Source of the DNA: a bacterium
GTDB lineage: Bacteria > Zhuqueibacterota > QNDG01
Direction: 5' to 3'
Length of the DNA stretch: 64,000 bases
NCBI GenBank assembly: GCA_021158245.1
Contig: JAGGVB010000176.1
Location: 8,105-72,104, forward strand
Below the pieces are notes generated by a model. That model saw nothing but the letters and a program-made list of their open reading frames with translations. It did no database searches and was not told the origin of the DNA. Each line of letters starts with the position of its first letter. Position 1 is the first letter of the stretch. Below are positions 1-64,000 of the stretch, piece by piece. The translations under genes and the position numbers were made by a program.

Positions 1-90
1 CAATGCAGAGAGACATGCCTGTAAAGGTTTGGGTTTCAGTACCGGTGAATTTTACTCTCAGATAATTGCTGAGAAGAACTGTTTTTTTTA

Positions 91-118
91 AAGGCGGTGA
101 TATTATCACTGCCTTTTT
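91..118 (+). terminator. Putative rho-independent terminator upstream of obg; hairpin followed by a T-run.
   Basis: A 9-bp imperfect stem with one G.T wobble (aaggcggtgata / tatcactgcctt) is followed by ttttt at 114-118. It sits only about 18 nt before the obg start, so it could end an upstream gene or act as a leader attenuator. Confidence 0.4.
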
Positions 119-136
119 TATATTTTTGCAGGGATT

Positions 137-1126
137 ATGGATTTTATTGATGAAATTATTTTAAAAGTCCGCGGAGGCAGAGGCGGTGACGGCTGTGTAA
201 GTTTCAGAAGGGAGAAGTATGTTGCCAAAGGAGGCCCTGACGGAGGAGACGGCGGCCACGGCGGTAATGTTGTATTAAAGGTTGACAGAAACATATCCAC
301 GCTGTTTGATCTTAAACACAGGAAGTTATACAAAGCGGGTAACGGTGTTCAAGGCAGGGGACAAAAGATGCATGGAAAGAGGGGAAAGGAAGTTGTTATT
401 CCTGTCCCTCCGGGTACTATTGTATTTGACCATGAATCAAATGATTTTATAGCGGATTTAAAAGAACCTAAGGCTGAGTTTATTATTGCGCAGGGCGGGA
501 GAGGGGGTTGGGGAAACAGCCACTTTGCAACTCCTTCAAGACAGACACCTGATTTTGCTAAACAAGGTAACCCCGGTGAAGAAAAAGTTATCCGTATGGA
601 ACTTAAACTTCTTGCGGATGCAGGACTTGTGGGCCTGCCTAATGTTGGGAAATCAACTTTTTTGTCAAAAGTGTCTGCTGCAAGGCCGAAAATTGCAAAT
701 TATCCTTTTACAACATTGGTTCCTAACCTCGGTATTGTAAAATATTATGATTATAAATCGTTTGTAATAGCAGATATTCCTGGCCTGATAAGAGGTGCTC
801 ATGAAGGTAAGGGACTTGGTGTAAGATTTTTAAGACACATTGAGAGAACAAGAATCCTTATTGTAATGATTAGCGCTGACAGTGATGATCCTGAAAAAGA
901 GTATGAAATACTGGTAAATGAATTAAATGAATTCGGACACGGACTTGGTGACAAACCGAGGATACCTGTAATAACAAAGATGGATCTTTTTAATACTGAA
1001 AATTTTAATGAGCTCCCTGATACTCTTGACGGAAAGAGGCCGCTTTTAATTTCATCAGCAACAGGCGAGGGTGTGTCAGATTTGATAAGAAAAATAGGAG
1101 AAGAGGTTTTTAAAGAGCGCTCATGA
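137..1126 (+). CDS. obg: GTPase Obg/CgtA.
   Basis: Gly-rich Obg fold N-terminus (GGRGGDGCVSFRREKYVAKGGPDGGDGGHGGNVVL), G1 motif GLPNVGKST and DIPGLI switch. Length 329 aa. Confidence 0.95.
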   Translation: MDFIDEIILKVRGGRGGDGCVSFRREKYVAKGGPDGGDGGHGGNVVLKVDRNISTLFDLKHRKLYKAGNGVQGRGQKMHGKRGKEVVIPVPPGTIVFDHESNDFIADLKEPKAEFIIAQGGRGGWGNSHFATPSRQTPDFAKQGNPGEEKVIRMELKLLADAGLVGLPNVGKSTFLSKVSAARPKIANYPFTTLVPNLGIVKYYDYKSFVIADIPGLIRGAHEGKGLGVRFLRHIERTRILIVMISADSDDPEKEYEILVNELNEFGHGLGDKPRIPVITKMDLFNTENFNELPDTLDGKRPLLISSATGEGVSDLIRKIGEEVFKERS

Positions 1127-2211
1127 CTGATATTATAGACATATTATCGCTATATTCGATTCCAGGGCTTGGGAGTGTATCAATTAAAAAAATATTCGAA
1201 AAGTTTAATAAGAGTGATGACCTGTTCCTTTCAAAAAAAGATGAACTTCTGCACCTTATCGGCGGGCAGGATATAAGTTTCTCGAAGGAGGATTTGAACA
1301 AGAGTGTAGAATATGCAAAAAGGCAGTTGGATATAGCTGAGAAGAATGGAGTTTCTGTAATCTCATTTATGGATAAGGGATATCCAAAACTTTTAAAGGA
1401 AATTTATGATGCCCCTGCACTCCTTTTTTTTAAAGGTGATCTTTCTTTTTGTGACGAAAGAACAATTGCAATTGTAGGTAACAGACTGGCTTCCGATTAC
1501 GGAATAAAGACTGCAGATTACTTTTCAAAAGTCCTTGTTGAGAATAGTGTGACTGTTGTAAGCGGTATGGCGAGGGGAATTGACTCTGCCGCTCATAAAG
1601 GCGTACTTGATGCAGGAGGGCATACTATTGCAGTGATTGGCTGCGGGCTTGATATTACATATCCGCCTGAGAACGGAAAATTGAAAAAGGAAATCGAAGA
1701 GAAGGGCTTAATAGTTTCCGAATATCCAATGGGTACAGAGCCGCTTGCCCACAATTTTCCGAGAAGAAACAGAATAATAAGCGGGCTTTCCTATGGTACT
1801 GTTGTTGTGGAAGGAGGGTTGAAAAGCGGAGCGCTTATAACGGCACAGATGTGCCTTGACCAGGGCAGGGAGGTTTTTGCAGTACCCGGCTCAATTTATA
1901 ATAAAAGATCGCAGGGCAGCCACCATTTGATCCGTCAGGGAGCTGTTCTAGTGGAGAATGTACACCAGATATTAGAAGAAATACCGGGATGGGATGAGAC
2001 AAAGGTAGTGTATAATGAAGAAGAAAGACGTGAGATGCTGACAGGAGAAGAAAAAATTGTATGGGATTCTATGAGTTATGAGCCAGTTCATATTGATACA
2101 CTTGTTTCCTCTGCCGGTAAAAGCACTTCATATCTTCTTGCACTTCTCCTTTCCATGGAATTAAAAGGATTGGTTAAACAACTTTCGGGAATGATGTTTA
2201 TTAAGGTATAA
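1123..2211 (+). CDS. dprA: DNA processing protein DprA (Smf), natural transformation / RecA loading.
   Basis: DprA Rossmann core (VVSGMARGIDSAAHKGVLDAGGHTIAVIGCGLDITYPPEN). 4-nt ATGA overlap with obg. 362 aa. Confidence 0.9.
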   Translation: MTDIIDILSLYSIPGLGSVSIKKIFEKFNKSDDLFLSKKDELLHLIGGQDISFSKEDLNKSVEYAKRQLDIAEKNGVSVISFMDKGYPKLLKEIYDAPALLFFKGDLSFCDERTIAIVGNRLASDYGIKTADYFSKVLVENSVTVVSGMARGIDSAAHKGVLDAGGHTIAVIGCGLDITYPPENGKLKKEIEEKGLIVSEYPMGTEPLAHNFPRRNRIISGLSYGTVVVEGGLKSGALITAQMCLDQGREVFAVPGSIYNKRSQGSHHLIRQGAVLVENVHQILEEIPGWDETKVVYNEEERREMLTGEEKIVWDSMSYEPVHIDTLVSSAGKSTSYLLALLLSMELKGLVKQLSGMMFIKV

Positions 2212-2214
2212 GAT

Positions 2215-3333
2215 ATGACTGATGTAGCAATTATAAAATGCTCCTCATACGAGGAATCTCTGGTTTTCAAAAAAGTACATGAAGCTTTGGAACTTGCAGG
2301 CGGTATTAATAAATATGTTAAAAAGGGTGACAAGGTACTTTTAAAGCCGAATATGCTTTCTGCAAAGGAACCGGAAAGAGGAATTACAACTCATCCCAAA
2401 TTTGTGGAAGCTGTTGTGCGCGAAGTTCAGTCAGCAGGGGCTGAAGCATGGATAGGTGACAGTCCTGCAGGTGCAATAAAGGGAGTTAAAAGGTACTGGC
2501 AGAATACAGGCTTTCTTGATGTTGCAGAAAAAACAGGGGCTGTTTTAATAAATTTTGAAGCAGGCGGGACTATTGAGAAAGAGGCTGAAGGTATTAAATT
2601 CCATCTTGCAAAGTCAGTTGTAGAAGCAGATGTTATAATTAATTTACCCAAATTTAAAACCCACGGTCTTACTCTTTACACCGGAGCAGTTAAGAATCTT
2701 TTCGGGACTCTGCCAGGATTCCAGAAGACAAACATGCACCGTGAATTTCCTCATCCCGGTTCATTCAGCAGAATGCTTGCACTGTTGTATGGTATTGTAA
2801 ATGCGGATATTCACATTATGGACGGTGTCCTCGGTATGGAGGGCAACGGGCCGTCAACAGGAGATGCAAGAAAAGCAGGGCTCATTTTTGCCAGCAGTGA
2901 TGGTGTGGCTCTTGATACAATTGCAAGCAGAGTTATGGGTTTTAAACCCGGTGAAGTGGAGATGCTTAATTTTGCGGGAGATATGGGATTTGGAGAGAAC
3001 AGAATAGAAAAAATATCCGTACTCGGCCAATCAATCCAAAGTGCTGCTTTTGATGACTATTCTCTGCCTTCCAACAGGCTGATACGAATGATCCCTGAGT
3101 TTATGATGAAATTTGCAGGGAAATTTGTATGGATAAGGCCTGCTGCAGATCATGAAAAATGTGTCGGATGCAGCGAGTGTGAAAGAAACTGTCCTGTTGA
3201 TGCAATAAAAATGGTTGATGGTTATCCTGAATTTGATTATGATATTTGTATAAGATGTTTGTGCTGCAATGAATCATGCCCTGAAGGGGCAATTTATCAG
3301 CAGATGAGCACTCTTGCAAAACTTTTAAGATAG
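2215..3333 (+). CDS. DUF362-family protein with C-terminal 2x[4Fe-4S] ferredoxin domain.
   Basis: DUF362-like core (GDKVLLKPN...KTHGLT) and two CxxCxxCxxxCP clusters (CVGCSECERNCP; CIRCLCCNESCP). Confidence 0.8.
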   Translation: MTDVAIIKCSSYEESLVFKKVHEALELAGGINKYVKKGDKVLLKPNMLSAKEPERGITTHPKFVEAVVREVQSAGAEAWIGDSPAGAIKGVKRYWQNTGFLDVAEKTGAVLINFEAGGTIEKEAEGIKFHLAKSVVEADVIINLPKFKTHGLTLYTGAVKNLFGTLPGFQKTNMHREFPHPGSFSRMLALLYGIVNADIHIMDGVLGMEGNGPSTGDARKAGLIFASSDGVALDTIASRVMGFKPGEVEMLNFAGDMGFGENRIEKISVLGQSIQSAAFDDYSLPSNRLIRMIPEFMMKFAGKFVWIRPAADHEKCVGCSECERNCPVDAIKMVDGYPEFDYDICIRCLCCNESCPEGAIYQQMSTLAKLLR

Positions 3334-3360
3334 TTTTATTTCCAGGAGGAAGATGTTATC

Positions 3361-5421
3361 ATGAATGAGAACGGTGAGAAAAAGAATTCCAATTTTATCC
3401 GTGTAATTATTGATGAAGATTTGAGAACCGGCAAATTTGACGGACGCGTACATACACGTTTCCCGCCTGAACCGAACGGATATCTGCATATCGGGCATGC
3501 AAAATCCATATGCCTGAATTTTGGAATAGCCCGTGATTATAATGGTTTATGCAATTTAAGGTTTGATGATACAAATCCTGCAAAAGAAGAGGATGAGTAT
3601 GTTGAATCCATAAAAGAAGATGTGAAATGGCTCGGCTTTGACTGGGATGACAGGCTCTATTTTGCATCTGCTTATTTTGATAAAATGTATGAATATGCAG
3701 AAGATCTGATAAAAAAAGGAAAGGCATATGTGTGTGATCTTTCCTCAGACGAAATTCGGAAATACAGAGGTACTTTAACAGAACCAGGGAAAAACAGCCC
3801 GTACAGAGATCGTTCGATTGAGGAAAACCTTGAACTTTTTCATAAAATGCGTGATGGTGAATTTAAAGACGGCCAGTGTGTTTTACGGGCAAAAATAGAT
3901 ATGGCCTCTCCAAATCTTAATATGAGAGATCCTATCATATACCGTATTCTTCATGCAGACCATCACAAAACAGGAGATAAGTGGTGCATATATCCTATGT
4001 ATGATTTTGCTCACGGCCTTGAAGATTCAATAGAAAATATAACCCATTCCCTGTGCACGCTTGAGTTTGAAGACCACAGGCCCCTTTACGATTGGTTTCT
4101 TGAGGAACTTCAGGTTTATCGCCCCCAGCAGATTGAGTTTGCGCCACTGAATTTGAGTTATACTGTAATGAGCAAGCGTAAACTTCTGCAATTGGTAAAA
4201 GAGGGAATAGTTTCCGGCTGGGATGATCCGAGAATGCCAACTATTTCCGGCCTGAGGCGCAGAGGCTATACACCCGGTTCCATACGTGAATTTTGCGACA
4301 GGATCGGTGTAGCGAAACGGGAAAGCGTTGTTGATGTTGCGCTTCTTGAACACTGTATAAGGGAAGACCTGAACAAAAGTGCTCCAAGATTTATGGCGGT
4401 GCTTGATCCTGTAAAAGTTGTAATTGAGAATTATCCCGAAGATAAAATTGAAATGCTCCGTGCAATAAATAATCCCGAAGATCCCGATAGCGGATCAAGA
4501 GAGATTCCATTTTCAAAAGAAATCTACATAGAGAGAGATGATTTCAGAGAGGATCCTCCTAAAAAATACCACAGGCTGTCACAGGGAAGAGAAGTAAGAT
4601 TGAGATATGGTTATTATATAACCTGTAAGGATTTTATCAAAGATGAAAAAAGCGGAGAGATTCTTGAAATAAGGTGTACTTTTGATCCTGCTACCCGGGG
4701 AGGTGATTCGCCTGACGGCAGAAAAGTAAAAGGCACCATACACTGGGTCTCTGCAAAACATGCAATTGATGCTGAAGTACGGCTATATGACAGGCTGTTT
4801 TCAATTCCGAATCCTCTGGGAGATAAGGATGTTGATTTTAAGGAGTATTTAAATGCTGATTCTCTTGTTGTCCTGAAAGGATGTAAATTAGAGCCTGGCC
4901 TTGCAACTGCAAATAAAGGGCAAAGAATGCAGTTTGAGAGAAAAGGATATTTCTGTGTTGACCCTGATTCGTCAAATTCAAGATTGGTTTTTAACAGGAC
5001 TGTTCCTCTGCGGGACTCATGGGCAAAAATTGAAAAAGCACAAAAGATAGACAGAAAAAAATCCGGAGAGGCCCCGAAGAAAGGCAGTGGAGAGTTTATC
5101 TCCTTTAAAGATTTTTCCAAAGTGGATTTAAGAGTTGGAATAGTAAGGGATGCATCCCTGGTTCCGGGAGCTGATAAACTAATAAAACTTATGATTGATC
5201 TTGGTGAAGGAAAAGACAGGCAGGTTTTTTCCGGTATTAAAAAGGCATATCCTGAACCGGAAAAGCTTATTGGCAAGCGTGTTGTAGTAGTTGCCAATCT
5301 TGCACCAAGAAAAATGTCATTTGGAGTGTCTGAAGCAATGGTCTTAAGCGGCGGGGAAGAAGACAGCCTTTCAATTGTTACATTTGAAGGCAGCCCTGAG
5401 CCTGGGAGCATAGTATCATAG
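3361..5421 (+). CDS. glnS: Glutaminyl-tRNA synthetase with an appended C-terminal tRNA-binding (tRNA_bind/Trbp111/EMAP-like) domain.
   Basis: Class I HIGH motif [14 protein letters not shown] in a GlnRS-type context (RFPPEPNG) and KMSKS-equivalent VMSKRK. The last ~110 aa, [75 protein letters not shown], match the OB-fold tRNA_bind domain seen at the MetRS C-terminus. 686 aa versus ~550 for canonical GlnRS. Confidence 0.9.
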
Positions 5422-5581
5422 AGTGAAGTTGGCAAGAGTGCAATCTGTAGATATTATTCTGATGCTGCAGGATATTATTGCTTTTACGCCTAAATATGCT
5501 TGTATAAAGGAATAATAATTAATTATTAACCGGAAGAATAGGTTATGAAAAAAGAATAAAAGCAAGTACAAGCTGTTTCTT

Positions 5582-5809
5582 GTGTTGCCGGGGATAGATG
5601 CCGGAGTGTCTGCTTTGCTTGCTAAATTTTCAAATGGATGGAAAATAAAGAAAAATAGTGGCAAAAAATATTATTTTAAGAAAATTCCTTATCAGGGAAT
5701 TGTGGGCTTAATAGAGACTGAAAAAGGTTTTATTGGTGCTGCAGGCATGAAAAAGGAAAAAGAGATAATTAAAGCATTAAAAAAATTAATAATAAGTGAA
5801 AAAAAATAA
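5582..5809 (+). CDS. Hypothetical small Lys-rich protein (GTG start); could be spurious.
   Basis: 75-codon ORF in a 480-nt intergenic region between glnS and gdhA. Lys-rich with no hydrophobic segment. No recognisable family. Confidence 0.25.
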   Translation: MLPGIDAGVSALLAKFSNGWKIKKNSGKKYYFKKIPYQGIVGLIETEKGFIGAAGMKKEKEIIKALKKLIISEKK

Positions 5810-5894
5810 ACAAATAAGAGAATTTACTTGATTTTTTAATTTACTGTGATAAATTGAGTCTGTCGAAACCGTTCTGCTAATTTTATAAATGTAG

Positions 5895-7271
<1,377 letters not shown>

Positions 7272-7298
7272 GCTGGTAATTTTTAAATCAGTTCTTAA

Positions 7299-7331
7299 AC
7301 GGGATACAGTTTTTGATGTGTCCCGTTTTTT
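7299..7331 (+). terminator. Rho-independent terminator after gdhA.
   Basis: 9-bp stem acgggatac/gtgtcccgt (one G.U wobble) with a 10-nt loop, followed by ttttt. Confidence 0.6.
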
Positions 7332-7421
7332 ATTTACGCTATTTTAAAAACTTGCTAATAGAATGACAAATCATTATTTTAGACTTGTGAATTAAATATA
7401 TTCTTAATAAAGGGCTTATGA

Positions 7422-10400
7422 ATGGATGTGATTTACAAATCAAAAACAGAGAGAGACTGGATTGAAAAAGGCTATAAATCCCGTTTTGATGATTTTCAGA
7501 ATCTGATGAGGTTCAGAATAAGGGATATTTTGATAGTGTCCAGTCTTTACGATTTTTATGTTTTTGAAGAAGAGGGAAGGCTCTATGAATTATTGAGAAG
7601 CGAATATCAGGGCCTTAATTTAAGCCATACACCTGAGCTTACAAGAGTATCAAATGCAGTTGATGCCATAGAACATCTGCGTCATGAGCACAGATATGAT
7701 TTTGTTATTGTAACATTACATATAGAAGATTTAAGCCCTGTAGAATTTGCAAAGCTTGTTAAAAAAGAGAATATTGATATTCCGATAGTGCTTCTGGCAT
7801 CGGAAAACAGGGAACTATCTGATATTATTAATAGAAAAGAAGATAAATTATTTGATGAAGTATTTGTCTGGCTTGGGAATTACCGGCTTCTACTGGCAAT
7901 AATAAAAAGCATAGAAGATAAATATAATGTAAAGCATGATACCCGTATTATGGGAGTACAATCCATAATTTTTATTGAAGACAATATACGCTACTATTCT
8001 GCATTTCTGCCGTCTATTTATCTTGAGGTGATGAAACAGTCCCAGAGGCTAATCAAAGAGGGATTAAACCTTTCTCATAAAAACCTTCGCCAGAGGGCAA
8101 GGCCTAAAATTCTTCTATGTACAAATTACGAGGATGCCGATTCCTATTATCAAATGTATAAGGAAACCGTACTCGGTGTTATTTCAGATATTGATTTTCC
8201 TATGGATGGAGCCCGCAATCCTGAAGCAGGCCTGTTATTTGCAGGCAAAGTAAAGAGTGAGACGCCTGATATTCCGATTTTGCTGCATTCGTCAAGAGGG
8301 AAGAATTCATCGAAAGCAAGGGAGTGCGGCTGTGATTTCCTTTTAAAAGATTCGCCTTCTCTGTTAAAAGATCTGGGAAAATTTATGGAAGAGAAACTGG
8401 GCTTTGGAGATTTCAATTTTCAAATGCCTGACGGCACAGTAATCGGAAGAGCTCATGATATCATATCCCTTGAAAAAGAATTAAAGAATATTCCTTCTGA
8501 GAGTTTTGCTTTTCATGCAGAAAGGAATCATTTCTCAAACTGGCTGAAGGCGAGAACTGAATTCTGGCTGGCACATAAACTCAGGCCGAGAAGAATAGCA
8601 GAATTTCCGTCAATTGATGCAACGAGAAAACACCTTATACGTACATTGCGGGAGTACAGAAGACTTCGGCGCAGGGGGATTATTACTGAATTTAATCCTG
8701 AGAATTTTGATACTGAAACCAGCATTTCCCGAATAGGTGGAGGCTCTCTCGGCGGTAAAGCAAGGGGGCTGAGTTTTATTAACAGATTGATGAATAATTA
8801 TAATATTATAAGAAAATTTAAAGATGTAAAAATATTCATCCCTCCGGCAGTTGTACTTACAACAGATGTATTTGATGAATTTATAGAAAAAAATAATTTG
8901 AAGAATTTTGCATTAAAGACAAAAAATGATCAGAAAATATTAAACAAATTTCTGCAGGTCGAATATTTTCCTGAAGATGTTCTTCAATCATTAAAATCAT
9001 TTTTAAAACTTATTAAAAAACCTCTTGCTGTAAGATCTTCAAGTCTGCTTGAAGATTCTCATAATTATCCTTTTGCAGGTGTATATGAGACATATATGCT
9101 TCCGAATTCCAATATGGATCTGCGAGTACGTCTAAAAGAACTGGTAAATACCGTAAAGCGGGTTTATGCCTCAACATTTTTCCGCGGGCCCAGAGATTAT
9201 TTAAAAGCTACTTCTTTCCGTCTTGAAGAAGAAAAAATGGCAATTGTGATACAGGTTTTGAGCGGCAGAGAGTACGGTGATAGATTCTATCCCACATTTT
9301 CGGGAACAGCGCAATCATATAATTTTTATGCTATGGATCCTCAAAAATCTGAAGACGGCACTGTATCTGTTTCTCTCGGACTTGGTAAGATGGTTGTGGA
9401 AGGAGGAAGAACCGTAAGATTCAGCCCAAAGCATCCGAAACATATCCTGCAGTTCTCCACTATTGACCTGGCCCTGAAAAACAATCAGAATGAATTTTTT
9501 GCCCTTGATTTGAGTCAAAGTGTCAGAGAATTTAAAGGCGAGGAAGATGAATTTATTAAAAGCTATTCCATAAAGGATGCAGAAAAAGACGGGGTGCTGC
9601 AGTTCATAGCTTCGACCTATTCTGCGGAAAACGATAGATTGTACGATGGGCTTCGTCCGGGCGGCTACCCTGTACTCACATTTTCACCTGTATTAAAAAG
9701 CGGTATATTTCCCCTCCCCGAGATAATAGAAATGTTTCTCGATCTTGGTACGTGGAGCATGGCTACTCCTGTTGAAATTGAGTTTGCTGTAAATATTCCC
9801 CTAAATCCCAAAGAGAAGAAGGAATTCAGTATCCTTCAGATAAGGCCAATGGCCTTAAACCGGGAAGATGAATTGCTGGATGTGGACAATGTGGAAAGTT
9901 CAAAGCTGATAAGCAGGTCTAATAAAGTGTTCGGAAACGGGATTGTAGAAGATGTATTTGACATTGTTGTTGTAGACAGGGATCTGTTTGACAGGTCAAA
10001 AAGCAGGGAAGTAGCTTTAGAAGTGAGTAAATTCAACAGTATGCTTATTAAAAAAGGAAGGCCGTATCTGCTTATCGGCGTAGGAAGGTGGGGCAGTATG
10101 GACCCATGGCTTGGTATACCTGTTAAATGGGACCAGATATCAGGTGCAAGGGCAATTGTTGAGTCCAGTTTTAAAGATTTTTCAGTAAGCCCCTCGCAAG
10201 GGTCACATTTTTTTGAGAATCTAATTTCATTTGCAGTCAGCTATTTTACAATACAGGATAATGATCCGGAAAGTTTTCTTGACTGGGATTGGATAAAATC
10301 AAACAAGTCCGGCAGCGGGATGAAATATACAAAGCTTATTACTTTTAAAAAACCAATAATATTAAAAATGAACGGACATGAGAAGAGAGGCATAATTTAC

Positions 10401-10430
10401 AAGCCGGGTTTTTATAAGAAGGAAGATTAG
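7422..10430 (+). CDS. Large receiver-like (REC) N-terminal region fused to a PEP-utilizing-enzyme N-terminal nucleotide-binding (PPDK_N/ATP-grasp) domain; function unknown.
   Basis: Residues ~430-1000 carry SISRIGGGSLGGKARGLSFINRLM and AVRSSSLLEDSHNYPFAGVYETYM, typical of the pyruvate-phosphate-dikinase/PEP-synthase N-terminal domain. The N-terminal ~350 aa have two CheY-like beta-alpha segments (IIFIEDN...LGVISDIDFPMDG). I saw no phosphohistidine or PEP-utilizer C-terminal domains. Confidence 0.8.
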   Translation: MDVIYKSKTERDWIEKGYKSRFDDFQNLMRFRIRDILIVSSLYDFYVFEEEGRLYELLRSEYQGLNLSHTPELTRVSNAVDAIEHLRHEHRYDFVIVTLHIEDLSPVEFAKLVKKENIDIPIVLLASENRELSDIINRKEDKLFDEVFVWLGNYRLLLAIIKSIEDKYNVKHDTRIMGVQSIIFIEDNIRYYSAFLPSIYLEVMKQSQRLIKEGLNLSHKNLRQRARPKILLCTNYEDADSYYQMYKETVLGVISDIDFPMDGARNPEAGLLFAGKVKSETPDIPILLHSSRGKNSSKARECGCDFLLKDSPSLLKDLGKFMEEKLGFGDFNFQMPDGTVIGRAHDIISLEKELKNIPSESFAFHAERNHFSNWLKARTEFWLAHKLRPRRIAEFPSIDATRKHLIRTLREYRRLRRRGIITEFNPENFDTETSISRIGGGSLGGKARGLSFINRLMNNYNIIRKFKDVKIFIPPAVVLTTDVFDEFIEKNNLKNFALKTKNDQKILNKFLQVEYFPEDVLQSLKSFLKLIKKPLAVRSSSLLEDSHNYPFAGVYETYMLPNSNMDLRVRLKELVNTVKRVYASTFFRGPRDYLKATSFRLEEEKMAIVIQVLSGREYGDRFYPTFSGTAQSYNFYAMDPQKSEDGTVSVSLGLGKMVVEGGRTVRFSPKHPKHILQFSTIDLALKNNQNEFFALDLSQSVREFKGEEDEFIKSYSIKDAEKDGVLQFIASTYSAENDRLYDGLRPGGYPVLTFSPVLKSGIFPLPEIIEMFLDLGTWSMATPVEIEFAVNIPLNPKEKKEFSILQIRPMALNREDELLDVDNVESSKLISRSNKVFGNGIVEDVFDIVVVDRDLFDRSKSREVALEVSKFNSMLIKKGRPYLLIGVGRWGSMDPWLGIPVKWDQISGARAIVESSFKDFSVSPSQGSHFFENLISFAVSYFTIQDNDPESFLDWDWIKSNKSGSGMKYTKLITFKKPIILKMNGHEKRGIIYKPGFYKKED

Positions 10431-10449
10431 AACCGTATGTTCCCCGCTT

Positions 10450-10473
10450 GTTCCCAAACTCCTGTTTGGGAAC
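10450..10473. terminator. Perfect 10-bp inverted repeat (gttcccaaac-tcct-gtttgggaac) between convergent genes; possible bidirectional terminator or protein-binding palindrome.
   Basis: Seen directly in the sequence. No flanking T-run on either strand, so not a canonical intrinsic terminator. Confidence 0.35.
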
Positions 10474-10541
10474 AAAAGTTGTCACTTATTTGTCTTTACC
10501 GTCCCGATGAAATCGGGAGGTAATAAATAGAAGGTTTTTTA

Positions 10542-12338
10542 TTAATGAGTGTAATTAATACCCATATTAATGCGTCTTCCCGGCATAATTACATTGGGAA
10601 TAGTCTCATATCTTGTATTAAGAATATTATTTAAAGAAAAATAGAATGTTTTATTGCCGATCTTAAAAGAAATTTTTGAATTTAAAAGCGTATACGAACT
10701 CATAGAAGGATTATTGCATACCAGAATAAAAAGAGTTTGAGCGACTCTTCTGCTCCAGTTTTCTGTGAAAGATAAAGTGAGATTGTGGGGAGGGACAGTA
10801 AAATCATATTTTGACATGTACGGTTCTGCAGCAATATTCCTGCGCAAGAGATATGTGTAATTTATACGCCATGTTGTCCTGTCTGAATGCATGTAATCCG
10901 CACTTATTGATAATCCTGCGACTTCAGTCCTGCCTCTGTTGACAACTTTCCATATTTCATCAGATGAAAATCTAATCCAGTCGATTTTGTCTTTTTCCCA
11001 CCTTTGAAAAATGGAAAGAGATAATGCAAGCCCTCCTTGAGAGAAGTCTATCCCTGTTTCTGCCGACCATCCTGTCTCAGGTTTTAAAAGAGGATTCCCC
11101 TGGTTTGCAGGAGAGTGATAAAAGAGTTCTGTAAATGTCGGTATTCTGAATATTCTCCCTGCTGATGCTCTGAACATTAAATGAGGAGATATAGAACTTT
11201 TGAAACTCAGAGAAGGGCTGGCCTGTGTTCCCCATGAGTTGTGATAATCAAGCCTTATTCCGCAGTCAATAGCGGATTTATCAGAGATCCCGACAGCCAT
11301 CTCTGCAAAAACAGCTGCAATTGTCTGATATCTTTTGCCTAATGAAGAGCTGTTGAGGTTCTCCTGTGTAAGAGAAGCTCCAATAGCATATTCATTGCTG
11401 TTTCTGGTATAGTTAAGTTGTACATTTGTACCGAATATGTAAGTTTTATGATGGTTTGAGTACCATGATTCCCTTGTTCTGTCAAGTATGAAATCGTCAT
11501 TATGAAAACGGAAGAATCCACGGGAAAAAAGACGCAGAGCAGAAGAGAACTGGTGGAGGAAGTTGATTTTTGAGAATATTGCACCAGTCTTTTCCCTCGA
11601 AGGGAAAGGAGCATAAAAATTATTTGCACCAAAGTTTTTTATGGAAATGCCGGCAGATGAGGATACCCGGTTTTTTCTGTTTATCCATGAATTTCCGTAA
11701 GATGCAGCCATGTTATGATAATCAGTGTCTTCAATATGCCCGTCTGATCTGTTATTTTCAAAAGAAATTTTATGAGTCAGTTTACCAAGTTTAAAAGAGC
11801 AGCTCATGCCGGTATGAACGGTTCTAAAGGAGCCATAGTTAAAAAAATAGCTGATTCCGTTATTGCTGCCTGCCTTTGTAATTATATTGACAACTCCGCC
11901 GTATCCGTCTGGGCCGTACACTGATGATGCGTGCCCTGCAAGGACTTCAATACGTTTGATATCTGATAACGGAACAGGTATATCCATGCTGTGGTGTCCG
12001 GTTTGAGGGTCATTCATCCGTATCCCGTCGACCAGAATCAGAACTTGCTCAAATGATGAGCCCCGTATTGAGATATCAGCCTGTGAATTTCCCAACCCTC
12101 TTGTCCGGATATTAACAGAGGCGATAAGTTCCAGCAGCTCTGTCAATGTATTTACCGGAAGGTTTTTTATATCTTTATTGTCAATAGTGTAGATTTTTCT
12201 GTATCCTTCGGACAGAGTACTTGAGATGCGGGATCCGGTAATAGTAACAGGTTCGCCGAAAAAGAGATTCTGCCCCGCTGCAATTTCTGCATATAGAAGA
12301 TATAAGAATGCTGGTAAATATAGTACTTTATGCTGCAT
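10542..12338 (-). CDS. TonB-dependent outer-membrane receptor (BtuB/CirA-sized).
   Basis: Signal peptide, plug-domain motifs (NIRTRGLGNSQADISIRGSSFEQVLILVDGIRMND) and a beta-barrel-like C-terminal region. 598 aa. Confidence 0.85.
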   Translation of the reverse strand: MQHKVLYLPAFLYLLYAEIAAGQNLFFGEPVTITGSRISSTLSEGYRKIYTIDNKDIKNLPVNTLTELLELIASVNIRTRGLGNSQADISIRGSSFEQVLILVDGIRMNDPQTGHHSMDIPVPLSDIKRIEVLAGHASSVYGPDGYGGVVNIITKAGSNNGISYFFNYGSFRTVHTGMSCSFKLGKLTHKISFENNRSDGHIEDTDYHNMAASYGNSWINRKNRVSSSAGISIKNFGANNFYAPFPSREKTGAIFSKINFLHQFSSALRLFSRGFFRFHNDDFILDRTRESWYSNHHKTYIFGTNVQLNYTRNSNEYAIGASLTQENLNSSSLGKRYQTIAAVFAEMAVGISDKSAIDCGIRLDYHNSWGTQASPSLSFKSSISPHLMFRASAGRIFRIPTFTELFYHSPANQGNPLLKPETGWSAETGIDFSQGGLALSLSIFQRWEKDKIDWIRFSSDEIWKVVNRGRTEVAGLSISADYMHSDRTTWRINYTYLLRRNIAAEPYMSKYDFTVPPHNLTLSFTENWSRRVAQTLFILVCNNPSMSSYTLLNSKISFKIGNKTFYFSLNNILNTRYETIPNVIMPGRRINMGINYTH

Positions 12339-12650
12339 AACTTACCTGAGTTTAATTTATAATAATTATTTATAAAATTTAAATTGTGATATGGTAAATA
12401 TAAAAAGAATAAATGTCAAGGTAAATTAATACAAAAATTTTTATGTCCCGAAAATTTTTGTAAATAAAGCCCTTCAAAGAACCCCAGTGAAGAAAAATCT
12501 CCTGAAATGGGAATAAATATTAAGTGAAAATTTTTTTTAAACTGAATCAGACCATTTTATTATCATAATCTCTTTTTATATGCAAAACTTGATTATAATT
12601 ATCCATGCAATTCGATATAGACCCAACATTTATCATTTGAGACAATCTTT

Positions 12651-14342
12651 TTACTTCAGCCACACTGTAAAATAGGTATACATTGCAGCGAGAAGCACTA
12701 AAACAACAGCTGTGCCGATGACATCCCACTTGTTCCAGCTGGCCCGGTTTTCCGCTTTGTCTCTTTCAGATGTCGTGGTAAAGGTCAGCCCCGCGATCTG
12801 CTTTGGATCAGGCGCCTTAGTCATCAAGGAAACAGATACAATTATAATCACACTGATTGCCATTAACCAGCCGGAAGCATAAAGGAAGTTGTAGTTCCCA
12901 ATTGCAACCAGCCATACAGGTCCGCTGATAGTGCTGCTGCCCACGAGAGCTTGAATACCAAGCTTTGCCATCCCAAGGATAAATCCTGCCGAAAGGCCGG
13001 CAACCGCACCATTGGCATTGATGCGTTTTACAAACAGCCCCAGCAGGAATACAGCTGTAATGGGCGGAGCTAAATAACCCTGCACACTCTGCAGATATTG
13101 ATAGAGGCCGCCCTTGGAGATCATGGGCATCACGGGAATCCATAGTATCCCCAATGCTACAACAACCCCGGTGGCTATCCGCCCGACATTTACAAGACGG
13201 CGTTCCGAGGCACCGGGACGTATTTTTTCATAGACATCCATAGTAAAAAGAGATGCGCAGGAATTAAATAAAGATGACAACGAGCTCATCAGAGCTGCCA
13301 TGAGACCGCCCACAACCAGACCGCGCAGTCCGACAGGCAGCAGGGTAGCAACCATTATAGGAAAAACCTTATCTCCGTTAAGTACCGCTTGACCATCTAC
13401 CATTTTTGTGGGGATTGTAATAAGGCCTTTTTGATTAAGAGCATAGCCAATCATACCGGGAATCAGAAAAAGAAGTACCGGCCCGAGCTTTAAAAAGGCA
13501 CCCCAAATTGCTCCACGGCGGGCATTCTGTAAATTTTTTGCAGCTAGGGTTCTCTGAACAATATATTGATCGGTACACCAGTACCAGATTCCAATAATGG
13601 GTGAAGCAATCAATACTCCCAGCCATGGGAAATTTGGATCTGAGCTGGGCCGCCAGAGGGCAAAATTTGCAGAATTTTGGCGGCAAATCTCTACTAACTC
13701 GTTCCAGCCTCCCAATTTGTGCAGACCGAACAGTGTAATTAAAGCCGATCCTATAATCAAAATAAAAGTTTGGGCAGTATCCGTGTAAACAACGGCCCGC
13801 AGGCCGCCAAGTACAGTGTATATCCCTGTTAATAAAACCGTAGCCAGTGCCCCTACCCAGAAAGCATTTTCCGGCGAACCGAACGTATCAGGAAGCAGCG
13901 TTCCGAAAACCATTCCTCCTGCATAAACGGTAACCGAAACCTTAGTGAAAATGTAGGCAACTAAAGAGACAAGCGAAAGAATCCAGCGTGCTTTGGCATT
14001 AAATCGTTTTTCTAAAAACTCCGGCATCGTAAAAACGCCCGCTCTTTGATAAAAAGGGACAAAAACCCAGGCCAGCATTATCAGAACCCAGGCATGAAGT
14101 TCCCAATGGGCCATACCCATACCGCTGACAGCACCGTTCCCTGCGAGGCCAACAATATGTTCAGAACCGATATTAGAAGCAAAAATAGATGCACCGATTA
14201 CAAACCAGCCGATGTTACGTCCGGCAAGAAAATAATCGGATGTTGTTTTCTGATTACGGGCAGACCACCAGACAAGAATGACGATACTGAAAAAATATGC
14301 TCCGATCACCAGCCAATCCCATGAAGCTAATCCTGCTGTCAT
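12651..14342 (-). CDS. Sodium:solute symporter (SSS/SglT family), probable sugar (arabinose?) transporter.
   Basis: SSS signature DYFLAGRNIGWFVIGASIFASNIGSEHIVGLAG and about 13-14 TM segments. 563 aa. Co-directional with araBAD-like genes. Confidence 0.9.
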   Translation of the reverse strand: MTAGLASWDWLVIGAYFFSIVILVWWSARNQKTTSDYFLAGRNIGWFVIGASIFASNIGSEHIVGLAGNGAVSGMGMAHWELHAWVLIMLAWVFVPFYQRAGVFTMPEFLEKRFNAKARWILSLVSLVAYIFTKVSVTVYAGGMVFGTLLPDTFGSPENAFWVGALATVLLTGIYTVLGGLRAVVYTDTAQTFILIIGSALITLFGLHKLGGWNELVEICRQNSANFALWRPSSDPNFPWLGVLIASPIIGIWYWCTDQYIVQRTLAAKNLQNARRGAIWGAFLKLGPVLLFLIPGMIGYALNQKGLITIPTKMVDGQAVLNGDKVFPIMVATLLPVGLRGLVVGGLMAALMSSLSSLFNSCASLFTMDVYEKIRPGASERRLVNVGRIATGVVVALGILWIPVMPMISKGGLYQYLQSVQGYLAPPITAVFLLGLFVKRINANGAVAGLSAGFILGMAKLGIQALVGSSTISGPVWLVAIGNYNFLYASGWLMAISVIIIVSVSLMTKAPDPKQIAGLTFTTTSERDKAENRASWNKWDVIGTAVVLVLLAAMYTYFTVWLK

Positions 14343-14380
14343 AACTATTCCCCTTCCTCTACATCATAATTTCATTGTAA

Positions 14381-15853
14381 TCAGGCAAATGGATTTTCCG
14401 TTTTATATATCATCGTTTTGGGATAATTAAATCCTATATCTTCCACCCCCAGCATGCGCAGTGTACTGAACAAGGCTTTGCCAACATGGGAGAATGCGAC
14501 AGCAGTGTGATGCGGAAAACGTTTCTCAATAAGGACATGGCGGTAGAAACGGCCCATCTCAGGTATGGCAAACACACCTATGCTGCCGAATGATTTTGGG
14601 TCAATATCGAGAATCTCTCCCTGGGCGATATAAGACCTGAGCTGTGTGTCTGCGGTAGACTGCAGCCGGAAAAGAGTAATCTCCCCTGGACGAATGCGTC
14701 CTTCCAAAGTACCTCTGGTGATGTCGGGGTTTTTACCAGACTCCATGAGCCGATGCATAATTAACTGATATTTCATGCTATAATTCAACATACAGGAAGA
14801 TGATGTATTACCGCAGTGGAAGCCCATGAACAGATCAGATAACTTGAATTTCTTTAATTGCCCATCTGTAAGGTCCGCAGGTACAGTGTTATTTATATCC
14901 AGAATAGTCGGTGGGAGAAGCGAGGCGCAAGCTGCCATATATTCAGACATTGCTCCATAAATATCCACTTCGCAAGCAACTGGAATACCGCGGGCCGCCA
15001 GACGGGAGTTTACAAAACAGGGGACAAATCCGAAATATTTTTCAAAAGAAGGCCAGCATTTATTGGCAAATATACCAAAAGACGCCAATCCGAGATTTTC
15101 AGTCATAAATTCTGTCAGAGCCACTTCATACTGAGCCAGTTTATTCAATAGATCAGGGTAATTATTCCCGGTGCCCAGCTCGGCAGCCATTTCCCGGGCC
15201 ACTTCCGGAATTTTCGGGTTGCCCTCTGCGGAACGATAAATATCATACAGGTCCAGTTCACTGTTTTCCATAATCTCCACACCCAGATCATAAAGGGGCT
15301 TGATGGGTGCATTGCAGGCTAAGAAATCCTGGGGCCTGGGGCCAAAGGAAAATATCTTCAAATTTTTCAAACCGATCCAGGTACGGGCGACAGGCAGAAA
15401 ATCGCCGATCATTCGCGCAACCTCTTCCGGTAAGCCCACCGGATATTCCGGAATATGCGGCCTCAAGTTCCTAAGTCCGACATTATAAGAGGCATTAAGC
15501 AGGCCGCAAAAGGCATCTCCTCGGCCCTGAATCAAATTGGATCCGGTCTCTTCAGCAGCAGCGGCAAACATCACCGGTCCGTCAAATTCCTGAGCCAGCA
15601 TAGTTTCCGGCGTCTCCGGGCCGAAGTTTCCGAGGTAAATCACCAGCCCGTTTACTTTAGCTTCATTCATCTGCATAATGGCCTTGGCAACATGAGACTC
15701 ATTTTCTACTATCGTCTCAATTTCAACTACGGGTAATCCCATTTTTGTACATACAGCAGTAACTTTACGCCGTCGTTCCCTGGACAGCTCCACCGGGAAG
15801 CAGTCGCGGCTCACTGCAACAATTCCGAGTTTAATTTCAGGAATATTGTCCAT
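14381..15853 (-). CDS. L-fucose-isomerase-family sugar isomerase, probably acting as L-arabinose isomerase in this locus.
   Basis: 490 aa. I could not align a canonical AraA N-terminus onto it. Its position immediately downstream of araB-araD in the slot normally held by araA suggests the AraA role. The FucI/AraA-superfamily assignment is from overall sequence character and needs HMM confirmation. Confidence 0.7.
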   Translation of the reverse strand: MDNIPEIKLGIVAVSRDCFPVELSRERRRKVTAVCTKMGLPVVEIETIVENESHVAKAIMQMNEAKVNGLVIYLGNFGPETPETMLAQEFDGPVMFAAAAEETGSNLIQGRGDAFCGLLNASYNVGLRNLRPHIPEYPVGLPEEVARMIGDFLPVARTWIGLKNLKIFSFGPRPQDFLACNAPIKPLYDLGVEIMENSELDLYDIYRSAEGNPKIPEVAREMAAELGTGNNYPDLLNKLAQYEVALTEFMTENLGLASFGIFANKCWPSFEKYFGFVPCFVNSRLAARGIPVACEVDIYGAMSEYMAACASLLPPTILDINNTVPADLTDGQLKKFKLSDLFMGFHCGNTSSSCMLNYSMKYQLIMHRLMESGKNPDITRGTLEGRIRPGEITLFRLQSTADTQLRSYIAQGEILDIDPKSFGSIGVFAIPEMGRFYRHVLIEKRFPHHTAVAFSHVGKALFSTLRMLGVEDIGFNYPKTMIYKTENPFA

Positions 15854-15882
15854 ATGTTTAAGACCTCCCTAATAATGAAATG

Positions 15883-16578
15883 TCATTTTTGTCCGTAATA
15901 GGCATCCGTGCCGTGTTTTCTTTGAAAATGTTTATTGATGAGTGTATTTTTCAAATAAGATACTTCAGGATTTATCTGCAGAGTCAGCGCAGCTATTTTT
16001 GCAATTGATTCCAGAATCTGACTATGCTTTACTGAATCCAGGGCAGTTGCGCCCCAGGTAAAGGGACCGTGGCCGGCAGCCAAAACCATCGTTACATCTT
16101 CAGTAGACAGGTTACGGAGCAGATTAACGATCTGTCTGCCCGTTTCAATTTCATAATCACCCCGGATCTGTTCATCGCTCAACATTTTTGTACAGGGCAC
16201 TTCCAGGGGTAAAAAATCAGCATGAGTCGTCCCCAGGACAGGGATTGGTTTCATTGCCTGGGCCCAGGCAGTCGCATAGGTCGAATGAGTATGAGTTATC
16301 CCGTCGATTCCAGGGATATTTTGATAAAGCACCAGATGTGTAGGAGCATCAGTAGAGGGTATTAGTTTACTATCAACAACAGCACCGTTAAAATCTACAA
16401 CAACCATATCCTGTTGTTTCATATCAGTATAAGCCAGGCCGCTGGGTTTTATGGCAAACACCCCCTTTGCCCGGTCAGCAGCGCTAACATTACCAAAAGT
16501 ACCAAAAACCAGTCCGCTTTTTGCCAGAGCCTGATTCGCTTCCCAGGCTTCTTCTTTTAGTGATTTATAACTGTTCAT
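15883..16578 (-). CDS. araD: L-ribulose-5-phosphate 4-epimerase.
   Basis: Class II aldolase/adducin fold, 231 aa. Alignable by eye to E. coli AraD (GNVSAADRAKGVFAIKPSG; THLVLYQ; HTHSTYATAWAQ; HGPFTWG; KHGTDAYYGQ at the C-terminus). Confidence 0.9.
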   Translation of the reverse strand: MNSYKSLKEEAWEANQALAKSGLVFGTFGNVSAADRAKGVFAIKPSGLAYTDMKQQDMVVVDFNGAVVDSKLIPSTDAPTHLVLYQNIPGIDGITHTHSTYATAWAQAMKPIPVLGTTHADFLPLEVPCTKMLSDEQIRGDYEIETGRQIVNLLRNLSTEDVTMVLAAGHGPFTWGATALDSVKHSQILESIAKIAALTLQINPEVSYLKNTLINKHFQRKHGTDAYYGQK

Positions 16579-16580
16579 GT

Positions 16581-18251
16581 CTATTCTCCTGCTGCTGTTT
16601 TTTCAATAAAAGCACCAAGCTCCTTATATTTTTCATATAGACGATCATATAGTTTCACATTCCCGGCATGGGGTATGTAGGTCTGTTCAAAACCCTGGCC
16701 CATTCTTTCTTGAGCGTCCTGCAGAGATGTGAAAATCCCAGCAGCAGTTGCACCTGCCATGGCACTGCCTAACGCGACAGTCTGTTCAGACCGAGTGATT
16801 CGCATAGGCATATTCAAAACATCAGAGATTGTCTGCATAATAAAAGGATTTTTTTTAGCTACTCCGCCCGTTCCGATAATACCATGAATGGGTATACCCT
16901 CACTTATAAATCGATCAACAATGGCTTTAGCTCCAAAAGCGGTAGCCTCAACTAGAGTTTTGAATATTCTGGATGCATCAGTTGATAAATTTAAGCCTGT
17001 TATACCCATTTTAAGCCTCTGGTTGGCATCCGGACTACGCCTGCCGTTAAGCCAGTCTACTGCAATAGGGCCCGAAGGATCTACTGGTAAGACTTCTGCT
17101 GCTTTTGACAGGGCAGGAATAATTTTATCTTCTAATTCCCCAAATCCGATACCATTACTTCCGTGGATTTCCTGCCGGGGAAAAGGAAACATCAGTATAT
17201 CGCGAAACCAGGCATAAACATCGCCAAATGATGATTGCCCTGCTTCCATACCCAGCATCCCTGGCAATACCGATCCGTCCACCTGGCCGCAAATACCATG
17301 TACCAGCCTGTTTTCGACATCTTTCATAGGCGCTACCAGAATATCACAAGTAGAGGTACCCATAACTTTGCATAGATGATATGGTTCTATCTGTGCTCCT
17401 ACCGCACCAAGATGTGCATCAAAAGCTCCGACCGCTACTTGGACGTCTGTTCCAAGTCCCAATCGTTCAGACCATTCCCTGCTTAAATTACCGGCAGACA
17501 CATCTGCAGTAAAGGTTTCAGAATAAAGCCTCTCCCGAAGCCCTGATAATCGATTGTCCAGAGATGAAAGGAATGTTTCAGGAGGCAAGCCCTTCCATGC
17601 AGTATGCCATAAAGCTTTATGCCCTGCTGCACATCTGCTGCGCTTAATAGCTGCTGCATCACTGTTTCCTGTAAGAAGCGCAGGCATCCAATCACAATGC
17701 TCCATCCAGGAATAGGCGGCATCTTTTACTTGGTTATCTTCCCGAAGAACGTGCAGGATTTTGGCCCAGAACCATTCGGAAGAATAGATTCCCCCGACAT
17801 ACTTTATATAATTATTCCCCGTACTGCTGCTGCAGGCAGCATTTATCTCTTCTGCTTCAGCGACTGCAGTATGGTCTTTCCATAATATAAACATGGCATT
17901 GGGATTGTTGCGGAATCTTTCATATAAAGCCAGAGGAACTCCTTTTTTATCAACTGCACAAGGCGTAGAGCCGGTAGTGTCAATGCCGATTGCCTTAACA
18001 GCGGAAGCTGTACTTTCAGGTGCTTGTGATAAAGCAGTTTTAACTGCAGTCTCAAATGCTTCTATATAATCCATAGGATGCTGCCGAAACTGATTAGCGG
18101 CAGGATCACAGTAACGACCCTCTTTCCAGCGTGCATATTCGCAGACTGCGGACGTAATTTCCCTGCCGTTATCAGAATCAACAATCAATATACGTACGGA
18201 ATCTGTTCCGAAATCAGCACCTATCACATAACGATTATCCATGACCGTCAT
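16581..18251 (-). CDS. araB: Ribulokinase (FGGY family).
   Basis: 556 aa with strong by-eye similarity to E. coli AraB (NQFRQHPMDYIEAFETAVKTAL; NPNAMFILWKDHTAVAEAEEI; YIGGIYSSEWFWAKILHV; ICGQVDGSVLPGMLGMEAGQSSFGDVYAWF). Confidence 0.9.
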   Translation of the reverse strand: MTVMDNRYVIGADFGTDSVRILIVDSDNGREITSAVCEYARWKEGRYCDPAANQFRQHPMDYIEAFETAVKTALSQAPESTASAVKAIGIDTTGSTPCAVDKKGVPLALYERFRNNPNAMFILWKDHTAVAEAEEINAACSSSTGNNYIKYVGGIYSSEWFWAKILHVLREDNQVKDAAYSWMEHCDWMPALLTGNSDAAAIKRSRCAAGHKALWHTAWKGLPPETFLSSLDNRLSGLRERLYSETFTADVSAGNLSREWSERLGLGTDVQVAVGAFDAHLGAVGAQIEPYHLCKVMGTSTCDILVAPMKDVENRLVHGICGQVDGSVLPGMLGMEAGQSSFGDVYAWFRDILMFPFPRQEIHGSNGIGFGELEDKIIPALSKAAEVLPVDPSGPIAVDWLNGRRSPDANQRLKMGITGLNLSTDASRIFKTLVEATAFGAKAIVDRFISEGIPIHGIIGTGGVAKKNPFIMQTISDVLNMPMRITRSEQTVALGSAMAGATAAGIFTSLQDAQERMGQGFEQTYIPHAGNVKLYDRLYEKYKELGAFIEKTAAGE

Positions 18252-18254
18252 CCT

Positions 18255-19292
18255 TTAATCTTTTTGGTAAAAATCTACATTTTCCCTGGTTATGATATCA
18301 ATAGGCATCATCACAGTCGGAGTCACCGCCTCATTTAAAACCACTTTTCTGAACAGCAAATAAATACCGCGATACCCTTGTTGGCGTGATTGCTGACTTA
18401 TAAGAAAATCAATTAAGCCCCGTTTTAAATAAGTAATATTTTCCCTGATGAGATCGTAACCAATCACATGGATTTTATCGGATTTATTCTGCTTCTCAAT
18501 TACCTGTGCAGCACAATATGTAAGAGCATGAGATATAAAGAGCCCCTTTACACCTGTATACTCTGTCAATATTGATTCGATTCCTTTACTGAGATATTGG
18601 ACACTGCCTTCAGGCGGAGTATCTATGATTACCGGTGCAGTCAGATTATTTTCTGAATAATACTCGGCAAAACCGTTAATTCTCTGCTTAATATGATAAT
18701 CACAGGAGAGCCCGCGAATGGCAACAATAGTGGACTGGCTGTCAGTCAGCAGACTCATCAGGCGGCCGGCTAAATATCCGCTGGCATAAGAATCCTGGAC
18801 GATACTGCATAATCCGTTACTATCCGGCACCGGCGAATCAAAGAATACACAGGGGATATTATCAGACAGCCGGTCGGCGAATTCTCTGGCAATTGCTGAT
18901 GAAGAAGGCGCCATTAAATAACCATCCAGTTTTGCCTGAAGAGCCTCTTCACAAGATTTAGAAAAAGACATGTTAGAATAACGGTCATATTGGAAATAAC
19001 GGATTGATATACGATGTGCCTCAAGCTCCTTTGCAGCCTTGTTTATACCGATAGAAGGCAGTTTCCAATAACCGCTGTCTTGTTCATACTCAGGCATTAT
19101 GACGCCGAATGTAAATGTTCTGGATAGTTTTAGCTGACGGGCAAAAATATTGGGCGTGTATTTGAGTTTATCAATAGCCTTGAGAACCCGGACCTCTGCA
19201 TTATGCGACACATTCCCCCGTTTGTGGAGCACACGGTCAACAGTACCAATGGAAACATCTGCTTGATCAGCGATCTCTTTTATAGTTGCCAT
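18255..19292 (-). CDS. LacI-family transcriptional regulator, likely controlling the downstream arabinose genes.
   Basis: N-terminal HTH MATIKEIADQADVSIGTVDRVLHKRGNVS plus a periplasmic-binding-protein-like sugar-binding core. First gene of the minus-strand block. Confidence 0.9.
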   Translation of the reverse strand: MATIKEIADQADVSIGTVDRVLHKRGNVSHNAEVRVLKAIDKLKYTPNIFARQLKLSRTFTFGVIMPEYEQDSGYWKLPSIGINKAAKELEAHRISIRYFQYDRYSNMSFSKSCEEALQAKLDGYLMAPSSSAIAREFADRLSDNIPCVFFDSPVPDSNGLCSIVQDSYASGYLAGRLMSLLTDSQSTIVAIRGLSCDYHIKQRINGFAEYYSENNLTAPVIIDTPPEGSVQYLSKGIESILTEYTGVKGLFISHALTYCAAQVIEKQNKSDKIHVIGYDLIRENITYLKRGLIDFLISQQSRQQGYRGIYLLFRKVVLNEAVTPTVMMPIDIITRENVDFYQKD

Positions 19293-19402
19293 TAAATTTT
19301 TCCTGTATGAACCGTAAAACTGTTAACGTACACAGAAAAGTAGAGAAACAAAGATCAAAAGTCAAGTATTTTATATAAATAACTTAGGGGCAGCACTATT
19401 TT

Positions 19403-19431
19403 TTGACTTTTATTCCTGTACATTGTATATT
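19403..19431 (+). promoter_or_regulatory. Sigma70-like promoter candidate for the DUF89 gene: TTGACT - 17 nt - TATATT.
   Basis: Hexamers at 19403-19408 and 19426-19431 with a 17-nt spacer, about 40 nt upstream of the ATG at 19473. The divergent intergenic region is shared with the LacI-family gene. Confidence 0.35.
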
Positions 19432-19472
19432 GTCGTCAGCCGGAAATACTATTAATTAGAGAGCCATAAAAA

Positions 19473-20330
19473 ATGAAATCCGACATCCAATGCCTTTACT
19501 GTCTAATCAAACAGGCATATAATACAGCCCGTATTGCCACATCTGACAAGAGTATCCAACGCAGGATATTAAACCTGATGGCTGACAAGATTCCTCAGGC
19601 CGACCTGTCTGAATCTCCGGCTGTTCTCTCAACACCTGTTTACAGCCTTGTCTCAGAAGTGACCGGGATTCCTGATCCCTATTATCAAATCAAACGACAG
19701 ACAAATCGGGAGGCAATGGCATTGATTCCTCAACTACATCCCCTCATCGACGCTGCTGCTGATCCACTTGATGCAGCCCTCCATTTGGCCGTGGCCGGCA
19801 ACATTATTGATCTTGGTATCGGACACGAATTTAATATTGCCGTAGATATAAAGAGCATCCTCCACGTACCCTTTGCAGTCAACAATGAGACCGACTTCCG
19901 CGAGGAACTGACTGCCGGTCGAAAACTGCTCTATCTGGGAGACAATTCCGGTGAGATCGTATTTGACCGCTTGCTGATTGAATATCTTCTGCAGTTTGAT
20001 CTTAAAATTACCTATGTTGTTAAGTCAGGACCGATTATTAATGATGTACTCATGGAAGATGCTGAAGAGGCCGGTATAACCTCACTGGTTCCTGTCATCA
20101 AAACAGGCTCCAGCGACATAGGAGTAAATTTTAATAATGCATCCGGATCATTTATAGAAGCCTTTGAATCTGCTGATGTCATCATCTCTAAAGGTCACGG
20201 TAATTTTGAATCATGTGAGCATCGCTCTGAAAACATCTATTTTCTCCTGAAGGCCAAATGTGAAGTGGTAGCTGATGCCCTGGGTGTAAATTTGGGTGAT
20301 ATTGTATTTAAGAGGAATGTTCAGAAATAA
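19473..20330 (+). CDS. DUF89/ARMT1-like protein (damage-control sugar-phosphate phosphatase family).
   Basis: Motifs YLGDNSGEIVFD (DNxGE) and ISKGHGNFES (KGxGNxE) recalled as DUF89 hallmarks. 285 aa. Confidence 0.65.
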   Translation: MKSDIQCLYCLIKQAYNTARIATSDKSIQRRILNLMADKIPQADLSESPAVLSTPVYSLVSEVTGIPDPYYQIKRQTNREAMALIPQLHPLIDAAADPLDAALHLAVAGNIIDLGIGHEFNIAVDIKSILHVPFAVNNETDFREELTAGRKLLYLGDNSGEIVFDRLLIEYLLQFDLKITYVVKSGPIINDVLMEDAEEAGITSLVPVIKTGSSDIGVNFNNASGSFIEAFESADVIISKGHGNFESCEHRSENIYFLLKAKCEVVADALGVNLGDIVFKRNVQK

Positions 20331-20412
20331 ATAAATTTTACCATAAAAAAAATCAGAATAGTTCATGATTTTCTTAAACCGTATCCTGTAAATTCTGTCT
20401 AATAAAATTTTT

Positions 20413-21981
20413 TTATAACAATTCCGCCCGTGCCCTGAAAGGATCATCTCCATTCAAACCGCGCACACGGGCACTAAGGGCATGAAACAGTTTTTTCTGT
20501 TTTTTATAGATAGAAACATTTTCAGGAATCGGCCTTCTGCGGCCTGCCTCATCCAGCTCCAGGAAAGGTGTAACAACTTCTTCAATGGGTTTAGATTCCC
20601 CCTTCTCTTTTATCCAGACCCAGGCCGCATGCAGAGCAGCACCCAGGGCGGCCCCTTCACCTTTAACCGGCAGAACTTCGGTATCAAACACATCTGCGAT
20701 GGTTTGGCACCAGGCTGGTGATTGAGAAAGCCCGCCGGTTAGCCGAATCTCTGTTGCTTCAATTTCCATTTTCTGAAAACCGTCAAAAATATTAAGTACA
20801 TGGCCTTCCAGAACCCCGCGGCAGAGAAACTGCGGAGTAAAATCATCCAACCCGAAACCAAAATAGAGAGGAGCAGCCTGAGGCAGGTCGGGAGTCCTTT
20901 CTCCCCCATACCAGGGGATGATGAGGCGGCCGCCGTTTCCTGCTTTAGTTTCTCCTATGATCCGGTTAAACGCATCATGATTAATGTCATATTTCCGTAG
21001 TGTTTCATTATATCCGCCTGCCATATTCGACACGCAAAGCAGCGGAAGATAATGCCCAGTACTATCGCAGAAGGATGCGATTTCACCGTCAGGGTCAATA
21101 AAGGGTTCTTCGCTGAAGGAAAAGGCAGTTCCGCTTGTACCAAGGCTTATTGTAACTATTCCCGGCATTACATTTCCCGTACCAACAGCGCTGTACATAT
21201 TATCACCGCAGCCCGCATCAACTGTACACTCGGATGAAAAACCGAATCTGTTAACCAGAAATCCGGACATCCTGCCGATTGATTGATCAGAAGGAAGAAC
21301 TTCAGGCAGCTTCTCTGATAAGCAGGGATCAATCGCTTTTATCACTTTTTCAGACCACGAGCCGGTGGCAGGATTCCAGAGGGCTGTCCCTGAAGTGTCT
21401 CCCGGTTCCATAACACGTACTCCGCCGGTAAGAAACCAGTTGATGTAATTGTGAACCAGGAACAAGGTATTCGTGCGAAGATACTGTTCAGGGTCATGCC
21501 GAACCATATGGAATATTTTCGCAGCTGTGTATCCTGTGCGCTGAGAATTGCCCACTTCTTTAATCATTGCCTCGGGACCGCCCAGTTTATCAGTGAGGAT
21601 GTCACACTCTTCCTGGGTGGAAAAATCATTCCAGAGTTTGCTGAATGGTAGAGTTAAATTACCTTCCTTGTCAAGAGCTACTAATCCATGCTGCTGGCCT
21701 GAAACTGAAATGGACCGAACCTGTCCGGCATCCACATTGCTTTTTTTCAGGTTAGCGAAAACCATGTTCACAGCCTCTATCCACATTTCAGGATTGGACT
21801 CAGATACTCCTTCTCCCCTGTCAGGCAGTACTCCGCTGTGAGTATGATATTGAGGCAAATCCGTATCGTAATTTACTGAGTCCACATAAACCACTTCTTT
21901 TAATTGCCAGTCGAGGATGACCAGCTTGCAGCTCTGAGTTGAGACATCAAGCCCTGCGAATAGAATACTCAAATTTTTCAC
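20413..21981 (-). CDS. FGGY-family carbohydrate kinase (xylulokinase-like).
   Basis: N-terminal LDVSTQSCKLVILD, GGERTP and C-terminal GGLSQSPAWCQTIADV motifs of FGGY kinases. 522 aa. Confidence 0.85.
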   Translation of the reverse strand: MKNLSILFAGLDVSTQSCKLVILDWQLKEVVYVDSVNYDTDLPQYHTHSGVLPDRGEGVSESNPEMWIEAVNMVFANLKKSNVDAGQVRSISVSGQQHGLVALDKEGNLTLPFSKLWNDFSTQEECDILTDKLGGPEAMIKEVGNSQRTGYTAAKIFHMVRHDPEQYLRTNTLFLVHNYINWFLTGGVRVMEPGDTSGTALWNPATGSWSEKVIKAIDPCLSEKLPEVLPSDQSIGRMSGFLVNRFGFSSECTVDAGCGDNMYSAVGTGNVMPGIVTISLGTSGTAFSFSEEPFIDPDGEIASFCDSTGHYLPLLCVSNMAGGYNETLRKYDINHDAFNRIIGETKAGNGGRLIIPWYGGERTPDLPQAAPLYFGFGLDDFTPQFLCRGVLEGHVLNIFDGFQKMEIEATEIRLTGGLSQSPAWCQTIADVFDTEVLPVKGEGAALGAALHAAWVWIKEKGESKPIEEVVTPFLELDEAGRRRPIPENVSIYKKQKKLFHALSARVRGLNGDDPFRARAELL

Positions 21982-22173
21982 TCCTTGGCAGGATAAACAC
22001 TATTGTTTATATTTTTTTATGCTTGCAGGTATAAAAGTTAAATTAAAACAGACTATCTTTAAAATATTGTAAATAATTTCTGCTGAAAAGTCAAGTAAAA
22101 TATCAAACTAATATTATTAAGGCCTGTTCGGAAAATTCAGAAGATCAGTAATAAAGCTTGATTATAATATAAA

Positions 22174-22204
22174 AGTCCGTGCTTTTTTTAGCGAAGCACG
22201 GACT
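22174..22204. other. GC-rich 10-bp stem-loop in a 518-nt AT-rich divergent intergenic region.
   Basis: agtccgtgct / agcacggact arms with an 11-nt loop. On the minus strand it is followed by TTTTATATTAT. No ORF explains it; possibly an sRNA or terminator remnant. Confidence 0.3.
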
Positions 22205-22505
22205 TCTTCAAGGGGTAGAGAGAGGAAAGAAGGTTCTTTTCCTTCAGTATTGAGTATAGCAATCATTGTGCCATTTTAAATAATAAGGTATAACTATAGG
22301 ATAAACAGGATGATAACTGTCATATTTTGTTTGTCGGATATCAGTTAAAAATTTTCAAAATAGAATAATATTTACACAGTACTTGCAAAAAGAAAATAGA
22401 AGGCCGGATATTTTAAATATTATTATAGTTGACAAAGGAAGCGGATTTATTTACCTTTTATAATTGAATTCAAAGCGTTTTTTTATTAAGATTTAGGAGT
22501 TGTAC

Positions 22506-25235
22506 ATGGCTTTTGATCAGTTGGATAAAATTTATTCACCTCTGAAAGTGGAAGACAAGTGGTATCAAAGATGGCTTGAAAAAGGGCTTTTCCACGCTGA
22601 TGCTGTTACTAAGAAACCACGATACACTATTATGATTCCTCCTCCGAATGTAACCGGTATGCTGACAATGGGGCACGTTCTTAATAACACTGTTCAGGAT
22701 ATTTTAATCCGCTGGAAGCATATGGACGGATATGAAACACTCTGGATGCCGGGCACAGATCATGCAGGAATAGCTACTCAGAATAAAGTGGAGGCAATGC
22801 TTAAAACAGAGGGCTTGTCAAGGCATGACCTCGGCCGCGAAAAATTGGTCAAAAGGATATGGGAGTGGAAGGAGAAATACGGCGGAATCATTCTGCAGCA
22901 GTTAAAAAAATTAGGCGCATCCTGTGACTGGGAAAGAGAACGCTTTACAATGGATGAGGGGCTGTCAAGAGCAGTCAGAGAAGTTTTTGTAAGGTTATAC
23001 GAAAAAGGCCTCATATATCGGGGCAGGCGTCTTATAAACTGGTGTCCGAGATGTCATACTGCACTTGCAGATGAAGAGGCTCCTTCTTCTGAAAAAGACG
23101 GTCAGTTCTGGCACATTGCTTATCCTCTTACAAACGGGGAAGGAGAAATTGTAGTATTTACAACAAGGCCTGAAACAATGCTTGGAGATACTGCAGTTGC
23201 AGTTCATCCTGATGATAAGAGATATAAAAAATTAATAGGCGAAACAGTTAAACTGCCTTTAACAAACAGAGAAATTCCCATAATTGCAGATGAACATGCA
23301 GATCCTCAAAAAGGAAGCGGTGCTGTTAAAATAACACCTGCCCACGATTTTGATGATTTTGAAGTGGGGCAGAGAAACGGCCTTGATCTGATACAGGTTA
23401 TTGATGAGAATGGATTTATGAATGAAAATGCAGGCTCGTACAGGGGGCTTGACAGATTCGAAGCACGCAGAAAAATAGTGGATGATTTAAAAGGCCTTGG
23501 GCTTTTAAAAGGCACAGAACCGAGGGTCATACCAATACCTAAATGTTACAGATGCGGTACAGTAGTAGAGCCCTTTCTTTCCGATCAATGGTTTGTAAAG
23601 ATGGGGCCCCTTGCAGAGCCGTCGATAGAAGCTGTCCGTAAAGGGAGGATAAAGTTCTACCCGAAACACTGGGAAGAAACATACTTTCACTGGATGGAAA
23701 ACATAAAGGACTGGTGTATAAGCAGACAGATATGGTGGGGACACAGAATTCCGGCATGGACCTGTCCCGAAGGGCATGTAACAGTATCACGGGACACGCC
23801 AAATGCCTGCAGAGAGTGCGGAAGTACTGAACTGACTCAGGATCCTGATGTGCTGGATACGTGGTTCTCATCCTGGCTTTGGCCTTTCAGTACACTCGGA
23901 TGGCCGGATAAAACTGATGATCTTAAAGCTTTTTTCCCTACTGACACTCTTGCAACAGGCCCGGATATTATATTTTTCTGGGTTGCCCGAATGATAATGG
24001 CATCTCTTGAGTTTATGGGCGATATTCCTTTTACAGATGTATATTTTAACGGAATGATCCGTGATCTTTCAGGGCGCAAGATGTCCAAATCTCTTGGAAA
24101 TTCTCCTGATCCGCTGTGGCTTATAAATGGTGCGGATAAGAATACCGTAAAAGAATTTGCATCAAGAAACCCGTCTTATAAAAAGGGAATACCTGCTTAC
24201 GGTGCAGATGCAATACGCCTTACAATGGTTTATCTTACTCCTCTCGGCGGAGATATCCATTTTGATCATACTCTTGTAGAGTTCGGGCAGAAATTCTGCA
24301 ATAAGATATGGAATGCTGCGCGTTTTGTATTGATGAATCTTGAAACTGACAGGGCAATAAATTCTGTTAAAGAATACAAACATGATGACGCTCTTATTAA
24401 CAGATGGATTTTGAGCAGGCTGCAGAAGGTTATTGAAAGTGCAAGGCAGAGCCTTGAAACGTATAGATTCAATGATGCTGTGCGTTCTCTTTACAGCTTT
24501 ACGTGGAATGAGTTCTGTGACTGGTATCTGGAAATGGTTAAACCTGCGCTTTATCAAAATGAAGATACGGAAATGAAGCACAGAGCACAAGAAGTTCTTT
24601 TCACGGTTCTCAGTGATATACTTAAACTGCTGCATCCGTTTATTCCCTTTATTACGGAAGAGATTTATCATGCACTTCTCAGCAGAGTAGGGAAAGAAGA
24701 TGTGGATCTTTCACTTATGGCAGTCCGGTATCCTGTTATGGATGAAAATTTTATTGATGACGAAGCTGAAAAACGTCTCGGGCTTATTCAGGGAACAATT
24801 ACTGTAATAAGAAATATAAGAAGCGAAATGAATGTTCCGCCCGGAAAAAAAGCAGAGGTATTTTTAAAGGGCAGAGAATATCTTGTTGATATTATAAAGT
24901 CAGGTGATGTCTATATAAAGAGCCTCGGTTCAGTTGATAAAATTACAGCTGGTGTTGATCTTGAGAGGCCTGCAGGTTCGGCAATGGGCTTTGCTAAAGG
25001 GGTTGAGATATTTATCCCTCTTGGAGGGCTGATAGATATTGATGTGGAGAAAAAGAGAATTGCTCAGGAGATTGAACGGCTTGAGAATTTTATTACAGGT
25101 ATTGAACGAAAGCTGATCAATCGTGATTTTATTGAGAGGGCTCCGAAAGAAGTAGTCAACAAGGAGAAACAGAAACAAGCTGATGCTCATGAAAAACTGG
25201 AAACATTGAGAAAAAATCTGGATTTTCTGATATAG
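22506..25235 (+). CDS. valS: Valyl-tRNA synthetase.
   Basis: PPPNVTGMLTMGHV (HIGH) and KMSKSLGN motifs, and a C-terminal coiled-coil. I prefer the ATG at 22506 (AGGAG at 22495-22499, 6-nt spacing) over the TTG at 22500 in the ORF track. Confidence 0.95.
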   Translation: MAFDQLDKIYSPLKVEDKWYQRWLEKGLFHADAVTKKPRYTIMIPPPNVTGMLTMGHVLNNTVQDILIRWKHMDGYETLWMPGTDHAGIATQNKVEAMLKTEGLSRHDLGREKLVKRIWEWKEKYGGIILQQLKKLGASCDWERERFTMDEGLSRAVREVFVRLYEKGLIYRGRRLINWCPRCHTALADEEAPSSEKDGQFWHIAYPLTNGEGEIVVFTTRPETMLGDTAVAVHPDDKRYKKLIGETVKLPLTNREIPIIADEHADPQKGSGAVKITPAHDFDDFEVGQRNGLDLIQVIDENGFMNENAGSYRGLDRFEARRKIVDDLKGLGLLKGTEPRVIPIPKCYRCGTVVEPFLSDQWFVKMGPLAEPSIEAVRKGRIKFYPKHWEETYFHWMENIKDWCISRQIWWGHRIPAWTCPEGHVTVSRDTPNACRECGSTELTQDPDVLDTWFSSWLWPFSTLGWPDKTDDLKAFFPTDTLATGPDIIFFWVARMIMASLEFMGDIPFTDVYFNGMIRDLSGRKMSKSLGNSPDPLWLINGADKNTVKEFASRNPSYKKGIPAYGADAIRLTMVYLTPLGGDIHFDHTLVEFGQKFCNKIWNAARFVLMNLETDRAINSVKEYKHDDALINRWILSRLQKVIESARQSLETYRFNDAVRSLYSFTWNEFCDWYLEMVKPALYQNEDTEMKHRAQEVLFTVLSDILKLLHPFIPFITEEIYHALLSRVGKEDVDLSLMAVRYPVMDENFIDDEAEKRLGLIQGTITVIRNIRSEMNVPPGKKAEVFLKGREYLVDIIKSGDVYIKSLGSVDKITAGVDLERPAGSAMGFAKGVEIFIPLGGLIDIDVEKKRIAQEIERLENFITGIERKLINRDFIERAPKEVVNKEKQKQADAHEKLETLRKNLDFLI

Positions 25236-25315
25236 ATAAAAAATATGTTTATAAACCGGATAAAGAGAGAAGAGCTTTGCCGGTTTCGGAGATGTTAAAT
25301 TTAAGGAGGTGTCTT

Positions 25316-26662
25316 ATGAAGAAGGGAACTCTTATAGCAGTTATTTTGCTTTCTGCTGCAGCCCTTGCAGCGAGAGATCATGTAGCAGTTACTATTTATA
25401 ATCAAAACAGGGCGCTTGTAAGAGAAATACGCTCTATGAACATAGTGAAGGGAACCGGTATACTCTCTTTTAAAGATGTTGCGTCGAGGATTGATCCCAC
25501 GTCTGTTTACTTTATCTCACAAACATCACCTGACAAGCTGACAGTTATAGAGCAGAATTATGAGTATGATCTTGTTAATTCCGATAAAATATTAAATAAG
25601 TATATTGATAAAAATATTACTCTTGTTTCAAAAGACGGAGATGTCTTTAAAGGAATTCTCCTAAGCAGAGGAGGAGGTAATATTGTTTTATCAACTAACA
25701 GAGGAATTAAAATTATCCGTCAGGATGTGCTTGAAAGATATGACTTGCCCGAACTGCCCTCAGGGCTTATTACAAAGCCTACTCTTGTGTGGCAGGTAAA
25801 TAACCTGGGCCCCGTAAATCAGGATGTTGAGGTAAGCTATTTAACAGGCGGAATGACCTGGCATGCAGAATATATTGCTGTTGTGTCAAATGACGATAAG
25901 AAGCTGAGTCTCAACGGCTGGGTTTCAATCAAAAACTCTTCAGGTACAGCATTCAGCAATGCAAAAATTAAACTTGTTGCAGGTGATGTAAATGTTGCGA
26001 AAAAAACCAACCCTGCCCCGAGATCGGAAGCAGGTGCTCTCTACATGGCCAAACAGGCACCTCAATTTGAGGAAAAGAGCTTCTTTGAATATCATCTTTA
26101 TACTTTAAACAGACCTGCAACACTCAAAAATAATCAAATCAAACAGATTACACTGTTTCCGGCTGCAAAAGTCGACACAAAAAAGGTGTATACGTTTGAT
26201 TCTGTGAAATCAGGGAATAAAGTGGCTGTAAAGCTTGTTTTTAAGAATAAAAAATCATCAGGGCTGGGATTACCTCTGCCAAAAGGAAAGATTAGAGTTT
26301 ATAAACAGGATGAAGATGGTGCACAGGAATTTATCGGTGAAGATTATATTGACCATACCCCGAAAGGCGAAGAGATAAATGTGCTTTTAGGAAACGCCTT
26401 TGACATTACAGGTAAAAGAAAATCAGTATCACAAAAGAAAATAAGCAAGCGTGTAAGAGAGGAGACGTATGAGATTTCCCTGCGAAATCATAAGGATGTT
26501 CCTGTACAGATAGTTGTTCTGGAACATTTATGGGGAGATTGGAAAATTATGAAGAGTTCTCATCCTTATACTAAAAAAGATGTATCCACAATTAAGTTTG
26601 TTGTTACAGTAAAACCTGAAAGCAGCGAAACAGTATCTTATACTTCGCGTCTTTCATGGTAG
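25316..26662 (+). CDS. Secreted DUF4140/DUF4139-like protein (MuiA-like), unknown function.
   Basis: Signal peptide MKKGTLIAVILLSAAALA. The N-terminal block HVAVTIYNQNRALVREIRSMNIVKGTGILSFKDVASRIDPTSVYF resembles the DUF4140 pattern. Start moved to the ATG at 25316 behind AGGAGG (25304-25309). Confidence 0.55.
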   Translation: MKKGTLIAVILLSAAALAARDHVAVTIYNQNRALVREIRSMNIVKGTGILSFKDVASRIDPTSVYFISQTSPDKLTVIEQNYEYDLVNSDKILNKYIDKNITLVSKDGDVFKGILLSRGGGNIVLSTNRGIKIIRQDVLERYDLPELPSGLITKPTLVWQVNNLGPVNQDVEVSYLTGGMTWHAEYIAVVSNDDKKLSLNGWVSIKNSSGTAFSNAKIKLVAGDVNVAKKTNPAPRSEAGALYMAKQAPQFEEKSFFEYHLYTLNRPATLKNNQIKQITLFPAAKVDTKKVYTFDSVKSGNKVAVKLVFKNKKSSGLGLPLPKGKIRVYKQDEDGAQEFIGEDYIDHTPKGEEINVLLGNAFDITGKRKSVSQKKISKRVREETYEISLRNHKDVPVQIVVLEHLWGDWKIMKSSHPYTKKDVSTIKFVVTVKPESSETVSYTSRLSW

Positions 26663-26685
26663 AAGAATAACACGTTTATAATCCT

Positions 26686-28788
26686 TTGGAAAAGAAAGAA
26701 AATATTTCTCCGGACACTCCTGTTCAGTACCTGAAAGGTATAGGGCCCAAACGTGCTACTGTTTTAAAGAGCGTTGGTATTAATACAGCGGGAGAATTGC
26801 TGGCCTATTTCCCGAGGCGTTACCTCGACAGAAGCAGCATAACTTCAATAAACAGAATTGAACCGGGTAAAGAAATTACTGTTGTCGGCCGTGTAATTGT
26901 ATGTCAGACAATTAAAGGCAGGCGGCCGCGCTTTGTTGTGCAGATTGAAGACGGCACAGGGCTTTTACAGTGTGTCTGGTTTCAGGGGATTTCATATATT
27001 GCCAAAGCTTTTAACCAGGGAGATACTGTTGCATTCAGTGGAAAAGCTACTTTTTACAGATCTCTTCAGCTTGTGCATCCGGATTTTGATAAAATATTTG
27101 AAGAGGGTGAACCGGACGGAATAAATACCGGAAGAATAATTCCCCTCTATCCGTCAACTGAAAAATTGTCGCGGCTTGGCCTGGACAGCAGGGGATTCAG
27201 AAAAGTAATCAAAACTGCAATTTCTCTTGTGTGCAGCGGAATACAGGAGATTTTTCCTGATTCCATTTTATCTTCTTTCAGGCTTATGGTCCTTTCTGAA
27301 GCATTTCAGCAGGTACATTTTCCGGATAACTGGGATAAATTATACAGGGCAAGGTACCGCTTTAAGTTTGAGGAGTTGTTCTTTTTGCAGCTGTTTTTAG
27401 CTCTTGAAAGAAATAAGCGGATAAAAGAGCACAATGGTATTTCATTTCAAAAGGCCGGAAGCCTGACGAGAGAATTCATTTCCGAACTTGATTTTGAGTT
27501 GACCAATGCACAGAAACGTGTTTTAAGGGAAATTCATAATGATATGAAATCCCGGAAAGTGATGAACCGGCTGATCCAGGGTGATGTTGGTTCCGGCAAG
27601 ACAGTTGTAAGCCTGATTGCAATGCTTATTGCAGTTGAAAACGGTTATCAGGCTGCATTGATGGCACCTACTGAAATACTTGCTGAACAGCACTTTCTGG
27701 TAATTCACAGCCAGCTTGAGAAACTCGGTGTTAAAACTATGCTGCTGAGAGGCGGGCATACTGTTTCCCGACGAAAAGAGATGTACGAATCCATACGGTC
27801 GGGAGATATTAATATTGTTGTTGGCACACATGCACTTGTACAGGATGATGTGGGATTTAAGAATCTCGGACTTGTTGTAATAGATGAACAGCACAGGTTC
27901 GGAGTAATGCAGCGTGCAAAACTTATGGAAAAGGGTATGAATCCCGATGTCCTGCTTATGACTGCAACACCGATTCCCAGGACTCTTGCACTCACGTTTT
28001 ACGGGGATTTGGACGTATCTGTGATAGATGAACTTCCGTCAGGCAGACAACCTGTAACAACAGTGTGGAGAAAGGCAAAAGAGAGAAGCAAGATATACAC
28101 TTATATTAAAGATGCCGTAAGACGAGGAGAGCAGGTTTACATTGTTTATCCTCTTCTTGAAGAATCTGAAAAGATTGATCTTGCTGCAGCTACTCAGGAA
28201 TATGAAAAGCTCTCAAATAGTGTTTTTACTGATTTTAACGTCGGCCTTATACACGGGCGCATGAAATCCGATGAAAAAGAGAGTGTTATGAATGCTTTTA
28301 AATCAGGAGAAATCAGTATCCTTGTAAGTACAACTGTTATTGAGGTAGGAGTAGATGTCCCTAACGCAACTGTAATGCTGATTGAGCACGCAGAGCGCTT
28401 TGGCCTTACGCAGCTGCATCAATTGAGAGGAAGAGTAGGCAGAGGCCCGAAAAAATCTTATTGTATACTTATTACAAGCGGAAAAATTACAGAAGAGGGC
28501 GTAAAGAGAGTTGAGGCCCTTACGCAGACAAATGACGGGTTTAAAATAGCAGAGGCTGATTTAAAACTCAGAGGGCCCGGAGAGCTGTATGGGACAAAAC
28601 AGCACGGAGATCTCGGCCTGAGAATCGCAGACCTCGTTACAGACGGTGAAATCCTTAACAAGGCGAGAAAAGCGGCATTTAAGCTTGTTATGGAAAATCC
28701 TGATCTTAACGGTGATGAATTTTCACTTTTAAAAGATAAATATTTTGAGATATACAAAAGCAGATTCGGCTTAATTCAGGTCGGTTGA
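26686..28788 (+). CDS. recG: ATP-dependent DNA helicase RecG.
   Basis: Wedge domain followed by SF2 helicase motifs GDVGSGKT, DEQHRFG and QLRGRVGRG. 700 aa. Confidence 0.95.
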   Translation: MEKKENISPDTPVQYLKGIGPKRATVLKSVGINTAGELLAYFPRRYLDRSSITSINRIEPGKEITVVGRVIVCQTIKGRRPRFVVQIEDGTGLLQCVWFQGISYIAKAFNQGDTVAFSGKATFYRSLQLVHPDFDKIFEEGEPDGINTGRIIPLYPSTEKLSRLGLDSRGFRKVIKTAISLVCSGIQEIFPDSILSSFRLMVLSEAFQQVHFPDNWDKLYRARYRFKFEELFFLQLFLALERNKRIKEHNGISFQKAGSLTREFISELDFELTNAQKRVLREIHNDMKSRKVMNRLIQGDVGSGKTVVSLIAMLIAVENGYQAALMAPTEILAEQHFLVIHSQLEKLGVKTMLLRGGHTVSRRKEMYESIRSGDINIVVGTHALVQDDVGFKNLGLVVIDEQHRFGVMQRAKLMEKGMNPDVLLMTATPIPRTLALTFYGDLDVSVIDELPSGRQPVTTVWRKAKERSKIYTYIKDAVRRGEQVYIVYPLLEESEKIDLAAATQEYEKLSNSVFTDFNVGLIHGRMKSDEKESVMNAFKSGEISILVSTTVIEVGVDVPNATVMLIEHAERFGLTQLHQLRGRVGRGPKKSYCILITSGKITEEGVKRVEALTQTNDGFKIAEADLKLRGPGELYGTKQHGDLGLRIADLVTDGEILNKARKAAFKLVMENPDLNGDEFSLLKDKYFEIYKSRFGLIQVG

Positions 28789-28826
28789 TTATTCAGCACT
28801 GCCGGGTTTACTCACAGAATTAAAAA

Positions 28827-29114
28827 ATGGAGATATACATGGAATCGGAGCAAAATAAGTATGATGCATTATTCTATCAACTCATAGTTGTATTTCAAAC
28901 AGCAGCTCTTCAGCAGATGGGCAGAATGATGAACCCCTCTTCGGAAAAGGCCGAATTGAATCTGGAACAGGCCAGATTTTCCATAGATATTCTTGATATG
29001 CTGAGAACAAAGACAATAGGAAATTTAAATGAAAAAGAAGAGAAATTCCTTGATGATGTAGTAAGCGGGCTTCAGCTTACACTAATTTCAGAGGAGAACA
29101 AGAAAAACCAATAA
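28827..29114 (+). CDS. DUF1844-like small conserved protein.
   Basis: 95 aa. The pattern ...LNLEQARFSIDILDMLRTKTIGNLNEKEEKFLDDVVSGLQL matches my recollection of DUF1844 (..IDLL.ML.EKTKGNL..EE..LL). Confidence 0.5.
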   Translation: MEIYMESEQNKYDALFYQLIVVFQTAALQQMGRMMNPSSEKAELNLEQARFSIDILDMLRTKTIGNLNEKEEKFLDDVVSGLQLTLISEENKKNQ

Positions 29115-29224
29115 TAATAGTTTTTATAAGGCGGAAATACATAATACTTGATTTAAAATAAATTTCGCTGTATCTTTTTCTAACTTCTTAATAATTATGA
29201 TTATTCCAAGAGCGGAGGATATAA

Positions 29225-31921
29225 ATGAAGTCTGTTAAACACAATAATATTGATCTGCGGCTGCAGTATATTTTTGGCGGTATTGTATTTTTTATTGCAT
29301 TTATTACTTATGCAGCTTCAGTGGCGCCTACAACATCTTTTTGGGATTGCGGAGAATTTATTGCATGCTCCAGAATTCTTGGTGTGATGCATCCGCCCGG
29401 ATCCCCCCTGTATCTTCTAATCGGCAGGATATTAACTATGCTGCCGTTTGTAAAAGATATTGGCCTCAGGATTAATATGTTTTCAGTATTTATAAGTGCT
29501 TCAACAATGCTGCTTACTTTTCTTATTATTATCAAGCTTATTAAAAGATGGAGAGGAGAGCCACGCAGTTTTGAGGACAGAATTATCATGTTCGGAGGAG
29601 CTGTATTCGGTGCACTTGCCTTAACTTTCAGTGACAGTGTATGGTTTAATTCCGTTGAAGCTGAGGTTTATGCTTTTTCTCTTTTTTTTACTGCTTTGGT
29701 TGTATGGCTTGCTCTTAAGTGGGAAGAGTATTCGTTACAAACTTCGGGCCTTCTTCTCGTATTTTTTATATTCTATCTTTTCAGCCTGGCAGCAGGAGTG
29801 CATCTTTTAAACATACTTACTTTTCCGTTTATGCTTCTTATTGCCTATTTCCATGACAATAAGACGGTAAAAAATCTCCTTCTCCTGCTTACTATTCAGG
29901 CAGCAGTCCCGCTAATCCTTTACGTTTTATTCTTTCAGTATAATCCTGAAACCATGAACTACAGAGAGATGATTGCTCATCAGGCAAAAGCAGGCAGTTT
30001 TATGAAAATATTCGGCCTGATATGGGTAGTTGTGACTCTTGTCTATGTTTATATTAAAGACAGGGATGTATTTAAGCTATGGTGGATTGTACCTGCTTTG
30101 ATTCTTATAGGCTATTCGACATACTCGCTGATCTATATAAGAGCCCATCTGGCCCCTCCGATTAATGAAAATAATCCGTCCACTCTGGAGCAGATGCGAA
30201 GCTATCTCGAGAGAAAGCAGTATGGAGAAGAGGATATGCTCCTCACCTTCTTTTATCGAAAAGCCAGTTTTTGGACGTACCAGATAAATAAAATGTATAC
30301 AAGATATTTTGCATGGCAGTTTATCGGTAAAGGAGTACTGCTTGACAGCCACGATAGAATAATCAAAATTATAAGCCTGCGGGGCCTTTACGGTATTCCG
30401 TTTTTAATCGGATTATGGGGAGCAGTGCACCATTTTTTCCGTGACTGGAAAAGAGCTCTTGCTGTAAGCGTTCTGTTTTTTCTTACAGGCCTGGCAATTA
30501 TTATCTATCTAAATCAGCCTGATCCGCAGCCAAGGGAGAGAGATTACTCATATGTTGGTTCCTTTTTTGCTTTTGCATTGTGGATAGGAATAGGTTTTGC
30601 TGGTATAATGGAGTGGATAGCAGAGTTCTTAAAGGATAAGAAACGACTTAAAAAAATAGTCTATGTTGCGGTTTCAATTGTTCTTTTTATTGCAGTGCCT
30701 CTCAATATGTATGCATTTAATCATAGGGAACATTCAAGAGCCGGCAATTATGTTGCTCATGATTATTCCTATAACATATTGCAGACTTGTGAACCCAATG
30801 CAATTATCTTTACAAACGGAGATAATGACACGTTCCCCTTGTGGTTTTTACAGGAAGTTTACGGTGTCAGAAAGGATGTTCGGGTAGTTAATTTATCTCT
30901 TTTAAATACTCACTGGTATATTAAACAGCTAAGAGATTATGATCCTAAAATACCGATTGGTTTAAAAGACGAAGTTATAAACACTCTTTATGCAATGCCG
31001 TGGAAAGCACAGAAGGTTGAAATACCTGTTCCTTCTGATGTTGTTAAGAAATTAAAGGCTTCCTTAAAACCTGAGCTTGCATCTAAAGTAAAAAGCAATT
31101 TTATTTTTAACTTTAGACCTACCTTTAATACAGGAGGCGGGAAAGGTGTAAGGGTTCAGGATCTTATGATTCTAAGAATTCTTCAGTCTGTTCAATGGAG
31201 GCGTCCTGTTTATTTTGCAATGACAGTTTCCAGGCAGAATAAAATAGGCCTTGACAGATATCTTCGTCTTGACGGCCTGGCTTTCAAAATTCTGCCCTAT
31301 CCTGCGGAAGAGGTTGATCCTGAAATATTGGAAAACAATTTGCTTGATAAATTCGAGTATAAAGGGCTGAATGACCCCAAGGTGTATTACAACACAAATA
31401 TTCAGAATTTGCTTCAGAATTACAGGTCTACTTTTATGGAGCTTGCACGTTACTATATAGAAAATGACAATAAAAAGAAAGCAGCTGAAATTCTGACAAA
31501 GATGGGGGAGATTATTCCTGATACTCATGTGCCTTATTCTGATAAAAGGCAGGCGCTTATTGTTTCAGATATATACAAACGTGCAGGATTGGACCCTGCG
31601 TTTAATGCCCGGAGTGAAAGGATAGTAAAAGGCCACTTACCTTCCATTGCAGAGCAGACCTGGCTTGCAGGCTACTATGCACAGGTTATGCAGAATTGGC
31701 AAAAAGCAGAGGAAATTTATCAGGAGATAATCAATTATAACCCCAACTCTCCAGATGCTTTTGCAGGGCTTTTCCAGGTTTACAAAATGTCCGGGCAGTA
31801 CAATAAAGCTGCCTCACTTCTTGAGGATTGGATTATGAGGCATCCGGGAGACAAAGGTGCACAGCAGGAGCTGGATAATCTTAAGAAACTTGCTGCAAAA
31901 GATTCGACAAATGGCAGATAA
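29225..31921 (+). CDS. DUF2723 (TMEM260-like, predicted GT-C fold glycosyltransferase) polytopic membrane protein with a C-terminal TPR array.
   Basis: N-terminal signature APTTSFWDCGEFIACSRILGVMHPPGSPLYLLIGRI, 10 or more TM helices over ~500 aa, then ~250 aa of TPR-like repeats (YYAQVMQNWQKAEEIYQEIINYNPNSPDAFAGLFQVYKMSGQYNKAASLLE). 898 aa. Confidence 0.8.
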   Translation: MKSVKHNNIDLRLQYIFGGIVFFIAFITYAASVAPTTSFWDCGEFIACSRILGVMHPPGSPLYLLIGRILTMLPFVKDIGLRINMFSVFISASTMLLTFLIIIKLIKRWRGEPRSFEDRIIMFGGAVFGALALTFSDSVWFNSVEAEVYAFSLFFTALVVWLALKWEEYSLQTSGLLLVFFIFYLFSLAAGVHLLNILTFPFMLLIAYFHDNKTVKNLLLLLTIQAAVPLILYVLFFQYNPETMNYREMIAHQAKAGSFMKIFGLIWVVVTLVYVYIKDRDVFKLWWIVPALILIGYSTYSLIYIRAHLAPPINENNPSTLEQMRSYLERKQYGEEDMLLTFFYRKASFWTYQINKMYTRYFAWQFIGKGVLLDSHDRIIKIISLRGLYGIPFLIGLWGAVHHFFRDWKRALAVSVLFFLTGLAIIIYLNQPDPQPRERDYSYVGSFFAFALWIGIGFAGIMEWIAEFLKDKKRLKKIVYVAVSIVLFIAVPLNMYAFNHREHSRAGNYVAHDYSYNILQTCEPNAIIFTNGDNDTFPLWFLQEVYGVRKDVRVVNLSLLNTHWYIKQLRDYDPKIPIGLKDEVINTLYAMPWKAQKVEIPVPSDVVKKLKASLKPELASKVKSNFIFNFRPTFNTGGGKGVRVQDLMILRILQSVQWRRPVYFAMTVSRQNKIGLDRYLRLDGLAFKILPYPAEEVDPEILENNLLDKFEYKGLNDPKVYYNTNIQNLLQNYRSTFMELARYYIENDNKKKAAEILTKMGEIIPDTHVPYSDKRQALIVSDIYKRAGLDPAFNARSERIVKGHLPSIAEQTWLAGYYAQVMQNWQKAEEIYQEIINYNPNSPDAFAGLFQVYKMSGQYNKAASLLEDWIMRHPGDKGAQQELDNLKKLAAKDSTNGR

Positions 31922-31988
31922 GTGTAAGCTGAAAAATATATTTTTAAACAGGAAAGACTTGTGATTTTGATATGGAAGGCTGCACACA

Positions 31989-33029
31989 ATGGGCGAAGGG
32001 AAAAAACCGGAAGTATCTGTTGTTATTCCCCACTGGAAAGGGGAGGATATTCTTCGTCATACACTGGAGTCATTGCGGAACACAGAATACAGCAATTTTA
32101 ATGTTATTGTTGTAAACAATAATTCGCCTGATAAAAGTATCGAAGTAGTTCACAGGGATTTTCCTGAAGTAAGGGTTGTTGATTCGGAAATTAATTTGGG
32201 CTTTGCTGCAGGATGTAATCTTGGCATCAGAGAAGCAAGTACAAAGTATGTTGCTCTTTTAAACAATGACACTGAGGTTACACCCATGTGGCTTGCTTAT
32301 CTTGTAGATGTATTGGAAAAAGATTCTGAGATAGCTGCAGTACAGCCTAAATTGCTCTGGTTTTATAACCGGAATACTTTTGATTACAGCGGTGGAGCAG
32401 GCGGAGAAATTGATATTTTCGGATACCCGTTTACTCTCGGCCGTGTTTTTGAATTTATTGAACAGGACATTGGCCAGTACGATACCCAGAGAGAGATTTT
32501 TTGGGCTTCGGGAGCTGCTGTTGTTATTCGCAGGTCAGTACTGAATTATACAGGCCTGTTAGATGAGGCTTTTTTTGCTCATATGGAGGAGATAGACCTT
32601 CAATGGCGTTTTCATATTGCAGGATTTAAAGTAGTTAACTGCCCCCGGGCAGTTGTATATCACCGTGCAGGCGCTACTCTTGGTAAAGAAAATGTACGGA
32701 AGATGATTTTGAACCACAGAAATAATCTTGTTATGCTGCTGAAAAATTATCAAATGGAAACTATTGTCTGGTTAATGCCTGTAAGAGTGCTGCTGGAGAT
32801 TATAACAGTTGGTTTTGGTGTAATATTACTGGATTTCAAGCGTTCCTTCGCAGCATTTTACGGTTTATTCAGTGTTATAGGTTTTATTCCTCATATATTA
32901 AGAGAGAGAAAAAAGGTAAGTGCAATTCGGTCTGTTTCTGATAAAATGATAAGAAATAAGATGTTCAGGGGAAGTATTGTAAAGGAACATTTTATAAAAG
33001 GGAAGCGTACAACATCTGAATTGTTATAA
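31989..33029 (+). CDS. Family-2 glycosyltransferase with C-terminal TM helices.
   Basis: VSVVIPHWKGEDILRHTLESL...VIVVNNNSPD and a DxD-like NNDTEV, with hydrophobic segments at the C-terminus. 346 aa. Confidence 0.85.
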   Translation: MGEGKKPEVSVVIPHWKGEDILRHTLESLRNTEYSNFNVIVVNNNSPDKSIEVVHRDFPEVRVVDSEINLGFAAGCNLGIREASTKYVALLNNDTEVTPMWLAYLVDVLEKDSEIAAVQPKLLWFYNRNTFDYSGGAGGEIDIFGYPFTLGRVFEFIEQDIGQYDTQREIFWASGAAVVIRRSVLNYTGLLDEAFFAHMEEIDLQWRFHIAGFKVVNCPRAVVYHRAGATLGKENVRKMILNHRNNLVMLLKNYQMETIVWLMPVRVLLEIITVGFGVILLDFKRSFAAFYGLFSVIGFIPHILRERKKVSAIRSVSDKMIRNKMFRGSIVKEHFIKGKRTTSELL

Positions 33030-33044
33030 ATTTATGGTGGATTA

Positions 33045-33998
33045 TTGGTAAATAAAGGTCTAATTCAGCTATCGAAAATTTTATTCAGCGGTTTCCTGAT
33101 AGGTTTCCTGCTCTACAAGATCGGAATTAACAAAATTGCAAATCTGTTAATATCTGCTGATCTGTACTGGCTTTCTGCTGCAATAGTTCTTTTCCTGACA
33201 AGCCATCTAATGGGAAGCGTTCAGTGGCACCTTCTGCTTAAACATGAAGGTGTTGATATTAAATGGCCGAAAGTTCTTTCATTCTATTTTGTAGGGTTGT
33301 TTCTAAACAATTTTTTGTTAAGCAGCCTTGGCGGGGATCTGTTCAGAATGGCTGATGTAAAGCGTTATTCGGAAAATTTTTCAGGCGCTGTAGCTACTGT
33401 ATTTCTGGACAGGTTGGCAGGGTTTTTCCTGCTTTCGACTCTTGCGGTTATTTCCGGCCCGTGGATAATAATTCAGAGAGGATTACATTCAAAACTTACG
33501 TTTTTAATTTTCATGCTCGTCTGCTCCTGGATACTTCTGCTTTTTATTCTTTTTAATAAGAATTTTGCACGGCCTTTTGCAGCAGTTTTTACAAAGATAG
33601 TTCCTGACAGATTTTCGTTAAAGGCTCAGGAGATATATCAAAAAATACACTCTTTTGGCAGAGCAAAAGATGTTGTCGGGAAAATACTTGTAATTTCATG
33701 CATAATTCAGAGCCTTAGAATTCTGACTCACTACATGATTGCAAGATCTTTCGGGATATCTGTATCACCTGTGAATTTCTTTCTTATTGTGCCGGTTATT
33801 GCAATTGCGGCCAGCCTTCCTGTAAGTTTTGGAGGTATTGGAATAAGAGAGCAGGCAGGAGTGATTCTTTTTGGTATGATCGGGGTATCAGCGATAAGAG
33901 CGTTTTCAATTGAATTTATTGCGTATATAGTTGCAGTTATAACAAGTCTCCCAGGGGGAGTAATTTTTGCAGTCCGCCGTGGAGTTGACAAAATATGA
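33045..33998 (+). CDS. UPF0104 / LPG_synthase_TM-like (flippase-like) integral membrane protein.
   Basis: About 8 TM helices, N-terminal FSGFLIGFLLYKIGINKIANLL and a C-terminal GIGIREQAGVILFG-type segment typical of the MprF-flippase-like family. 317 aa. Confidence 0.65.
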   Translation: MVNKGLIQLSKILFSGFLIGFLLYKIGINKIANLLISADLYWLSAAIVLFLTSHLMGSVQWHLLLKHEGVDIKWPKVLSFYFVGLFLNNFLLSSLGGDLFRMADVKRYSENFSGAVATVFLDRLAGFFLLSTLAVISGPWIIIQRGLHSKLTFLIFMLVCSWILLLFILFNKNFARPFAAVFTKIVPDRFSLKAQEIYQKIHSFGRAKDVVGKILVISCIIQSLRILTHYMIARSFGISVSPVNFFLIVPVIAIAASLPVSFGGIGIREQAGVILFGMIGVSAIRAFSIEFIAYIVAVITSLPGGVIFAVRRGVDKI

Positions 33999-34030
33999 AT
34001 GTTCATGGTAAAAAGCAAGGGAGGATAATA

Positions 34031-35059
34031 ATGAGAAGGTTAAGTATTTATATTTTTGTTTTGACAGGATTGACTTTTTTATCAACATCCTGTTCTATGA
34101 AAAAACAATCATGGTGGCAGGAGCCTGTTATAGGTGTTATGGCAGATACAACAGATTGGGAACCGCTGCAGGGCGATTTGAGAATGACTTTTGAAAGAGT
34201 AACCCGTACCCCTCAGATGGAAAAAGCATTTGAAATCAGATATGTTACGAAGAAAGAATTTATGAGATATACAAAAGCTCGATACCTCGTGCTTGCTGCA
34301 ACGCTTGAATCTACAGGGCGGGTAGGTAAAATTGTAAACAGAGTATGCTCTGACCCTGCTGTTCGCAAGAAAGTGGAGAGCGGTAATAATTACATGTTTA
34401 TTGAGAGAGACCAGTGGAGCAGGGACCAATTGATGGTTATACTTGTAAGTAAAGATATCCCGACCCTTAAACAGAAAATTGCTGCAAATCAATCGTTTCT
34501 TTATGATATCTTTGCTTCTAACCTGAAGGAACATTTGTTACAAATAATGTACAAGCACAGGGAGCAGAAAGATCTGGAGCAACGTATGATTGTGAATGAC
34601 GGTTTTAAAATCAGAGTTCAGCATGATTATTTTTTAGCTCAGGAACTGACGAAGGATGGGTTCATCTGGTTCAGAAGAATGTATCCTGAACGCTGGATAT
34701 TCGTACGCTGGATTGACGGCGGTGATACTACAATGCTTGACCCACTTTGGGTAGTAAAAGAGAGAAACAGGATAGGCTCAAAGTATTATGGAGGCGACAG
34801 TGTAGCAGATAAATACCTTTTTTCGATGCGGTCTCAATTTCTTGGCAGGCCTGCTCAGATAACTACAGGGCTGTGGGAGAACGACAGCAAGGTTGCAGGA
34901 GGGCCGTTTAAAAATTACACATTTTACGATGCGCTTTCCAAAAGAATCTATATGATTGATATTGCGGTATTTGCGCCTGGTGAAGATAAAATGCCCTATT
35001 TACGAAGGCTTGATATTATTGCTCATACATTTAAGACAATATTTGAGATGGAGGACTAG
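34031..35059 (+). CDS. Hypothetical lipoprotein.
   Basis: Signal peptide plus Cys (MRRLSIYIFVLTGLTFLSTSC). Start placed at the ATG at 34031 behind GGGAGG. The ORF track begins 12 codons earlier. Confidence 0.55.
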   Translation: MRRLSIYIFVLTGLTFLSTSCSMKKQSWWQEPVIGVMADTTDWEPLQGDLRMTFERVTRTPQMEKAFEIRYVTKKEFMRYTKARYLVLAATLESTGRVGKIVNRVCSDPAVRKKVESGNNYMFIERDQWSRDQLMVILVSKDIPTLKQKIAANQSFLYDIFASNLKEHLLQIMYKHREQKDLEQRMIVNDGFKIRVQHDYFLAQELTKDGFIWFRRMYPERWIFVRWIDGGDTTMLDPLWVVKERNRIGSKYYGGDSVADKYLFSMRSQFLGRPAQITTGLWENDSKVAGGPFKNYTFYDALSKRIYMIDIAVFAPGEDKMPYLRRLDIIAHTFKTIFEMED

Positions 35060-35062
35060 GTT

Positions 35063-35530
35063 ATGGCTCAATTGCCTCTTGCAGGAGTAATAATGGGAAG
35101 CACTTCCGATGAAAAGGTTATGGGAAAATGTATTGATTATCTTAAATATTTTAATATTCCGTATACAATTGATGTGCTTTCGGCTCACCGAAATGCCGAA
35201 GAGGTTGATAAATATGCGTCAACCGCTGAGGAACGCGGCCTGAAAGTTATTATTGCCGGAGCAGGTATGGCAGCAGCTTTACCTGGAGTTATTGCTGCAA
35301 GAACAATCATTCCGGTTATAGGAATCCCCCTTGAAGGATCGCCTCTCGGAGGGCAGGATGCGTTATATTCAATTGTTCAAATGCCTCCAGGAATTCCTGT
35401 TGCTACTGTAGCAATTGGTTCTGCAGGAGCGAAGAATGCAGCAATTCTTGCTGCTGAAATTATTGCTCTTTCAGATAAAGAGGTTAATAAGAAACTTAAA
35501 GAGTTTAGAAAAAAAGGTTCAAAAATTTAA
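35063..35530 (+). CDS. purE: N5-carboxyaminoimidazole ribonucleotide mutase.
   Basis: PurE core VGVIMGSTSD...VIIAGAGMAAALPGVIAARTIIPVIGIP. 155 aa. Confidence 0.9.
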   Translation: MAQLPLAGVIMGSTSDEKVMGKCIDYLKYFNIPYTIDVLSAHRNAEEVDKYASTAEERGLKVIIAGAGMAAALPGVIAARTIIPVIGIPLEGSPLGGQDALYSIVQMPPGIPVATVAIGSAGAKNAAILAAEIIALSDKEVNKKLKEFRKKGSKI

Positions 35531-35569
35531 ATTTTATTTTTAGTATGATATTATTAAACAGGATATGCA

Positions 35570-36292
35570 ATGGGATTAATGAAAATTCTTGTTATAATAC
35601 CGACGTACAATGAGAACGATAACATACGTCTTATAATTCCTCAAATACTCGGCACATATCCTTCAATTGATGTGCTTGTTGTTGACGATAATTCTCCGGA
35701 CGGTACAGGTAACACTGTTGAGGAACTATGTGCTTCAGATCCCCGTGTACATTTGATTTCACGTGAAAAAAAGATGGGCCTCGGTACGGCATATGTTGAG
35801 GGCTTTAGATATGCATTGGATCATGATTATGATTTAATATTTGAGATGGATGCGGATTTTTCCCACGACCCAAATGAGATACCACGATTTATCGAAGCGT
35901 CAAAAGAGTATGATCTTGTTGTGGGGTCAAGATATGTCAGCGGAGTTAATGTTATAAATTGGCCTATGTCACGCCTTCTTCTTTCGTGGCTTGCAAATGT
36001 TTATACAAGAGTAGTGACCGGACTGCCTTTAAAGGATGCTACAAGCGGTTTTAAATGTTTTCGCAGAAAAGTCATAGAAGATATTGATCTAGGCAATATG
36101 CAGTCTGACGGATATGGATTTCAGATAGAGATTCATTACAGAGTTTGGAAAAAAGGATTCAAGATAAAAGAGATTCCGATTGTATTTGTTGATCGCCGTG
36201 TGGGGATATCCAAAATGAATACAGGTATTATTAATGAAGCTGCATTACTTGTATGGAAATTAAGAATAATGGGAATTTTCAAAAGAATTTAA
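35570..36292 (+). CDS. Soluble GT2 polyprenol-phosphate hexose synthase (DPM1/Ppm1-like; dolichol-phosphate mannosyltransferase family).
   Basis: ILVIIPTYNENDNI...LVVDDNSPDGT and the DPM1-type motif EMDADFSHDP. 240 aa with no C-terminal TM helices, unlike GtrB/ArnC. Confidence 0.85.
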   Translation: MGLMKILVIIPTYNENDNIRLIIPQILGTYPSIDVLVVDDNSPDGTGNTVEELCASDPRVHLISREKKMGLGTAYVEGFRYALDHDYDLIFEMDADFSHDPNEIPRFIEASKEYDLVVGSRYVSGVNVINWPMSRLLLSWLANVYTRVVTGLPLKDATSGFKCFRRKVIEDIDLGNMQSDGYGFQIEIHYRVWKKGFKIKEIPIVFVDRRVGISKMNTGIINEAALLVWKLRIMGIFKRI

Positions 36293-36314
36293 TGAAATCA
36301 ATCAGCAGCTCAAA

Positions 36315-38396
36315 ATGAAAAAACTTTCAGTTATAATTGTTAATTATAATGTAAAGCCCTTTTTGCAGCAAGCTCTTGCTTCTGTATCCAGGGCTTTAAA
36401 AGGTATGGATTCCGAGATTATTGTTGTTGATAACGGGTCAGGCGATGGAAGTGTGCAGCTTGTACAGAGAGAATTTCCTGATGTAAATATCATACGGAAT
36501 CAGGAGAATGCGGGATTTGCAAAGGCAAATAATCAGGCAATAAAAATTGCAGACGGTGAAGTTATAGCACTCGTTAATCCTGATACGCTCATAAGAGAAG
36601 ATACATTTAATGTATGCCTTGATTATTTGGAATCCCATAACGATGTCGGCGCTGTTGGGTGTAAAATTCTCAATCCTGATGGCACTTTACAATTAGCATG
36701 CAGACGAAGTTTTCCTTCTCCATGGGTAGCTTTTACAAAAATTGTCGGCCTGAACGCAATTTTTCCTAAAAGTAAAATTTTCGGAAGATACAATCTTACG
36801 TATCTGGATCCTGAAATAATAACAGAAGTGGAAGCAATATCAGGATCATTTATGGCAGTCAAAAGAGAAGTTATTGATCAGACAGGCATGCTTGATGAAC
36901 GTTTTTTTATGTACGGGGAAGACCTTGACTGGTGCTACAGAATTCATAAGAACGGGTGGAAGATAGTTTACCTGCCGGGCACGGAAATTATTCATTACAA
37001 GGGACAGTCTGCAAAAGAGGCCCCATTTGACAGTCTCAGGGTTTTTTACAATGCAATGCTTCTATTTGTAAAGAAACATATGGGTGGAGGCCTGTCTCTT
37101 ATTCCCCAGTGGATACTAATTCTCGGAATCTGGATAAGAGGTTCGATATCAATAGCAGCGCAATGGGGAAAGAGGCTTTTTGTACCGATCATTGATGCTC
37201 TTCTGCTTTCCGCAGGAATGATAATTTCGATTTTTATAAGATTTTCTGCTGCAGGAAGAGCTGGTTTCTACGTTTCCGCTTATAGTTTGGTAATTCCGGT
37301 TTATTCTGCTGTATGGCTGATATCTCTTGCAATAACAGGCCTTTACAGAAAAAAGAATTATAATATCTCAAGAACATTTACAGGAGTAATAACAGGGCTG
37401 ATTGCTAATACATCGCTGACTTTCTTTTTTCCACAGTATGCTTACTCCAGACAGGTTATTCTTGTATCCGGGGCCATAAATCTTGTACTTCTATCAGGCT
37501 GGCGCATTCTGATACAGTTTTTGCCAAGAATAGAAAAGATTCCATTTCTCAGAAATATTGGGATAACTCTTGCCAAGCGAAGGCTTATTGTTGTTGGTAC
37601 GGGAGCTGTAACAACAGACATAATCACACGGCTTAATAAAAGGATTGAAAAGAGCGGAGAGATTGCAGGGAGGCTTGCAGTAAAAGAAGATGATTTTAAT
37701 AATGCGGCTGATTGCGAGATACCGATTCTTGGGACCATAAAGGAGATAGTCCGGCTTGTTAAGGTTCATAAAATTGATGAATTAATTATTCCTCCCGGAA
37801 CTCTGTCGTACAAACAGATGCTTTCGATTGTCGGCCGTACTCGTGATACAGGCCTTGATATTAAAATTATACCAAAGGACCTTGATGTGTTAATCGGCAG
37901 ATCAGTTGTTGAATCCATTGATGAGATTCCGTTTGTTGATCTGGAATACAGAGTATTTTTGTGGCATAACCGGGTATTAAAAAGAGCGCTTGATTTAAGT
38001 ATTGCATTAATTTTTTCCCCCATTTCCTTGCTTCTTTGGTTCATAGTCCTTATTTTACCGGATTACAAGTTAGTGAAAGTGATATTCCCCTGTCCGGGCG
38101 GGAACATTTTGATCAGAGAGCTTTTTTTGCATGACAAAAAGGTTTACGGTATTTTTCGTACAATTTTCAGCATGGTATATGTTCTGAAGGGTAAAATGAG
38201 TATTGTAGGCCTTGATAATGAATCCGATGTATTGAAAGAAACAGTATGGTGCAGGCCGGGAATAACAAGCCTTTTTAAGGTTTCGGGAGAAGAACAGGAC
38301 ACGCAGGAAGAAAGACTGAGATACTATTTTTATTATATTCGGAATTATTCGGTTTTATTGGATATAGAAATAATGCTGAAATCAATTTTCTCCTGA
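36315..38396 (+). CDS. Fusion protein: N-terminal GT2 + polytopic TM region + CoA_binding_3-like Rossmann + C-terminal bacterial-sugar-transferase (phosphoglycosyl transferase, PglC/WbaP-like) domain that appears catalytically degenerate.
   Basis: GT2: LSVIIVNYNVKPFLQQAL...VVDNGSGDGS...YGEDLDW. CoA-binding-like: RRLIVVGTGAVTTDI. PGT-like: KRALDLSIALIFSPISLLLWFIVLIL...YVLKGKMSIVG...PGITSLFKVSG...YYIRNYSVLLDIEIMLKSI. In the PGT-like part the expected DE dyad and PRP motif are absent (FS.. and LDN in their place). Confidence 0.75.
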   Translation: MKKLSVIIVNYNVKPFLQQALASVSRALKGMDSEIIVVDNGSGDGSVQLVQREFPDVNIIRNQENAGFAKANNQAIKIADGEVIALVNPDTLIREDTFNVCLDYLESHNDVGAVGCKILNPDGTLQLACRRSFPSPWVAFTKIVGLNAIFPKSKIFGRYNLTYLDPEIITEVEAISGSFMAVKREVIDQTGMLDERFFMYGEDLDWCYRIHKNGWKIVYLPGTEIIHYKGQSAKEAPFDSLRVFYNAMLLFVKKHMGGGLSLIPQWILILGIWIRGSISIAAQWGKRLFVPIIDALLLSAGMIISIFIRFSAAGRAGFYVSAYSLVIPVYSAVWLISLAITGLYRKKNYNISRTFTGVITGLIANTSLTFFFPQYAYSRQVILVSGAINLVLLSGWRILIQFLPRIEKIPFLRNIGITLAKRRLIVVGTGAVTTDIITRLNKRIEKSGEIAGRLAVKEDDFNNAADCEIPILGTIKEIVRLVKVHKIDELIIPPGTLSYKQMLSIVGRTRDTGLDIKIIPKDLDVLIGRSVVESIDEIPFVDLEYRVFLWHNRVLKRALDLSIALIFSPISLLLWFIVLILPDYKLVKVIFPCPGGNILIRELFLHDKKVYGIFRTIFSMVYVLKGKMSIVGLDNESDVLKETVWCRPGITSLFKVSGEEQDTQEERLRYYFYYIRNYSVLLDIEIMLKSIFS

Positions 38397-38430
38397 TTGA
38401 TATATTGTGGTGCGAAGGGAGTAGTTTATT

Positions 38431-39384
38431 ATGGATTTTATTCTTGATTTTGAAAAACCAATTGTTGAGCTGGAGGAAAAGATAGGTGAGATGAAGGCCA
38501 TTTCTGCCAATGAAAATGGCGTTTTATCGGATGAAATCTCGCGGCTTGAATTGAAACTTTATAAATTAATGGAAGATACATATTCCAAACTTAACAGATG
38601 GCAGCGGGTTCAGCTTGCGAGGCATCCTTTGAGGCCTTATTCGCTTGATTATATCCCGAGAATATTTACTGATTTTATCGAACTTCACGGGGACAGGCAG
38701 TTCAGAGATGATCCTGCGCTTGTCAGCGGCATGGCAAAGCTTGACGGAAGGTCCGTAGTTGTATTGGGACAGCAGAAGGGACGTACAACAAAGGAGAAAT
38801 TATACAGAAATTTTGGTATGATGCATCCGGAAGGGTATCGTAAAGCAATGCGTATTATGAGGCTGGCAGCAAAATTTAATAAACCGATAATCGTATTTGT
38901 AGATACACCCGGGGCATACCCTGGAATAGGAGCGGAAGAGAGGGGACAGGGAGAAGCAATTGCAAGAAATCTGTTTGAGATGTCACGCCTCAAAGTTCCT
39001 ATTATAGTTGTGATAATCGCAGAGGGAGCTTCCGGAGGTGCTTTGGGAATAGGAGTAGGCGACAGAGTACTCATGATGGAAAACAGCTGGTACTCTGTTA
39101 TTTCACCTGAAGGCTGTGCAGCAATTTTATGGCGGGATTCAGCCAAGGCTTCCAAAGCTGCGGAGGCTTTAAAACTTGCGGCTCAGGATTTAATTGAACT
39201 CGGTGTAATTGATGATATAATAAAAGAACCCGTTGGAGGTGCTCATAGAAATTACGATGAAGCAGCAAGGCTTGTAAAAATCAACATAATAGATGCCTTG
39301 AATGATCTTCTTTTAATACCTCCTGATGAATTGATAGAACAGAGGCTGGAAAAGTATGGTAAAATGGGATTTTTTAAGGAATGA
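38431..39384 (+). CDS. accA: Acetyl-CoA carboxylase carboxyltransferase alpha subunit.
   Basis: AccA fold motifs FVDTPGAYPGIGAEERGQGEAIARNL and IIAEGASGGALGIGVGD. 317 aa. Confidence 0.95.
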   Translation: MDFILDFEKPIVELEEKIGEMKAISANENGVLSDEISRLELKLYKLMEDTYSKLNRWQRVQLARHPLRPYSLDYIPRIFTDFIELHGDRQFRDDPALVSGMAKLDGRSVVVLGQQKGRTTKEKLYRNFGMMHPEGYRKAMRIMRLAAKFNKPIIVFVDTPGAYPGIGAEERGQGEAIARNLFEMSRLKVPIIVVIIAEGASGGALGIGVGDRVLMMENSWYSVISPEGCAAILWRDSAKASKAAEALKLAAQDLIELGVIDDIIKEPVGGAHRNYDEAARLVKINIIDALNDLLLIPPDELIEQRLEKYGKMGFFKE

Positions 39385-39815
39385 ATGTTAAAAACAATAC
39401 TAATATCTATACTCACAGAGTGATATATGCTGATACGGACCAAATGGGAATTGTGTATCATGGAAGATATTTTGAGTGGCTGGAAGCTGCGCGTACTGAA
39501 CTTATGCGTATTCATGGAATGTCCTACAATACTCTTGAAGCGCGAGGGATTTCTCTTCCTGTAATAGAAGCTTCATGCAGGTACATCAGGGCATTTAAGT
39601 ATGATGATATTGTAAATATTATTGCAGAAATTGAAGATGTTACGCGTTCAAGATTAAAAATTAAGTATGAACTGTACTGTGAAGGTGATGAAACAGCAAG
39701 GGTAAAAGGCGTTACTGTACATTGCTATATGAATCGTCAGGCTCGTGCAATAAGAGCGCCGAGGGACCTTTTATTATTTTTTAAATCTTTTCAAGTTCCG
39801 GAAAACATGGAATAA
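39381..39815 (+). CDS. Hotdog-fold acyl-CoA thioesterase (YbgC/4HBT family).
   Basis: HRVIYADTDQMGIVYHGRYFEWLEAART motif. 144 aa. 4-nt overlap with accA. Confidence 0.8.
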   Translation: MNVKNNTNIYTHRVIYADTDQMGIVYHGRYFEWLEAARTELMRIHGMSYNTLEARGISLPVIEASCRYIRAFKYDDIVNIIAEIEDVTRSRLKIKYELYCEGDETARVKGVTVHCYMNRQARAIRAPRDLLLFFKSFQVPENME

Positions 39816-39826
39816 CGGAGTAGCCA

Positions 39827-39991
39827 ATGTTAGAGCAGAAATTGTTGGATATATTGGTTTGCCCCAAGTGTAAGGGCAAACTGGAATACAGACAGAAAGA
39901 GGATGCTTTTTATTGCCATTCATGCAGATTGAAATACAGGGTTGAGGATAACATCCCTGTAATGCTTATTGATGAAGCGGAACCCTTTTAG
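39827..39991 (+). CDS. Trm112/YcaR-like (DUF343, UPF0434) small protein.
   Basis: 54-aa ORF missed by the ORF track (below the 60-aa cutoff): MLEQKLLDILVCPKCKGKLEYRQKEDAFYCHSCRLKYRVEDNIPVMLIDEAEPF. It has the CPxC...C...C spacing and the 'IP.ML.DEA' C-terminus typical of the family. Confidence 0.6.
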   Translation: MLEQKLLDILVCPKCKGKLEYRQKEDAFYCHSCRLKYRVEDNIPVMLIDEAEPF

Positions 39992-40008
39992 GTTGCTGTG
40001 GAGAAAAT

Positions 40009-40186
40009 ATGAGATTTAAAACAGTTGTGTTTGTTTTTATTTGTGCTGTTTTGCTGAATGGGTTTGTTCCTTCTCATACTGTATGAACACCTTGATAAGA
40101 AAGATAGTGCAAGATATGAGTATCAGGAAGCTTTGAAACTTAACCCTGAATTTAAAAAAGCATTACAAACTTTAAATTCAATGTAA
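40009..40186 (+). pseudogene. Remnant of a secreted TPR-repeat protein gene (signal-peptide fragment and frameshifted C-terminal TPR fragment).
   Basis: Frame 1 gives MRFKTVVFVFICAVLLNGFVPSHTV then a stop. A shifted frame gives ...LYEHLDKKDSARYEYQEALKLNPEFKKALQTLNSM, a typical final TPR helix pair. Total is under 180 nt, so most of the gene is deleted. Confidence 0.35.
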
Positions 40187-40218
40187 TTAATTGATTATAA
40201 TAATTATAGGAGTGTCAA

Positions 40219-41865
40219 ATGGAATGGAAAGATAGAGTTGAGAAATTTATTTCAGAGCATAAAAAATGTTATGATAATATACTTCGTGAGGAAATGATAA
40301 AACTGTGCGTTGAGAATAAGGAAGCTATTATTTCTGAAAGCGGGGCACTTGCAACATGGACCCCTCCTGAATCTACAGGAAGAAGCCCGAAGGATACAGT
40401 TATTGTACGTCGTACTGAGAGCGAGGACACAATTGACTGGGACAGCCCGAACAATATTCCTGTTTCTGAAGACACATTTGATATGGCAATGGAGGATGCA
40501 CTTTCAATACTTTCAACCAAAGAGAGTATCTTTGTTACAGACAGGGTAATCGGAGCGGATTCCAATTATGCTCTTCCTGTTAAACTTGTAACGGACAAGG
40601 CTCTTTCCGTACTTTTCACTGATAACATGTTCCGTCCTGTGCCGAATGATATTCATAAAAGCATTTATGCTGAAAAACCTTTTACAATTGTTGTTGTCCC
40701 TTACGACAAACTGAATTCCAAACGCTACGAAGGAAGGCTTCGCAAAAAAGATGATGGAACAACATCGGATATGATTGTTGCAATGGATATGGACAGAATG
40801 CTTGGTGTGATTGTAGGTTCTGCTTACGGAGGCAGTATAAAAAAACTGATGTTTACAGTTATGAATTATCTCCTTCCCGGAGAAAATATTTTACCTCTTC
40901 ACTGTTCTGCAAATGAAGGCAAAGACGGTGACTGTGCTTTACTTCTCGGTCTTTCGGGTACTGGAAAAACAACACTTTCCGCTGATCCGAGACGGGCTTT
41001 ATTAGGAGATGATGAGCACGGATGGTCTGACAGAGGTATTGCAAATTTTGAAAACGGCTGTTATGCAAAGTTTATTGATCTTGATTCAAAAAAAGAACCG
41101 GAAATTTATAATGCTGTGATGCATAAAGATGAATACTTGAATCATGGGGCAATTGTGGAAAATGCCATGATTTATCCTAATGGCAGCTTTGATTTTTTTG
41201 ATGACAGGTTTACACCGAATTCAAGAGCAAGTTATCCTTTAAAATATTTGGCAAATATAAAAGAAGAGTCTGTATCTGTTCATCCGAAAACAATTCTGTT
41301 CCTGACTGCAGATGCGAACGGAGTACTGCCTCCTGTTTCGAAATTAACACGGGAACAGGCAATGCTGTGGTTTCTTATGGGATATACAAGTAAACTGGCA
41401 GGAACCGAGACAGGAATCGTTGAGCCCAAATCAACTTTCAGCCGATTTTTCGGAGAGCCCTTTATGCCGAGAAATCCTGATGTTTATGCAAGGATGCTGG
41501 GAGAAAATATGGAGAAACACAACTCACAGGTGTTTCTCATTAATACAGGATGGAGCGGTGCTCCTTATGGTGAGGGAAAAAGAATGGATATCACTTTGAC
41601 CCGCGCTATGGTTAATGCTGCGCTGACAGGCGGCCTTGATAATGTAGATTATGAAGAGGATGAGATTTTTAAAGTTTTAATTCCGAAAAGCTGTCCCGGG
41701 GTGTCTGACAGTAGAGTTCTTAATCCGAGGCAGTCATGGAGCAATGAAGAAAAGTATCTGGAAAGGGCAAAAAAACTTGCAAGTGATTTTGCAGCTCATT
41801 TTAAAAAAGCATATGGCAACAAGAATATTGCCCCTGAAGTTGCAGTACAATGTCCTGGTATGTAG
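40219..41865 (+). CDS. pckA: Phosphoenolpyruvate carboxykinase (ATP).
   Basis: P-loop LLGLSGTGKTTLS and PEPCK-ATP kinase-1a/2 regions. 548 aa. Confidence 0.95.
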   Translation: MEWKDRVEKFISEHKKCYDNILREEMIKLCVENKEAIISESGALATWTPPESTGRSPKDTVIVRRTESEDTIDWDSPNNIPVSEDTFDMAMEDALSILSTKESIFVTDRVIGADSNYALPVKLVTDKALSVLFTDNMFRPVPNDIHKSIYAEKPFTIVVVPYDKLNSKRYEGRLRKKDDGTTSDMIVAMDMDRMLGVIVGSAYGGSIKKLMFTVMNYLLPGENILPLHCSANEGKDGDCALLLGLSGTGKTTLSADPRRALLGDDEHGWSDRGIANFENGCYAKFIDLDSKKEPEIYNAVMHKDEYLNHGAIVENAMIYPNGSFDFFDDRFTPNSRASYPLKYLANIKEESVSVHPKTILFLTADANGVLPPVSKLTREQAMLWFLMGYTSKLAGTETGIVEPKSTFSRFFGEPFMPRNPDVYARMLGENMEKHNSQVFLINTGWSGAPYGEGKRMDITLTRAMVNAALTGGLDNVDYEEDEIFKVLIPKSCPGVSDSRVLNPRQSWSNEEKYLERAKKLASDFAAHFKKAYGNKNIAPEVAVQCPGM

Positions 41866-41938
41866 AACCAGATATTAAAGAAAGTATTTGCATAACAAGT
41901 ATCTCACTGTTAAATTAATAGTATAGTACAAAAAACAG

Positions 41939-42358
41939 ATGAGATCAGGGAGGTTAATCGTGGCAAAAATTCTTGTGGTTGATGATGAAGCTCCGTTCAG
42001 GTCATTTTTGTCCGATGTTATCAAGAGGATTAAACATCAAGCTGTAGAGGCTGAAAACGGAAGAGTAGCGTGGGATATCTACCAAAAAGAGAAGATAGAT
42101 ATTTGCTTAGTTGATGTAAATATGCCTGAGATGGATGGCATTGGTTTTCTCGATAAAGTAAAAAAAGAGGATCCTGCTTCAATAGTAATAATGATGACAG
42201 GCTTTCCTACAGCAGAAACTATTATTGAAACTATTGAAGATGACGGGTTTACCTACATTTCCAAACCTGTAGATGTCCCTGTTATAATAGATTTAATTGA
42301 GAGGGGGCTTGCTGCGCGTAAAAAGCGTATTGCAGAATTTAAAAATAAAAAAGTGTAG
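41939..42358 (+). CDS. Stand-alone CheY-like response-regulator receiver protein.
   Basis: ILVVDDEAPFR...DICLVDVNMPEMDG...K (phospho-acceptor Asp context and conserved Lys). 139 aa with no output domain. Confidence 0.85.
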   Translation: MRSGRLIVAKILVVDDEAPFRSFLSDVIKRIKHQAVEAENGRVAWDIYQKEKIDICLVDVNMPEMDGIGFLDKVKKEDPASIVIMMTGFPTAETIIETIEDDGFTYISKPVDVPVIIDLIERGLAARKKRIAEFKNKKV

Positions 42359-42406
42359 ATAAAATAATTTTGCTGTTCATCATAGAATTTGGCACGTTAA
42401 AAATAT

Positions 42407-42435
42407 GCGGGGTATTTCATCACCCCGCTTTTTTT
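42407..42435. terminator. Bidirectional rho-independent terminator between convergent genes (response regulator + / S41 peptidase -).
   Basis: 7-bp stem gcggggt/accccgc with an 8-nt loop, followed by ttttttt on the plus strand and atattttt on the minus strand. The peptidase stop codon lies within the stem. Confidence 0.6.
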
Positions 42436-44024
42436 ATACTTGAAGAGCGTGCAAGCATTTCTTTTGATTTATCAATATATTTCAAAGACTGCTGGAACCA
42501 TTTGTCTCTTAAAAGCTGTACTTTGTAACGTGCTTCATCGCCCCAAAGTTTTTCTGCTATATTCTGTTTTAAAAAGAAACTGATATCTTTTTTATTGGTA
42601 TTAAATTGGGTTTTTGTAATTTTAAACCCTTTGACCTGCAGGTAACTGAAAAATTCCCGGAGCACTGAAGGTGACGGATTGTAATTATGCAGGAAGGAGT
42701 AGAATGACAATTTTTTCTGGGGGTGTGTGTTTACATATTTTTCGGTAAATGTAAACAGAAGCCTGTCTTTTGACAGCACCAGTTTCCGCACGACTGCACT
42801 TACAGTATCCTGGCTTTCCGTTAAGAAATAATCAGGAGTGATACCTCCGCCGCCGTAGACAGTCCGTCCGAGGATTTTTGTCCGGAAAACAGGCCGGTTT
42901 GTTGTTTTAGCATCAGGCTTTTTGGGTGCGGCTTCTGTAAAATATTCTAATTTTGATTTGTTTTCGTAAGGGCGCTGTATCAATCTGCCTGAAGGAGTGT
43001 AATAACGAGCTGTAGTCATTAACAGTGCGGAACCGTCTCTGAATGTGTACTGGCTTTGAACAAGGCCTTTCCCAAAGCTTGTTTCGCCTATGATCACTGC
43101 CCTGTCCCAGTCCTGCATTGCACCAGCTACAATTTCAGATGCTGAAGCTGATCTGTGATTTATCATTATAGTTACAGGCAGGTTGTCAAAGGGCCTGTGA
43201 TATGAGGCTTTAAACTCCCTGAAAGAACGTTTTATCCGGCCCTTTGTGTAAACAACCAATTTACCTCTCTTAAGAAAGGTTTCTGAAACATCAAAAGCCG
43301 CTCCAAGATATCCTCCTCCGTTATCCCTGAGATCAATTATCAGATATTTCATTCCATCATTTATAAGTTGTGCAAGATGCTTTTTCAGTTCTGATCCTGT
43401 TGTTGCAGAAAAACGGATAATTGCAATGTAGCCGATTGACGGTTTAATCATGAAAGCATAAGGTATGCTCTCAAGGTGCACTTCATTCCGGATTAGCGTA
43501 AAATCCAATAATTTATTATAACCGTGTCTTTCAACTGAAACTTTTACTTTTGTCCCCTTTGGGCCCATAAGTTTTAAAGGCACTTCGTCACGTTTAAGCC
43601 CTGTTGCAGGGCAGCTGTTAATCTTAACTATTCTGTCTCCCGGCAGAAGCCCTGCCTTGGCCGACGGCCCGCCTTTAATAACAGACATGACTGTTATCTT
43701 ATTTTGGACAATATCGAATGTTATGCCTATGCCGGAATATCCGCTGAAGCTCTGATTCCATTTTTTATACTCTTCTGCAGTCATATATGTTGTATGCGGG
43801 TCCAGATCCGATACCATACCTTTTATTGCACTGTCTACAAGATTAACAGGGTCTTTTTTTTCAACATAATCATTTTCGATTTTTTTTAATATTGCACTGA
43901 AAAGTTCGATTTTTTTATAAAATAATTTACTTGTCGAGTACATTTTACCTGTAGTGCCGGATATAATAAAAAGTGCTGCAGATAATATGATAATGATTGT
44001 AATGATGGATTTTTTTCTGGTCAT
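42420..44024 (-). CDS. S41 C-terminal processing peptidase (Ctp/Prc-like) with PDZ domain.
   Basis: N-terminal signal/TM segment and a PDZ domain (GLLPGDRIVKING). S41 catalytic region motifs GYIAIIRFS...DLRDNGGG...RSASASEIVAGAMQD...GETSFGKG. 534 aa. Confidence 0.9.
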   Translation of the reverse strand: MTRKKSIITIIIILSAALFIISGTTGKMYSTSKLFYKKIELFSAILKKIENDYVEKKDPVNLVDSAIKGMVSDLDPHTTYMTAEEYKKWNQSFSGYSGIGITFDIVQNKITVMSVIKGGPSAKAGLLPGDRIVKINSCPATGLKRDEVPLKLMGPKGTKVKVSVERHGYNKLLDFTLIRNEVHLESIPYAFMIKPSIGYIAIIRFSATTGSELKKHLAQLINDGMKYLIIDLRDNGGGYLGAAFDVSETFLKRGKLVVYTKGRIKRSFREFKASYHRPFDNLPVTIMINHRSASASEIVAGAMQDWDRAVIIGETSFGKGLVQSQYTFRDGSALLMTTARYYTPSGRLIQRPYENKSKLEYFTEAAPKKPDAKTTNRPVFRTKILGRTVYGGGGITPDYFLTESQDTVSAVVRKLVLSKDRLLFTFTEKYVNTHPQKKLSFYSFLHNYNPSPSVLREFFSYLQVKGFKITKTQFNTNKKDISFFLKQNIAEKLWGDEARYKVQLLRDKWFQQSLKYIDKSKEMLARSSSIKKAG

Positions 44025-44106
44025 AAAAAGTCCTGTTTTTTTAATTCACTGTAATATTCAGGTTAAAAATATAATGATATGCACTATTAATGTCAAGAGT
44101 CTAAAA

Positions 44107-46473
44107 TCATTGAACTGAAATGCGCTTTCCGTCAGTTTTTATAATTACTGCACCATTTAAGTCAGTTCGGATTATGGAAATTGCATTGCTCTTAAGCCTT
44201 GATATGCATTGCGTAGAAGGATGGCGGTATTTATTTTTCCTGCCTGCTGAAATTACTGCTATTTCAGGGGATATTCTTTTCAGGAAGTTAGCCGAACAGG
44301 AATTTTTGCTTCCGTGACGCCCGACTTTTAAGATATCAGATTTAAAGATGAGAGATTTATCTATCAATACCTTTTCAGCAGGGCTTTCCGCATCACTCAT
44401 AAAGAGAAAGCGTTTGAAGCCAAAACATATTTCCGTTATAAGTGATGTATTGTTTATATTTTGTGCGGTCCCTTTTTTTAAAAGAGAATACGGAGAGAGA
44501 AAGTAAATTTTAGTTCCGGGAAAAGAGACAATACTGTCCGGTGCAGTGATTATTGTGCCCGGGATATTTTTATTTTTCAAAATCATATTAAATTCATGAT
44601 TAAGGGGAGAATTATAATCAGCGCCCGTGTAAAAAATTCTTCCTATTGAAAAATGCTTTAAAATATATATCAGGCCGCCTCTGTAATGCTTATCAGGATT
44701 AGTTGAAATTACCGCATCAATTTTTCTAAATCCGTTTTTTAATAAAAACGGGGCGATAATTCTCTTGCCGCTGTCAAAAAACGGAGTTTTATTCCCCCCG
44801 TCAATTAACATGGTTTTCCCTCCCGGAAAGATTATGAGTGCCGAATCACCCTGTCCTACATCGAATTGTATATAGGTAATATCAGAGAAGCTGCCGAAAA
44901 GAGCTTTGTCCCAGATAAAAATGCTGGAAATAATCAGAGATGTAAAAATTAGAATTTTTCGTATCCGTTTATCTGTAGAGAAGATTGATAATATTATATT
45001 TATATAAATTATTATCAGCCCTGTTCCAGGAGAAGGGACTGCAGCAGCAGAAAATTTCAGGCCGGACACTGCAGAAGTAAACCAGTTCAGGAAGTAGATT
45101 ACAAAGCTGGTGCAGATACCGTAAATATCGGCAATAAAAGAGCTTATAAGAGAGAATAGAATAGTCAGGAGCCCAAGGCTCACGATGATTCCTGCAACGG
45201 GAATTGCGATTATATTAACAAGAGGGGCGAGCAGTGGAAGGTTGTTAAATGATGTTAATGAAATCGGAAGAGTGCCTATTTGAGCACAGATAGATACGAT
45301 TATAACGTCAGCAAGATTCGCAAGGTATTTCTTTTTCGGGAAAATATGTTTATAAACAAGAAATTTTTTAAACCTGGGATAGAAATATACAATGGAAAAG
45401 ACTGCAGAGAATGAGAGTAAAAATCCCACATCAAAAAGCCACCCGGGATTTACTGCAAGAAGAATAATTCCTGAAATACCGATAATATTAACGGCATCTG
45501 CTCTCCTTTTAAATAAACGCCCTGTAAGAAAGAGTGTTGCCATGACAAATGCTCTGACAATTGACGCCCTTGTTTCTGTGATCATTGTGAAAAACAGCAG
45601 TCCTGCAATTTCAGCCGGTATGCGAATTCTGACAGGAATACGCATCAGGCCGAGGAGAATTTCCAGGAAAAGCAGTACAAACCCTACATGGAGCCCGCTT
45701 ACAGCAAGAATGTGCAGGGCTCCGGCATTGGCAAAATGTTTTGTTACATCTTCTGAAAGCATACCCCTGTCTCCTGTGAGAAGAGCAAGTACAAGGGGCA
45801 GAGCAGGTTTTTCAATATGTTTTTTAAGGGATCGTTTTACAAATCTTCTTGAAGGGTATATGATTTTTAAATTCAGCCATGAGCCTCTGTTTATTCCTGT
45901 GAGATGCAGATTATTACCGCTTTTTCCAAGGGTGTATATCTTTTTTGCCGCAAGAAATGCCCTGTAATCGAATCCTCCGGGATTTCTTCCTGAATCAGGA
46001 AGTACAAGCCGGATATCAACAAGAAACTCATCGCCGTATTTTATTCTTGATGTAATATGCCTGTAATATGATATCAGTACTGTTCCCGTACAAGTGTAAG
46101 TTGTGTCTCCCGCAGTCACTGCTTCTGCTTCTGCATACAGTTCTTTGCGCCCTGATTTATATACCGGATCCCTTTTCAGCCACGCTTTAAGAGTTACTCT
46201 TGTATTGGGATTGTTTTTAAAGGCTATATCTGATGCAGGGATGCAGGTACTTTTAATAATAAATGCAGCAGAACCGGATAGTATTATAGAAAAAAATATA
46301 ATGATATTGAGCAGCTTGCCGGCCGGTTTCTTTCTGTTTATTAAAATTATTGATAAAATAGCAAGTCCTGTTACTGTTAAAAGAACAGGAAAGAAAGGGA
46401 GCTTTACCGAGTGGGCTAATAGTATTCCAAGGGCAAATAGAATAAAGGTTTTAAAAGCAGGCTTGTTCATCAA
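44107..46473 (-). CDS. comEC: DNA internalization competence protein ComEC/Rec2 with C-terminal metallo-beta-lactamase domain.
   Basis: N-terminal DUF4131-like TM region, competence domain (LHILAVSGLHVGFV) and C-terminal MBL motifs (DVGQGDSALI...HGSKNS). 788 aa. Confidence 0.9.
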   Translation of the reverse strand: MMNKPAFKTFILFALGILLAHSVKLPFFPVLLTVTGLAILSIILINRKKPAGKLLNIIIFFSIILSGSAAFIIKSTCIPASDIAFKNNPNTRVTLKAWLKRDPVYKSGRKELYAEAEAVTAGDTTYTCTGTVLISYYRHITSRIKYGDEFLVDIRLVLPDSGRNPGGFDYRAFLAAKKIYTLGKSGNNLHLTGINRGSWLNLKIIYPSRRFVKRSLKKHIEKPALPLVLALLTGDRGMLSEDVTKHFANAGALHILAVSGLHVGFVLLFLEILLGLMRIPVRIRIPAEIAGLLFFTMITETRASIVRAFVMATLFLTGRLFKRRADAVNIIGISGIILLAVNPGWLFDVGFLLSFSAVFSIVYFYPRFKKFLVYKHIFPKKKYLANLADVIIVSICAQIGTLPISLTSFNNLPLLAPLVNIIAIPVAGIIVSLGLLTILFSLISSFIADIYGICTSFVIYFLNWFTSAVSGLKFSAAAVPSPGTGLIIIYINIILSIFSTDKRIRKILIFTSLIISSIFIWDKALFGSFSDITYIQFDVGQGDSALIIFPGGKTMLIDGGNKTPFFDSGKRIIAPFLLKNGFRKIDAVISTNPDKHYRGGLIYILKHFSIGRIFYTGADYNSPLNHEFNMILKNKNIPGTIITAPDSIVSFPGTKIYFLSPYSLLKKGTAQNINNTSLITEICFGFKRFLFMSDAESPAEKVLIDKSLIFKSDILKVGRHGSKNSCSANFLKRISPEIAVISAGRKNKYRHPSTQCISRLKSNAISIIRTDLNGAVIIKTDGKRISVQ

Positions 46474-47888
46474 AGTTCAATATCATCTTCTTCTATATCA
46501 GAGTTGGCTTTCTTAAGCTTTGTGATGGTAAATCCTGTATATCCATAGATAATTGACACCAGTGGAGTAATTAAATTCAGAAAAGCATAAGGTAGGTATG
46601 CAAGAGGGCTTACAGTCAGAGTTACATGCATGAATGCTCCGCCTGTATTCCATGGAATCAGAGCAGATGTGAGAGTGCCCGCATCTTCGAGGCAGCGCGA
46701 TAAGTTTTTAGGATGAAGCCCTCTCTTTCTGAACGCATCTTTATACATTCTGCCGGGAATTACAATTGCAAGGTACTGGTCAGATGCAAAAGCGTTCATT
46801 CCTATACAGCTGAACACTGTTGTAGCTATCAGCCCTCCGGTACGCTTTACTCTTTTCAACATTGAATTTGCAAGAGTGCCGAGCATACCTGTCACTTCCA
46901 TAATACCGCCGAGAGACAGCGCACACATAACAAGTGTGATTGTCTGCATCATACTCAAGAGCCCGCCTCTGTTTAAAAGTTCATCAACCATAGCATTGCC
47001 GGATTGTGAAACAACTCCCGAATATGCAGCAGTAATTATGTCAGGAAGGGGAGTAGATTGTACAAATGCGGCAATAATTCCTCCGAGGATTGATCCGGTG
47101 AACAGAGCAGGCAGAGCAGGTATTTTTTTTACAACCATAATTATTACAAGCAGAGGAGGAGCAAGAAGAAGAGGGTGAATGACAAAATTACCCTTTAGTG
47201 TAGAGAGCATGACGTCAATGTTGCCGTAAGCCAGCTCGTTTGTGCTGAATTTGAATCCGATAATGGTGTATAAAATAATTGAGATAATGTACCCTGGTGT
47301 TGTTGTAAAGATCATATGCCGTATGTGGCTGAAAATATCCGTTCCTGCTACAGCCGGAGCAAGATTTGTAGTATCTGAAAGAGGGGACATCTTGTCTCCG
47401 AAGTATGCTCCAGAAATAATTGCTCCTGCAACAATCTGAACAGGGATTCCGAGGCCTTTCCCAATACCTATAAATGCAACTCCTACTGTTCCTGCAGTTG
47501 CCCATGATGATCCTGTACCGAGAGAAACAATAGAACAGATTAGAAGGGTTGCAGTCAGAAAGTATCTCGGAGACAATATTTTTAACCCGTAGAATATCAT
47601 AGAAGGAACAATTCCCGCTTTTACCCAAGTTCCTATCATTGTGCCTATGATCATTAAAATCAATATTGCATTGAGTGCAAGGGTAATACTGTGCACCATT
47701 CCGCGCTGAAGTTCATTCCAGTTATAACCATATGCTATGGCAACTATTGCGGCAACAGCAGTGGCCATTATAAGGGGAATATGAGACTGCTGTTTGAATA
47801 TTGCTATTGAAAAGAAAAGCGCTATAACGAGAAATAGTACAGGTATAAGTGTACTGATCAGAGGAATTTCTTTTTTCTGTCTGTTCAT
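46470..47888 (-). CDS. NhaC-family antiporter, paralog 1 (Na+/H+ or organic-acid antiporter).
   Basis: Polytopic membrane protein. The conserved block MIGTWVKAGIVPSMIFYGL...SLGTGSSWATAGTVGVAFIGIGKGLGIP...FGDKMSPLSDTTNLAPAVAGTDIF is typical of the NhaC (PF03553) family. 472 aa. Confidence 0.85.
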   Translation of the reverse strand: MNRQKKEIPLISTLIPVLFLVIALFFSIAIFKQQSHIPLIMATAVAAIVAIAYGYNWNELQRGMVHSITLALNAILILMIIGTMIGTWVKAGIVPSMIFYGLKILSPRYFLTATLLICSIVSLGTGSSWATAGTVGVAFIGIGKGLGIPVQIVAGAIISGAYFGDKMSPLSDTTNLAPAVAGTDIFSHIRHMIFTTTPGYIISIILYTIIGFKFSTNELAYGNIDVMLSTLKGNFVIHPLLLAPPLLVIIMVVKKIPALPALFTGSILGGIIAAFVQSTPLPDIITAAYSGVVSQSGNAMVDELLNRGGLLSMMQTITLVMCALSLGGIMEVTGMLGTLANSMLKRVKRTGGLIATTVFSCIGMNAFASDQYLAIVIPGRMYKDAFRKRGLHPKNLSRCLEDAGTLTSALIPWNTGGAFMHVTLTVSPLAYLPYAFLNLITPLVSIIYGYTGFTITKLKKANSDIEEDDIEL

Positions 47889-49291
47889 TCTTTTACTCCG
47901 GAATCGGCTTTATTGTCTGTTTTTTCAATTGTAATTCCTGTGTATCCGTAGAATATTGATATCATAGGAGTTATATAGTTAAGAAAAGCATATGGCAGAT
48001 AGAGCAGGGGATAAACTCCGAGTGTTGCGTACATGTAAGCTCCGCCTGAGTTCCATGGAATCAGCGATGATGAAAGAGTTGCGGAGTCTTCAAGACATCT
48101 TGAAAGATTTTTCGGATGGAGATGAAAGGCATCAAAAGCGTCTTTGTACATTCTTCCCGGAATAACAATTGACATATACTGGTCGCATGTAATAATGTTT
48201 GAACTTATGCAGCTGAATATTGTTGTGGCAATCAGAGATCCCGGGCGTTTTACACGTTTCAGCAAAGACAAAGCCATTGTCTGCAGCATACCTGTTTTTT
48301 CCATAATTCCGCCAAATGAGAGGGCGCACATAATCAGAGCGACTGTATTCATCATACTTGTCAGGCCGCCTCTTGTAAGCAGGCTGTCAACTGTCTCAAT
48401 GCCTGTGGCTGATGTAGTACCCTGAAATGCGGCAGAAATTATTTGAGGCATGGTTGATGATTGAAATGCCATTCCGAAAATTCCGCCTAAAACAGTACCT
48501 CCGAGAAGAGCGGGGAGAGGCGGGACTTTAAATATAACCATAACAATAACAAGTATGGGTGGAATCAGGAGAACAGGATTAATTGTGTAATTAGATCCAA
48601 GTGCGGATTTTATTGATTCAATACCGTGGGCATCAATCTGGCCGTCTGCAAGATGAAATCCGATCAAGAGGTACAGGACAGCAGCAATAATATAGGCAGG
48701 TACAGTTGTGTAAACCATGTGCCTTATGTGAGTAAATATATCAGTTCCCGCTACAGCAGGAGCAAGGTTTGTAGTGTCTGAGAGGGGAGACATTTTATCA
48801 CCGAAGTATGAACCGGAAATAATTGCTCCTGCAACCATTGCGACAGGTATTCCAAGGCCTTTCCCTACTCCTATTAAAGCAACGCCCACAGTTCCTGCTG
48901 TGGACCATGATGAGCCTGTACCGAGAGATACGATGGAGCAGATAAGAAGGGTTGCGAAAAGGAAAATTTTCGGAGACAATATCTCAAGGCCGTAATAAAT
49001 CATTGAAGGTACGATTCCTCCGAGAATCCATGTCCCGATCATTGTACCGACAATCATCAGGATAAGTATTGACCCCATTGCAAGGGTTATTCCGTGCACT
49101 ATTCCATTCCTTATATCTATCCATTTCATGCCGAATATTGCTGCAATCGTTGCCGCAACAGCCGTAGAAAGAATAAGGGGTATGTGAGCATCAAGCCTTA
49201 ATATTGCAATTACATAAACAAGGGTCATAATTAAAAATATTATAGGGATAAGGGCAACTATAAGGGGTATGGGGCGGATGTGATCTTGCAT
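47885..49291 (-). CDS. NhaC-family antiporter, paralog 2 (tandem duplicate).
   Basis: About 65-70% identical by eye to the downstream paralog over long blocks. Nucleotide similarity also shows as shared antisense ORF fragments ('ERGDILSPKY.PEIIAPATI' at 47242-47439 and 48774-48995). 4-nt overlap with paralog 1. Confidence 0.85.
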   Translation of the reverse strand: MQDHIRPIPLIVALIPIIFLIMTLVYVIAILRLDAHIPLILSTAVAATIAAIFGMKWIDIRNGIVHGITLAMGSILILMIVGTMIGTWILGGIVPSMIYYGLEILSPKIFLFATLLICSIVSLGTGSSWSTAGTVGVALIGVGKGLGIPVAMVAGAIISGSYFGDKMSPLSDTTNLAPAVAGTDIFTHIRHMVYTTVPAYIIAAVLYLLIGFHLADGQIDAHGIESIKSALGSNYTINPVLLIPPILVIVMVIFKVPPLPALLGGTVLGGIFGMAFQSSTMPQIISAAFQGTTSATGIETVDSLLTRGGLTSMMNTVALIMCALSFGGIMEKTGMLQTMALSLLKRVKRPGSLIATTIFSCISSNIITCDQYMSIVIPGRMYKDAFDAFHLHPKNLSRCLEDSATLSSSLIPWNSGGAYMYATLGVYPLLYLPYAFLNYITPMISIFYGYTGITIEKTDNKADSGVKE

Positions 49292-49426
49292 AGCCTTCCT
49301 TTCTTTGAATGCCGGGATTCTTTAAATATTTTGTGATACAGAGAATAAACAATATACAGAACATTTTACTTAAAGTATTAAATAAACAACAGGAAAGATA
49401 TAGAAGGATTGCCGAAAAAGCAGAAT

Positions 49427-50011
49427 TTATTCATTTTCTTGCTGATCGTTGTTTTCCTTGTCCAGTTTTTCCCTGAGTTCGTTTATGGCATCTCTGTACC
49501 GCGCGGCATCTTCGTAGCGTTCTTCACGTATTGCCATTTGCAGCAGCATATTTAAAGATTTTAATTCCTCTTCTTCGCTTAATTCAGGCGTATCGGTTTC
49601 GCTGCTTATGGATGCCCGTTTCATTACTTCTTCTTCAACAAAAATCGGTGAATTTGTGCGCAGTGCAAGTGCAATGGCATCACTCGGCCTTGCATCCATA
49701 ATAATAGTATTATCATTATGAGTTATGTTTAGTACAGCATAGTATGTATTGTCTTTAAGGTCATTTACTGTAACCTGAGATACAGAAGCATTTACCGAAT
49801 CAAGAATATTTCTCAGAAGGTCGTGAGTCATGGGCCTGGGCAGCACCATATCTTCTAACTGAACTGCAATTGCATGGGCTTCGGCAGGGCCTACAACAAT
49901 AGGAAGCCATCTTTTGTATATTTCATCTTTTAAAATGACTACGAATCTATCGCTTGATGTGTCAAGGGTCACTCGATCAACTTTAACAGCCACTATCATT
50001 TTTCCGCCCAT
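49427..50011 (-). CDS. Bifunctional nuclease (DUF151/BFN) with C-terminal UVR motif.
   Basis: BFN-like N-terminal domain (IVAVKVDRVTLD...PIVVGPAEAHAIAVQLE...RPMTHDLL) followed by a UvrB/UvrC-type helix (AIREERYEDAARYRDAINELREK). 194 aa. Confidence 0.75.
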   Translation of the reverse strand: MGGKMIVAVKVDRVTLDTSSDRFVVILKDEIYKRWLPIVVGPAEAHAIAVQLEDMVLPRPMTHDLLRNILDSVNASVSQVTVNDLKDNTYYAVLNITHNDNTIIMDARPSDAIALALRTNSPIFVEEEVMKRASISSETDTPELSEEEELKSLNMLLQMAIREERYEDAARYRDAINELREKLDKENNDQQENE

Positions 50012-50091
50012 TGGAATAGAATGTAAATTCCGGAATTTATCCCTTTAACAGAATATATATAAAAATATTTAAAATCAAGTAGAAATTAAGC

Positions 50092-50865
50092 TTACTGTTT
50101 ATCCTTTAAAATATTATCTTTGCTGATTTCAGGGAAATCGATATTAACATGCAGCATAGATCGAAAGATATTTCGTTTTATATTTGCATTGGGTTCTGTT
50201 TTTTGAAGTACAGATAATATCTCTTTAATCTTCTGCCTTCTCGTTTTTCCGTCAACAGGGCACAGATTCGGAATTATCGGAACGCCAATCTCTTTTGCTG
50301 CTGATTTTACAAGGGTTTCAGGAACGAGTGCAAGCGGGCGGATAATCTCCAATGTTCCGGAGAACACAGGCTGGACAGGGTTCATGCTTTCAATTTTTCT
50401 TCCGTAAAGAATATTTATAAGCAGGGTTTCTATTATATCATCCTGATGATGCCCGTAAGCAATTTTATTACATCTGTTTCTATGTGCAAATTTGTAAATT
50501 TCTTCCCTTCTCTTCATTGAGCAAATAAAACAGGGATTTTTTTTTGCATCAGGATCCAGAGCTGCCTTGCTGATCTGTGTCTGAATAATTTTAATATCAA
50601 TACCGGAATCCTGACAGAATTTTTGAAGTTTGGTCAGATAATGATTTTTTCCCTTAAACCCCAGGTCGATATGTACGGCACAGATATCAAAGTCATGATA
50701 AATATGAAGTTTGAAATCTGAAAGCATGTGAAGCAGTACAAGGCTGTCAGCCCCTCCTGACACTCCTACTGTTATGCAGTCTCCTGCTTCAATCATATGA
50801 TAGCCGGTTATTGCTTTCTGCATCAGCCTGCGAATTCTTTTATATTGGGCCGAAGGATTTTTCAT
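50092..50865 (-). CDS. ttcA: tRNA 2-thiocytidine(32) synthetase-like PP-loop ATPase.
   Basis: PP-loop VGVSGGADS and Cys motifs CFICSMKRR / NLCPVDG. Colinear by eye with E. coli TtcA ([24 protein letters not shown] vs IAYGHHQDDIIETLLINILYGRKI). 257 aa. Confidence 0.85.
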   Translation of the reverse strand: MKNPSAQYKRIRRLMQKAITGYHMIEAGDCITVGVSGGADSLVLLHMLSDFKLHIYHDFDICAVHIDLGFKGKNHYLTKLQKFCQDSGIDIKIIQTQISKAALDPDAKKNPCFICSMKRREEIYKFAHRNRCNKIAYGHHQDDIIETLLINILYGRKIESMNPVQPVFSGTLEIIRPLALVPETLVKSAAKEIGVPIIPNLCPVDGKTRRQKIKEILSVLQKTEPNANIKRNIFRSMLHVNIDFPEISKDNILKDKQ

Positions 50866-50883
50866 GAAATCATTCCCATACAG

Positions 50884-51774
50884 CTAGTTTTTTATCTCAA
50901 GCAATTTGATAACAGCAGGTGTAAAATCTTTTAGTGTTTTAATGCGGCTTCTCAGATATTCCGCTCCTTCTCCCCAGACCATTGATAAAGCAGGATTTCT
51001 GGTATGAGTTTTTATTGAAAGGTCCTCAATATTTCCGTGATCGCTTGTGATAATCAGAGTTGCTTTTGACAGGTCTGAGATATTCAGTATATTTTGTATA
51101 AATCGGTCAAGTTTTTTCATTATAGCCTCTGCCTGACTCATGTCTCTGCTGTGCCCTGCTCTGTCTGTTAAAAAATATTCATAAAGTGTAAAGTCGTATT
51201 TGTCAGATTCTCTGCACAGAATTTCTGCTGCTTCGGAGCAGGAGAATTCAGGTACATCAAAGCCCCTTTGAATCAGCTCTATGTTTGTAAAATCATGATA
51301 AATAGACCTGCCGGAACGCATGTCGTCTAGGTTGTAAAAATAGAGCCCTCCTGCAAGTGCTGCAACAGTAGTAACTGAAAGGCGGTATTTCTGATCTTCT
51401 GACAGATTGAAAAAGATTGGCCTGAAAGTATTTATAAATGTGCCTGATCTGTTATTTTTTTTGATCTGTTTAAATATCGATTTTTCCTTCAGAAGATTTC
51501 TCAAATCCCTGTTTGGAAAACCCGGGAGGTGTCTTCCGAGAAGTTTTGAAGCGTTTATACCTGTAAAAAGGGTTGTCTGGCCTGTTGCACTTTGGGGCAG
51601 CCCCTCAACTCCGAGACATGCATCAGTTGGTATTAAAATACCGTTTTCGGGAATGATACCAGGCCTGTCAGCAGAGCAGCGGAAAATACTCAGATCCCTG
51701 TTGCTTAACGGATTATAGGCTGCCGAATCTCTACCAATACCTATGCCGTCTATGAAGATCATGATGACTTTCAT
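50884..51774 (-). CDS. Metalloenzyme-superfamily (PF01676; phosphopentomutase/iPGM-like) protein.
   Basis: N-terminal IMIFIDGIGIG and C-terminal LIITSDHGN metal-binding motifs. Start placed at Met15 of the ORF-track protein (MKVIMIF) so that it abuts the era stop with an ATGA-type overlap. The longer ORF would overlap era by 46 nt. Confidence 0.6.
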   Translation of the reverse strand: MKVIMIFIDGIGIGRDSAAYNPLSNRDLSIFRCSADRPGIIPENGILIPTDACLGVEGLPQSATGQTTLFTGINASKLLGRHLPGFPNRDLRNLLKEKSIFKQIKKNNRSGTFINTFRPIFFNLSEDQKYRLSVTTVAALAGGLYFYNLDDMRSGRSIYHDFTNIELIQRGFDVPEFSCSEAAEILCRESDKYDFTLYEYFLTDRAGHSRDMSQAEAIMKKLDRFIQNILNISDLSKATLIITSDHGNIEDLSIKTHTRNPALSMVWGEGAEYLRSRIKTLKDFTPAVIKLLEIKN

Positions 51775-52685
51775 AAATATCCGAGATCCTTCAGTTTTGC
51801 GGGGTTTTTTCTCCACCCTTTTCGGACCTGTATGTGAAGCTCAAGGAAAATACTCCTTCCCAGAAATTTCTCAATTTCTGCACGGGCTGCTGTTCCCAGT
51901 TTTTTTAATGCCCTTGCCTGTCTGCCTATCATAATTCCTTTTTGTGAGCTTCTTTCAACAAGTATTGCTGCAGAGACAAAATCTTTTCTGTGCGGGCGTT
52001 CTTTGAATTCTGTAATTTTTACTGCAGTTGCATACGGGATTTCTTCGTCGAACTGTAAAAAGATCTGCTCTCTGATTATTTCAGCAACAAAAAAACGTTC
52101 GGGTTCATCAGAGATGATGTCTGGAGGGTAGAAGGGCATTCCTGAAGGCAGATTCTCAAGTGTTGCAGATATCAAAACATCAAGGCCCTCTCTGTTAAGA
52201 GCTGATACAGGCAGGATATCTTTAAAAAGGCCCTTTGAATTCATTTCTGCCATAAGAGGCAGAAGCTCTTCTTTTTTTACAAGGTCTGTTTTGTTTATCA
52301 CAAGCAGGGCAGGTGTTGATGATTTTTCAGTATAGGAGAATACAATCTCATCATCTGGTGTGAGGCGTTTTGCATCTATAATCACATAGATAAGGTCAGC
52401 ATCCTTTATGGTCCTGACTGAAGTTTTAACAAGAGATTTTTGAAGCATTGTCGCAGGATCTATCAGCCCCGGAGTGTCAAGGCATATAATCTGAAAATTG
52501 TCGCCGTGAAGGATGCCGAGAATTCTGTTTCTTGTAGTTTGCGGTTTTGGAGAAACAATCGCGGTTTTCTGCTTAAGCAGGCTGTTTAAAAGAGTTGATT
52601 TACCTACATTCGGTTTGCCAATAAATGCCACATAGCCTGCGCGGAATAACCCATTGCTGATATTAGTTCCCATGTAATACCTCAA
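51771..52685 (-). CDS. era: GTPase Era.
   Basis: G1 GKPNVGKSTLLN, DTPG, NKTD and C-terminal KH domain. 304 aa. Confidence 0.95.
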   Translation of the reverse strand: MRYYMGTNISNGLFRAGYVAFIGKPNVGKSTLLNSLLKQKTAIVSPKPQTTRNRILGILHGDNFQIICLDTPGLIDPATMLQKSLVKTSVRTIKDADLIYVIIDAKRLTPDDEIVFSYTEKSSTPALLVINKTDLVKKEELLPLMAEMNSKGLFKDILPVSALNREGLDVLISATLENLPSGMPFYPPDIISDEPERFFVAEIIREQIFLQFDEEIPYATAVKITEFKERPHRKDFVSAAILVERSSQKGIMIGRQARALKKLGTAARAEIEKFLGRSIFLELHIQVRKGWRKNPAKLKDLGYL

Positions 52686-54334
52686 TAAAAGCGTCTCAGC
52701 CTTGCACCTGAATAGTAGTGATTTAATATCTGTACAAAAGATGCACCTTTAAGAGCCATCATTGCAGCTCCTGTCTGGCACATTCCTACACCGTGGCCGA
52801 ATCCCCCGCCTTTTAATATGAACTGTTCAGGAATTCCATTAATGATATCTGTTTTGTCAACAAAGAAGCACGAGCTCCAAAGTGTGGTCGAAGACAGTGC
52901 TTTTCTTATTTTCAGCTCTCTGTTGAGTAGAACTCTTCCTTTTGTCCCTGTAATCTGCATCTGAATAATACGGCCTGATACGCCCCTTGAAAGTACTTCA
53001 ATATCCAGTATCTCACCGAGGTCGCGGCCTGTTGCATTTTTAATACTCTTTTGAAGCTCTGCCTGAGACAGGTTTTTTTCCCACCTGAAATATTTTTTTG
53101 TATAATTTAGAGAGGCCGGCACATTTCCTGTAGAGTTGCAGAAAGCCATAGGTGTCTGTGTCAGCCAGCGGCGCAGATTATCCTCATTCTGAAGAGAGCC
53201 GTAATCTTTTTTAAGGGAAGAGGGCCCGTCATAACGGCCCCTTAAATATTCGGTATCAGTCCCTCCCCATACGTTTTTTGCATCTTCTGTGTGCCCTCCG
53301 CAAACAGCAGCATACACAGCATCACATATCATGTGGTTGTCCCACAGAACAAGGCCCCTTGTCTCTTTTACTGCACGGTCGCTTAATTTTGATCTTTTTG
53401 TCTGCCCGCTGTAGACCTGGCAGTGTACATCTGCACAAAGGTCAAAAGGGTCGTTGGGGTGAGCATGACCTATTTTTGCGAGGGCTTCACTGCGGGCTGC
53501 TACTGCCTGAGCCTTTAATGCTTCGAGAGGAAAAGTGTCAGGCATTTCCGAAGGCAGTACTCCCTTGAGGTATTCCTCAACAGGCAGAATGTTTATTATT
53601 GTAAGGCGTCCCTGACTGTCGATTTGAAGAGAAATCCGCTTGGGGTAGGTCCTGTTCTCAGTTGATTCCCAGTGGAAACCTTTACCTACAGGAACGTTAT
53701 AAATTGTTACAGGGGAGCCTGAAATATTTATAGGGTTAAAGGACTCGAGTATCTGCCCTGTTTTTAAATTTGTAAGTGTTATTTTACCTGCTGTTTTTTT
53801 ATCTTCATATTTTATTATAAAAGTTTCCAATTTACTGCTGATTTTGTCTCTGAAATCAGCTGCTTTGTCCCTGTTTGTAAATTTTTTGTCCAAACAGACA
53901 CGGAATATTCTATTGCCGGAATCAGAGTTATCAGAAAATGCTGTTCTTTTTGATACAGGAAGAATAAAAGTTGGTATACCCTCTTTTTTAAGTCGGATGG
54001 ACATCTCTTCTGCATTATCATAAGTAGTCATGGATCCTGCAACAAGCAAATAGAAAAACAGAGAAGGTGATGAAACAGATACTTCTGCCCGCCATTGGCT
54101 TCCTTTAATTCCCCTGGCAATAAAAGCGCCGTCATAGCTGGTGATTTCAGCATAATCTTTTATTTTAAATATTACGGGATTTTTTGTCTGAACAAGGCCT
54201 ATTTTGATATATGGTTCTTTTCTTTTTACATAAACAGGTACAGGTTTTTCCACTTTTACGGGTTCTACTGAACACCCTGCTAAGGCGATGATTATAATGA
54301 GGATAAATAAAGATATGATTCTTTTCATGGACAA
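52682..54334 (-). CDS. SpoIID/LytB-domain lipoprotein (peptidoglycan-remodelling, lytic-transglycosylase-like) with a ~250-aa N-terminal extension.
   Basis: Lipobox LAGC in the signal peptide. C-terminal half AQAVAARSEALAK...DLCADVHCQVYSG...CGGHTED matches SpoIID/LytB. 550 aa. Confidence 0.8.
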   Translation of the reverse strand: MSMKRIISLFILIIIIALAGCSVEPVKVEKPVPVYVKRKEPYIKIGLVQTKNPVIFKIKDYAEITSYDGAFIARGIKGSQWRAEVSVSSPSLFFYLLVAGSMTTYDNAEEMSIRLKKEGIPTFILPVSKRTAFSDNSDSGNRIFRVCLDKKFTNRDKAADFRDKISSKLETFIIKYEDKKTAGKITLTNLKTGQILESFNPINISGSPVTIYNVPVGKGFHWESTENRTYPKRISLQIDSQGRLTIINILPVEEYLKGVLPSEMPDTFPLEALKAQAVAARSEALAKIGHAHPNDPFDLCADVHCQVYSGQTKRSKLSDRAVKETRGLVLWDNHMICDAVYAAVCGGHTEDAKNVWGGTDTEYLRGRYDGPSSLKKDYGSLQNEDNLRRWLTQTPMAFCNSTGNVPASLNYTKKYFRWEKNLSQAELQKSIKNATGRDLGEILDIEVLSRGVSGRIIQMQITGTKGRVLLNRELKIRKALSSTTLWSSCFFVDKTDIINGIPEQFILKGGGFGHGVGMCQTGAAMMALKGASFVQILNHYYSGARLRRFY

Positions 54335-54606
54335 TTCCCGATTAATGCCTATGTCTGCATCCGTTAACTGATTTTTAAAAATTAACGGGTGAATAAAAAT
54401 ATACTTTCAGAAGGTGAGAAATGCAAGGTTAAACTATTGAATACATCCTATGGGTTCCAGGAGAGTATAAAGATAGAAGAAAATTTGCAAATATCAAATA
54501 TAAAGTCATCACTATTGAGAACACAGGAATCAAAACTTTTTAGATTTCCAAATCCGGAAGCTGTAATACTGACTTCCGGATTTGGGAAAAAAATATTTTC
54601 CGTACT

Positions 54607-57249
54607 TTACAAAGAGAACCACTTGTTGATTTTCAGCATAACAACATTAGTCGGATAAACATTAAAAAGATCTCTCATGTCAGAAGAGTAGTTGAATGTA
54701 CCGGTCTCTTCAAAACCTGTCCTTTCCTGTGACCATACAAAATAGATTGTAGAGCCTGGAGAATACTGCCATCTGATTACAAGGTTTGACCTGAACTGCC
54801 GGAAGTTAAAGTCAGGATTGGAGATTGTGTAGTCTGTTTCTGTATCATTGTTTTCATCAACATAGTATTCTCCGTTTTCCTGTGAATATGTAATTTCATC
54901 TTCTGTAAAAGTATGGAATCTGTCGGAATAATTCTCAGCTCTCGGAGATGTAATCCTTTTAATTTTTGAATATGACCCTGCGGAAACAAAGGGCTGTCCG
55001 TAGAATTGTATTGAAAGGTTTGGTGTAAGGCAAAGGTCAAACCTGAGGACCAGCCCAAGAGTTTTCTGGTTAATCAAACCCAGAATATATTTTTTCTCAC
55101 TGCCTTTTTCAATAGTATCAATATACTGGAGATTGTCTCTGTTTACACTGTAAAAGGGGCTTGCGGAGATGGAGAAGAGATCGCTGGTACGCAGCCTTAT
55201 TCCCGCACGAATGCTTCGATTGAAAGAAATTTTGTCGTCACTTCTGTTTGCAGAGAATGAAAGATCTGCCCGTATTTTTTTTCTGCGATCTGTATTAACA
55301 GATGTCCACAAGTTCCATGACCCCGGTTCCAGCACTGAAGGCCCGCCCCTCAGCATTGATGAGGAGAGTCCCTGTCTGCTTCTGTTTATGCCGGAATGAA
55401 GTCCCCACTGGTTTTTAAACCGGACATGGTAATTAATATTACCGCCCATTGCAGTGTGTTCTCTGCCAAAATTCCATGCATTCCACTGATTGAAATTGAT
55501 CCTTATAGAATTGAAAATTGAAAACGGTTGCCAGATATGATACTGAACCCATGAAAACTGAATAAATGAGTCTGCTGATCTCATATAACCCAGATCATTA
55601 AGTTCCAATCCGGGAGATCTCCACGTGCCACCTGTCATAAAATTGATATGGCTGTTTCCGACTTTCCCGAATACAAGTGTGCCGCCGAAACCGTTAAGGT
55701 TAGTTCTGGAAGAGTCGAGATTTACATAGTCTGCATCAGGCCTCTGGAAATATCTAACAGGAGATGTCTGAGCATCCAGGATTGCATCAGTGCTTCCTGA
55801 TATGTGGCTGAATATTGAGATGAACTGTAAAATATACGATCTGTTGTGCCAGGAGTGGTTAATGTCAATCCCTCCTGTTGTAGCTTTTCTGTTTAAAAAT
55901 TCCAGATGTGAATCAGTAATGTTTCTGTAAGTATTGGTAATCATACCGCCGATTGTTGTGGCTCCTTTATTAAAATCTTTTTTTACCCGGCTGACAAAGT
56001 AGTTTGTCAGAGGTTCTACTGCGATGTTTCTTCTGTCTCCGAGATTGTCAATTTCACCGAATTCCTTTGACGTAACAGCATCCATAATCCCAATAGAAAG
56101 TCCGGACTTTGTTTTACCTGTCAATTTTGCAGCGCCGATAATTGATGAACTCTGCGGCATGCGGAGATATTCATTATCATTAAGATCAGGATCATAGCTG
56201 CATGATTTGCCAATGCGTCTTGAATAGAACAGGTTTGCATTGGACATATCTCCGTCGCCAATCATTAATTTGTATGAAAGAATGTTATTTCCCTCAACAA
56301 AGAAGGGGCGTTTCTCCTTATAAAAGGTTTCGTATGCTGTAAGATTAACTACAGATGGATCTGCTTCAACCTGGCCGAAGTCAGGATTTATAGTAAAATC
56401 CAGTGTTAAATCACTTGTAACACCAATCTTGCCGTCAAGGCCAAAATCAATATTTGCGCTTCTTCCTGTTCTAAACGGGTTGCCTGGTTCCCGCTTTTCC
56501 GCTTCTCCTTTTGCCAGTGAATAGGGAAGAATTTCAAATCTTTGCTTAGGTTTTATATTGTTTATTCCGTGGAGTTCTCCGATCATATGAATCAATCCAG
56601 GTGCATCCTTTGGTATTGGCTGCCAAAAATCCATCTCACTTTTTCTGAAAATTTGCCTTGCAATTTCTAAACCCCAGATTTGATTTTGCTTTTTGCCGAA
56701 CCGTAGCTGACTCAGAGGGATTCCAAATTCAGCTGTCCAGCCCTGATCATCAATTTTTGTTTTAACGTTCCATACCAGATCAAGAGATTCATCCTGAGAT
56801 TGCCCGTCATTTGAAAACACCATATCTGCCTGTACTCCTGCTGCATTCACTGTAAAGCCGAATGCTGTTCTGTGGTCAAAATAACTGTCAAAAACCACAG
56901 AAACATTGTCCCCGTCAGGATTATCTCTTCTTGCAAGTCTTTTGTCAATTTTGTCCGGCTCTGTGTCAAAGGCTCTGATTGCAACGTAGATGTTTTTATC
57001 ATCATATAAAATTTTAAAAGCAGTTTTTTGTGAAGGGGCTGCTCCGTTTGCAGGTTCAAACTGGGTGAAATCACTCTGCCATTCAACAAGATTCCATACA
57101 TTATCAGTCAGATTCCCGTCAATTTTCGGAGGAGACGGTAGAGCCCTTTTTGTGTTGTATATTCGGACTTGTTTTTGTTCTTCGGAAAATAGGGATGTTG
57201 ATAGGGAAAGTGTGCTGAGGATTAGTACTGCTAAAATGGTTTTTTTCAT
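54607..57249 (-). CDS. Secreted/outer-membrane protein with N-terminal CBM9-like (DOMON-like) domain and large DUF5916-like C-terminal region.
   Basis: Signal peptide and a CBM9-like block (IDGNLTDNVWNLVEWQSDFTQFEPANG...FKILYDDKNIYVAIRAF). The rest is beta-rich and Gly/Ser/Asn/aromatic-rich. The DUF5916 assignment is from memory and is uncertain. 880 aa. Confidence 0.6.
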   Translation of the reverse strand: MKKTILAVLILSTLSLSTSLFSEEQKQVRIYNTKRALPSPPKIDGNLTDNVWNLVEWQSDFTQFEPANGAAPSQKTAFKILYDDKNIYVAIRAFDTEPDKIDKRLARRDNPDGDNVSVVFDSYFDHRTAFGFTVNAAGVQADMVFSNDGQSQDESLDLVWNVKTKIDDQGWTAEFGIPLSQLRFGKKQNQIWGLEIARQIFRKSEMDFWQPIPKDAPGLIHMIGELHGINNIKPKQRFEILPYSLAKGEAEKREPGNPFRTGRSANIDFGLDGKIGVTSDLTLDFTINPDFGQVEADPSVVNLTAYETFYKEKRPFFVEGNNILSYKLMIGDGDMSNANLFYSRRIGKSCSYDPDLNDNEYLRMPQSSSIIGAAKLTGKTKSGLSIGIMDAVTSKEFGEIDNLGDRRNIAVEPLTNYFVSRVKKDFNKGATTIGGMITNTYRNITDSHLEFLNRKATTGGIDINHSWHNRSYILQFISIFSHISGSTDAILDAQTSPVRYFQRPDADYVNLDSSRTNLNGFGGTLVFGKVGNSHINFMTGGTWRSPGLELNDLGYMRSADSFIQFSWVQYHIWQPFSIFNSIRINFNQWNAWNFGREHTAMGGNINYHVRFKNQWGLHSGINRSRQGLSSSMLRGGPSVLEPGSWNLWTSVNTDRRKKIRADLSFSANRSDDKISFNRSIRAGIRLRTSDLFSISASPFYSVNRDNLQYIDTIEKGSEKKYILGLINQKTLGLVLRFDLCLTPNLSIQFYGQPFVSAGSYSKIKRITSPRAENYSDRFHTFTEDEITYSQENGEYYVDENNDTETDYTISNPDFNFRQFRSNLVIRWQYSPGSTIYFVWSQERTGFEETGTFNYSSDMRDLFNVYPTNVVMLKINKWFSL

Positions 57250-57618
57250 TTTTTCTCCATATTCTGTTTTTAAATTTTATTTATAATCTATTTTATAACC
57301 AGTTTAATTAATTGCCCTGTCAGCATTTCTCCATATGAATATACGAACGCAATTAAAAAAAGTTACTTGTGTATATTTTAAAAATATCGGTTATCCAAAA
57401 CTTTTTTTAAAAGAGGAGGCTTTTCTGATTGTAGAATGCATTGCAACCTGGAAAAAAATAGGAAATATAAAATAATGATTTTGTTTTAATGGATTAAAAG
57501 TTATATTATAAATTGTAAGTATTGGAATACAGTTTGTTATTTTTGAAACCAAAAAAAAATATTTGCGTATGATTAAGTACTGCTTGTCAAATCTATCTAA
57601 ATTGCCGGAGAATTAATA

Positions 57619-58545
57619 GTGTCAATAATACTTGACGATTTTACAATTAATTACGGTTCGTTCTGTGCAGTAGACCATCTGACATTTAAGCTGCCTGAGG
57701 GAACAACAGGTTTGCTTGGTCCGAACGGCGCAGGAAAGTCAAGTCTTATAAAGGGGTTATTGGGCCTTATTGAAAGCACAGAAGGCAGCGCCAGAATAAT
57801 GGGTAATGATATAAAGGCAAGGAAAAAATATATAAGGCAATTAATTGGATACATGCCTGAGGATAATTGCCTTGTGCCCGGATTAACAGGTGTCGGAATG
57901 GTTCAGTATGCAGGAGAACTTTGCGGCATGTCAAGGCAGAACGCAATACAGAGGGCTCATGAAATTTTGTATCTTGTCGGCCTGGAGGAAGCCAGATACA
58001 GAAAGGTTGAGTCTTTTTCTGCAGGTATGCGGCAGAGAATAAAGCTTGCGCAGGCTCTTGTACACGATCCGAAGTTTTTATTCCTTGATGAACCAACAAG
58101 TGGTATGGATCCCAAAGGCAGACAGGAGATGCTTGATCTTATAGTCGAGATAGCTGATAAAGGGCGGATGAGTGTTTTGGTTGCTACTCATATCCTGACA
58201 GATGTTGAAAGAACCTGTGAAAGAGTTGTTATTATGCACCGTGGAAAAATTGTTGAGAATTCCGGTGTTGATGAAGTAAGGAAAAGCTATGCCAATACTT
58301 ACAGTGTGCGTGTGACGTCCAATACTGACAAATTTCTTGAGTGTTTAAAAAGGAATAAATGCAAGATTACTGATTCAGGCAAAGGTATTTATGATGTGAC
58401 ACTTGCTGAAAAAACTGATACTAATGTGATTTTACGTGCTGCAAAAGAGACTGATGCGGAATTACGGAAACTTGTACCAAGTGTGCGGAGCCTTGAGGAT
58501 GTGTTTATAAAAAGAATTTTGGAGGGTACAAGTGCCGATATTTAA
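57619..58545 (+). CDS. ABC transporter ATP-binding protein (ABC-2 subfamily), GTG start.
   Basis: Walker A GPNGAGKSS, signature FSAGMRQRIKLAQAL and Walker B FLFLDEPTSGMD. 308 aa. Confidence 0.9.
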   Translation: MSIILDDFTINYGSFCAVDHLTFKLPEGTTGLLGPNGAGKSSLIKGLLGLIESTEGSARIMGNDIKARKKYIRQLIGYMPEDNCLVPGLTGVGMVQYAGELCGMSRQNAIQRAHEILYLVGLEEARYRKVESFSAGMRQRIKLAQALVHDPKFLFLDEPTSGMDPKGRQEMLDLIVEIADKGRMSVLVATHILTDVERTCERVVIMHRGKIVENSGVDEVRKSYANTYSVRVTSNTDKFLECLKRNKCKITDSGKGIYDVTLAEKTDTNVILRAAKETDAELRKLVPSVRSLEDVFIKRILEGTSADI

Positions 58546-59380
58546 AGAATCTTATCATACATGGGAGGGGTATCTTGAAGAGAAGCCGCGTACATGGCTG
58601 GTTATTGCAAAAACCGGAATAAAGCTTGCATGGACAAAGGGGCTTATAATAATTTTGATACTTGGCAGTATCCCTCTTATTGTCGGAGCGGTAAAACTTT
58701 TTCTGTTCTCAAAGGTACAGGATGTCGGGATTATGACCCCTTCGGTTAAAAAGATAGTGCAGGATGTACAATTCTTTTCGAATTTTCTAAAAGGGCAGAT
58801 GTTTTATTTAATTCTGGTTTCAATATTTACAGGTGCAGGATTAATTGCAAAAGATAAAAAGCACAAGAGTTTCGGATTCTATTTTTCAAAACCTGTATCT
58901 TTTTGGGACTACATTGCCGGTAAATTCGGAGTTACAGGGAGTTATGCTTTCCTGATTACCGGTTTGCCTGCATTAATCCTCTTTGTTATTAAAGCGCTGA
59001 TAAGCAAGGATTCAACATTTATTAGCAATTATTACTACCTGATATTTTCCATACTCGGTGCTTCGATCTTGTCGATTTTTGTGATGTCAAGTATAGTCCT
59101 TGCTTTTTCCGCTATCTCGGGAAGTGTAAGAACAGCAGCGATATATTTTTTTACTTTTTTAATACTTCCGGACATAATCAGAAAAATATTTTCAAGTGTT
59201 TCTTTTGTGGGCCTTTTTTCCGTTACTGCTCTTTTAAAACAGGCCAATGCATATATTTTTAATGTTCAGGTTCCGTATGAATTTTCCTGTTTTTCCATGA
59301 CAGCAGCGTTATTCCTTATTATAATGCTGTCTCTGTGCATTTTAAAATTAAAAGTTCGTACAACAGAGGTGGTTACGTGA
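58532..59380 (+). CDS. ABC-2 type transporter permease.
   Basis: 6 predicted TM helices. Overlaps the upstream ATPase by 14 nt. Confidence 0.7.
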   Translation: MPIFKESYHTWEGYLEEKPRTWLVIAKTGIKLAWTKGLIIILILGSIPLIVGAVKLFLFSKVQDVGIMTPSVKKIVQDVQFFSNFLKGQMFYLILVSIFTGAGLIAKDKKHKSFGFYFSKPVSFWDYIAGKFGVTGSYAFLITGLPALILFVIKALISKDSTFISNYYYLIFSILGASILSIFVMSSIVLAFSAISGSVRTAAIYFFTFLILPDIIRKIFSSVSFVGLFSVTALLKQANAYIFNVQVPYEFSCFSMTAALFLIIMLSLCILKLKVRTTEVVT

Positions 59381-60294
59381 AAATTGAGACATTCAAACTG
59401 TCCAAATGGTACGGGCAGGTTATAGGCGTAAATAATCTTACCTGTTCTATTGAACCTGGTGTTACCGGCCTTCTGGGGCCTAATGGCGCAGGAAAGACAA
59501 CGCTGATAAAATTGCTAACAGGACAGTTACGGCCGAGTCAGGGCAGTGTCAGGATTAACGGTGAAGAAGTGTGGAATAATCACAATCTGTTCAAATATAT
59601 CGGATATGCACCTGAAAATGATGCATTCTGGCGATTTATGACAGGCGAACAGTTTGTATATTCTCTTACAAGAATGTATGGATTCAATCATAAAGATGCT
59701 CAGTCACTGACTTTGAAAGCGCTTGATGCAGTTGATATGAATGAGGGGAAGAGTAAAAAGATTGCCGGTTACAGCAAAGGAATGCGACAGAGAATCAAAA
59801 TTGCACAAGCCTTGAGTTCTGATCCTGATATACTGATTTTTGACGAACCGCTTAACGGTATGGACCCAATCGGCAGGCGTAAGACAATTGAAATTATTCG
59901 CAGAATAGGGCAGATGGGCAAGATTGTTATTGTTTCAAGCCATATTCTTCATGAAATTGAAGAGATGACAGATACAATAATTTTACTCTCTCACGGGAGA
60001 GTACTTGCTCAGGGGAACATTTATGAAATAAGAGAGTTAATAGACACACATCCCCTGAATGTTGTTATCAAGTGCAGCAATGTTGATATATTGACATCAA
60101 AATTGATGGAGTTTAAAGATGTCAGAAGTGTGCAGTTTGACAGGGAGCAGAATCAACTTATGGTGGAGACATTAAAACCTGATGAATTTCATAAACGTAT
60201 TCCCCAAATAGCCCTGGCAAATGATATAACAATTTATTCCCTTTATTCCCCTGACGAAAATCTGGAAGCTGTATTTTCATATCTAGTGAGGTAA
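59377..60294 (+). CDS. ABC transporter ATP-binding protein (second ATPase).
   Basis: Walker A GPNGAGKTT, signature YSKGMRQRIKIAQAL and Walker B LIFDEPLNGMD. I prefer the GTG at 59377 (GTGA overlap with the permease stop) over the in-frame ATG at 59335 inside the permease gene. Confidence 0.85.
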   Translation: MKIETFKLSKWYGQVIGVNNLTCSIEPGVTGLLGPNGAGKTTLIKLLTGQLRPSQGSVRINGEEVWNNHNLFKYIGYAPENDAFWRFMTGEQFVYSLTRMYGFNHKDAQSLTLKALDAVDMNEGKSKKIAGYSKGMRQRIKIAQALSSDPDILIFDEPLNGMDPIGRRKTIEIIRRIGQMGKIVIVSSHILHEIEEMTDTIILLSHGRVLAQGNIYEIRELIDTHPLNVVIKCSNVDILTSKLMEFKDVRSVQFDREQNQLMVETLKPDEFHKRIPQIALANDITIYSLYSPDENLEAVFSYLVR

Positions 60295-60298
60295 AATT

Positions 60299-61099
60299 AT
60301 GGGATTTCTAATAAATTTTTTTTTAATAAACTCGATTCACAATAAAAGATTTGTCGGAATTACAATACTTGGTATTGTTCCGGTATTTTTCACACTATTA
60401 TTTATAGTTTTACACCCCGGGTTATCCGGAGGAAATGTATCTTATGCCGGTTTATATCCCAAAATAAGCCTTCTTTTATATCTTCACTTCCTTTTGCCCC
60501 TTATTGCACTTTTTCTCGGCTCTGCAGTTATCGGCGATGAGAAGGATGACCAGACCTTGTCATATTTTTTAACCCGGCCGATTGCCCGCTGTAAAGTAGT
60601 TCTTATGAAGATATTCGCTGCGTGGGTAATGCTTTCAACTGTAATCATTATTTCTCTATTCCTCACTTATTCAATTTTAACATTATCAGAGGGTTTTACA
60701 GAGTGGAGTTCGTCACTAATGCTGTTTTTTAAATCAGCAGTGATTTTAATATTCGGAGCAGCTGTTTACCTTCCATTTTTTACATTGATCGGAGGGTTGA
60801 TAAAAAGGCCGGTTGTAGCAGGTCTGTTTTTTGTCTTCGGCTGGGAGGCGAGTGTAGCATTTATTCCCGGTAAATTAAGATATTTTACTATTGTACACTA
60901 TCTTCACAGAGTGTATCCATCACTGAACCAGAGCAGCAGTACAGTTTCTTTAAAAACGAATATTTTGAATTTTATAATGCCTGTAAAGAATATATCGCCA
61001 TTAACAGCAATAATTGTTCTTTTTGCAATTATTATTTTGTGTACATTTATTTCATCACATTTACTTTCAATTAAAGAGTACAAATTAGACCAGGTGTAG
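60299..61099 (+). CDS. ABC-2 type transporter permease (second).
   Basis: 6 predicted TM helices. 266 aa. Confidence 0.65.
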   Translation: MGFLINFFLINSIHNKRFVGITILGIVPVFFTLLFIVLHPGLSGGNVSYAGLYPKISLLLYLHFLLPLIALFLGSAVIGDEKDDQTLSYFLTRPIARCKVVLMKIFAAWVMLSTVIIISLFLTYSILTLSEGFTEWSSSLMLFFKSAVILIFGAAVYLPFFTLIGGLIKRPVVAGLFFVFGWEASVAFIPGKLRYFTIVHYLHRVYPSLNQSSSTVSLKTNILNFIMPVKNISPLTAIIVLFAIIILCTFISSHLLSIKEYKLDQV

Positions 61100-61431
61100 T
61101 TTAAGAATACAGAAAAAATACAATTTTTAATAAAAAAAACTTGATTTTATGAAAACATTTCATAAGTTATATTATAAGTATATCTTTGGAATAACTACTT
61201 ATTTATTGCTATGGCAAAATGAGGTGGGTAAACAGTAGTCTTTTATGCTATATTTTCGGTATTACAAGATATTTCTATTTATTATGCTCTTGCAATTTCC
61301 TATTATTTCATTCGGAAACAATGTAGAAAGGTAAAAATAACTATACTAAATTAAGGAGAAAAACAGAGGATAACCAGTACTGTTTTTGCAGTTGAAGCAG
61401 TTCATAACATTGAAAATACGAGGAGGAAGTT

Positions 61432-63282
61432 ATGGTGAAGAAAGATAATGTATCGAAGTTTTTTATTGTGGCAGTAACAATGTTATTTGTTATCGCTGCT
61501 GTTGGGCTGTTTGCAGGAACAAAGAGCGGCAAAACCAAAGCAAATACAGCTGAATGGAAGACAGTTTTGGAAGACAGTTTTGAAAGTTCGGATTTCCCTG
61601 ATCCATGGACTCGCGGTGGCACGAATTACACATGGGGAATGAATGACGCACAAGCGAGTGATGGTACATACAGCATCTGGTGTGCTGATAAAGCGCTTGG
61701 AGGTAATCCCCGCCGTAATCCTGTCCCTGGAAGCGGATATGCCGATAATATGGATGCCTCAATTGGTTATGGTCCAATTGATTTGAGAAACTGTACAGAT
61801 GCATTTATGTCGTTCGACATATGGAGAAAACTTTCTGATGAGGATAAGGTTGAAATTATTGCTACCAATAATGTAATAAAAGCAACTGTCATTTATCAGG
61901 GCGGACAGGGCGGATGGTTATCTGAAAAAATATCATTCGGCAACTGGAATGGTATAAATTTTCTGGGCCAAAAAAATGTTTTCGTAAAAATTCGTTTCTA
62001 TTCAAATGGAGCAGGGCATAATATCGGTGCATTTATTGATAATGTTGTTATTAAAAAATATTTTACAGGTTATCCCGACATTGCTGTTAAGACTTTAACT
62101 GTAGATCCTACTGTCGTGGCTAATGGTGAGCAGGTAATGCTGACTGGTGAAGTTACAAACCTGAGTGAGAATAGATCTCAAAGCAATATCATCAATTTTT
62201 ACGTATCGGAAGATCAGACAATAGATCCTTCAAATGACCCGCGTATTGGCAGCTTGCCGGTTCCTGAATTGGATAAAGATGAAGTTTTTGCTTTTTCTGA
62301 GGCTTTTTTTATTCCTGTAACATTGCCGACTGCAACTTATTATGTAGGTGGAATGCTTGATCCTGACAGTATTATGAATGAGGATGATAAATCCAATAAT
62401 ACATTTGTGTGTGCTTCCCAAGTTGTTGTAAGTGCACCAAAAGGCTGGGAAACAATTCTTTATGATGATTTCGAACAACCTTATCCGGAAACTTATGGCT
62501 GGAAAAGATATGCTGATAGTGGAAATTATACATGGAGTAGAGAGGAATTCAATTCGTCTGTTTTTGAAGGGCAATATAGCCTTTGGTGTGCTGGTAATTC
62601 TTTCAATGGAGCAAAAAGCTTGCATCCTTCTGATGGATATTCAAATGATATGGATACTTATTCTACATATGGACAATTTGACCTTACAGATGCTCTTGCA
62701 GCAGATATAAGCCTTTATGGATGGTATGAAATGCTGGGTAATGATAAATTTGAAATTTTGATTAATGCCGGAGCAGGCTTTGAAGGCTATAAATATAATG
62801 GGAGCAGCAATGGCTGGAATTATGCACAACTGGATCTTTCAGACTGGCCAGTTTATGGGAATCTTCTCGGATATAATTATGTAACATTTGCAATACGTTT
62901 CCGTAGTGATGGATCAGGAAATGCAGAGGGTGTTTATGTTGATAATGTTGTTATCAGAAAGCAGACCAGCACAGCAGTAGATGATAACCTGAAGAGTGTT
63001 CCTCAAACATTCGCATTACGCCAGAATTATCCGAATCCATTTAACCCGGAAACTGTAATAGGGTATGCTTTGCCAAGAGATTCTGAAGTCAAGATAACGG
63101 TTTTCAATATCTTCGGCCAAAAGGTAAGAACCCTTGTTAATCAGAAAGTAAAAGCAGGAAGCCACAAAGTTACATGGAATGGGACTGATAATTATGGTTT
63201 AAAGGTTTCAAGCGGTGTATACTTCTATAAAATTTCAGCAGGTGATTTCAGTGCAATGAAAAAGATGATTCTAGTTCAGTAA
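61432..63282 (+). CDS. Secreted protein with two copies of a ~180-aa domain, an intervening CARDB-like domain and a type IX secretion system C-terminal sorting domain.
   Basis: Signal peptide. Internal repeat (W.T.L.D.FE...YTW...G.YS.WCA...NP...GY.N.MD...YG..DL...DK.EI...IRF.S.G.G...DNVVI.K) at about aa 50-230 and 340-510. The C-terminus FALRQNYPNPFNPETVIGYALPRDSEVKITVFNIFGQKVRTL...SGVYFYKISAGDFSAMKKMILVQ matches the Por/T9SS CTD. AGGAGG RBS upstream. Confidence 0.8.
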   Translation: MVKKDNVSKFFIVAVTMLFVIAAVGLFAGTKSGKTKANTAEWKTVLEDSFESSDFPDPWTRGGTNYTWGMNDAQASDGTYSIWCADKALGGNPRRNPVPGSGYADNMDASIGYGPIDLRNCTDAFMSFDIWRKLSDEDKVEIIATNNVIKATVIYQGGQGGWLSEKISFGNWNGINFLGQKNVFVKIRFYSNGAGHNIGAFIDNVVIKKYFTGYPDIAVKTLTVDPTVVANGEQVMLTGEVTNLSENRSQSNIINFYVSEDQTIDPSNDPRIGSLPVPELDKDEVFAFSEAFFIPVTLPTATYYVGGMLDPDSIMNEDDKSNNTFVCASQVVVSAPKGWETILYDDFEQPYPETYGWKRYADSGNYTWSREEFNSSVFEGQYSLWCAGNSFNGAKSLHPSDGYSNDMDTYSTYGQFDLTDALAADISLYGWYEMLGNDKFEILINAGAGFEGYKYNGSSNGWNYAQLDLSDWPVYGNLLGYNYVTFAIRFRSDGSGNAEGVYVDNVVIRKQTSTAVDDNLKSVPQTFALRQNYPNPFNPETVIGYALPRDSEVKITVFNIFGQKVRTLVNQKVKAGSHKVTWNGTDNYGLKVSSGVYFYKISAGDFSAMKKMILVQ

Positions 63283-63310
63283 TTACCTGAAGTTGAGATA
63301 ATCATTAAAG

Positions 63311-63343
63311 CTGCCGGATCTGTTTAAGTTCCGGCAGTTTTTT
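63311..63343 (+). terminator. Rho-independent terminator after the T9SS cargo gene.
   Basis: Perfect 8-bp stem ctgccgga/tccggcag with an 11-nt loop, followed by tttttt. Confidence 0.6.
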
Positions 63344-63424
63344 ATACTCGGATGAAGAATTAAAAGATAAAAAGATGTTGACTTTTTATTCAATTTTATT
63401 ATACTTACAAAGGATAGCAGGACA

Positions 63425-63901
63425 GTGACAAGGAGTTTGGTTATGAATAAGTTTAAAATATTTTTTACAGCTTCTGTTTTCATAATAGTTCTCCCGTTTG
63501 CTGCATTAAAAGCACAGACAGCATCCAAATCCAGTCTTTTTAATACTTCTTCCATTGTAAGTAAGCCGACAGGCTTTCTGGACAAACTTCTTTCTTCTTC
63601 AAAATTTCATATGTCCCATAGTTATTCAATGGAATTTTTTTCAATGGGCTCACAAAGTGCAGGCCTGGGCCTGTACACAAATAAAATATCTCTGCAGCTT
63701 GCAGCACCCTTATCTGCACAAGTTAAGATCGGATATGCTCATCCGATTTCCGGTTTGGGTATGAATTCTTTTGCACCCGGAGGAAACCTTTTTCTGCAGC
63801 AGGCAACAATAAAATACCAGCCGATAGAAAATATGCAGATCAGGGTTGATTACAGATCGTATCCGGCAGGATATTTTATGCCTTTTTATGGTATGAGGTA
63901 G
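63425..63901 (+). CDS. Hypothetical secreted protein, possibly a small beta-barrel/outer-membrane protein.
   Basis: Signal peptide MNKFKIFFTASVFIIVLPFAALKAQ with alternating hydrophobic patterns and a terminal aromatic-rich C-terminus (YFMPFYGMR). 158 aa. Confidence 0.45.
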   Translation: MTRSLVMNKFKIFFTASVFIIVLPFAALKAQTASKSSLFNTSSIVSKPTGFLDKLLSSSKFHMSHSYSMEFFSMGSQSAGLGLYTNKISLQLAAPLSAQVKIGYAHPISGLGMNSFAPGGNLFLQQATIKYQPIENMQIRVDYRSYPAGYFMPFYGMR

Positions 63902-63955
63902 AAGTGCTGCTGCATGCCCGAAATCTTTATTATAATCAGTTTGTAATAGCTGGGG

Positions 63956-63981
63956 CCGAGAAAATAATTCTCGGTTTTTTT
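63956..63981 (+). terminator. Rho-independent terminator.
   Basis: 7-bp stem ccgagaa/ttctcgg with a 5-nt loop, followed by ttttttt. Confidence 0.55.
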
Positions 63982-64000
63982 ATAACAAATTTAACAGGAG

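Follow-up and report, generated by a model that had tools for sequence, protein, structure and literature searches.

Background

Monotopic phosphoglycosyl transferases (PGTs) have been studied as gatekeepers of bacterial glycoconjugate synthesis, and annotation pipelines and similarity networks generally take any Bac_transf match as an initiating enzyme. The small monoPGTs are represented by PglC of Campylobacter, one structure of which is PDB 5W7L. The active site of PglC is centered on Asp93-Glu94 (PMC10186338), a dyad that is conserved in WbaP (PMC10942596), and its UndP-binding arginines are Arg88 and Arg145 (PMC10519829). The PglC fold is stapled by a Lys7-Asp169 salt bridge between the globular domain and the re-entrant helix, while Arg8 contacts the lipid headgroup and Ser23-Pro24 forms the helix break (PMC6133551). 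In the Lg-PGTs, including S. enterica WbaP (8t53), E. coli WcaJ, and S. pneumoniae CpsE, the parts follow one another as a four-TM bundle, a CoA_binding_3 'DUF', a beta-hairpin, a re-entrant helix, and the PGT fold. WbaP is an obligate, tight dimer formed via the DUF hairpin, and its DUF binds UMP/UDP and forms the dimer interface, although the roles of the Lg-PGT four-helix bundle and DUF are still under study (PMC10942596). In the Bi-PGTs, a class of O'Toole et al. 2021 as outlined in PMC10942596, a catalytic PGT domain is fused to another pathway enzyme. In the literature searched, apart from the O'Toole et al. 2021 superfamily survey and the 2021 review, no relevant report of catalytically inactive PGT paralogs or pseudoenzyme scaffolds was found, and PMC11626204 makes no mention of fusion, dyad, inactive, or GT2.

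The open-reading frame described here, at 36315..38396 on the forward strand of the 64,000-nucleotide stretch that was analyzed (the window; all features given below are on the same strand), encodes a 693-residue protein in which a GT2 domain is fused to a complete, catalytically degenerate Lg-PGT module of the WbaP/WcaJ type. The order of parts in this module is the same as in the Lg-PGTs. Unlike them, the fusion protein has an added N-terminal GT2, has neither the Asp-Glu dyad nor P-R-P, and has a deletion in the catalytic core, so that canonical PGT chemistry is not expected of it. Like the Bi-PGTs, it carries a pathway enzyme (GT2) N-terminal to a monoPGT-type domain, but Bi-PGTs as described have two functional domains, whereas the PGT half is degenerate throughout the present family and the fusion protein would thus be at most monofunctional.

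Domain architecture of the fusion protein

From its N-terminus, the fusion protein runs through a GT2, a membrane bundle of four helices, CoA_binding_3, and a domain resembling Bac_transf. Pfam placed Glycos_transf_2 at residues 5-128 (E 1e-24), Glyco_tranf_2_3 at 4-235, and CoA_binding_3 (PF13727) at 344-520 (E 2.4e-12), and matched Bac_transf (PF02397) only at residues 620-692, where 94-175 of the 179 profile positions are covered (E 1.3e-11; 44.9 bits for a cutoff of 27). The NCBIfam profile for EPS Lg-PGTs, TIGR03025, aligned residues 293-580 with its positions 2-282 of 445 (E 3e-39), yet the protein falls far under the NCBIfam cutoffs, with 135.5 vs 295.6 bits for TIGR03025, 105 vs 411 for TIGR03023, and 78 vs 403 for TIGR03022. 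The best PDB match found by Foldseek for an alignment-based AF2 model of the protein (pLDDT 84.9, pTM 0.74) was WbaP 8t53 (E 4e-13). A tblastn search with WcaJ misses even the PGT-like domain of this ORF, which only profiles detect.

The GT2 is followed by an interface helix and membrane helix bundle (residues 236-405; 37020..37529), delimited by the TIGR03025 alignment from residue 293, by hydropathy, and by AF2 helices at 259-310, 326-340, 351-369, and 373-405, and it corresponds by homology to the four-TM bundle with which Lg-PGTs begin. Next comes the Rossmann-like CoA_binding_3 or Lg-PGT 'DUF' domain (residues ~406-535; 37530..37919), identified by PF13727 and modeled as alternating strands and helices. 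The initial annotation had described a CoA_binding_3-like segment and about four TM helices between the two halves of the protein, a description borne out by PF13727, TIGR03025, and the AF2 helices, and the four-TM bundle and DUF precede the PGT domain as in the Lg-PGT layout. At the position of the WbaP hairpin, a beta-hairpin is predicted (37920..37961; AF2 strands 533-535 and 538-542), with a column identity of 0.66 and conservation above that of both flanks. The remaining segments are a re-entrant membrane helix (residues 550-582; 37962..38060), a decayed catalytic core (583-622; 38061..38180) defined by spacing, column identity, and dN, and a retained C-terminal PGT subdomain (623-693; 38181..38393).

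The GT2 domain is the best-conserved region

The N-terminal GT2, a GT-A domain of residues 1-235 (36315..37019), was recognized by PF00535 at 87.8 bits (cutoff 23.3) and by PF13641 at 78.4 bits (cutoff 27), and Foldseek matched it to GT-A enzymes with a probability of 1.00. Across 68 sequences, D39-N40-x-S42-x-D44, N88-P89-D90, and G201-E202-D203-L204-D205-W206 are invariant in the GT2 of the fusion family, as is H227-x-K229-G230. This domain is the best-conserved part of the fusion protein (mean column identity 0.75, dN/dS 0.064). The GT2 had been described as looking intact, which agrees with the invariant motifs, but the accompanying assignment of 'YGEDLDW' as the DxD motif did not stand. 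In the alignment with the chondroitin synthase K4CP, that peptide corresponds to the K4CP 'GGEDNEF' motif, and the DxD equivalent is N88-P89-D90, which aligns with D-S-D of K4CP and has Asn in place of the first Asp. Taken on these sequence features, the GT2 half is apparently an active glycosyltransferase. A processive synthase of the cellulose or hyaluronan type was considered for the GT2 and rejected, as no QxxRW was present in the ORF translation or the family consensus and the structural matches to the processive synthases 7sp8 and 5ej1 were poor (rmsd 14-19 Å, TM-scores 0.24-0.34 in Foldseek).

The PGT-like domain retains the determinants of the fold

The resemblance of the C-terminal region to the PglC/WbaP/WcaJ domain, first noticed by eye, was upheld by a profile of the family C-terminus, which matched PglC 8e37 (E 4.9e-23) and WbaP 8t53 (E 2.6e-19); a further PglC structure, 8g1n, was also aligned to the family profile. 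In these alignments KRALDLS... (KRALD being read at 37980-37994) falls on 'LKRviD' of PglC and WbaP, PGITSL... falls on 'PGITGLAQV', and the family sequence 'lkllPlllavlkGklslvG' lies opposite PglC 'LDELPQLFNVLKGDMSFIG'. The re-entrant helix carries K556-R557-x-x-D560 and a helix break at S568-P569, located by HMMER against PglC and WbaP and modeled by AF2 as a helix at 550-566, a break, and a helix at 568-580. In 193 of 194 family sequences the helix-break Pro is kept, at offset 13 or 17 relative to the Lys, and the family shows no variation at K556, R557, D560, G626, G632, G649, Y674, and D683. By alignment (with an offset of +4 for the 8e37 chain), K556 and D683 are the equivalents of PglC Lys7 and Asp169 and are predicted to form the same salt bridge, and the counterparts of PglC Arg8 and Ser23-Pro24 are also conserved. 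The retained C-terminal subdomain contains the motifs VLKGKMSIVG, RPGITS, and YYIRNYSVLLDIEI, and KRxxD, the helix-break Pro, MSxVG, PGxTG, and the C-terminal Asp are all Lg-PGT features kept in the family. These features place the fusion protein in the monotopic PGT superfamily as a homolog and predicted member of the fold.

The catalytic features of the PGT-like domain are lost throughout the family

The initial annotation had also reported that the catalytic Asp-Glu dyad was absent and that PRP was replaced by LDN, and both readings were confirmed by alignment. HMMER comparison with PglC and WbaP and MAFFT alignment with E. coli WcaJ place R615-T616 (38157..38162) at the dyad, corresponding in the 'LDELPQ' motif to D362/E363 of WcaJ and D93-E94 of PglC, and L633-D634-N635 (38211..38219) at WcaJ P380-R381-P382, after MSxVG. 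Direct reading of 38145-38219 gave the peptide YGIFRTIFSMVYVLKGKMSIVGLDN, and no alignment placed Asp-Glu or P-R-P at the catalytic positions. Relative to WcaJ, about 30 catalytic-core residues are absent from the fusion protein, and the spacing from KR to G626 is 60-73 residues in proteins of its type, compared to 99 in WcaJ. Across the family this spacing is 43-47 or 60-73, with a few members at 80-89, and the core deletion ranges from 26 to 55 residues. Against the small monoPGT PglC, D93-E94 lies opposite non-acidic residues, 'prpll' is an insertion relative to the fusion family, and the segment of about residues 50-96 has some 20 counterparts.

Among 194 motif-anchored family sequences, none has DE at the dyad positions, 11 have a single acid (remnants such as 'FDRLP' and 'LEKSP'), and 183 have none, while exact PRP occurs in two. 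The DE motif was likewise absent from all 58 cluster representatives (50% identity) bearing the GT2 'GEDxDW' motif, whereas both DE and PRP are present in the 28 unfused canonical Lg-PGTs of that list. Conservation within the protein is lowest in the decayed core (column identity 0.35, no column at or above 90%), and this stretch, including the region of the UndP-binding Arg88 of PglC, was left unaligned by Pfam and HMMER. No basic residue is present in the eight positions before the dyad site in 29 of the 194 members, and a basic residue near the Arg145 position, found in 148 of 176 members, is absent from the fusion protein at 36315..38396. As the family keeps the equivalents of Arg88 and Arg145 only in part, polyprenyl-phosphate binding by the fusion protein is only putative. 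Taken together, loss of PGT chemistry in the fusion family is well supported at the level of sequence, and the family shows what reads as a decay series, with the dyad lost first, PRP next, and 30-55 residues of the core last.

These positions also bear on whether the domain might still be catalytic, through a re-invented active site or through another reaction, for example one using an acidic residue at the Arg position of P-R-P. Glu or Asp occupies this middle position in 154 of the 194 sequences, the 11 members noted above keep one dyad acid, member P0129 keeps PRP with E-K at the dyad site, and the C-terminal subdomain is strongly constrained. However, the stretch in which an active site would be expected is the least conserved and spans anywhere from 43 to 89 residues compared with the 99 of WcaJ, no acidic residue in the decayed core was found to be conserved across clades in the family alignment, and the Glu/Asp at position 634 is replaced in many Ignavibacteriota-type members. 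We consider a re-invented site highly improbable.

The degeneration is ancient and the module is under purifying selection

To place the fusion protein, about 200 full-length relatives with 38-100% identity were examined, from Zhuqueibacterota/KSB1, Calditrichota, Ignavibacteriota, Kryptoniota, Neomarinimicrobiota, and Gemmatimonadota, and the named lineages that were checked all belong to the FCB group. At the genome level, the best 80 species-representative loci of at least 596 pattern-matched candidates were inspected, and those 80 are full-length; the remaining candidates were matched by GT2-domain peptide patterns and tblastn and may include non-full-length fusions. The whole gene has a dN/dS of 0.094 and the C-terminal PGT subdomain one of 0.061, indicating purifying selection. 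In the decayed core, dN is 0.288, which is 3-5 times that of other regions; for this 40-codon segment only dN was used, since dS is saturated (2.26) and dN/dS is unreliable.

The initial annotation had left room for recent decay of a bifunctional GT2-PGT confined to the source genome, should the orthologs prove intact. An intact GT2-Lg-PGT fusion does exist, P0213, in which Bac_transf is matched over positions 1-178 of 179 and DE and PRP are both present, but it is only 23% identical to the fusion protein at 36315..38396 and has a different GT2 subfamily. Among the orthologs no intact motifs were found, so the degeneration is ancient and family-wide. The same substitutions and deletions recur in some 200 relatives down to 38% identity and in at least six FCB lineages, and the ORF is uninterrupted, with a dN/dS of 0.09. 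Recent pseudogenization is ruled out by the family-wide motif loss and the purifying selection, and we give it a negligible probability. The earlier proposal of a non-catalytic PGT module joined to a GT2 is in keeping with maintenance by selection and with the invariant structural residues, and these measures indicate that the PGT-like part is a dedicated pseudoenzyme module under selection, not a decaying gene. A whole Lg-PGT has thus apparently been retained without its catalytic residues over hundreds of millions of years of divergence. The family offers a natural experiment on the function of the non-catalytic parts of Lg-PGTs, in which the decay series would mark the parts that are dispensable for the retained function.

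Gene neighborhood and candidate partners

The gene immediately upstream (35570..36292) encodes a 240-residue DPMS/Dpm1-like polyprenyl-phosphate glycosyltransferase catalytic domain with NCBIfam matches of the AglJ/PpgS/ArnC type. It matches Pyrococcus DPMS (5mlz) over residues 23-244 only (E 1.4e-33) and, unlike that protein, has no TM segment. The DPMS-like gene is directly upstream of the fusion in 57 of 72 loci and not adjacent in the other 15, and the two are separated by 6-380 nt between aligned segments, with overlap of the annotated genes in two loci. Farther upstream is a glycosylation block (29225..33998) that is retained in KSB1-type loci, consisting of a TMEM260-like GT-C with TPR (29225-31921), a GT2 whose C-terminus carries two TM segments (31989-33029), and an LPG_synthase_TM protein that resembles flippases (33045-33998). 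The human member of the TMEM260 family is a protein O-mannosyltransferase, and the flippase-like gene is also present at the fusion locus in Gemmatimonadota.

In human DPM1/DPM2/DPM3 and actinobacterial Ppm1/Ppm2, the catalytic subunit needs a non-catalytic membrane partner. The present locus resembles these systems in that a TM-less Dpm1-like gene adjoins a gene for a membrane protein without that activity, a likeness drawn from gene order only, and the fusion protein has no sequence relationship to DPM3 or Ppm2. One might therefore picture the fusion as a membrane receptor that tethers or activates the DPMS-like synthase in the fashion of DPM3 or Ppm2, with the remnant PGT domain supplying polyprenyl phosphate. 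The missing DPMS helices of the upstream protein, its adjacency in 57 of 72 loci, and the TMEM260-like GT-C and flippase-like protein in the same KSB1-type loci are consistent with such a receptor. However, the argument is one of adjacency, the adjacent gene is missing in 15 of 72 loci, and the fusion to an intact, extremely conserved GT2 would be left unexplained, and we regard this role as improbable.

A different candidate partner is present in the Ignavibacteriota-type clade, which has the most reduced PGT-like domain. An intact Lg-PGT with the canonical HLDEIPQ...VGPRP motif is encoded 0.7-3.8 kb upstream of the fusion in 20 of 24 loci, and the remaining four each have less than 2.1 kb of upstream sequence. 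An Ignavibacteriota Lg-PGT is 20-27% identical to the fusion module over 420-470 residues, so that, as with TIGR03025, homology extends along the whole module. The arrangement of a dead paralog near a live one is reminiscent of the trypanosome AdoMetDC prozyme, a dead-paralog activator (PMC5201418). It raises the possibility that the dead module pairs with a genuine Lg-PGT through the DUF hairpin and TM bundle, in a PGT/GT2 metabolon or in prozyme-like regulation. In favor of this, the WbaP dimer is held by the DUF hairpin (PMC10942596) and the hairpin of the fusion protein is kept and well conserved. Homodimerization, however, would account equally well for the hairpin conservation, and an intact PGT was found in none of the 44 KSB1/Calditrichota/Gemmatimonadota-type loci with at least 3 kb of upstream sequence, nor anywhere in the window by tblastn with WcaJ. 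Heteromeric pairing seems to us unlikely. Given the flanks of the KSB1-type loci and the 15 of 72 loci without the DPMS-like neighbor, neither partner is universal in cis.

The reading that we favor, and hold to be probable, is that an active GT2 rides on a non-catalytic Lg-PGT chassis that anchors, dimerizes, or docks it beside polyprenyl-phosphate-linked substrates or partners. The C-terminal two thirds of the protein would be a complete Lg-PGT that no longer performs phosphosugar transfer and serves as this chassis, the exact role of which we infer. The likely partners would be the DPMS-like synthase without TM segments, whose gene lies immediately upstream, and, in genomes of the Ignavibacteriota type, also the genuine Lg-PGT just upstream of the DPMS-like gene. 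In a core pathway for envelope glycoconjugates in FCB-group bacteria, the GT2 itself may glycosylate an acceptor linked to polyprenyl-(pyro)phosphate. The initial annotation suggested that the module is a scaffold or anchor for the glycosylation machinery of the locus, or that it binds Und-P but does not prime; such a role is plausible and agrees with the gene order. Should the chassis dock partner enzymes, it would offer a tangible way into the organization of membrane glycan-assembly complexes. A bolder version, which we put forward tentatively and think is probably not correct as a whole, is that this is the first pseudoenzyme of the monoPGT superfamily, a dedicated subunit that regulates or assembles the initiation of polyprenyl-phosphate glycans. 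By heterodimerizing with a live Lg-PGT, tethering the DPMS-like protein, or both, it would link the loading of the carrier lipid to the glycosyl transfer that follows, and the DUF might gate this coupling by sensing uridine nucleotides. The pathway served would be a core one of the envelope, shared by FCB-group phyla.

In JGI annotations some members are named 'sugar transferase' or 'lipopolysaccharide/colanic/teichoic acid biosynthesis glycosyltransferase', labels that would mis-assign pathway initiation in genomes of KSB1, Calditrichota, Ignavibacteriota, Kryptoniota, Marinimicrobia, and Gemmatimonadota. On the downstream side, the next gene is accA (38431..39384), which directly follows the fusion in all 79 of 79 loci.

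A GT2 joined to a large phosphoglycosyl transferase without its catalytic motifs

The open-reading frame at 36315-38396 (+ strand) is single and uninterrupted, encodes 693 aa and lies in an ordinary housekeeping stretch with a chromosome GC of ~39%. Pfam places GT2 matches at residues 5-128 (PF00535, E 1e-24) and 4-235 (PF13641), CoA_binding_3 (hereafter the DUF) at 344-520, and Bac_transf at residues 620-692 only, against positions 94-175 of a 179-position profile. In NCBIfam, positions 2-282 of the large monotopic phosphoglycosyl transferase (Lg-PGT) model TIGR03025 match residues 293-580 (E 3e-39) and the last 70 residues give a separate Lg-PGT match, with all such scores far under cutoffs. 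Judged from these profile matches, the protein consists of a GT2 and, C-terminal to it, a whole WbaP/WcaJ-type Lg-PGT with membrane bundle, DUF and PGT domain, and the homology gap falls exactly at the expected catalytic core. A confident AlphaFold2 model built from 68 homologs (pLDDT 84.9, pTM 0.74) had the elements expected, among them a helix-break-helix over residues 550-580; its best solved-structure match was WbaP (8t53, E 4e-13), and its N-terminal domain resembles GT-A glycosyltransferases. In the same model, residues 259-310 (nt 37089-37244) form one unbroken 52-residue helix. Residues 259-285 are hydrophobic yet include Arg274, so this segment is probably an interfacial helix before TM1.

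The Asp of the PGT catalytic dyad is the nucleophile that forms the covalent phosphosugar intermediate. In PglC, Asp93-Glu94 is the centre of the active site (PMC10186338), and the DE dyad is conserved in WbaP (PMC10942596). Two independent alignments concurred on these positions. An HMM made from 29 family C-termini matched PglC (E 4.9e-23) and WbaP (E 2.6e-19), aligning PglC LDELPQLFNVLKGDMSFIG opposite family 'lkllPlllavlkGklslvG', with PglC 'prpll' as an insertion relative to the family. A MAFFT alignment with E. coli K-12 WcaJ (from NC_000913) placed R615/T616 at WcaJ D362/E363 and L633-D634-N635 at P380-R381-P382; the peptide was also checked by direct reading. In the window protein, ~70 residues separate the KR motif from the conserved Gly of VLxG, compared to 99 in WcaJ. 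The initial annotation, which had reported by eye that the dyad and PRP motif were lost, was therefore right. On this alignment evidence, canonical PGT chemistry is out of reach for this domain.

The loss is shared across the family

If the window gene had simply decayed locally, relatives should retain the motifs; this explanation was rejected, as ~200 relatives examined likewise lack the DE dyad, and the reading that degeneration is common to orthologs held up. At least 120 full-length relatives in the protein database, 41-100% identical, share the Pfam architecture of the window protein. Scanning species-representative genomes yielded at least 596 pattern-matched candidates, the best 80 of which were all full-length (query residues ~1-692) and carried record titles from KSB1 (Zhuqueibacterota), Calditrichota, Ignavibacteriota, Ca. 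Kryptonium, Neomarinimicrobiota and Gemmatimonadota, together with loosely labelled MAGs; the lineages checked all fall within the NCBI FCB group. Among 85 genome-derived sequences none had D-E at the dyad and 8 had a single acid. A motif-anchored count, independent of multiple alignment, found DE in 0/194 sequences, one acid in 11 and no acid in 183, with an exact PRP in 2/194 and Glu or Asp at the PRP-arginine position in 154/194. This charge reversal (residue 634, nt 38214-38216 in the window) is itself conserved across the family. Residues 259-693 served as the query in an exhaustive HMMER search of 1.84 billion cluster representatives, which returned 621 proteins at E<=1e-10. In the best 147 of these, 58 had the GT2 'GEDxDW' motif, none of them with the dyad motif, and the 28 with both DE and PRP were unfused canonical Lg-PGTs of 456-494 aa, appearing only at scores under ~107 bits.

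The degenerate module is maintained

Residues K556, R557, D560, G626, G632, G649, Y674 and D683 are invariant in the family, and the helix-breaking proline is kept in 193/194 sequences. By the numbering offset of the HMM alignment, K556, R557 and D683 correspond to PglC Lys7, Arg8 and Asp169. In PglC, Lys7 and Asp169 form a salt bridge that fastens the re-entrant helix onto the globular domain, with Arg8 binding a lipid headgroup (PMC6133551). Equivalents of the PglC UndP-binding residues Arg88 and Arg145 (PMC10519829) are only partially conserved in the family, that of Arg145 being missing from the window protein. Mean column identity over 68 sequences was 0.75 for the GT2, 0.57 for the TM bundle, 0.53 for the DUF, 0.66 for the hairpin, 0.45 for the re-entrant helix and 0.61 for the C-terminal subdomain, compared to 0.35 in the ex-catalytic core (residues 583-622), where no column reached 90%. 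Against homolog L089 (83% identical), Nei-Gojobori dN/dS was 0.094 for the whole gene, 0.064 for the GT2 and 0.061 for the C-terminal subdomain, while the decayed core had a saturated dS and a dN of 0.288, 3-5x that of other regions. On this comparative evidence the Lg-PGT module is maintained rather than drifting, with fold, membrane anchor, DUF and hairpin preserved by selection and the GT2 intact. The family also forms a decay series, starting with protein P0129 (VGPRP still present) and the Gemmatimonadota locus L079, which have near-canonical spacing and E-K or H-R at the dyad, passing through KSB1/Calditrichota types that lack ~30 residues and both motifs, and ending in Ignavibacteriota/Kryptoniota types that lack ~55.

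The GT2 half, the most conserved and most constrained region of the window protein, looks active from its invariant positions: D39-N40-x-S42-x-D44, N88-P89-D90, G201-E202-D203-L204-D205-W206 and H227-x-K229-G230. 'YGEDLDW', initially taken as a DxD-like motif, instead aligns with GGEDNEF of chondroitin synthase K4CP, and N88-P89-D90 is the DxD equivalent. A processive synthase was rejected, since no QxxRW was seen in the ORF translation or family consensus and cellulose and hyaluronan synthases were poor structural matches.

Gene neighbourhood and candidate partners

In several phyla accA is the next downstream gene, at 79/79 loci with room for it; after accA (38431-39384) there is usually a 4HBT thioesterase (39381-39815) and a small Trm112-like zinc-ribbon ORF (after 39815 in the window). 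The association of a glycosyltransferase gene with genes of fatty-acid synthesis is thereby a very stable one. Directly upstream, at 57/72 loci, lies a gene for a 240-aa GT2 (35570-36292, + strand, in the window), which overlaps the fusion gene as annotated in two loci. Its product (hereafter DPMS-like) matches the catalytic domain of Dol-P-Man synthase from Pyrococcus (5mlz, E 1.4e-33, residues 23-244), is placed by NCBIfam among polyprenyl-phosphate glycosyltransferases (AglJ, PpgS, ArnC), and showed no TM segment. KSB1-type loci, including the window, keep a further upstream block (29225-33998) encoding a TMEM260-like GT-C, another GT2 carrying two TM segments at its C-terminus, and a flippase-like LPG_synthase_TM protein. 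The GT-C has a C-terminal TPR region and matches the human TMEM260 O-mannosyltransferase (9rql, E 9e-14); to our knowledge, bacterial TMEM260 homologs are uncharacterised. Together with the DPMS-like gene, this block resembles a periplasmic glycosylation system that depends on polyprenyl-phosphate sugars. The flippase-like, DPMS-like and fusion genes are contiguous in Gemmatimonadota.

Of the 24 short-type (Ignavibacteriota/Kryptoniota) loci, 20 have a canonical Lg-PGT 0.7-3.8 kb upstream and the other four have <2.1 kb of upstream sequence, against 0/44 among the long-type loci that have 3 kb or more of upstream sequence; the window contains no intact PGT. This upstream Lg-PGT matches Bac_transf at full length (232 bits), carries the motif HLDEIPQLWNVLSGHMSLVGPRP, and sits just upstream of the DPMS-like/fusion/accA trio (2661-4064 in locus L084, equivalent positions in L051-L087). 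It occurs only in the clade with the most reduced fused PGT remnant. In L084, the sole annotated locus, GT4 genes and a DegT aminotransferase accompany it.

We infer that the Lg-PGT module has turned chassis. The GT2 and remnant PGT domain would both face the cytoplasm, because an even number of TM helices is predicted between them, and the re-entrant and interface helices would keep both at the inner leaflet, the site of polyprenyl-phosphate-linked substrates. The hairpin and DUF, which in WbaP make the dimer and bind UMP/UDP (PMC10942596), could still serve for dimerisation and perhaps for sensing nucleotides. From gene order there are two candidate partners, mutually compatible: the DPMS-like synthase, which as a TM-less protein needs some route to the membrane, and, in one large clade, a live Lg-PGT.

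Comparison with known phosphoglycosyl transferases

By homology and fold the family belongs to the monoPGT superfamily and Lg-PGT architecture; the window protein fails every defining feature of active PGTs, and so should not be annotated as a phosphoglycosyl transferase. It is similar to the Bi-PGT class, in which a PGT is fused to another pathway enzyme (PMC10942596). A second GT2-Lg-PGT fusion lineage, with a different GT2 subfamily and only 23% identity to the window protein, includes P0213 (782 aa, intact, complete Bac_transf with DE and PRP) and its partly degenerate relative P0229 (754 aa, dyad G-D, PRP kept), whose motifs suggest that the PGT half is starting to degenerate there too. 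Pseudoenzyme modules are a familiar phenomenon. A literature search, exclusive of one key 2021 network paper, found neither this family nor any degenerate monoPGT described; the fusion of a GT2 to a dead Lg-PGT, kept across phyla, appears to be undescribed and is amenable to direct testing.

Other features of the window

A single-domain response regulator (41939-42358) lies a few genes downstream of the fusion gene and recurs in loci L005 and L090; in a 2025 mBio study (PMC12802240), one single-domain response regulator is reported to activate an initiating PGT through direct contact with it. A sugar-utilisation block at 12651-21981, mostly on the - strand, encodes an SSF symporter, a fucose-isomerase-like protein, a class II aldolase, two FGGY kinases and a LacI-type regulator, with an ARMT1-like phosphatase on the + strand; its GC is 0.42-0.46 vs ~0.39 for the rest of the window, and it may have been horizontally acquired. 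At 7422-10430, a 1002-aa protein has PPDK_N (pyruvate phosphate dikinase ATP-binding, residues 442-816) as its sole match, with large N- and C-terminal regions beyond it, and locus L006 has a comparable 1004-aa gene close to its fusion gene.
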